DNA of 64,000 nucleotides from Microbotryum violaceum (taxonomy: Eukaryota): contig LN717261.1 in NCBI GenBank assembly GCA_001244265.2, positions 1,193,591 to 1,257,590 on the forward strand, written 5' to 3'. The translations under genes and the position numbers were made by a program. Under the pieces are notes generated by a model. It saw only the letters and a list, made by a program, of their open reading frames with translations. It was not told the DNA's origin and did no database searches. Each line of letters starts with the position of its first letter. The first letter of the stretch is position 1. Positions 1-64,000 of this stretch are shown here, one piece after another.

Positions 1-280
1 ATGGCCAAAGGCGAGGTGGAAAGTCCTGCCGAGCGAAGTTGGATGCGGATGCGGTCCGTGAGCGCCGTGAGTTTGGGAAGGTCGCGTTGGCTTCGCTGCT
101 CGTCCGTGAAGGTCAGGCGGAAGCTGTCGAGGCAGGACGGAACCATGGCGAGGACGTGGCGAGGACGTGGGTGGCGAGGACGTCATTGAGCGACGTTTTG
201 GCATCACGGATTTCTTGTGCAACCAACATGTACTCGCGGAGCCAAGTGTCGTATGCCTCGACGGAAGCGGGCATCTTCTT
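1..280 (-). pseudogene. Copia-type gag fragment, running off the window edge
   Basis: The minus strand translates to KKMPASVEAYDTWLREY...DVLATHVLA / MVPSCLDSFRLTF, resembling the copia A gag segment SLLVSHLLARMPSSLSAWRTTF; a short internal duplication shifts the frame. Confidence 0.5.
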
Positions 281-593
281 TGTGACGAGTCCACTCTCAG
301 CTCGGCAGAGGCGCCTTGGTCGTTACGCGAGCCCGCTAGCCTGCTCCCCTGCGCTGGGGACTTAGACGCGCGCAACTGACTCAGCGCGCCAGCGCCGGGT
401 GGATCGGTGCACGTGCCCGCTAGGCCGCCCCCTGCGGTGGGGACTTAGACACGCGCAACTGTCTTAGGGCGCTAGCAATTTCACCCGCGACTGGGCCTAT
501 CTCAGCGCGGGCCTCCTGTCTGTTCTTAGCTTCCTCCTCATCACTTCTGTTCGACTATCAACCTCTCCTGACAGTAGTGGTGATCGTCTTATA
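281..593 (+). repeat. Copia A LTR
   Basis: Starts TGTGACGAGTCCACTCTCAG and ends GATCGTCTTATA; homologous to 5288-5598 and to the reverse complement of 1268-1581; has an internal ~80-bp duplication (GGGGACTTAG...CGCAACTG). Confidence 0.9.
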
Positions 594-1255
594 GTCCTGA
601 CGCTATGCTCCCGTCTGCCCTCCGACGTTATTGACTACCTTCAGTCTGGCGTCCCTTCGTCGTCCTGGCCGCCATCTTACGTTTCATTATGGGATCACTA
701 CGCTCGCGCCTCGATCTGCGCCGCCGTTGATCCTTGGATGGTTCTTCCCGGCCTCTCGCAATACTTCGGCGACCCTCGCAGCGGTCACAAGATTTGGGTA
801 GCTCTGCGCATGCGATATGGCGCTGTCTCGGCGGTTGATCTTCTCCCTGTCATCTCTCGACTCTTCAGTCCCGACCCTATGCCCGACACCGCCGACGAGT
901 TCCTTCAGTTTCGCGACCAATTCGAGAACGACTCCCGCCTCCTCGACGACTCAAAGGTGACAACGGATTCTCTACTAGTGTCACACTTGCTTGCCCGGAT
1001 GCCATCCTCCCTCTCCGCCTGGCGGACAACGTTTGTCAATTTTCAGGGCACATCCCGTACACTGCACCCGGCCGCCCAGATCCTCAACCGTATCTACGCG
1101 AGATCAAGGCTTGTCCGGTCGACTCACCAGTTGCCGCCACTACCATTCCTCAGCAACGCGTCCCTCATAGCCCGAGCGACAAGGGCCTGGCGGCGGGTGT
1201 TTTGCTCTCACAGTGCACTGCGCCACACGGTGCGAAGAGCAGCTGGTAGCTTGTT

Positions 1256-1581
1256 GGGCTCATAACCTATAAGACGATCACCACAACTGTCAGGAGAGGT
1301 TGAGAGTCAAACAGCAGTGATGAAAAGGAAGCTAAGAAACAAAAGGGGGGCCCGCGCTGGGATAGGCCCAGCCGCGGGTGAAATCGCTGGCGCGCTGAGG
1401 CAGTTGCGCGCGTCTAAGTCCCCGCCACAGGGGGGCGGCTTAGCGGGCGTGCACCCGAATCCGCTGGCGCCGGTGCGCTGAGGCAGTTGCGCGTGTCTAA
1501 GTCCTCACCGCAAGGGGGCGGGCTAGTGGGCTCGCGCAACGACTGATGCGCCCCCGTCGAGCTGAGAGTGGACTCTTCACA
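1256..1581 (-). repeat. Inverted copia A LTR (1268-1581) with PBS (1256-1267), inserted in gag
   Basis: The reverse complement reads TGTGAAGAGTCCACTCTCAG...GTCTTATA followed by GGTTATGAGCCC, a copia-type tRNA-iMet-half PBS. Confidence 0.9.
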
Positions 1582-5598
<4,017 letters not shown>

Positions 5599-5786
5599 AA
5601 GGCTCTGGTCTCGTTCACTCTCTCCTTCTTCTTTAACACACACTCAATATCTATCTCGCCCATTCGCCTGCTACAAGTTGATTGACCTTGGCGATACTCT
5701 ATCTCACAATAGGTCATCTATCAACGCCGTGTAGCTACAGCGAATCTTCATTCATTCATTGGTACTCCAAGTCCAAATCCACAACA
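5599..5786 (+). repeat. 3' part of a copia B LTR
   Basis: Reverse complement of about 12359-12546; ends CAAATCCACAACA. Confidence 0.9.
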
Positions 5787-7523
5787 CCACCAATTCTGTG
5801 ATTGCTTGCATCAGTCATCACCCAGAACGGAGCGGCGTCGACGGAGTGGTCGGGTGGCCAAAGGCAGTCAAGTGAGGTGACAATGGCCTTGATGGCTTTG
5901 AAGTGGCGGACCTTGTTGGGTGTCCAGAGCGTGTCAAGGGAGTCAGCGTGGCGATGTGCTCAGTGAGGCCAGGGATGAACTTGCGAAGATACTGTACCAG
6001 CCCAAGGAAACCCCTTGTAAGGCGCCGCTCCGCTTATGCCTCACAACGACCTCGAGCCGACCTCTGCGGCCTCACGCTTGCCCTTGCACGCGATGCCGCC
6101 GCGTCTCTTGACCTTAGTCCTTTTAGTAGTCTTTCTTCGCCTGCGAATTACACCGTTTGATCCTTTCAGTTTGGACTTGGAACCAGTGAGGCTTGAGAGC
6201 AATCTCGTGCCTTTCACCCCTGAGTTCCTTGACCGTCTTGGGTAGTGCCCAGTCTTCAATGCGCTGAATCTTCTTGGGATCAGCATGCACACCGGCACGG
6301 TTGATGATGTGGCCAAGGAACGAGCACTCCGTGGTGGCAAGGTTGGTTTTGGTTGGAGAGCAGTAGAGTTTGGCACGGCGCAGCGCTTCCATGACTTGGC
6401 AAACATGGGCCTCGTGCTCCTCCAGTGTGTCCGCAAAGATGGTGATGTTGTCGAAGTAGACGAAGCAGATGGTGCCAAGCAAGCCTTGGAGTGCCTTGTT
6501 GACACGTTGTTGGTGGGTGGCAGGGGCATTGCAGAGGCCCATGGGCATGACGGTCCACTCGTACAAACCCCAAGGTGTGGACACGGCCATCTTAGGGATG
6601 CCCTCTTCCGCCATCTTGGTCTGAAAGAAGGAGTTGGTCATGTCAATCTTGGCCCAGAATTGCGCATTGGAGCACGTCGAGAGACTGTCATCAGGCAAGG
6701 GCAGAGGTGTGCGGTCTTTGACAGTGTGCTTGTTGAGCTTGCGGTAGTCATTCACTCAGTGCGGTGCAATTGTGGAATCCACGTCGCAGCCCTTCTTTGG
6801 GATGATGAACGAGGGTGACGAGTATGCCAACCGAGAGGGGCGGAGGCGACCGGCCGCGAGATGTTCCTGTAGTAGTAAGTACCATGCCTTGCGATCCTTC
6901 TTTGGGAGGGGGTATCCTCGAAGGTTGACAACAGTGAACGGAGTGTCAAGCTCAATACGGTGTCGCACTGGGGATTGGTACGAGAGTACAGGCGGGATAT
7001 CCGCAGGAAAACGGTCGGCAAACTCCGCTCGGAGGCGATGGTCAAGCGCGGCAAGGCGGAGCTGCTCCTCGTTGTCAGAAACCGGAGCGATTGCGGCAAC
7101 CCGCGCCGCAGCGCACGGCTGGGACGACAGCGCCAGCAGGTCTATAGCGTGTATGGGGTTGCTGGGCGTGCTGGGCAGTGCTGGGGCTGGGAGTCTGCGT
7201 GCTATGGTTGTGGGATCGGCTTGCCTCGACCAATCTGGGCTAGTTGATGGGGAGGGAACTGAAGAAGCTAAGTGCGCACGAGCTCCATTTCTAATACCTG
7301 TGGCCCGTAGTAAGGCGCACCTTTCCAAACCCAATTGCTGAACAAGCTCCTCACTGACAAACATTTGTGGTGATCCCAAATCGACTAGGGCGGAGGCAAG
7401 GAGAGGGTCATGAGCGCCAAGTAGGGAGACGGGTAAGGGGGGAAAGGGATGCGGTGCGTAGGTACTGTGGAGTTGGGGCGGGTCATTGGGCTTGTACGCG
7501 GGGCAGTGGCGCTGTGGAGTTGG
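5787..7523 (-). pseudogene. Ty3/gypsy element C pol remnant (protease, RT, start of RNase H)
   Basis: [47 protein letters not shown] (degenerate YLDD), [20 protein letters not shown]; related to but distinct from family E. Confidence 0.9.
6016..6216 (+). mobile_element. Solo LTR (201 bp)
   Basis: TGTAAGG...CTTTCA with 5-bp TSD CCCCT on both sides; interrupts gypsy C RT; second copy at 23364-23564. Confidence 0.95.
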
Positions 7524-7704
7524 TGTCAGGGTTGAGCTTGCTGAGCCGTAGGCAGCAGGCAATAGCGAGGATGATGGGACGAGATGCGGAATTGATGTAG
7601 TTGTTCTTGTAAGAGTACTAGAACAGAGGCCGAGGGAGCTGGAGGTTACTGGGGGAGTTGACTATGAGATCAAGATTGCAGAAGGAAGACAAGAGCGATT
7701 TCTA

Positions 7705-12695
<4,991 letters not shown>

Positions 12696-12756
12696 AGCTG
12701 CGCGGTGGCGCTGCGCTCAGACCTCGGACTGCTGATTTGTGACATCACCCCCGGGT

Positions 12757-18565
<5,809 letters not shown>

Positions 18566-18799
18566 GGAGGATATGACCAACGACTGAATCTGGCTGAAAC
18601 CCGGCTAAGCAAATATTGGACCATTATTGGCCAGTTTCCCCCTTTTGTGTAGTTGAGTCTTGGTCCTCTCTCTCCCTCTGAGGAGAACATGTTCATTTGG
18701 AACCAATCTGACACAACAAACACAGTCAACAATACCATTTCGAATACAACAAATTGATCGGCCCAGTACTTGTGATCCTTCTGTAACACCACCGGCCTT

Positions 18800-20912
18800 A
18801 CATGACGGGTTGGTTCGAGGAGGAAAGCATTGATCTTTGTGATGAGGTCCAATATTGACTTTTCGGGGAGAGATGCCAAGAATGAGGCCAGGTCACACCA
18901 AATGCCTGTGATGGTAATACACCTGCTGTGTGGTGCCTTCTCTTGGAGAGTTTGAAGGGTATCTTCAAGCCGCCCCACAGTGTTGCCATTGCTGCCTGCT
19001 GGGCCAGGATTATGTGAATTGCCCTGTTGTGCACAAAGGGAACCATTGATCCTGCCAGATCAATCCCGAATGCCATGTATGCGAGAGGGTGCTTGATGCC
19101 AAAGGTGTTGGCCACCCACATTCAAAGTGACATGAACCTAGTCCAGAGGAACGGCATTGCTTGGCAGCCAAAGGCGCCGCGCCATTCAATGTGGTACCAG
19201 GTGCATCAGCAACTTTACCACTCGCGCTTGGTGCAATTTGGCACCGGAGATTATAGAAAACGAGCTAAATGTCACTAAAAGTGCGCTTTTGGCACTAAAA
19301 TGCGCTAAATGGCACTAAATTGCACTAAAGCGCGAGTGGCAAAGTTGCTGATGTGTGCACGCTGCCATCGGGAAATTTTCGCTTGATTGCTATGCCTTGT
19401 CGCGCCTGCCAACGCTTGGACATGACCAAAATTTTGAACACCAAAGAGATGTCGAGCTTCCACAGGACCAAGTTGTCCGTAAGGAGCTTTGAGGAGAAAC
19501 GATGCCAACAAAGCAGGCGAATGAAATTGATGATAGTATCATACACCGTTGGATCCCATCGTTGAGGCCGGAGGAAGTGTGGTCTGCCACCACATGCATT
19601 CTATGGTTGGCCGATTTGACTACAAAGATCGAATTGTAGGTGACTCCGGGTAGAGGGAAAGCGGAGCCCGGGGAGACCCAGCGCTTTGTAACTTCTTTGT
19701 CGATGGTTGCTTGAATTAAGTCACGGTGGTGCTCGCTTTTTGGGAACCGTACGGTGGAGGGATCATCACCGCGAGCATCACTGCCATCATGCTGCGGCTC
19801 AAATCCGTCCGTACGAAAAGCGGAGATGAAGGAGTTGACCAGGATTGTGTTGGGGTGCTCTGCCAGAAGCTGCCCCAAATATCGATCGTCAATTGTTCGA
19901 GTGAAATTGAATTGAGAGGGATAAAGTTGCTGAGTTTCCGCAATGGTTGCGAGTCGCTCGTTAGTGAAGGATGCGCGATCAAGTGGTCCTGGGAGCCTGC
20001 CCAGTGACGAAGTCGAAGAAAGGAGAGGAGTGGTTGGGTAGTCCTTCGAGGGTGTGTCAAAGTGGAATTGCCTCTGGTACCTGGGTGCCAGCCCGAGGCC
20101 CGAAAGGTGAGAGAGAGAGGGATGGCCGTCCATTGTTGTCCGACACGACGACCATTGGTGACGACTTGTCCGGGGCTAGTGAGTCGACGCCATCCTCAAG
20201 GTATCTACTGCCGAGAGGCAGAAGCAGCCGCTGATCCGGCCGCTGCCACGATGAGACGTCCCCCATGTTGGAGGTGACGGTTTGGGCAGACAGCACTATT
20301 AGCTGCGCACCTGCCCTTGCAAGATGAGCAGATATGCCTATAAAGGCAGTCCTCCTCAATGTGGTTCTCACCTCTGTTGAACCTTTGCAGGCGTTGTTGA
20401 GTTTTTTCTTGGAAGGGATTGAACCCTGACGAGAGTACAATGAGGAGCCGTGGTTTGCCGCAGGCGGGCCCTCGTTGCGAAAGGGAGTTGTCTGAGCTAG
20501 CCATCTGCTGATCAGCTTCGCGTAGACACTGTTGCCTAGATGCAAGCAGCGAATGGATCAACTTGTTGGGGTCAGCGAGCTGTTTACGGTACTTGTTGTT
20601 GTATAGAACCATGAAGTCAAAACCCAGTTGGGAGTCCTTTGCCAGCTTGCGTAGGAAGCGCATGTAGTGCTTCCAATCCCGGCCTTGGTGGTAGTTGAAG
20701 ACCACCCCTTCAAGTTGTTTGACTTCCATTAACGCTTCGGTGTGTCCGGCATACGAGAGCGTCTTCTCGGGAAGGGACGCTTTCGATTTGATCATAGCTT
20801 CGATACCGTAGAACTTGCTACCGGAGGAATGCTGGAACATATAGAACAAATCCGAGGGTGCGGGATTGTTGGCATCAACAGCGCTCACAAATTGGCCGGT
20901 AAGGACCTTCAT
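18800..20912 (-). mobile_element. DIRS/Ngaro-like retrotransposon relic (gag-like ORF and RT)
   Basis: C-terminal Cys/His finger (FNRG...CLYRHICSSCKG); RT N-terminus LLAEHPN...GF...IDKEV; WKLDIS, WQARQ, FGCQAMPF, HPLAYM (the DD is missing); no tyrosine recombinase seen. Confidence 0.7.
19204..19353. mobile_element. MITE, 150 bp
   Basis: ~37-bp TIRs CATCAGCAACTTT(A/G)CCACTCGCGCTT..., 2-bp TSD TG, internal 10-bp GCACTAAATG-like repeats; removing it restores the RT frame DGSVHTWYHI. Confidence 0.85.
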
Positions 20913-22375
20913 GATCTCGATCTAGGGCTATTTGCCTAAGTAATTGGGAAGGCCGTATGCCGTGGCCATATGGAGCCGTAGGGATGCCTTAAGGGTGCCG
21001 TAATGTTCGCACGCGCATGTGTAAGAGTCCCTTATCTAGGGTACACTTAAGCAACACTTAACACGCGCGCGGCTTCACGAGTGGTTAAGGGCGCTTTGAC
21101 TCTCCTGACCACTCGCGCAAGCTGTAGCGGAATAGTGGTTCGAGTTGCAGCAAGACGAAGGACAACATTGGTGTAGGAGTTGTTAAACAAATACCTCAAG
21201 CGGTGAAAACCCAGCCTTCTGGGGAAACCGCAAGAAATTGATCTAAACGGAGGAGAGTCCGAACTTCTTGGTGATACACAGGGATGGTGGGCAGGATGAC
21301 AATTGGGAGCTTTGCGACCCAAGCTTCTGGATGTCAGTTGGCTGCAACTGATGATGGAGCAAGTCCACTGATCGTCTCAGCATACCTTTGCAACAAAGGC
21401 AAGACACTGTATAAAGACAGTTGTGGCGCAGTTGGTGCAGAGGACAACAAGGGGTCTGCTGAGAGATATGCAATTTAGCTGTTGAATTGCATTCTGCCAA
21501 GCCTTCAAACACTTTGACTTCGGGCCGCCGTTTGACGGGCTTGTCCGCCTTTCACCTCGCGCCTTCGCCTTGGCGCCTTGACACGCGCGCCTTCGCCTCC
21601 GCAAGTCTCCACCGCGCCCCCCTGTCCCTCGAGCCTCGCCGCATGACGCTTGCGCCCAACCTCACTCCTCGACCCATGTGCACCATTGTCACCTCGTCCA
21701 CATCTCGGTTAGTCTGCCCGTCGTTGCCAGCTTCGCCTGCTCTGCCATGCTCGCCACCACGCGCCTTTGCCTCTTGGCACCTTCGCCTCGGCGCCTTTGC
21801 AGCACCCCCTGTTACCCGAGCCTCGTTGCCTGATACACACGACCAGCCTCGCTCGATCGACCCATGTGCGCCTTAGTCAACACGTCCACATCCTGGTTCA
21901 TCCGTCCGGCCGTTGCCTGCTTTGCTCTGCACGCCTCCGCCGCCTTTCGCCCGCGCCACCCTGTTCAACTCACGCTCGCGCGCCGCCGTCTCCACGCCGG
22001 AACTTAGTCGATCTACCACTCCTGTCTTGCCGAACCGATGCCTCCGGTTAGCTACCATCAGCTTGTCATCACCGACCTCATGTTCCATCGGCCATCAGAG
22101 CATCGCCCATCCATGACGTCCGTCGTTCGCAACCTGGATCTTGTCGCCCCGGACTGCCCCGCTCACCAACACTCGACCATGGTAGATTAGTATCCCCTCG
22201 TGTCCGTTGTCCAACACAACACCTCTCAAAGCCTCCTGATGGCCCACTTGGAGTCTAGTCCTTGAAGCTTTGCAACGTCCCCGCCCAGTTTGCTTTAGTA
22301 CCTTTGCGCGCGCCCTTGCTAGAACCTTGTCAGACTTGCGCGCTCTCGCGCCTCTCTCCCTCTTCTCTATCGTTG

Positions 22376-22475
22376 CACTCGCCTAGTCAGACAGCTGAGA
22401 TTCCGTAGAGAACAGGTCCGTTGCAATCATCGTTTCACTCGCCTATTCAGACAGCTGAGATTCCGTAGAGAACAG
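22376..22475. repeat. 40-bp direct repeat, 60-bp period
   Basis: CACTCGCCTA(G/T)TCAGACAGCTGAGATTCCGTAGAGAACAG occurs twice. Confidence 0.85.
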
Positions 22476-23069
22476 AGCGCTCGGCTACGCTGCGGCCGCC
22501 CGCCAGCGTGCGTCCGCTCGCCTCGCGACTTCTCCACCTGGGAGTTCACTGCAACGCCGTCCTGCCTTGCAACCTCCTTGAAACGATCCGGCTCGTGCCG
22601 CCTCACAAATCACCAGCGACCCCTGGTCACAACTTAACATTAGCTTGTTGCCCAACAAGGACTCGGAGCAAAATGCCCCCACAAAGAATTTGCAGGGATC
22701 CAAGTGCAAAGTACACCGTGCAACAAGCTTGGGTGTATCGAAGCACTTACCCCGAGCTACTCTAAGCGAGCCACGTCGAGGGTTTCATACCGAGCTGCTA
22801 GCAGCTGTGAACGTCCGGCAAGATAGAGCTCTTGATCAGCGACCTCGTCAGCTGGGAGGTAGTCTTGGGAGTGAGGAACGCACCTGTCCCTACAGGTGGT
22901 GAACGCAGCCATAGAAGCTGGTAAGGAAACGTTGACAACGCAGTGAAGGCCCAAAAGAGAACGTGCGTTGTGAGTACCGCCCATGAGCCCGCGTGCGGGG
23001 GAAGCCCAGCTATAGCATCCACGGGGGAGAGAGGGTCCGTGCGTGCGAGCCTGAATCGGCGCGTCAAAT

Positions 23070-23278
23070 CCTTGCAGCAAAAGCCGAAAAGTCCATAAGA
23101 GCAGCTCTAGGCCGCTTAACGACTGCTTTACGAGGTTTCGCGCGCTTAAGCGCATTTGGCCATTTTGCTGATGGAGTACTTTAGGAGCCATGTACAACAT
23201 TGTGCCTCTTAACGAAGTGGATCTTCGATTGGTGATCATTGCTTGACCGAAGTATGGTATAGCAAAGTGGTCAATCAA
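23070..23278 (-). pseudogene. Protein-kinase fragment (possibly FunK1-like)
   Basis: YFGQA...GTMLYMAPKVL...GLELLLWTF resembles degenerate DFG / GTxxYMAPE / DLESxxW motifs. Confidence 0.45.
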
Positions 23279-23363
23279 AGATGATATGAGAGACTAGGTT
23301 CGGCGGCGCGCTCCGCGTGCCACCTCACAAGGTACCTGTTGACCTGCAATGTGATGTACTTTG

Positions 23364-23564
23364 TGAGAAGCACGAGATTGCTCTCAAGCCTCACTGGTTC
23401 CGAGTCCAAACTGAAAGGATCAAACGGTGTAATTCGCAGGCGAAGAAAGACTACTAAAAGGACTAAGGTCAAGAGATGAGGCGGCGCCGCGCACGAGGGC
23501 AAGCGTGAGGCCGCAGAGGTCGGCTCGAGGTCATCGTGAGGTGTAAGCGGAGCGGCGCCTTACA
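23364..23564 (-). mobile_element. Solo LTR, same family as 6016-6216
   Basis: TG...CA termini with TSD CTTTG on both sides. Confidence 0.95.
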
Positions 23565-26500
23565 CTTTGCTGCAACAGCTGCGGTACTGTTCAGTAACGG
23601 AAAGCTAGTGAGTCAGGTTGTGCGAAGACCGCGCAATGACAATCAAATGTACAGAGCCTTCATTTCATTATTGGACTACTTTTTTTGTTCTCTGGGAGCC
23701 CGATGATTGGCTCAGACCGTCGTCGAGACCCGTGTCGAGTGTGGACCTTTTCACGGGTGTCGCAAGCTTGACTTGCGAGCTGCCAATCGAACCGAGCCAT
23801 ACATGTTGGAATATACTTTCGACCAGCTGGAAACATCGACGGAGCTGCATTGGCGCCTCTCATTCCATCACTGAACTACTTTTTTGTTCTCTAGGAGCCC
23901 GATGATGGGCTCAGACCGTTGTTGAGACCCGCGTTGAGTGTGGAGCAACGCTATCTCGGTGATGTTGAGACTCTGAAGATACTCGATCAAGAACAGTGAT
24001 TCGTCTTCGTTTTCGACGCGCTGAAGAACGTTTGAACATCACCCGGCAGCAGGTCGAGCACCATATCGTTGATGTGATCCACCTGCGAATTTTTGGGCGC
24101 CAGTTTTGCTCGCTCTCGGAAGTATTCGACTTTTTTGCCTATCAACATTTGCCTATCGCGTCCAGTTCAAGCGCGGGGACGGAATAAACGTGTCTGATCA
24201 GCCCGGATGTTCCTCTTGGTCGCCTGCAGGAGAAGGTTACGTGGGAGCGCAATAGAGTTTTCTGTTTTGTTCGCCGAGCTATCTCCAACTCCTAAGAGCC
24301 AATCTGCAGAGCCCTGTGCCTTTGCCCGTTCCGTTTCGATCATGCGGTCTGCAGCGGCCAGAAGAGGCATGTTTGTCTGCGCTTGCACCGTGCCGTTGTT
24401 AGTATAGGGTCTAAAAGTCAGGCAAGGACTGCTACTTACAGAGAGATGCAGCACCTCAACTTCCCCCCAGAAGTCAGCATTCCATGATGCAAGCGTCGAG
24501 GATTTGCGCAGGCGATTACTTGGGAATAACGGAAGGCATCTTGAGAAAACTCATCTCCTGTGATGTTACAGTCCAACCGGTCAGTTAGTCATGATGCCCT
24601 GCGCTGTGCTGTGCTGTTGAAAGATTGGCACACACCTGCCAACACGAGGGTCAGTCCACCAAACCGAGCCGTTGACGATTGCACATTTTGCAACATCCTG
24701 TCCACCAACTGGAAACATCGACGGTGCTGCATCGGTGCCTAGTCCCAGAGCTCGGCGAGCTGTCCTTGTTTCGGAACATTGCACGTAGCGTTGTCAAAGA
24801 TGTCGATCGGGATCTTGAACCGTGAATGTGCCGTTCTGCCTTTTGGCAGTAGCAGTGCAGCAATACCCAATGATGCAACGGCAAGAGCGTATGTTCCCTC
24901 TGACCGAATCCGAGCAAAGTCCGTTTCTTCTAAGAACGTTTTGCCTGTCCCTCCCGGAGCATCAACGAAAAAAGACTTCTCCGCAGCTGTTCAGAATCGA
25001 GTCAAGAACTGTCTCAACAACAACGCGTTGTTTGGCGTTGCACGGCTCGAAGTTGCTCCTCCAGAGACCCTCCACTTCGTCGAGTTCTGCTGCTGTGGCT
25101 GATTCCTCCATGATGAGACAATTTGTTGAAGCTTTGTCATCGAACTGAATCGTTAGCAGCGGCAGGCCATGGTCTGACAATGAGGAGTCGAGTTGTTGCA
25201 GAATATTGCTGAGCTGTAGCAGCCCCCAGCTGGCTACATGCTCGGGTGTGATGTTTGGCTGCCGTCTTTGGTTCCGTAGCTGGTATTCAACGTCTTGGGC
25301 GAGGTTGTCATAGTGCTTTGTCCATAACTGCGCCGCGTTTGTCACTCCATCATCCGCCGTTAACAGCATGGCAAACAGGTGTCGAAGCTCGTGGCCAGTA
25401 CAGAAGACCGCTGCTTCCGTCAGACATCTGTCGGCTTCAGCGTTGTTGCGTATGAGCCCCCGTTCAACAGAGGCTTCCCGGAATGTTCGAAACTCAACAC
25501 CATTGAAAATCTTCAGATCCGCAAACGATGTCGGAGAAGGCACCTTGAGAAGAAGTAGTCACAAGTAGTATCGCTCTCCGCCTTCAGGACCACAAAAGTA
25601 AATTCTTCCGATTGTCCGGTTGTCAACTTTTTGTGGAACCCAAGCACAATCTTTGTTGTTCCATCGGGTTGGCACGTCGACGTAAAGCAAAGCTTGTGCG
25701 TTGTGATCGGGCGGCGTTTTGGCGCACAGTTTGATGAAGGCGGTTAACGTCGTTTCCGGTGGCGCTGATAAATCCGGTGCTCCGTGATCTGGGTCGAACC
25801 AAACTTGTTGCTCATCCGGGAGGTGCAGCGCAAGTATGGCCACTGCGGGATCCCAATCGTGCATCCTGAATCGAAATATCCGGTGAATGGCTTTGGGGGC
25901 GCAAACATATTGAGTGTCAAGGAAGTTGTTGATTTCGTCTTGAGTTCCGGGTTTGTCAATCGTGAATGAAGTACGGTCATGGCCCTTGTAAACGTACTTG
26001 TACAGTTACTTGATTGCGGCAACGTCGCTTGCGATTTCCACGTTAACATGACAATTGTACTTGGACGCAAGAAACGGATTTGTTGGAACAATGTTTGTAT
26101 CCGTATAAACTTCTTCTTGCGCTGTGCCCGGGAATTTGACATACTGGTGTATGCCGCAATGCCAGTAGTGTGGATAGCCACCGTCTTCGCTGGTCGTGCG
26201 TGGAGTCGTTTGGGAAACCGTTTGGTACATTTTCCATGGTCGTCATGGCAGGTGCTTGCCGGGATGATCACATTGCTGGTGTAGCATGGAGTTTGTGATG
26301 GTCTCAAACAATGCAGGGAATTTGTCGCGGTCCGGCATTTCTGCGGTCACTATCTTGTCATAGTCGTCGTTTGTTTTTGGTTTGTCTTCTGGATCCATGA
26401 TCAAAAGTATGTGGGCGTGAGGCAGTCCGCGCTTTTGAAATTCAACAACATAGACATATGCAATGACCTGTGCAAATAATTGAGACTTGTGAGCATCCTA

Positions 26501-26591
26501 TCCATTTTATATTGACCACACCAATTGACATACCTTTCCAAAGACTCCCGGTGCACAACCAACGCCTAATACATCCCCAAAAAGAGCTTTC

Positions 26592-29500
26592 TGTAAGGCC
26601 CGTGCGCCTGGGCCTTAGGAAGAGGGGACGCGGGCCTGGGCACTCTTAGTCTCTCTCCAGCGACTGATACAAGTGTCCAGGTGAGCACAAGGTGGATCAG
26701 AAGGCTTTGTCATACCAGCGACTGATACGAGTGTCCAGTGTCAATTCTAAATACTTTGGTCCTGTGATCCTTGTCGTCATCGCTCAGGTGTACACTCCAA
26801 CGGGGTGTATTACACTTTTTTTTTCACACCGGTCAAAGACGCACACTGCCACGTGCGCCAGCGACACACCCACGGAACGAACAAACGACAACGAACGGTA
26901 ACAGACGAACATGGCGCGTGGCAAGAACTCCACCGCCCAACCAGCGCCACCATCGGCACCAGAGGAAAGGGAGGACAGCTCGGACAATGAACAGGAGGTT
27001 GCAACGATGCCAAGGGGCATGAAGCTCAGCGCGCCCAAGCTTGCGAACGGCACGAAACTCACTCTCTCCTCGATCCGCGCATTCCTCAACGACATGGACA
27101 ACATGTTCTTCCAGTACCAAGTGAAGAACATGCGACTAAAGATAATGTTCATCGCCAACCACATTGAACACGAGGCGCTCAAGGATTGGCTGGTGACGGC
27201 GACGGAGGAATGCACGTGGGACGAGCTTAAGGTCGCCTTCATCCGCAAGGCACTACCCTTGGATTTCGCCTTCACGACAGAGCAGCGTATTCGCCACAGC
27301 CACCAAGGCAACCACGACTACGCGACGTGGGCTTCGGGACTTCGGGCCTCACAGCTGCAGCTCGGCCAGACCGCCCTCAGCGACATCGAGTTCATCAAGA
27401 TCCTACTGTTCAACATGGACCCTCAATTGAGCGTTGTTCTACGACAGAACGACCTTCTGTTGGGTACTGGCCTACACCAAGATGATTTAGACTACGTGGC
27501 GGCTTCAAAGGCGGCGCTCCCCAAGCTCAAGACATTATCTTACGAGGTGTTTGAGCGATTGGCAAGATCCCAATGGAATGTGATCATAGCGGTTCGTCCT
27601 GTAGCAACTCCCCGAACGCAAACCTCGACTACGAGCCCAAAGACCAGCTCTGGCCGACCTTTTGTGACCTCGGCGACCACTCGACGCAGGCCGACGAGAC
27701 TCACGGACCCGATGAAGGATTATCTCTCGGAGAAGGAGGGATGCTTTAGCTGCAGACGCATCAACACGGATCACCGCGCGAGCGACTGTACAGCCAACTG
27801 GCAGCAGGCACCGGATGTCCCGGAGGGGTGGGCCGAATTCGAAAAGAAGACGGCGAAAGCGGCTAAGAACGACACCCTCCATCAAATTGCGGAACACTCA
27901 GAAGACGACATCTCAACGGACGAAGAAAACGAGTACGCCCCTCAGTTCATCTCCACCATTCCCATCACTCTGCACAACAACACGAAGTCAAAGACGTTGC
28001 AGGCACTTGCTGACTCTGGGGCCTCTTCCTCCTTTATCGCAGATAAGGTGGTTGAGAAACTGGGGTTAGTCATGCATCGTCTCCCTGTTCCTACATTGGT
28101 CAAAACTGCAATCAAAGGCCTAGCACGCGCGTTTCATGTTACCTCGTTTGTAAAGATTCCAATCACGCTCGAGAATGGCGCATGGGAAGCGGGACACACG
28201 ATTCTGAAGGTGGCTAAACTGCAGGAGCCCTTGGAAGTGGTACTGGGGTTCAACTTCCTTGTAAAGCACAAGGTTACCATCGACTTCGCGGCACACAAGA
28301 TCCTGGTGCCACATCCGACCATGCCTGACGTAAAGATCGACCTTCTTGCGCCGGTCTTCGGACCCCACCCCCAGCAAGCCGCGGCAAGGAATGCCAAACG
28401 AAGCGATAAAGCTCGGATCAACTGGCGTGCAGTGATTGCCTACATCGACGGGGTCCAGCAAAGGGAAACGGAGTTGACGGAGTTGCGACGGCGGGAGGCA
28501 AAGCTACGGGTCGAGTTCGCGGATCGGTTCCCGGGGGATATTCCTCCGGTTTCGACGTATGAATCACCGGTCCGACACCGAATCGAGCTGACGGACGGAG
28601 CAGCAAAACCGAACTTGAAGGGTTATCGAGCGGCACACCGTTACCGGGAAGCCTGGAAGCGCCTGATTGATCAGCACGTCGCCAATGGCCGCCTTCGAAA
28701 GTCGTCATCAGAGTTCGCGTCCCCGGCGTTTGTCATCCCAAAGAAAGGTATGGATAAGGACCCGTCAATCCAACCACGCATGGTCTGTGACTACCGAGTA
28801 CTCAACGAAGGGACGGTCCGAGATCGCACACCTCTACCACTTCCGGACGAGATTCTGTCGGTCTGCTCAAACGCGCGATTCTGGGGGAAGATCGACATGA
28901 CAAACTCCTTCTTCCAAACCAAGATGGCCGAGGAAGACATCCGGAAGACGGCGATTGTGACACCGTGGGGATTGTACGAGTGGACGGTAATGCCAATGGG
29001 ACTCTGCAACGCCCCGGCAACGCATCAGCGCCGAGTCAACGAGGCACTCAGAGACCTTATCGGGAGCGTGTGTTTCGTGTACCTCGATGACATCACAATC
29101 TTTGCCGATACCTTGGAGGAACATGAACGACGGGTGCGACTAGTCCTGGAGGCGCTGAGACGGGCGGATCTGTACGTATCGCCGATGAAGACGGAACTGT
29201 TTGCTGCCGAGTGCTTTTTCCTCGGCCACCAGATCACTCGGGAAGGCATCAAGGTCGATCCTGACAAGGTGGAGCGGATCCAACAGTGGCCGCGACCAAG
29301 GACGGTGAAGCAATTGCGGGGATTCCTAGGTCTGGTGCAGTATCTGCGGAAGTTCATCAACAAGCTTGCGGATTTGACGGCGGTTTTAGTCCCGCTGACA
29401 CGAAAAGGGGTGCATGTCGACGAAGGCTGGACGGGAGAGCACGACAAGGCGTTTGAGGCAATCAAGTCCTTGGTGGGCAACCTTCCTTCTCTACATCCCA

Positions 29501-31697
29501 TTGACCATTCCGACAAGGGTGACCCATTATGGCTGATGACGGACGCGAGCAATCGGGGAATCGGGGCGGCACTCAGTCAAGGAAAGCAATGGCAGACGGC
29601 CATGCTGGCAGGCTATTGGTCACGACAGTACAACCCAGCGGAAGGCAACTATGCAGCCCACCAGATGGAATTGCTTGCAATTGTGGACGCCCTTCATCAC
29701 TGGCGGGCGGACCTTTTGGGTGTTCGATTCAAGATCCTCACAGACCACCACTCCTTGGCGGGCTTCATGAAGCAACCAAGCCTTTCACGACGACAAGCTC
29801 GATGGACCGAACGACTGGCCGATTACGACTTCGAGATTGTATATGTACGAGGTCCAGAGAACACAGTGGCTGATGCATTGAGTCGTTACTCCTTCCCGGA
29901 GGAACCCACAGCCGGCCGCCAGGCGAGCAACAATGTCAACGTGCTGGCGGAGGCAACTCTCGATCCTGCCTTCCTTTGCAAACTCAGGGACGGTTACCGC
30001 AAGGACCCGCAATGTCAACAAGCTATCAAGAACATTGATTCAACACCACGCTACTCAGTCGACAATGGAATCGCACGGTTCAAAGGACGGATCCTCCTGC
30101 CAAAGACGGGGAACTTTCGGGAGGACGCGCTACATGACGCGCATGATGCCGCAGGCCATTTTGGACTACACAAGACGTATGAACACCTACGCCGCAACTT
30201 TGTCTGGTCGGGAATGAAGGATGCAGGCAAAGATTACGTTGAGTCCTGTGCTGCTTGTCAGACAATGAAGATGCATGGCACCGGTTTTGCCGGTCGGATC
30301 CACAATTTGAATGTGCCTGACCGGCCAATGCGGGAAGTTGGCCTAGACTTTGTTGGGCCACTTGTACCTAGCAATGGTAATGACGCACTGCTTACGGTAA
30401 CAGATCGCCTTTCAGGCTACGTTCGCCTCATCCCCTGCCGCACGACGGACAACGCGACTACCACGGCGGACCGGTTCTTTGAGGGGTGGCATCAACACTT
30501 CGGCATGCCACGAGTGCTGGTCTCCGACCGCGACAGGCTCTTCACAAGCGAGTTCTGGCGAGCGTACATGGGCCAGCTGGGAACGAAACTGGCAACATCG
30601 ACGTCTTTCCACCCACAAACGGATGGCCGAAGCGAGCGAACAAATCGGACCGTGATCCAAGTCCTGCGAACAATGGTCAACCGACGGCAAAATGACTGGT
30701 CAAAGCACTTGGCTACGGTGGAGTTTGTGATCAACTCCAGTATGAACAGGTCGACGGGGAAGACGCCATTTGAAGTGGTACTTGGGTTCACGCCGGAGCT
30801 GACACCGATCACCCCAGTGGAGGGCTCAACCATGTCACAGGCAGTCAAATTCATCGTGGAACAACGTGAAGCAGCGGTTGCGGAAGCCCGAGACAATTTG
30901 GCAATTGCAAAGATCCGACAGGCCAACCAGAGCAACAAGGCGAGGAAACCGGAGCCCGGGTTTGCAGTTGGCGACATGGTCTTAGTTGACTCGCGGGATC
31001 AACGACTGCGGTACAAGGCCGATGGGGAAGCACGGTCAGCCAAACTCTTTCCCCGGTTTGACGGCCCCTACAAAGTCCTAGCAGCACGACCCGAAACCTC
31101 AAATTACAAGCTGAAGCTCAAGGCGGGGGACAAGTCGCACAACGTCTTCCACGCCTCCAAGCTCCGACGCTGGGTAAAGAACAATGGGGTGGTGTTCCCA
31201 GGACGAGAGGCAACGGAACCAGCGGCCATTATCGTCCAAGGAAACGAGGAGTGGGAGGTAGAACGGATTGTGGACGAAAAGGGGAAGGGGTCAAGGAAGA
31301 GGTTCTTGGTGAAATGGAAGGGGTGGGCAGACAGCGACAACACATGGGAGCCATGCTCACACCTGGAAGACACCGCAGCGTTGGAAGAGTGGGAGAGTGG
31401 GAAGGCGGGGGGAGGACAAGGCAAGGAGGGGAGGGTGTAAGGAGGGAGGGGAGTTTGGTTTAGGTGGTGGAGAGTGTAAGGCCTGTGCGCCTGGGCCTTA
31501 GGAAGAGGGGACGCGCGCCTGGGCACTCTTAGTCTCTCTCCAGCGACTGATACGAGTGTCCAGGTGAGCACAAGGTGGATCAGAAGGCATTGTCATACCA
31601 GCGACTGATACGAGTGTCCAGTGTCAATTCTACATACTTTGGTCCTGTGATCCTTGTCGTCGTCGCTCAGGTGTACACTCCAACGGGGTGTATTACG
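26592..31697 (+). mobile_element. Ty3/gypsy chromovirus E, copy 1 (full length)
   Basis: 223-bp LTRs at 26592-26814 and 31475-31697, TSD CTTTC, purine-rich PPT; the 3' LTR ends TTACG rather than TTACA. Confidence 0.97.
26911..31440 (+). CDS. Gypsy gag-pol polyprotein with chromodomain, 1509 aa, uninterrupted
   Basis: CFSC...H...C knuckle, [62 protein letters not shown]...FLVKWKGW...TWEP. Confidence 0.95.
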
Positions 31698-32114
31698 CTT
31701 TCAGTTTACCGTGAAAGACCCGTGCTACTATATTGGGACGGTCGGATGCGGTTTGGCCAGGAAGCAAAGCGTTGACAATTTCCGACCAGGCAGGGTTGCA
31801 TGTCAGTGTGTGTGATGAATATGTCCGGAGCGCCAAAAACACGAACAATGGCCATAGTAGCTTGGTAAAGTTGGACCATTTGGCGTGGCGAACCGGCATG
31901 TGACAATGGTAGAATGACTCTTTTGCCAATCTGCGCAGGATTGAGTCCTTCAGCCAGGCTTGCTTGAAGGGACAAATATTCTTTGGCTCTGAGCTTTTTC
32001 TGATCGATTCTCATCCAATATAGTCGTTCTTGTTCAGTCAATGCCCATGTGTCCGCAACGAATTTCTGGAACAACCGGCCCCCAAGGAACAATTGAAACT
32101 GAACAGCAATGTGC

Positions 32115-35100
32115 TGAACGAGTTGGCGGCAGGGACAAGCCAATGAGTTCGTAATCATGTAAAGATTGCAATAAAGGAGTTCTTCACATACCTGAATGAG
32201 TTGGCGGCAGGGACAAGCCAATGAGTTTGTAATCAAGTGAAGAAGAGGAGACAAAGACACGAATCGCGCGTGCAACTAATATAAAGTGGAGACGCGCGTA
32301 GTGCGGATTTCAGGCAAGAGTAATTTACTTCAACACCCCCCCTTGCTCTTGGCCTGAAATTCGCCGAAGGCCAATAGCGTCACAATGACGCTGGAAAATT
32401 CCTCGAGGCAGCGGCTTGGTGAAGATATCGGCCACCATGTCATGGGTAGGGATGTAGGTGACCAAGATCTCTCCATTTCAAACATGCTCCCAAACAAAGT
32501 GCTCCAACATGCGAAGGTGTTTGGTGCAAGCATGGAAGACCGGGTTCTGGGTGAGTGCAATAGCGCCTTGATTGTCTCCAAGCAGACAAAGGGGTGACAA
32601 TGTGTCAAGGCCGAGCTCGGTGAGGAGCGAGCGAAGGAAGGCTGCCTCCTTGGCAGCATGCAAAAGACCCAGATACTCGGCTTCCGTAGACAAACACGCC
32701 ACTCGGGGTTGGAGACGGGATGACCACAATATTGCGCCACCAGCCAGGTTGAACAAGTAGCCCATTGTTGACCTTGACCTGTTCACATTGGATCCCCAGT
32801 CCAAGTCAGAATACCCCTCGTATCCCAGCAAGGGTTCGTTGTTAGCCACGTAATGGATGCCCAGATCGAACGAGCCTTTGATGTACCAAAGGACGCGTTT
32901 GACGGCCTCGAGATGCGCTGCCCCCGCTTTGCCAACAAACCAAAAGAGATACCCCACAGCGTGTGCAAGATTGGGTTGGGTGGCAACAACGGCGTACATG
33001 AGGGAGCCGATCATAGAACATTACATTGAGTTGTCGGCTTCATCGGGGTCAATCTTGGGCAACAACTGGAGGTTGGCCTCCATTGGCGATTTACAGGGAT
33101 TGCAATTGGACATGCCAAAACAAGCCAACACGTCGACAAGGTATTGGCGCTGCAGGAGGGTGATCCTGCCATCATCATGCCGGACGACCTGAACCCATAG
33201 AATCCAGTCAGCCGGGCCAAGACATTTTATGCCGTAAAGGGTGTCGAGTTGATCCAGGACTCAATCAATCTCCCCAAGGTCGGGACCAAAGAAGAGGAGG
33301 TTGTCTACGTAGAGCGCAACATAGTGATCACCCAAAATGTTGGTGCACCTATAAATGCATTCATTGCAGGCAAGACGGCGGTAGCCGAGATTTGCTAGAG
33401 TGGCGTTGATCATGTCGTTCCAGACTCAACCGGCTTGCTTGAGCCCGTAGATGGAATGGTGAAGACAGAGGCACTTGCCGTCATAGCCTTCAATGCCAGT
33501 GGGGACGTGCATGTAGATCTCTTCCTCCAGGATGCCGTGGAGGTAGGCTTTGTCCACACTGGCTTGTATGATGTGGTGGCCCCTGGAGGCTGCGTGCACA
33601 ACGAGAGCGCAAATGGAGGTGAACTTTGCCGTTGGTGCAAACATCTCGTCAAAATCACCTGCCCGCTGTGCGCATCCCTGAGCTACAATGCGGCTCTTTA
33701 ACGACACCATTTTGCCCGCCTTATTGCGTTTGGTCCAAAACACGTGGCAACTTGGCAAGATAGTGGCTGCCATGGGAACGGAGGCAAGGTTGACCACACT
33801 GAACACCTTGAAGTCGTCCTTCATCGAGCGGAACTCCTTGATGGCACCAGCTTTCCAACCTTCCGCATGAGGGTGGCGCATGGCTTCCTTCCAAGTACTG
33901 GGATTGCTGGTGGGAAGCGTGAAAGGATCTTTGGGCTCGGAGAGAGGATGGTTCGCCTTCAAGACATCGATGCTGGCCTCTGCAAGATTGGCAACCAGTG
34001 CAACAACCTCGTTGCTGAGTGAGAATGCAAAGGCAGAAGGCGTCGAGCGCAAGGATGCGAGGGCTCCGTACCAAGCCGGCGGATTGCGCGCACGTGGGCC
34101 TGTGGGTGGCTGCCAGGCCGGGCCAGGGGCGTCAAAACGCAAGGCAGCCGGTGGGTCAACGTGCTCGGGGGGAATAATGACGACCCCGCTGTCGTCGTCC
34201 CCCGCGGCCGGAAGCGGGGGCGCTCGGATACCCGTTGCTCAAGCAGGGAAGTTGTCCTCAAAGAATGTGACGCTGCGGGACTTGAAGACCTGTCTTGTGT
34301 TGGGGTCTAGCAGTCTGTACCCCTTGGACTCGAGGTCGTAGCCAACAAAGACGAGTGAGATGCCTTGCGGATTGAGCTTGCTGCGTGGCTCAATGGTAGC
34401 GGCCTTCCACGCTCAACAGCCAAACACGCGTAGATGGCCAGCTGAAGGTTTGGAACCGTACCAACGTGTGTGAGGCGTGGTGCCCGAGTTTGCAGAGTGC
34501 GGCGAGCGATTTTTGACATAGACATACGTTGCCAATGCCTCGGCCCACAAAGCGTGAGGTAGGCCCGACTGGTGGAGCATTGAGCGGACACCACTGGTGA
34601 TTGAACAATTTGCAAGTTCGGCGACTCCATTCTGTTGAGGTGTGTCAGGGATAGAGAGCTGACGAGTAATGCCTTCCTCCTCCAGGAATCTGGAGAACTC
34701 GTTCAACATGAATTTGCCCCCATTATCCGAGCGGACAGCAAGGACTTTGCGTGACATGGAGCGCTCCACCTTCGTGAGCCAGGATTTGAAGGCCGCAAAG
34801 GTGTTGGACTTGTGTGACATCAGAATTGCCCACAAATACCGAGAATGGTCGTCCACAATGACAAGAGTGTATCTCGCACCCCCTAATGACACGGCACCAT
34901 TGAACGCAAGGAGGTCCATGTGGACTTGTTCAAGCGGCTGAGCAGAGCGATTCGATGCGACGGCAGGGAACGGGTGATGCGTAATTTTGCCAGCTTGGCA
35001 AGTGCCACATTTCAAATCCTCGTTTGAATCTACCTCCATGCTGACTCCCGACACGGCTTCAGTCAGAATCAACTGTCGGAGGGTGCGTGGGTGGAGGTGA

Positions 35101-35410
35101 GCGAAGCGTCCGTGCAAGACCGACATGGGAACGGCCACAAGTGCACGCGGGAACGCACCCACTTGATGAACAAGAGCAGCGACGTCAACAAGCAAGGCCT
35201 GCATGTGGTAAATTCCGTTCTTGACCTCGCCAGTGTGACACACTGTGTTGGCAATGGAGACCGTTGCCTTGGCCCAAGTCAGACGGATGTCGTAACCCCC
35301 GATGTCAGCACAACTGGCGGAGAACAGGTTGACCGGAGCGGTGGGCACGAACAAGGTGTCGTTGAGTTGGCCGATGCTGCCGTCGAAGGAACGAGCAATT
35401 GCGGAGCCGA
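32115..35410 (-). mobile_element. Ty1/copia element G, 5'-truncated and heavily mutated
   Basis: 3' LTR 32115-32335 with internal direct repeat and G7 PPT; LHGRFAH, VHMDL, RSDNGG, KSRIVAQG, YGLKQAG, STEAEY. Confidence 0.9.
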
Positions 35411-38090
35411 CAGTGGGAACCCGTTAAATTAACGGGAGGATGAAATTCAAAAAATAGCAGGATAATCGAACAGTCTACATGATATCAGCGCAGAGGTTAA
35501 GAAAACACAATACGAAATACAGCAAAGAAACAAAATCCATTCATCTTACATTCATTGCCGAAACAGCCTGCATGTCGCTTGTTGCCGGACTTGGCTTCAA
35601 ACACTCGTGCAATGAGATCCGGACGGTTGCATGCTTTATCGGCCCCAGTGCAGCCTTGATTTCCGGTGAGTCGGGGTCGTACGTCATCGTGATGAGCAGC
35701 GGAGGCTTTCCATGTTTGACAACGCACGCCATCGCATCCTGGTATCGCTGCGCGATGTCGCGATTTGGTTCGGGGTCAAGCCGTTGATGCCTTGGGTCGT
35801 GGTGAGGCGTAGGTTCTCTTGATGTAACCGGATGTGTTCAGTCAATCCGTCTTGACTTGGGAGTACATTCGTAATTCACGAACTCTAGGAAGGGACGCTG
35901 GGTGCAATGCGGAATTGAGAAGTGCTCGTCGCGTTTGGCAAGTAGTGCGCAAAGAATTGTGAACGCGAGACTCGCCACCTCGACCCCTTTACTTGACCTT
36001 CGTCCTAGGTGTTCAAAAGTTCAATGTCAGTCTGTGCTTGCGCCTTCGGCAGAATGGAACATCAGAGAAAGAGCCGAAGACGCGTACGTTCGCCATCACC
36101 ATCCTCTTCGTCCCCTTCCTCGCCGTCTTCATCCTCATTGTCGCGGTCTTCGTCCTCCTGTTCGTCTTCGTCATCCAGACCAAGACCGGCAAGTACCTCG
36201 CGCAATTGGACACCATTGTCGATCTGCTTTCAGTTTCTGGCGATTGGCGGCCTGGCTTGGTGGAACCCGCAAAGAGGAATATTGGGGTGGAAGCCATCTT
36301 CCCCTGCAGGAAAAAGTAGTGGGTAACGGAGAGGCATCGCGGACGGATGGAGCGAGCTAACGATTTGGTACTTGAGCCGACCATCGGGACATCGATCACC
36401 GTGCACCTGGAGAATAAGGTCTTGACGTCCAGGATCTCCCGTGTTGGTGTCGGAATGGTAGATAAGCATCGCCATTTCCGTGCTCGATGTAGGAGGGTTG
36501 TGGGTGCGTCGGTCCCGGCCTGGCGGGAGGCAGAGGCGCAGGATCCACTCTTTGGCCGTATCCCAACCTGCGCGAGGTTTGGCCGATGCGAACTCCCTCA
36601 CAAAGTGATTCTTGGTACGCAACATGGACTCGAGCTTGGTCAAAGTAGATCGTTGCATGTGACTGTCTGCGCCGTCGGGTTCAAGTCGAGTGTCGGTGGC
36701 CTCGGCCGGGTTGATCAGCCATGTTTGAGCAAAGGCTGGGCATTGATTCACGGCAGGGATCAGGGCGCCGAGTCGATGGTAGAGGCGACCAAACACGCGA
36801 AACACGGGGGGTCCTAGCGTGCCCACTTGAGCTTGGTCCCAGAGGGCAGCGAGCGAAGTAAATGACAACGCGTTGTTGTACGATCGGGCGTTCTCGCGGA
36901 ACGCTTTAGCTTCTGTGTGCGTGGGAAGATTGCTGTGGAAATATCGTCGCACAGTTCAGCATGTGGGTCTACTGCAGACGAACGTTGTTGGACGGAGCAA
37001 CTGACCGCTATCCGAGCCTTGAAGAAGCTGCCGATACTCGAGATTGGGCTGGGGAGGGGGAGGTAGCCGCACCTTGCCCTGCGAGCAGCTCGCGCTGAAG
37101 TGTCTGGTCGACTTCGACCTTTCGCACTCCCAGTGCCGAGCCTTGCAGTGGGTGCACACGGCCGTCTGGGGGCCGAGGTCGTCGCGGATCGAAACGTGGG
37201 CTTGAGGGGTCTGAGCGCGATTCGAGCCCGGCGCACTCGCCTTTGCGGTGGTGGTGGGGCGAGCCCAGCGTCGAGTTGGCCATCGCGCTGACCACGCTGT
37301 CCGTTCTGCACAGCTGCACGGCGGGCTCGTATACGTGTCGCAATGCCAAGATCGGTTGAATTGTTGTCATGACGCGCCGGGGGGCTGATTCTGTTGATCG
37401 GAGCGGGACGAAGAGGAGGGTCGAGCCGCGCAGCAGCGGGCGCTCGAGCAGGCCCATGGTAGCCCATGGTACGGCGCTACCCTCGCGCCCAAGACTTGGC
37501 GAGGTTGCGATGGCCCTCCCTGAGTCCCTGGCGACCTTGGGACCGGGACATAGCAGCGAGGGTTTGTTCTTGAATGAGTGTCACTAAAATTGGATGAGAG
37601 TGAGAGGGAGAAAGGAAAGGTTCGAGGGAGTGGCGCAGGATTATCTACGTGGTTTGATTTGTTGTTCAGCCCCTAATGCCGCTGGTCGACTGCCGGAATG
37701 ACACTGACACCGCCGGCGCACCGCATCACGTGACAACCGCCAGCCCTCGCCTCGCGCGTCAGGCAGAGCTCTGCTGTAGAAGCAATATTATGCAAAGCCA
37801 CGCGCTTGCGGTTCATTAAATACCATATGAGTGGAAGCATTGTTTTATGTCAGCGAAAAAAAGAAGGAAAATACTGGGAGCGCTGTAGCTTCGTTGGAAC
37901 GGCGCGGAAAATACAAAAGTCACCACAGGGCTTGTACATGACTTCTGATCGGAACCCCGACACCACAGGCAGGTGCGGTAGACACAACAGTATGCTGGTA
38001 CATCCACCACAGGCGGCCCTCCAGGCCGCAACCTAGTTAAAAACAGCGAATTAGATTACATTCCTTAACTCACCTTTTTTTTATAGAGGT
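35411..38090 (-). mobile_element. Helitron H, non-autonomous deletion derivative
   Basis: 5' end (A)CCTCTATAAAA; Rep N-terminus CTHCKARHW...YNNALSFTS...FRVFGRLYH...PLRYPLLFPAGEDGFH and RYQDAMA...ITMT; intron ~36915-37005; 3' hairpin CCCGTTAA/TTAACGGG then TTCCCACTG. Confidence 0.85.
36319..38090 (-). repeat. Left arm of a 1.77-kb inverted repeat
   Basis: Reverse complement of 43921-45692; the ORF track is mirrored across both arms. Confidence 0.97.
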
Positions 38091-38351
38091 AGTAAGGTAG
38101 TAAAGGCCAAAAAAATGCGTTTTTCCGCATGCGACTCTGGCTGGGCTTTCGGGGGTCCTCATGCACCGAACCTCCGTCTTCTCCCGCTCTCGCAGCCTCG
38201 CGAGTTTCGCCGCCCTTCCTCGCTAGCACTGCAGGTGGGTACGACGGTTCTTGCCTCTGACTGCTTTCCCGTTAAGTTCAGCCCAGATGTTAATGTGGGA
38301 GTTGGAGTCGTACAGTTCCCCGCCTGCAGCCTTCAGCTGCACCCGATCGAC

Positions 38352-39074
38352 ATGGCGACTGACGATACATCGTCGAGCTCGCCTTACGCTGCGACGCTCA
38401 TCTCGGCTTCGTTCACGTCCGGGCAGCCGATCCTACGCTTCGGCTCGTTCACCCTCAAGTCCGGTCGTCAATCGCCTTATTTCTTCAACTTCGGCTTGTT
38501 CAACACGGGGGCCTTGCTGCTGTCTCTCTCTGGCGCGTTTGCGGATGCGATCATCGCTGCTTTTCCGTCAATCGGTCTTACACCCGCTGCACCCGCTGCA
38601 TCCGGCTCGCTCGACAACAACACTCCGCAGGTTCTGTTCGGTCCAGCTTACAAGGGTATCCCACTCGTGGCGGCCATCTCGACCGAGCTCGCCCGTCGGG
38701 GTCGCGACATCGGGTATTCGTACAATCGCAAGGAGGCCAAGACGCACGGTGAAGGTGGATCAATCGTCGGCGCCGATCTCAGGGGCAAGCGTGTGCTCAT
38801 CATTGACGATGTGATCACTGCGGGAACGGCCATTCGCCAAGCACACCAGATAGTCGTGGCTGAGCAAGGCCACACCGTCGGGATCTTCGAGGCCCTTGAC
38901 CGCGAAGAACGCGGCGCCGGCTTTCTTAGCACGGTGCAAGAGATCGAACAGGAGCTCGGTCTTCCTGTGTTCAGTGTCCTGAAGATGCGTGACATCGTTG
39001 CATGGCTGGACGGGCAAAATCGTGACCCAGAAAAACTGGCCATGGAGGCGTATCGTCAGGAATATGGGGTCTGA
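38352..39074 (+). CDS. URA5: Orotate phosphoribosyltransferase (240 aa)
   Basis: LRFGSFTLKSGRQSPYFFN, FGPAYKGIP, YNRKEAKTHGEGG, PRPP-binding motif VLIIDDVITAGTA, LDREE. The start is placed at MATDD; the upstream ATG at 38115 adds 79 aa that do not resemble OPRT. Confidence 0.97.
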   Translation: MATDDTSSSSPYAATLISASFTSGQPILRFGSFTLKSGRQSPYFFNFGLFNTGALLLSLSGAFADAIIAAFPSIGLTPAAPAASGSLDNNTPQVLFGPAYKGIPLVAAISTELARRGRDIGYSYNRKEAKTHGEGGSIVGADLRGKRVLIIDDVITAGTAIRQAHQIVVAEQGHTVGIFEALDREERGAGFLSTVQEIEQELGLPVFSVLKMRDIVAWLDGQNRDPEKLAMEAYRQEYGV

Positions 39075-39129
39075 AGTCGTTGGGAACCTCGAGCGAACGC
39101 GAGAGTTGCACGTTAGAGATAATTCACCA

Positions 39130-39290
39130 CCAGTGGGAACCCGTTGAACAAACGGGAGGATGAAATCCAATTAGCAGGAGGATTGGACAGTATACATGCT
39201 TTCAGCAGAGTAAAAACAAAATAGTGGGACCCCCTAAAATGGCGGGAGGATGAAATTCATATAGCAGGATAATGTATACATGTCATGGAA
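39130..39290 (-). mobile_element. Two tandem Helitron-type 3' termini
   Basis: Minus strand CATCCTCCCGTT/AACGGG hairpin then TTCCCACTGG|T at 39130, and a degenerate copy ending at ~39222; homologous to 35411-35490. Confidence 0.7.
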
Positions 39291-39598
39291 ACTATTCTCC
39301 ATTCATAGCTTGAAGCTACGTCGGCAAGACCAAGTATATCTCCGGGGTCTGTGATTTCATTCTTGCTATCAAGGACCTGAAAAGTCCTTCCACCCGCCTC
39401 GCTTAATCTCGAACGTGACGGGGTCACGGAGCGGATCTCGCTGAAGATCACAATTTACCGGTGGCATGCGCTACTGCGTCTTCTGTCGATCAGGCTCCCA
39501 TCTCCAAAAGGGCCGCCCTTCCCGCTACGGCATGGCCATGCAGAATCTGTATACTTCTCATGCCACGCAACGCTGCCCGGAGCCCAAGGGTCCGGATA

Positions 39599-39982
39599 AG
39601 GTCAGATCAAGTTCAGATCAATCAAGCCTCGAAGAAAAAAATCCAAAAGTAGACGGTACCTGGATGCTGCCATTGTGATTTGAAATGCCAACTGCGCGCA
39701 CCTGATCACTGTCACGAATGGAAGCAAGGGTCCGCATAGATCAGATCAGATCTGATCTGACGGGGGTCAGGTCAAGTTCAGATCAATCAAGCCTCGAGGG
39801 CAAAAAAACCAAAAGTAGGCGGCACCTAGATGGTGCCATTGTGTTTGAAATGCCAACTGCGGCGGACCTGATCACTGCATGCATATGCTCATATTCGAAT
39901 TTTTAAACTCGAATTTACTGATGTTCATAATCCAATTTATTGATGCTCATATTCCAATTTACTAATGCTCATATCCGAATTG
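39599..39982. repeat. ~112-bp direct repeat pair followed by a 22-bp minisatellite
   Basis: GGTCAG.TCAAGTTCAGATCAATCAAGCCTCGA...CCTGATCACTG at ~39599 and ~39765; TACTGATGCTCATATTCCAATT-like units at ~39886-39982. Confidence 0.8.
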
Positions 39983-40180
39983 TAGTTTTTCAATGCAGGG
40001 TTTTCTACTGGTATTATGATACAGGTACACTATAAAGCAGCAAACTGAGTGTCGACGTCTCCCATTTGTCTGGATTGTCAGATTGATCAAGATCTAAACC
40101 GCCCGAAGCTCCGGCTGCCGCTCCTTTTGCCCGTTTCTTATACCCTTTAGTCGGCTCTAATTATTCCTCTTTCTCTTCCT

Positions 40181-40815
40181 CTACCCGAGACTGCTCTTCC
40201 TCGCTTTCTTCTCTGCGACGGACCCGCCTGGTGATGGTCTTCTGGCTAATGCGAGAAGATTGTTTAGCGTTCGCCTCCTTCGTCGATTTTGACTGACCCG
40301 GGCCTCTTGTTTAAGAGCAGATTCTAAGCCTAGCTCGTTGCGCAATCTTGTGATGTCCGCCCTGGAAAGCCGTCCCATGATTCCCGCCAATCGACAGGCT
40401 TCACAGTCGTACTGCAGTCTATACGCGGCTCGGGACATTCGCCAACGCATGAATAACAAGTTCTTCATAGAGCCAGTCGCCCGATGTGACCCTCAAGAAA
40501 GCCGTGCGCTCACGAATCTGAAAGAGGATGACGAGTGAGTGCCCGAGCAAGCGCACGCTCCGTACAAGACTGGCAGGTTCCGCGCAACTCACATATTTGA
40601 CGATATCTCGTTGTTTTGCAGGTCCAAGACGTCCCCACACAGTAGTGTTGTTTTGCGTTTTGGCGTGAATGAGCCTGAACGCGTCCTTGAGGTTGAACTC
40701 CTTAGGCGTGTGGTAGTCTGGAGTCCACATGCCGACCATAAAGGTTGATGGGGTCAGGTGTGGTGATTCCTGCCTTTACTAGTGCATCCCGTACAACCGA
40801 CTGGTCGAAGGACAT
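40181..40815 (-). pseudogene. Unidentified spliced gene or pseudogene
   Basis: MSFDQSVVRDAL..., apparent frameshift at ~40740, and an in-frame 75-nt GTGAGT...TTTCAG intron (40518-40592) joining QRDIVKY to IRERTAFLRVTSGDWLYEEL. Confidence 0.4.
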
Positions 40816-40941
40816 CACACAGATGGTGAGCACTGAGGAGTCAGATCGACGAGATGGCGTCGCGCCCTGATCGTTGAGCCGCCGGTACTCACGCGAACCC
40901 AATTATAGTATACTGGCGCAGGCTCATAGAACCCTTTACGA

Positions 40942-41099
40942 CCTCTATCCTTAAATCCTTAAACTTATAAAATCCTTAATCCTTAAAACTTATCCTGCAA
41001 ACTATATAATAAAATAGGCCGTCGAGACAAAGAACATTCTAGAACGAGACAAACCACGTGGCATGACGTCATGGCGCGCTTCGCGCGCCACCGCACTAG
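40942..41099 (+). mobile_element. Mini-Helitron (~158 bp)
   Basis: Starts (A)CCTCTAT with reiterated TCCTTAA units; ends with hairpin TGGCGCGC-TTC-GCGCGCCA then CCGCA CTAG|T. Confidence 0.75.
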
Positions 41100-41100
41100 T

Positions 41101-43909
41101 AGTACTACTAAATGAATCAGTCACGTCAGACAAAGAACGTTCTAGAACAAAAGACAAACCACGTGGCGTGACGTCATAGGCAGCTCTCGGTCTAGCGCGT
41201 CCCAGTTAGCTAGCGCTGTTTCAGCATCGACTACCTTCGCCGAGGTTCCATTTCCCATCCATGCGGCCTGAAGTAGATGCGGCCTGGCACATGACTCTGC
41301 TTCCCAGACGACCGGCTTTGCGTGCCTACCACATCGTAGTGTAGTCCCTTCAACCATCCAGTTCTGCCACTGCCGAAGAGTCATCTGCAAGCTTTCACGT
41401 CCCGTCTCCTGTACAACAATCTTCACGGAGAGCAGCGGGGCAGCGAGACGTCGGCAGCTGCTCGCGTTCCTCCTCCTCCGCACAATCCTCCTCTTCCCCT
41501 CCCGCTCTAATCGCAGACGTCGCCGCCAGCAACCTCGAACAATCGCCGAAGCTAGCGACAACGATGCCTTCGCCAGAAGCAGCAGCGCGAAACCGATCAA
41601 CACGACGTCGCGCAAACTGGTTCGTCAAGTCAACCTGCACCGGCAGCAGGCAGTCTCAATGTCGCACGGCAAGTGCAACGGGCCCGCAGCTCTTCACCTC
41701 CAAGCTTGAGATTCGTTCGTCCACTTGTTCCAGTTCCGGACCTCGGGTGGCGTCGGCCAGTGCGCCAATTCCGCCGTTAGGGGCCCCGCCAGCGTGTCAC
41801 GGGGCTTCACTCCATGACGTTCCGCGGCGTTCCGCAACATTCTATGAGTCCGGTTCAAACTGAGGCGCAGGCTTCTCCATCTTTCTCCCTCCTGCTCTTC
41901 ACACCTTGCCCATCGCACCTCATCCCATCGCCACCTCGAGCTCGCGACCTCCGAAGCGGTCGTCGTGGAAGCTCTGCAACGAATACGGCATCAAGAAATG
42001 GCTGCCGCATGCAACATAGCTACGAATTCGAGTAAGTAACTTCATGGATTGTGCTCTTGCTGCGTTGTTCAGAAGCTAATGGAAAACTACCAAGCAGAAA
42101 TTCCCTTCAACACATCCTCTTCGAATGTCAACCCTCGAGTTGTTTCTTCACCGCCAGCTGGTGACACGCATACGTGAGTCATCCCTTGACATGGCTGTGC
42201 AGTCTTAGATATGACGGAAAACTTGACACCAAAAACAGACATTGAACGTCAGTGAGACAGCGGAAGGATTGACTTCGTACGGTTGAGGATCCGCCGGGTC
42301 ATTGGGACACTAAATGTGAGTCTTCACTGACATTGCTACAAATGGACAACATCAAGAACACTGATAGTTCTAAAGGACGAATCACCCAAAAAAAAAAACA
42401 GGTTCCGTGAATTGCGGCTCACCATCCGTGGCAGATCCTCAACGGCTCCGTTCGTTGGAGTGACCGTCGTGTTGGCAGGTGTGTGCCAATCTTTCAAAAG
42501 CAAAACGCAGGGCAGCATGACTAACTAATCGGTTGGACTGTAACATCACACAGGTTCCGTGAATTGCGGCTCACCATCCCGTGGCAGATCCTCGACGGCT
42601 CGGTTCGGTGGAGTGACCGTCGTGTTGGCAGGTATGTGCCAATCTTTCAAAAGCAAGGCGCAGGGCAGCATGACTCACTGACCGGTTGGACTGTGACATC
42701 ACAGAGGATCCGAAGCAATGCCTTCCCGGCATTCTCAAAGCATCGCTTACACAAATCGTCGACGCTTGCATCATGAATGTTGACTTCTGCCGGGATCTCT
42801 CTGTAAGTGGTAGTCCTTGCCTGACCTTTAGACCCTATACTAGGCTTACAACGGCACAGTGCGAGCGCAGACAAACATGCCTCTTCTGGCCGCTGCAAAC
42901 CGCATGGCCGAAACGGAACAGGCAAAGGCACAGGGCTTTGCAGATTGGCTCTTCGGAGTTCGGAGTTGGAGACGGGCCGGCGAACGAAACAGAAGCCTAT
43001 CGCGCTCCCACGTGAGCTTCTCCTGCCGGCGACCACGAGGAACAGCTCCGGGTTGATCAGACATGTCTATCCCGTCCCCGTGCTCGAACTGGACAATATG
43101 TCGATAGGCGAAGAAGTCGAATACTTCCGAGAGCGAGCAAAACTGGGCGTGGATCACATCAACAACATGGTGCTCGACCTGCTGCCGCATTGCTACAGAT
43201 GGACAACAGCAAGAATACTGATAGTTGCACGACGTCTCGGAGGTCTGAAGATCAGCAACGACATCGTCAACGGGAAAGGCTCGAGCGAGAGCGTTCCGGT
43301 CCGGTCCCACACAGTTCTTCGCCGAGCCCTGCCTTTGCCAAATCACGACAAATCAGTCCACCTCCAGGAGATCAGGGTAAAATGATTGCGTTGGACAATC
43401 GCCTCCACCCCAGCCAACGCCCGATGTCAAGCGCAGTGCAATTGTTGACTGTGCGGCGTGTGGGATTTGACATCGGGCGTTGGCTGGGGTGGAGGTGATT
43501 ATCCAACGCAATCACCGTACGAAGTCGATCCTTTGACACGCTGGCGGTGATGGTGGACAGGATGTTGCAAGATGTGCGATCGTCAACGGCTCGGTTTGGT
43601 ACGGTGAAATGAAGAGTTATGTCAAAGCTCCATAGTGAAGCTCCGGCAATAGAAGGTGAGGGATGTCGATGTCGGGAGGCATCCATGAAAAGATCCACAC
43701 TCGATGCGGGTCTCGACGGCAGTCTGAGCTCATCATCGGGCTCCCAGGAAGGCTGTTTGCATTTGATTGTCGTCGCGCGGTCCTCTCCCGACTTCAACCA
43801 CTACGCTTGCGTTACTCAGCAGTACCGCAGCTGTTGCAGCGAAGTACATCACATTGCAGGTGAACGGTTACGGTGTGAGGTGGCGCGCGGAGCGCGCCGC
43901 CGAACCTAG
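41101..43909 (+). mobile_element. Helitron J, non-autonomous, with scrambled PIF1 helicase fragments
   Basis: 3' hairpin GGCGCGC-GGA-GCGCGCC then CTAG|T at 43909 (same end as 23294); [34 protein letters not shown]; 152-bp tandem duplication at ~42398-42700; 5' boundary approximate. Confidence 0.75.
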
Positions 43910-43920
43910 TATATATAAAA

Positions 43921-60467
<16,547 letters not shown>

Positions 60468-62670
60468 GATATCTCAATTGCCTCAACGAGTATGTGTCCT
60501 ACAAAACTCCATCCGAGGAGGCCGCCGCCGCCGGTGACTGTGTTCCGGATTGTACAAAAACCTTTTTGCACAAGTACTATGAGAACAAGCTCAACGTCGC
60601 GCTCGGGCTGTTCACCGATGGCCTTCAATTATTCGATTCTGGCGCAAGTAGTTGCTGGCCGATCATCCTCGTCAACTACAACCTACCTCCAACCTTGCGC
60701 TACCAAAAACAACATTTGATTCCCGTGGAAATCATCCCAAATCCAGGGCAGCACAAGAACATCGACTCATTCCTGGAACCTCTGTATGCGGACGCGCGGC
60801 GCTCCGCAGAGATGGGCCATGTGGTATTCAATCGTTACACTGAGGTGAGTTCACTTGATCGGGTCTAGAAGCAAAGTGCGATGCGAAACGACTAACTCGT
60901 TTTTTCCCCTTGTCAGAGCTCTGTACAACAATGTTGGTACATTCAATTTATGGGCGGTGATGGTCCAGGAATCTCCAAGGTGCTTGGATTCAAAGGACCA
61001 AATTCGAAATGGCTGTGCAGGGTCTGCACCAACAAGGGCATCACAGGGCCCAAAGGCCGGAAGAACTATTACCCACTGAGGAGCGTCACTGGAGTACCAC
61101 CCAATCCCGATCAACCAGATCTTCAGGTCGATGATCTGCCAATGTGATCGGAAGAGTCCATCCGCAAAATTGCCTGGGAAGTCACTACGGGCCGCGCACA
61201 ACTGTTCAAGGACCCGGACATGGGAATGAACGGCCTTGCCCGCATAGCTTTCATTCCTGGATTTGGGTTTCACAAAGACGGAGCGTTGGACTTCATGCAT
61301 GCAGCGTTCATTAACATTGCCAAGCGACTTGTCAACCTATGGCACCCCTCAAAAGAAGATACCGCTGCTCAAGTCGCGCAGGGCTTGGAACCTGATCCCT
61401 GGGTCATTGGCGATAACGTCTGGGAGGAAATCGGGCTCGAGATGAAGGCTTGTGCGGCAACGACCCTGTACCAATTTCTTCGAGCCATGCCCAATATTGC
61501 TCGGACCCAATCTCAGATGACCGCCGAGGACTAGTCAAACTGGATCTTGTTTGTTGGCCCTAGCGTTCTCTATGGTCGTCTCCCGGCCATTTACTTCGAG
61601 CACTTCAAACATCTCTCAAGTTGGGTCAGCGTGTGCATGGTGCTGGAGATCCAGAAAGCCGATATCCTGCCCGGAGGCAAGCTCCGGGGCGAGATCAACA
61701 AATGGTACCTGGAATCTGAAAGGTGAGCAGGCGGAGCAGATTCCTTTGCCACCAAACCAATCGAGCCCTTTCTGAGCTGCTCAAGGTCTTATATGACAGG
61801 CTTTACTACAACAGACGGCCGGCTCATCTGAAAATATTTCCGTATTCCTCTCATGCCGTCCTGCACATTGCGGATTTTATTTTGTGGCATGGTCCACCAT
61901 GTTTGACTTGGTGCTTTGTGATCGAGCGATACAATCAACACGTCAAGGCACTGACTTCTACCAGGAAATTACCCTACTCCGCTATCATGCGTGGTAAGTG
62001 ACCGTCCCACTGGTTGAGCAGATGCGAACTCAGGCCGAAGCTGATGAGTTCAATCTTTCTCACAAATGGACGTGCGGTAGGCATCATGGTGGATAACGCA
62101 ATGAAGTCAATCGCTGCGAGGTACCCGGCAGTGTTCTATCCCGCTTCCAAGAGGAAAATACCCTCTGGGAACAGATTGGAGCAACCTGGCCCCCAGGTCG
62201 AACAGTCACTTGGTGACGGGCAGGCTGAGCCTGAGGCGATGGAAGGCTGCGAGCTTATTGGTGCCAGAACAATTCAGCAAGAGAAACTGAGTGTGCTTTT
62301 CAAGAAGCTCTGATCACCTACATCAATTGTACATACGCCCTTGAGCCCAACAAAAGGACGGTATGTACCAAAATCTTGTCTGAAGGGCTTCTCATCAGGT
62401 GCTTTCATGGTGGCATTCTCATTGATATGATGGCCCATGTCACAGCTCGCCGCGGCCAGAAAACTGCTACCAAAGGATTTGACGATTGCCTACACTGCCA
62501 TATTGAATGGAAGCGGGATCGTTGGATCTAGCCAACCGTCGCCCCGGGGCCCATCTCGCCAAGAGGCTTTCACGGTGCGCACTACCAGGCGCAATTGCTC
62601 GTGGATATTGGTTAGTGGATCGTCAGGATCATCAGGAAACTCTTTGCGAGTGCTGAGCTGTGTGCCCCGC
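60468..62670 (+). pseudogene. CACTA/CMC-EnSpm (Tnp2-type) transposase remnant with introns
   Basis: LGLFTDG...WPIILVNYNLPP...NIDSFLEPL, GDGPGISKVLGFKG...CRVC, LDFMH, HAVLHIADFILWHGP...WCFVIER; in-frame stops; GTGAG/GTAAG intron donors. Confidence 0.9.
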
Positions 62671-62751
62671 CACTGCCGGGTACCTCGCAGCGATTGACTT
62701 CATTGCGTTATCCACCATGATGCCTACCGCACGTCCATTTGTGAGAAAGAT

Positions 62752-64000
62752 GACGAGATTCTGTCGGTCTGCTCAAACGCGCGATTCTGGGGGAAGATCG
62801 ACATGACAAACTCCTTCTTCCAAACCAAGATGGCCGAGGATGACATCCGGAAGACGGCGATTGTGACACCGTGGGGATTGTACGAGTGGACGGTAATGCC
62901 AATGGGACTCTGCAACGCCCTGGCAACGCATCAGCGCCGAGTCAACGAGGCACTCAGAGACCTTATCGGGAGCGTGTGTTTCGTGTACCTCGATGACATC
63001 ACAATCTTTGCCGACACCTTGGAGGAACATGAACGGCCGGTGCGACTAGTCCTGGAGGCGCTGAGACGGGCGGATCTGTACGTATCGCCGAAGAAGACGG
63101 AACTGTTTGCTGCCGAGTGCTTTTTCCTCGGCCACCAGATCACTCGGGAAGGCATCAAGGTCGATCCTGACAAGGTGGAGCGGATCCAACAGTGGCCGCG
63201 ACCAAGGACGGTGAAGCAATTGCGGGGATTCCTAGGTCTGGTGCAGTATCTGCGGAAGTTCATCGACAAGCTTGCGGATTTGACGGCGGTTTTAGTCCCG
63301 CTGACACGGAAAGGGGTGCATGTCGACGAAGGCTGGACGGGAGAGCACGACAAGGCGTTTGAGGCAATCAAGTCCTTGGTGGGCAACCTTCCTTCTCTAC
63401 ATCCCATTGACCATTCCGACAAGGGCGACCCATTATGGCTGATGACGGACGCGAGCAATCGGGGAATTGGGGCGGCACTCAGTCAAGGAAAGCAATGGCA
63501 GACGGCCATGCTGGCAGGCTATTGGTCACGACAGTACAACCCAGCGGAAGGCAACTATGCAGCCCACCAGATGGAATTGCTTGCAATTGTGGACGCCCTT
63601 CATCACTGGCGGGCGGACCTTTTGGGTGTTCGATTCAAGATCCTCACAGACCACCACTCCTTGGCGGGCTTCATGAAGCAACCAAGCCTTTCACGACGAC
63701 AAGCTCAATGGACCGAACGACTGGCCGATTACGACTTCGAGATTGTATATGTACGAGGTCCAGAGAACACAGTGGCTGATGCATTGAGTCGTTACTCCTT
63801 CCCGGAGGAACCCACAGCCGGCCGCCAGGCGAGCAACAATGTCAACGTGCTGGCGGAGGCAACTCTCGATCCTGCCTTCCTTTGCAAACTCAGGGACGGT
63901 TACCGCAAGGACCCGCAATGTCAACAAGCTATCAAGAACATTGACTCAACACCACGCTACTCAGTCGACAATGGAATCGCACGGTTTGAAGGACGGATCC
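62752..64000 (+). pseudogene. Gypsy E fragment (RT-RNase H), 5'-truncated, running off the window
   Basis: Nearly identical to 28846 onward ([18 protein letters not shown]...YLDD...TDASN...ADALSR). Confidence 0.95.

Follow-up and report, generated by a model that had tools for sequence, protein, structure and literature searches.

An intact, single-copy URA5 gene beside Helitron ends in Microbotryum is probably native to its transposon-rich surroundings

Helitrons capture the DNA that flanks them on the 3' side by bypassing a terminator, a process that is established (PMC5148889), and gene-capturing families have been described in Pleurotus (the HELPO families) and in maize. In Microbotryum, Helitrons are reported to accumulate (PMC10502011) in transposon-rich, low-recombination regions (centromeres and mating-type chromosomes), and islands of housekeeping genes are known from these same compartments. 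In the stretch of DNA analysed here (64 kb, referred to as the window), one intact gene, URA5, is surrounded by nested copia, Ty3 and Helitron elements that bear RIP-like mutations and together exceed 60 kb. Like the housekeeping-gene islands, URA5 is preserved amid nested, RIP-mutated transposons. Like the genes captured by Helitrons, it lies between termini of the same strand, with stacked terminators before it; unlike them, it has no second copy, it has neither an element body nor a 5' end on its far side, it is a complete, essential, single-copy gene rather than a fragment, and the outer ends are not followed by a return to host sequence. None of the papers found in a literature search links Helitron capture with orotate phosphoribosyltransferase (OPRT), the product of URA5.

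The original prediction allowed that URA5 is either the cargo of a Helitron or the native gene, under a headline that called it Helitron-borne. The evidence presented below favours the native gene and disfavours the headline on account of the single copy, the missing 5' end on the far side and a contrast in age between the Helitron sequences. We give a probability of roughly 80% that URA5 is a native, single-copy, functional OPRT gene, which selection has maintained as transposons accumulated on both sides. The features of the locus are as follows, where X6 denotes sequencing contigs from another sample of the same organism, X9 and X11 those from two other organisms, and X15 those from a run guessed to be RNA.

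32328-35410, minus strand: fragment of a copia element (copia G) with the C-terminal part of the protease, integrase, reverse transcriptase and RNase H, lacking gag and the N-terminal part of the protease, RIP-like mutated; delimited with family polyproteins
35411-38090, minus strand: Helitron copy 1 (2.68 kb), a deletion derivative that is non-autonomous but retains both termini and has its 5' end on the URA5 side; 5' boundary common to copy 2
35411-35512, minus strand: 3' end A, hairpin CCCGTTAATTTAACGGG followed by TTCCCACTG (hairpin z -2.53)
35544-35837, minus strand: Rep remnant, part of Helitron_like_N (PF14214, profile positions 93-132 of 191)
38091-38351, plus strand: 5' flank of URA5 (promoter or 5' UTR region), single-copy; on one contig with URA5 in X6 and X9
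38352-39074, plus strand: URA5 coding sequence for OPRT, 240 aa plus stop, intact
39075-39130, plus strand: 3' flank of URA5 up to end B, single-copy; from sequence reading and contigs of X6, X9, X11 and X15
39131-39222, minus strand: 3' end B, a 92-bp, 5'-truncated orphan with its hairpin intact (from alignment; hairpin z -3.01)
39223-39284, minus strand: 3' end C, an orphan of ~60 bp with its hairpin decayed (from alignment; fold z -0.08)
39285-40005, no strand: single-copy, non-coding DNA past the stacked ends (from contig depth; no long ORF, no Pfam match)
43921-45692, plus strand: Helitron copy 2, represented by its 5' part, in the opposite orientation to copy 1 and cut by an LTR retrotransposon at 45693

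The URA5 coding sequence runs across its 240 codons without a stop or frameshift, and the product carries a type I phosphoribosyltransferase domain (PF00156, Pribosyltran; E 1.7e-11, 44.1 bits against a cutoff of 26.3). The best of its 18 matches among solved structures is the OPRT 1lh0 (E 3.2e-54), with which it is colinear over its full length (residues 17-240 on residues 9-213). Neither the loop NRKEAKTHGEGG nor the PRPP motif VLIIDDVITAGTA is disrupted, and NRKEAKTHGEGG and VLIIDDVITAGTAIR are conserved between URA5 and 1lh0 in columns that are invariant in a nine-sequence alignment. The claim of an intact URA5 with all OPRT motifs therefore holds. With fungal URA5 and bacterial PyrE enzymes the protein shares the PRPP-binding motif, the flexible catalytic loop and full-length colinearity; it differs from other OPRTs in a Microbotryum-type insertion of ~20 residues (positions 70-90), common to close relatives, and in nothing else of note. 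The product is colinear with those of the relatives, keeps all catalytic motifs and is 99% identical to the protein of M. silenes-dioicae, 96-97% to that of M. saponariae and 89-90% to that of M. intermedium; the exact protein of the window is present in a public protein collection. Note that the intron-free state of URA5 is uninformative on Helitron capture because capture acts at the level of DNA. (As to that state, the colinear 240-aa product is common to the relatives.) Contigs of X15 cover 38365-39178 with 0 differences, which hints that the transcript may terminate within end B (39131-39178); the depth of this run is zero on 37963-38313 and 39367-40068, which was not counted as a sign of silence. 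URA5 is a standard counter-selectable marker, and given this use it is of practical value to know the gene to be single-copy and intact.

Copy number was taken from Logan contigs of public runs, which omit rare variants; the contig comparison over a 10.5-kb stretch comprised 4421 pieces, 617 loose ends and 334 differences, and our statements rest on the matches listed. On 38314-39015 the summed depth equals the depth of one contig in X6 (111), in X9 (34.7) and in X11 (~6.1), and the depth on URA5 is the lowest within the 10.5-kb stretch (depths being relative to that stretch), with Helitron bins reaching 33,550 in X6. Among the matches listed for X6, X9 and X11 there was no second contig at least 90% alike on URA5 and no further copy that shares the internal junctions between URA5 and the Helitrons. 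Thus URA5, whose presence in a single copy had been named beforehand as evidence against a Helitron-borne gene, is single-copy in X6, X9 and X11, and one URA5 protein is found per annotated Microbotryum genome (M. silenes-dioicae, M. saponariae A1, M. saponariae A2 and M. intermedium). The junctions at 38090, 39130 and 39222 are all crossed by a single contig in X6 (38020-39629, 1 difference) and by a single contig in X9 (37993-39629, 3 differences), and contigs of X11 cross those at 39130 and 39222 with 0 differences. An assembly artefact, with repeats collapsed or mis-joined, would be in keeping with a region that is a nest of near-identical repeats and with an older assembly in which the contig that encodes the URA5 protein is just 24,727 bp long, but the fact that independent short-read contigs cross these junctions with 0-3 differences (that at 38090 in both X6 and X9) makes such an artefact extremely improbable.

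Between URA5 and the nearest Helitron ends lie 261 bp upstream of the start codon and 56 bp downstream of the stop, much as predicted (~260 bp and ~55 bp of non-transposon DNA), which would illustrate how little room a functional gene island can take up within the transposon-rich regions of Microbotryum, with a Helitron on one side and Helitron debris on the other. At least the last 72 bp of the upstream flank match, in frame, the N-terminal extension of the M. intermedium URA5 gene model, and the downstream flank is spanned by contigs of X6, X9, X11 and X15 with at most 3 differences per contig. The island as a whole is not the 1 kb that had been proposed. Beyond the stacked ends the contigs of X6 and X9 reach 39629, and there are 0 differences in X11 over 39738-39985 (depth 5.04) and in X9 over 39835-40000 (depth 31.3). 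Since the DNA from 39285 to ~40000 is also single-copy, the unique block measures ~1.9 kb (38091 to ~40005, the right-hand border being fixed only to ~25 bp), with two small end fragments embedded in it. The interval 39285-40005 holds a tandem duplication of ~165 bp and a 22-bp repeat present three times; a relic of a neighbouring gene was considered here and rejected, as a six-frame reading gave only short ORFs and tandem repeats without a Pfam match. URA5 may be the only host gene in the 64 kb, which is consistent with the 0 tRNAs and 0 Rfam matches in the window and with the finding that, outside URA5, all confident Pfam matches among the 110 ORFs tested are transposon domains, though many ORFs gave no match. 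No satellite array was found by TRF.

The unique gene also stands apart in its mutational pattern. The ratio (TTG+CAA)/(TCG+CGA) is 0.47 on URA5, the lowest in the window and as expected of DNA that was never repeated, against 2.0-2.2 on copia G (2.17), 0.83 on the Helitron and 1.19 for the window, which bears out the description of URA5 as rich in TCG sites next to mutated transposon genes.

We then consider the Helitron ends on either side of the gene. The 3'-end motif GGGAGGATGAAAT occurs three times in the window (35434, 39154 and 39244, all on the plus strand) against 0.12 expected, and 0 of 100 shuffles reach three; looser patterns found no fourth copy in the window. End A and end B are 78% identical over 102 bp, and end B lies inside single-copy contigs of X6, X9 and X11. 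Ends B and C, 78-82% like A, are now single-copy, and there are 0 TCG/CGA sites in 39131-39284. Two tandem hairpin 3' ends had been placed past URA5: B and C are indeed stacked and share the motif, but in C the hairpin is gone (87 of 200 shuffled sequences fold equally well). The accompanying claim, that the same 3' end recurs at 35411 and a 5' end lies at 38090 on the minus strand, is supported by the motif and by the boundary of copy 2. The stacked ends B and C are old, whereas the upstream Helitron copy 1 is young.

All three 3' ends of the family in the window thus share a strand and fall within 3.9 kb around URA5, and the order C, B, A with URA5 in between is the residue expected if URA5 were cargo. 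In that case an upstream minus-strand Helitron would have passed over its terminators at C and B and continued across URA5 and the following Helitron as far as end A, and the unit as a whole would have inserted into copia G. Terminator-bypass capture of 3' flanking DNA being established, such a history would also be in line with the abutment of end A on the middle of the copia G protease, with the failure of copia G to resume at 38091, and with the Helitron ORFs near URA5 in M. saponariae and M. intermedium; were it true, a fungus would here offer a rare example of an essential metabolic gene that was mobilised whole. We nevertheless regard it as very unlikely. URA5 and its junctions are single-copy in all three sets of contigs and URA5 occurs once per annotated genome; because copy 1 is young, the donor locus should still show as a near-identical second copy, and none was seen. 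The DNA beyond end C is unique, non-coding and holds no Helitron body, and no minus-strand Helitron 5' terminus lies to the right of URA5 in the window, the only one (38090) lying to its left. Moreover, the 5' half of copia G is missing from the remaining 25 kb of the window, URA5 has no RIP-like damage, and M. intermedium has three local Helitron copies and one URA5. The Helitron ends around URA5 look like separate insertions beside the gene, not like the ends of a carrier transposon.

The 5' end at 38090 is a true boundary of the family, as the inverted copy 2 (43921-45693) aligns with 36318-38090 and breaks off at the identical base; over 1773 bp the two copies agree at 1772 positions and differ by 0 substitutions and 2 one-base indels. 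(The LTR element at 45693-51343 matches 12695-18021 at 99.8%.) The 5' motif of the family is confined in the window to 38082-38089 (minus strand) and 43922-43929 (plus strand), and termini of the family occur at several loci, the 5' end twice and the 3' end three times. The N-terminal ORF of copy 1 is 93% identical to a 1576-aa RepHel protein (P0244; PF14214 and PF05970), and the Rep remnant that had been noted between the termini was recovered as Helitron_like_N (E 7.3e-7, 30 bits against a cutoff of 28.9); the helicase part is absent from copy 1. Copy 1 thus consists of an N-terminal ORF and a Helitron_like_N remnant without a helicase, and is non-autonomous. The summed contig depth of the Helitron is 25 to 300 times that of URA5.

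On its other side, copy 1 meets copia G. All seven family polyproteins align from exactly 35411 down to 32328 at 69-83% identity, and the copia G fragment carries the Pfam domains rve and RVT_2. The first 300-340 residues of the seven polyproteins find no copia G match anywhere else in the window, and relaxed searches of 38091-45000 for the missing part gave nothing significant, so that copia G is cut in mid-protease at 35411 and does not resume past 38090, as predicted, nor elsewhere in the window. Copia G has no 3' LTR and adjoins a 5'-truncated Helitron of another family near 32300; an end at 33429 was rejected, as the reverse transcriptase, though interrupted by RIP-like stop codons, extends to 33024 and the polyprotein runs on to 32328. 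The flanks of copy 1 are therefore discordant, with the URA5 promoter on one side and the copia G protease on the other, and because they do not fit each other a later, secondary rearrangement is likely, of which the mismatch around copy 1 would be the visible trace.

Two further proposals were discarded. An inversion between the inverted Helitron copies, as the cause of the mismatch, predicts the copia G gag and protease N-terminal part to the left of 43921, and this part was not found with divergent copias or with same-family polyproteins. The protein P0253 (M. silenes-dioicae C011g06489, a copia gag-protease fused to Helitron ORFs) is not the missing half of copia G, as its copia part matches copia H (52-78%) rather than G and extends past the equivalent breakpoint.

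A further possibility is that the copia G fragment, rather than URA5, is cargo: a Helitron inside another copia G would have bypassed terminator A, taken the copia piece downstream of it along (3' transduction) and landed upstream of the native URA5. Such a course of events would account for the discordant flanks with no need of a deletion, draws on the same established bypass (PMC5148889), and agrees with a 5' flank that is native URA5 DNA, with copia sequence that starts exactly at the 3' terminus, and with the missing 3' LTR and the truncated Helitron next to copia G. We consider it unlikely, as the part of the window left of copia G holds no new 3' terminus of the family, and RIP-like mutation has affected copia G much more strongly than the Helitron (2.17 versus 0.83), which better fits a young Helitron beside an old resident copia. 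In addition, nine contigs of X11 match from 35411 onward with dissimilar flanks before it (consensus agreement 0.55), so that the junction is not an amplified unit. Under the native-gene reading, the flanks would most likely be accounted for by recombination between two family copies of the same orientation, one beside URA5 and one inside copia G, deleting the intervening DNA. (It counts against the native-gene reading that copy 1 looks complete while its flanks are non-contiguous, so that a putative recombination has to be invoked.)

Gene models in other Microbotryum genomes were compared on the assumption that locus-tag numbers follow chromosome order. In M. saponariae A2 a Helitron ORF (g03579) precedes URA5 (g03582); M. 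intermedium has three near-identical Helitron ORFs (6958, 6967 and 6984) and URA5 (6988) on a 1.006-Mb contig; and the 1.024-Mb contig with URA5 in M. silenes-dioicae carries at least six Helitron-like and three copia gene models. Helitron genes thus lie 3-4 gene models from URA5 in two species that are more distant, an indication that the neighbourhood is old, conserved and rich in transposons. An ancient capture, in which a composite Helitron took up URA5 before the Microbotryum radiation and the original locus was lost, leaving the only copy of the genus inside a fossil rolling-circle transposon, would explain this proximity even in M. intermedium, which is reportedly almost devoid of Helitrons; we regard such a history as highly improbable. 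That three or four species have a Helitron close to URA5 is likewise compatible with a long-standing association of the two.

The native gene that we favour would sit in an old transposon-rich region, on a chromosome of ~1 Mb in the relatives, where copia, Ty3 and Helitron elements would have piled up around it and purifying selection on an essential gene of pyrimidine synthesis would have kept the ~1.9-kb island free of disruptive insertions. The Helitron sequences would record separate events of different ages, the old truncated ends B and C in the 3' flank and the young 2.7-kb Helitron 261 bp upstream. The data show that the gene is intact and single-copy, that its junctions recur in other samples, where the family termini lie, that the Helitron sequences contrast in age and that copia G fails to resume in the window; we infer that selection played a part, that copies recombined and that URA5 occupies its ancestral position, the last with indirect support. 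Taken together, the findings point to an ordinary situation, a native housekeeping gene preserved amid accumulating transposons.

The termini given here at base level belong to the main Helitron family of these fungi, which resembles canonical Helitrons (Helitron1) in its Helitron_like_N remnant, in many copies with common termini and, at the level of the family though not of copy 1, in full-length RepHel proteins with a PIF1 helicase. It differs in that the shared 5' block starts ACCTCTATA, so that TC is at bases 4-5 and not at the very end (two copies being too few to fix the exact end), and in that the 3' end reads CTR followed by T or G, without a clear CTRR. As regards the A/T target of Helitron1, which inserts there without target-site duplication, T follows the end in A and C, a comparison that covers two 5' junctions and three 3' junctions. 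By eye, the last 130 nt of the element contain no reverse complement of the 5' end, as the asymmetric terminal inverted repeats of the Helitron2 type would have. The end sequences are CCCACTG|T (A), CCCACTGG (B) and CCCACTA|T (C), and in A and B 9 nt separate the hairpin from the terminus (10-12 nt in Helitron1); the ends read CTG or CTA. Both the 5'-truncated orphan ends and the stacking of ends seen here have been reported in other genomes (PMC5148889).

The original prediction held that URA5, the orotate phosphoribosyltransferase gene, lies intact between Helitron termini and might be Helitron-borne cargo. The features concerned are:

38352-39074, + strand: URA5 ORF, 240 aa; phosphoribosyltransferase domain PF00156 (E 1.7e-11)
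38090-35411, − strand: copy 1, the Helitron upstream of URA5
43921-45693, + strand: copy 2, an inverted 5' part of the same Helitron
35411-35512, − strand: Helitron 3' end A
39131-39222, − strand: Helitron 3' end B
39223-39284, − strand: Helitron 3' end C
32328-35410, − strand: copia G, a copia retrotransposon fragment

The gene is intact, as had been claimed. Solved orotate phosphoribosyltransferases align to nearly the entire protein (1lh0 is the top of 18 matches, E 3.2e-54), and comparison with them shows that the catalytic loop, NRKEAKTHGEGG, is intact, as is the PRPP motif, VLIIDDVITAGTA. A protein identical to it is present in a public collection; the closest others are the annotated URA5 of Microbotryum silenes-dioicae (99%, 240 aa) and those of M. 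saponariae (96-97%) and M. intermedium (89-90%), which places the window in an anther-smut fungus of this genus, and a 240-aa colinear product is common to the Microbotryum relatives. Because Helitron capture operates at the DNA level, the lack of introns in URA5 is uninformative. The in-frame translation of 38280-38351 matches the N-terminal extension of the M. intermedium model, so conservation of the 5' flank extends over 72 bp or more. (Note that the frame is open upstream back to 38055 (38055-38351, +), where an ATG at 38115 would yield 319 aa; the M. intermedium model (263 aa) begins in the homologous stretch and may reflect an annotation choice, the other relatives beginning at the 240-aa ATG.)

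Contigs from four public runs, which drop rare variants, were aligned to window positions 33400-43900. In X6, a different sample of the same organism, a single 1611-bp contig spans 38020-39629 with 1 difference, and in X9, a second organism, a single 1638-bp contig spans 37993-39629 with 3 differences; contigs of X11, a third organism, cover 38119-39013, 39082-39629 and 39738-39985 with 0 differences. The summed depth over URA5 equals that of the one contig (111 in X6, 34.7 in X9 and ~6.1 in X11) and is the minimum of the stretch, on a scale uncalibrated against a known single-copy gene. Among the matches listed, no second sequence with at least 90% likeness on URA5 was found in the contigs of these runs. 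From the single lowest-depth contig and the lack of a second sequence we conclude that URA5, whose copies the original prediction had left to be counted, is single-copy, that the three junctions (38090, 39130 and 39222) are fixed among close relatives, and that the DNA past end C (39285 to ~40000), which is non-coding and contains a tandem duplication of ~165 bp and a 22-bp repeat, is also single-copy. The unique island is therefore ~1.9 kb rather than the 1 kb first proposed. Contigs of X15, a run whose RNA label is a guess and whose contigs cannot reveal transcript ends, span 38365-39012 and 38983-39178 with 0 differences and have zero depth either side of the gene, which hints that URA5 is transcribed, with a 3' UTR that extends into end B by 48 nt or more.

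A Helitron 3'-end motif occurs three times on a single strand (35434, 39154 and 39244), where 0.12 would be expected by chance and 0 of 100 shuffles gave three; looser patterns found no fourth 3' end of this family in the window. Of the hairpins ascribed to these ends, those of A and B are present (6-7 bp, minus strand, 9 nt ahead of the terminus CCCACTG; z −2.5 and −3.0), whereas that of end C has been lost (fold z −0.08). In one run, nine contigs share the sequence from 35411 onward and are unlike before it (among the matches listed), which confirms the terminus there. Copy 2 matches 36318-38090 of copy 1, differing over 1773 bp by two one-base indels and no substitution, and stops at the identical base, so the 5' end proposed at 38090 marks a real boundary of the family. 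The predicted Rep remnant was likewise recovered (Helitron_like_N, E 7e-7). Copy 1 also has an N-terminal ORF with 93% identity to a RepHel of 1576 aa that contains Helitron_like_N and PIF1 domains. No helicase was found within 38090-35411, and copy 1 is a 2.7-kb non-autonomous derivative; in public contigs its segments are 25-300 times as deep as URA5. Ends B (92 bp) and C (~60 bp), both 78-82% like end A, are small old orphan fragments inside the unique island. Of note, the 5' parts of copies 1 and 2 lie head-to-head (36318-38090, −; 43921-45693, +), bracketing a 5.8-kb segment with URA5. They diverge no more than related organisms do at one and the same locus (1-3 differences per 1.6 kb), and their near-identity may stem from a very recent insertion or from gene conversion.

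If URA5 had been captured by a composite Helitron through terminator bypass, a Helitron body and 5' end should lie upstream of end C on the minus strand, the interrupted target should resume past it, and a further copy would ideally exist. In the window, however, the Helitron 5' motif is confined to 38082-38089 (−) and 43922-43929 (+), and the DNA past end C is unique and non-Helitron. Nor does copia G resume: all seven same-family polyproteins begin to align at exactly 35411 and continue down to ~32328, and their first 300-340 residues (gag and the N-part of the protease) have no copia G match elsewhere in the window on either strand. The original prediction was thus correct that copia G is cut in mid-protease without resuming, and this is true of the entire window. 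No second URA5 copy was seen in annotated relatives or run contigs (among the matches listed). Moreover, since copy 1 is young and ends B and C are old, a recent composite move should have left a near-identical donor locus, and none was seen. The RIP-like ratio is lowest in the window at URA5 (0.47, versus 2.0-2.2 in copia G, 0.83 in copy 1 and 1.19 over the whole window), as expected of DNA never duplicated. Thus, what the original prediction observed is largely right, but its Helitron-borne reading is unsupported, given that the gene and its junctions are single-copy and no minus-strand 5' end lies beyond C in the window. We regard it as highly improbable that URA5 is Helitron cargo, and favor a native single-copy gene in an old transposon-rich neighbourhood (probability roughly 0.8).

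URA5 lies on a 1,023,970-bp contig in M. silenes-dioicae (BQ5605_C011g06561), on a 1,006,473-bp contig in M. intermedium (BQ2448_6988) and, in each of the two haploid genomes of M. saponariae, on 'Chr12' pieces. In M. saponariae a homologue of the copy 1 N-terminal ORF (Chr12-3g03579) is 3 models from URA5 (g03582), and in M. intermedium three of the five homologues found (BQ2448_6958, 6967 and 6984; P0338, P0337 and P0305; at least 90% identity) are 4-30 models from it, the other two being on other contigs. The M. silenes-dioicae contig carries at least 6 Helitron-like and at least 3 copia models (g06229 to g06639). If tag numbers follow chromosome order, as we assume, URA5 and a transposon cluster containing Helitrons have been neighbours from a time before the diversification of the genus. 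Part of one published account describes Helitrons as nearly absent from M. intermedium and as accumulating in non-recombining regions (PMC10502011); the Helitron-like proteins near URA5 in that species may mark a centromere or other transposon island.

Copy 1 has the URA5 promoter at its 5' side and copia G at its 3' side. Another Helitron copy in public contigs has the same contiguous 35416-35923 structure, and copy 1 looks like a complete element. Its mismatched flanks most likely arose when two same-orientation members of this abundant family recombined; 3' transduction of the copia G fragment by the Helitron would also explain them and seems unlikely. (An inversion between copies 1 and 2 was considered and rejected.) Copia G has no 3' LTR and, near 32300, adjoins a 5'-truncated Helitron, and the LTR element at 45693-51343 is without a matching target duplication (5-bp flanks CCCAC versus GCCTG), which suggests exchange between elements. 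These other non-terminal junctions show that rearrangements of this kind are common in this region.

The LTR element at 45693-51343 is 99.8% like a copy at 12695-18021 over 5.3 kb. Two Ty3-type elements (26590-31701 and 54145-59249) are 98.9% alike; the former splits a diverged Helitron and the latter splits copia H, another copia element. Given its uninterrupted 1512-aa gag-pol ORF with chromodomain (26902-31437) and LTRs ~97% alike, the former may still be active. The diverged Helitron is an autonomous RepHel whose remains occupy 24008-26725 and 31702-32077 (−); its 3' part is the stretch 23564-24679, which 42588-43845 resembles (inverted) at 70-80%. A second Helitron family contributes a textbook 3' end at 43879-43909 (+; 10-bp GC hairpin, 8 nt ending CTAG, then T; fold z −2.36), 12 AT-rich bp ahead of the copy 2 5' end in a tandem arrangement. 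Only one class II transposase of the TIR type was seen in the window, an ORF at 60377-60865 (+) with a Transposase_21 domain (tnp2, CACTA-type; E 2e-12). Over 33400-43900, the window's transposon copies mostly have A/T where the run copies have G/C (for X6, A>G 72 and T>C 65 versus G>A 35 and C>T 40), a bias that fits RIP-like C-to-T mutation in the region.
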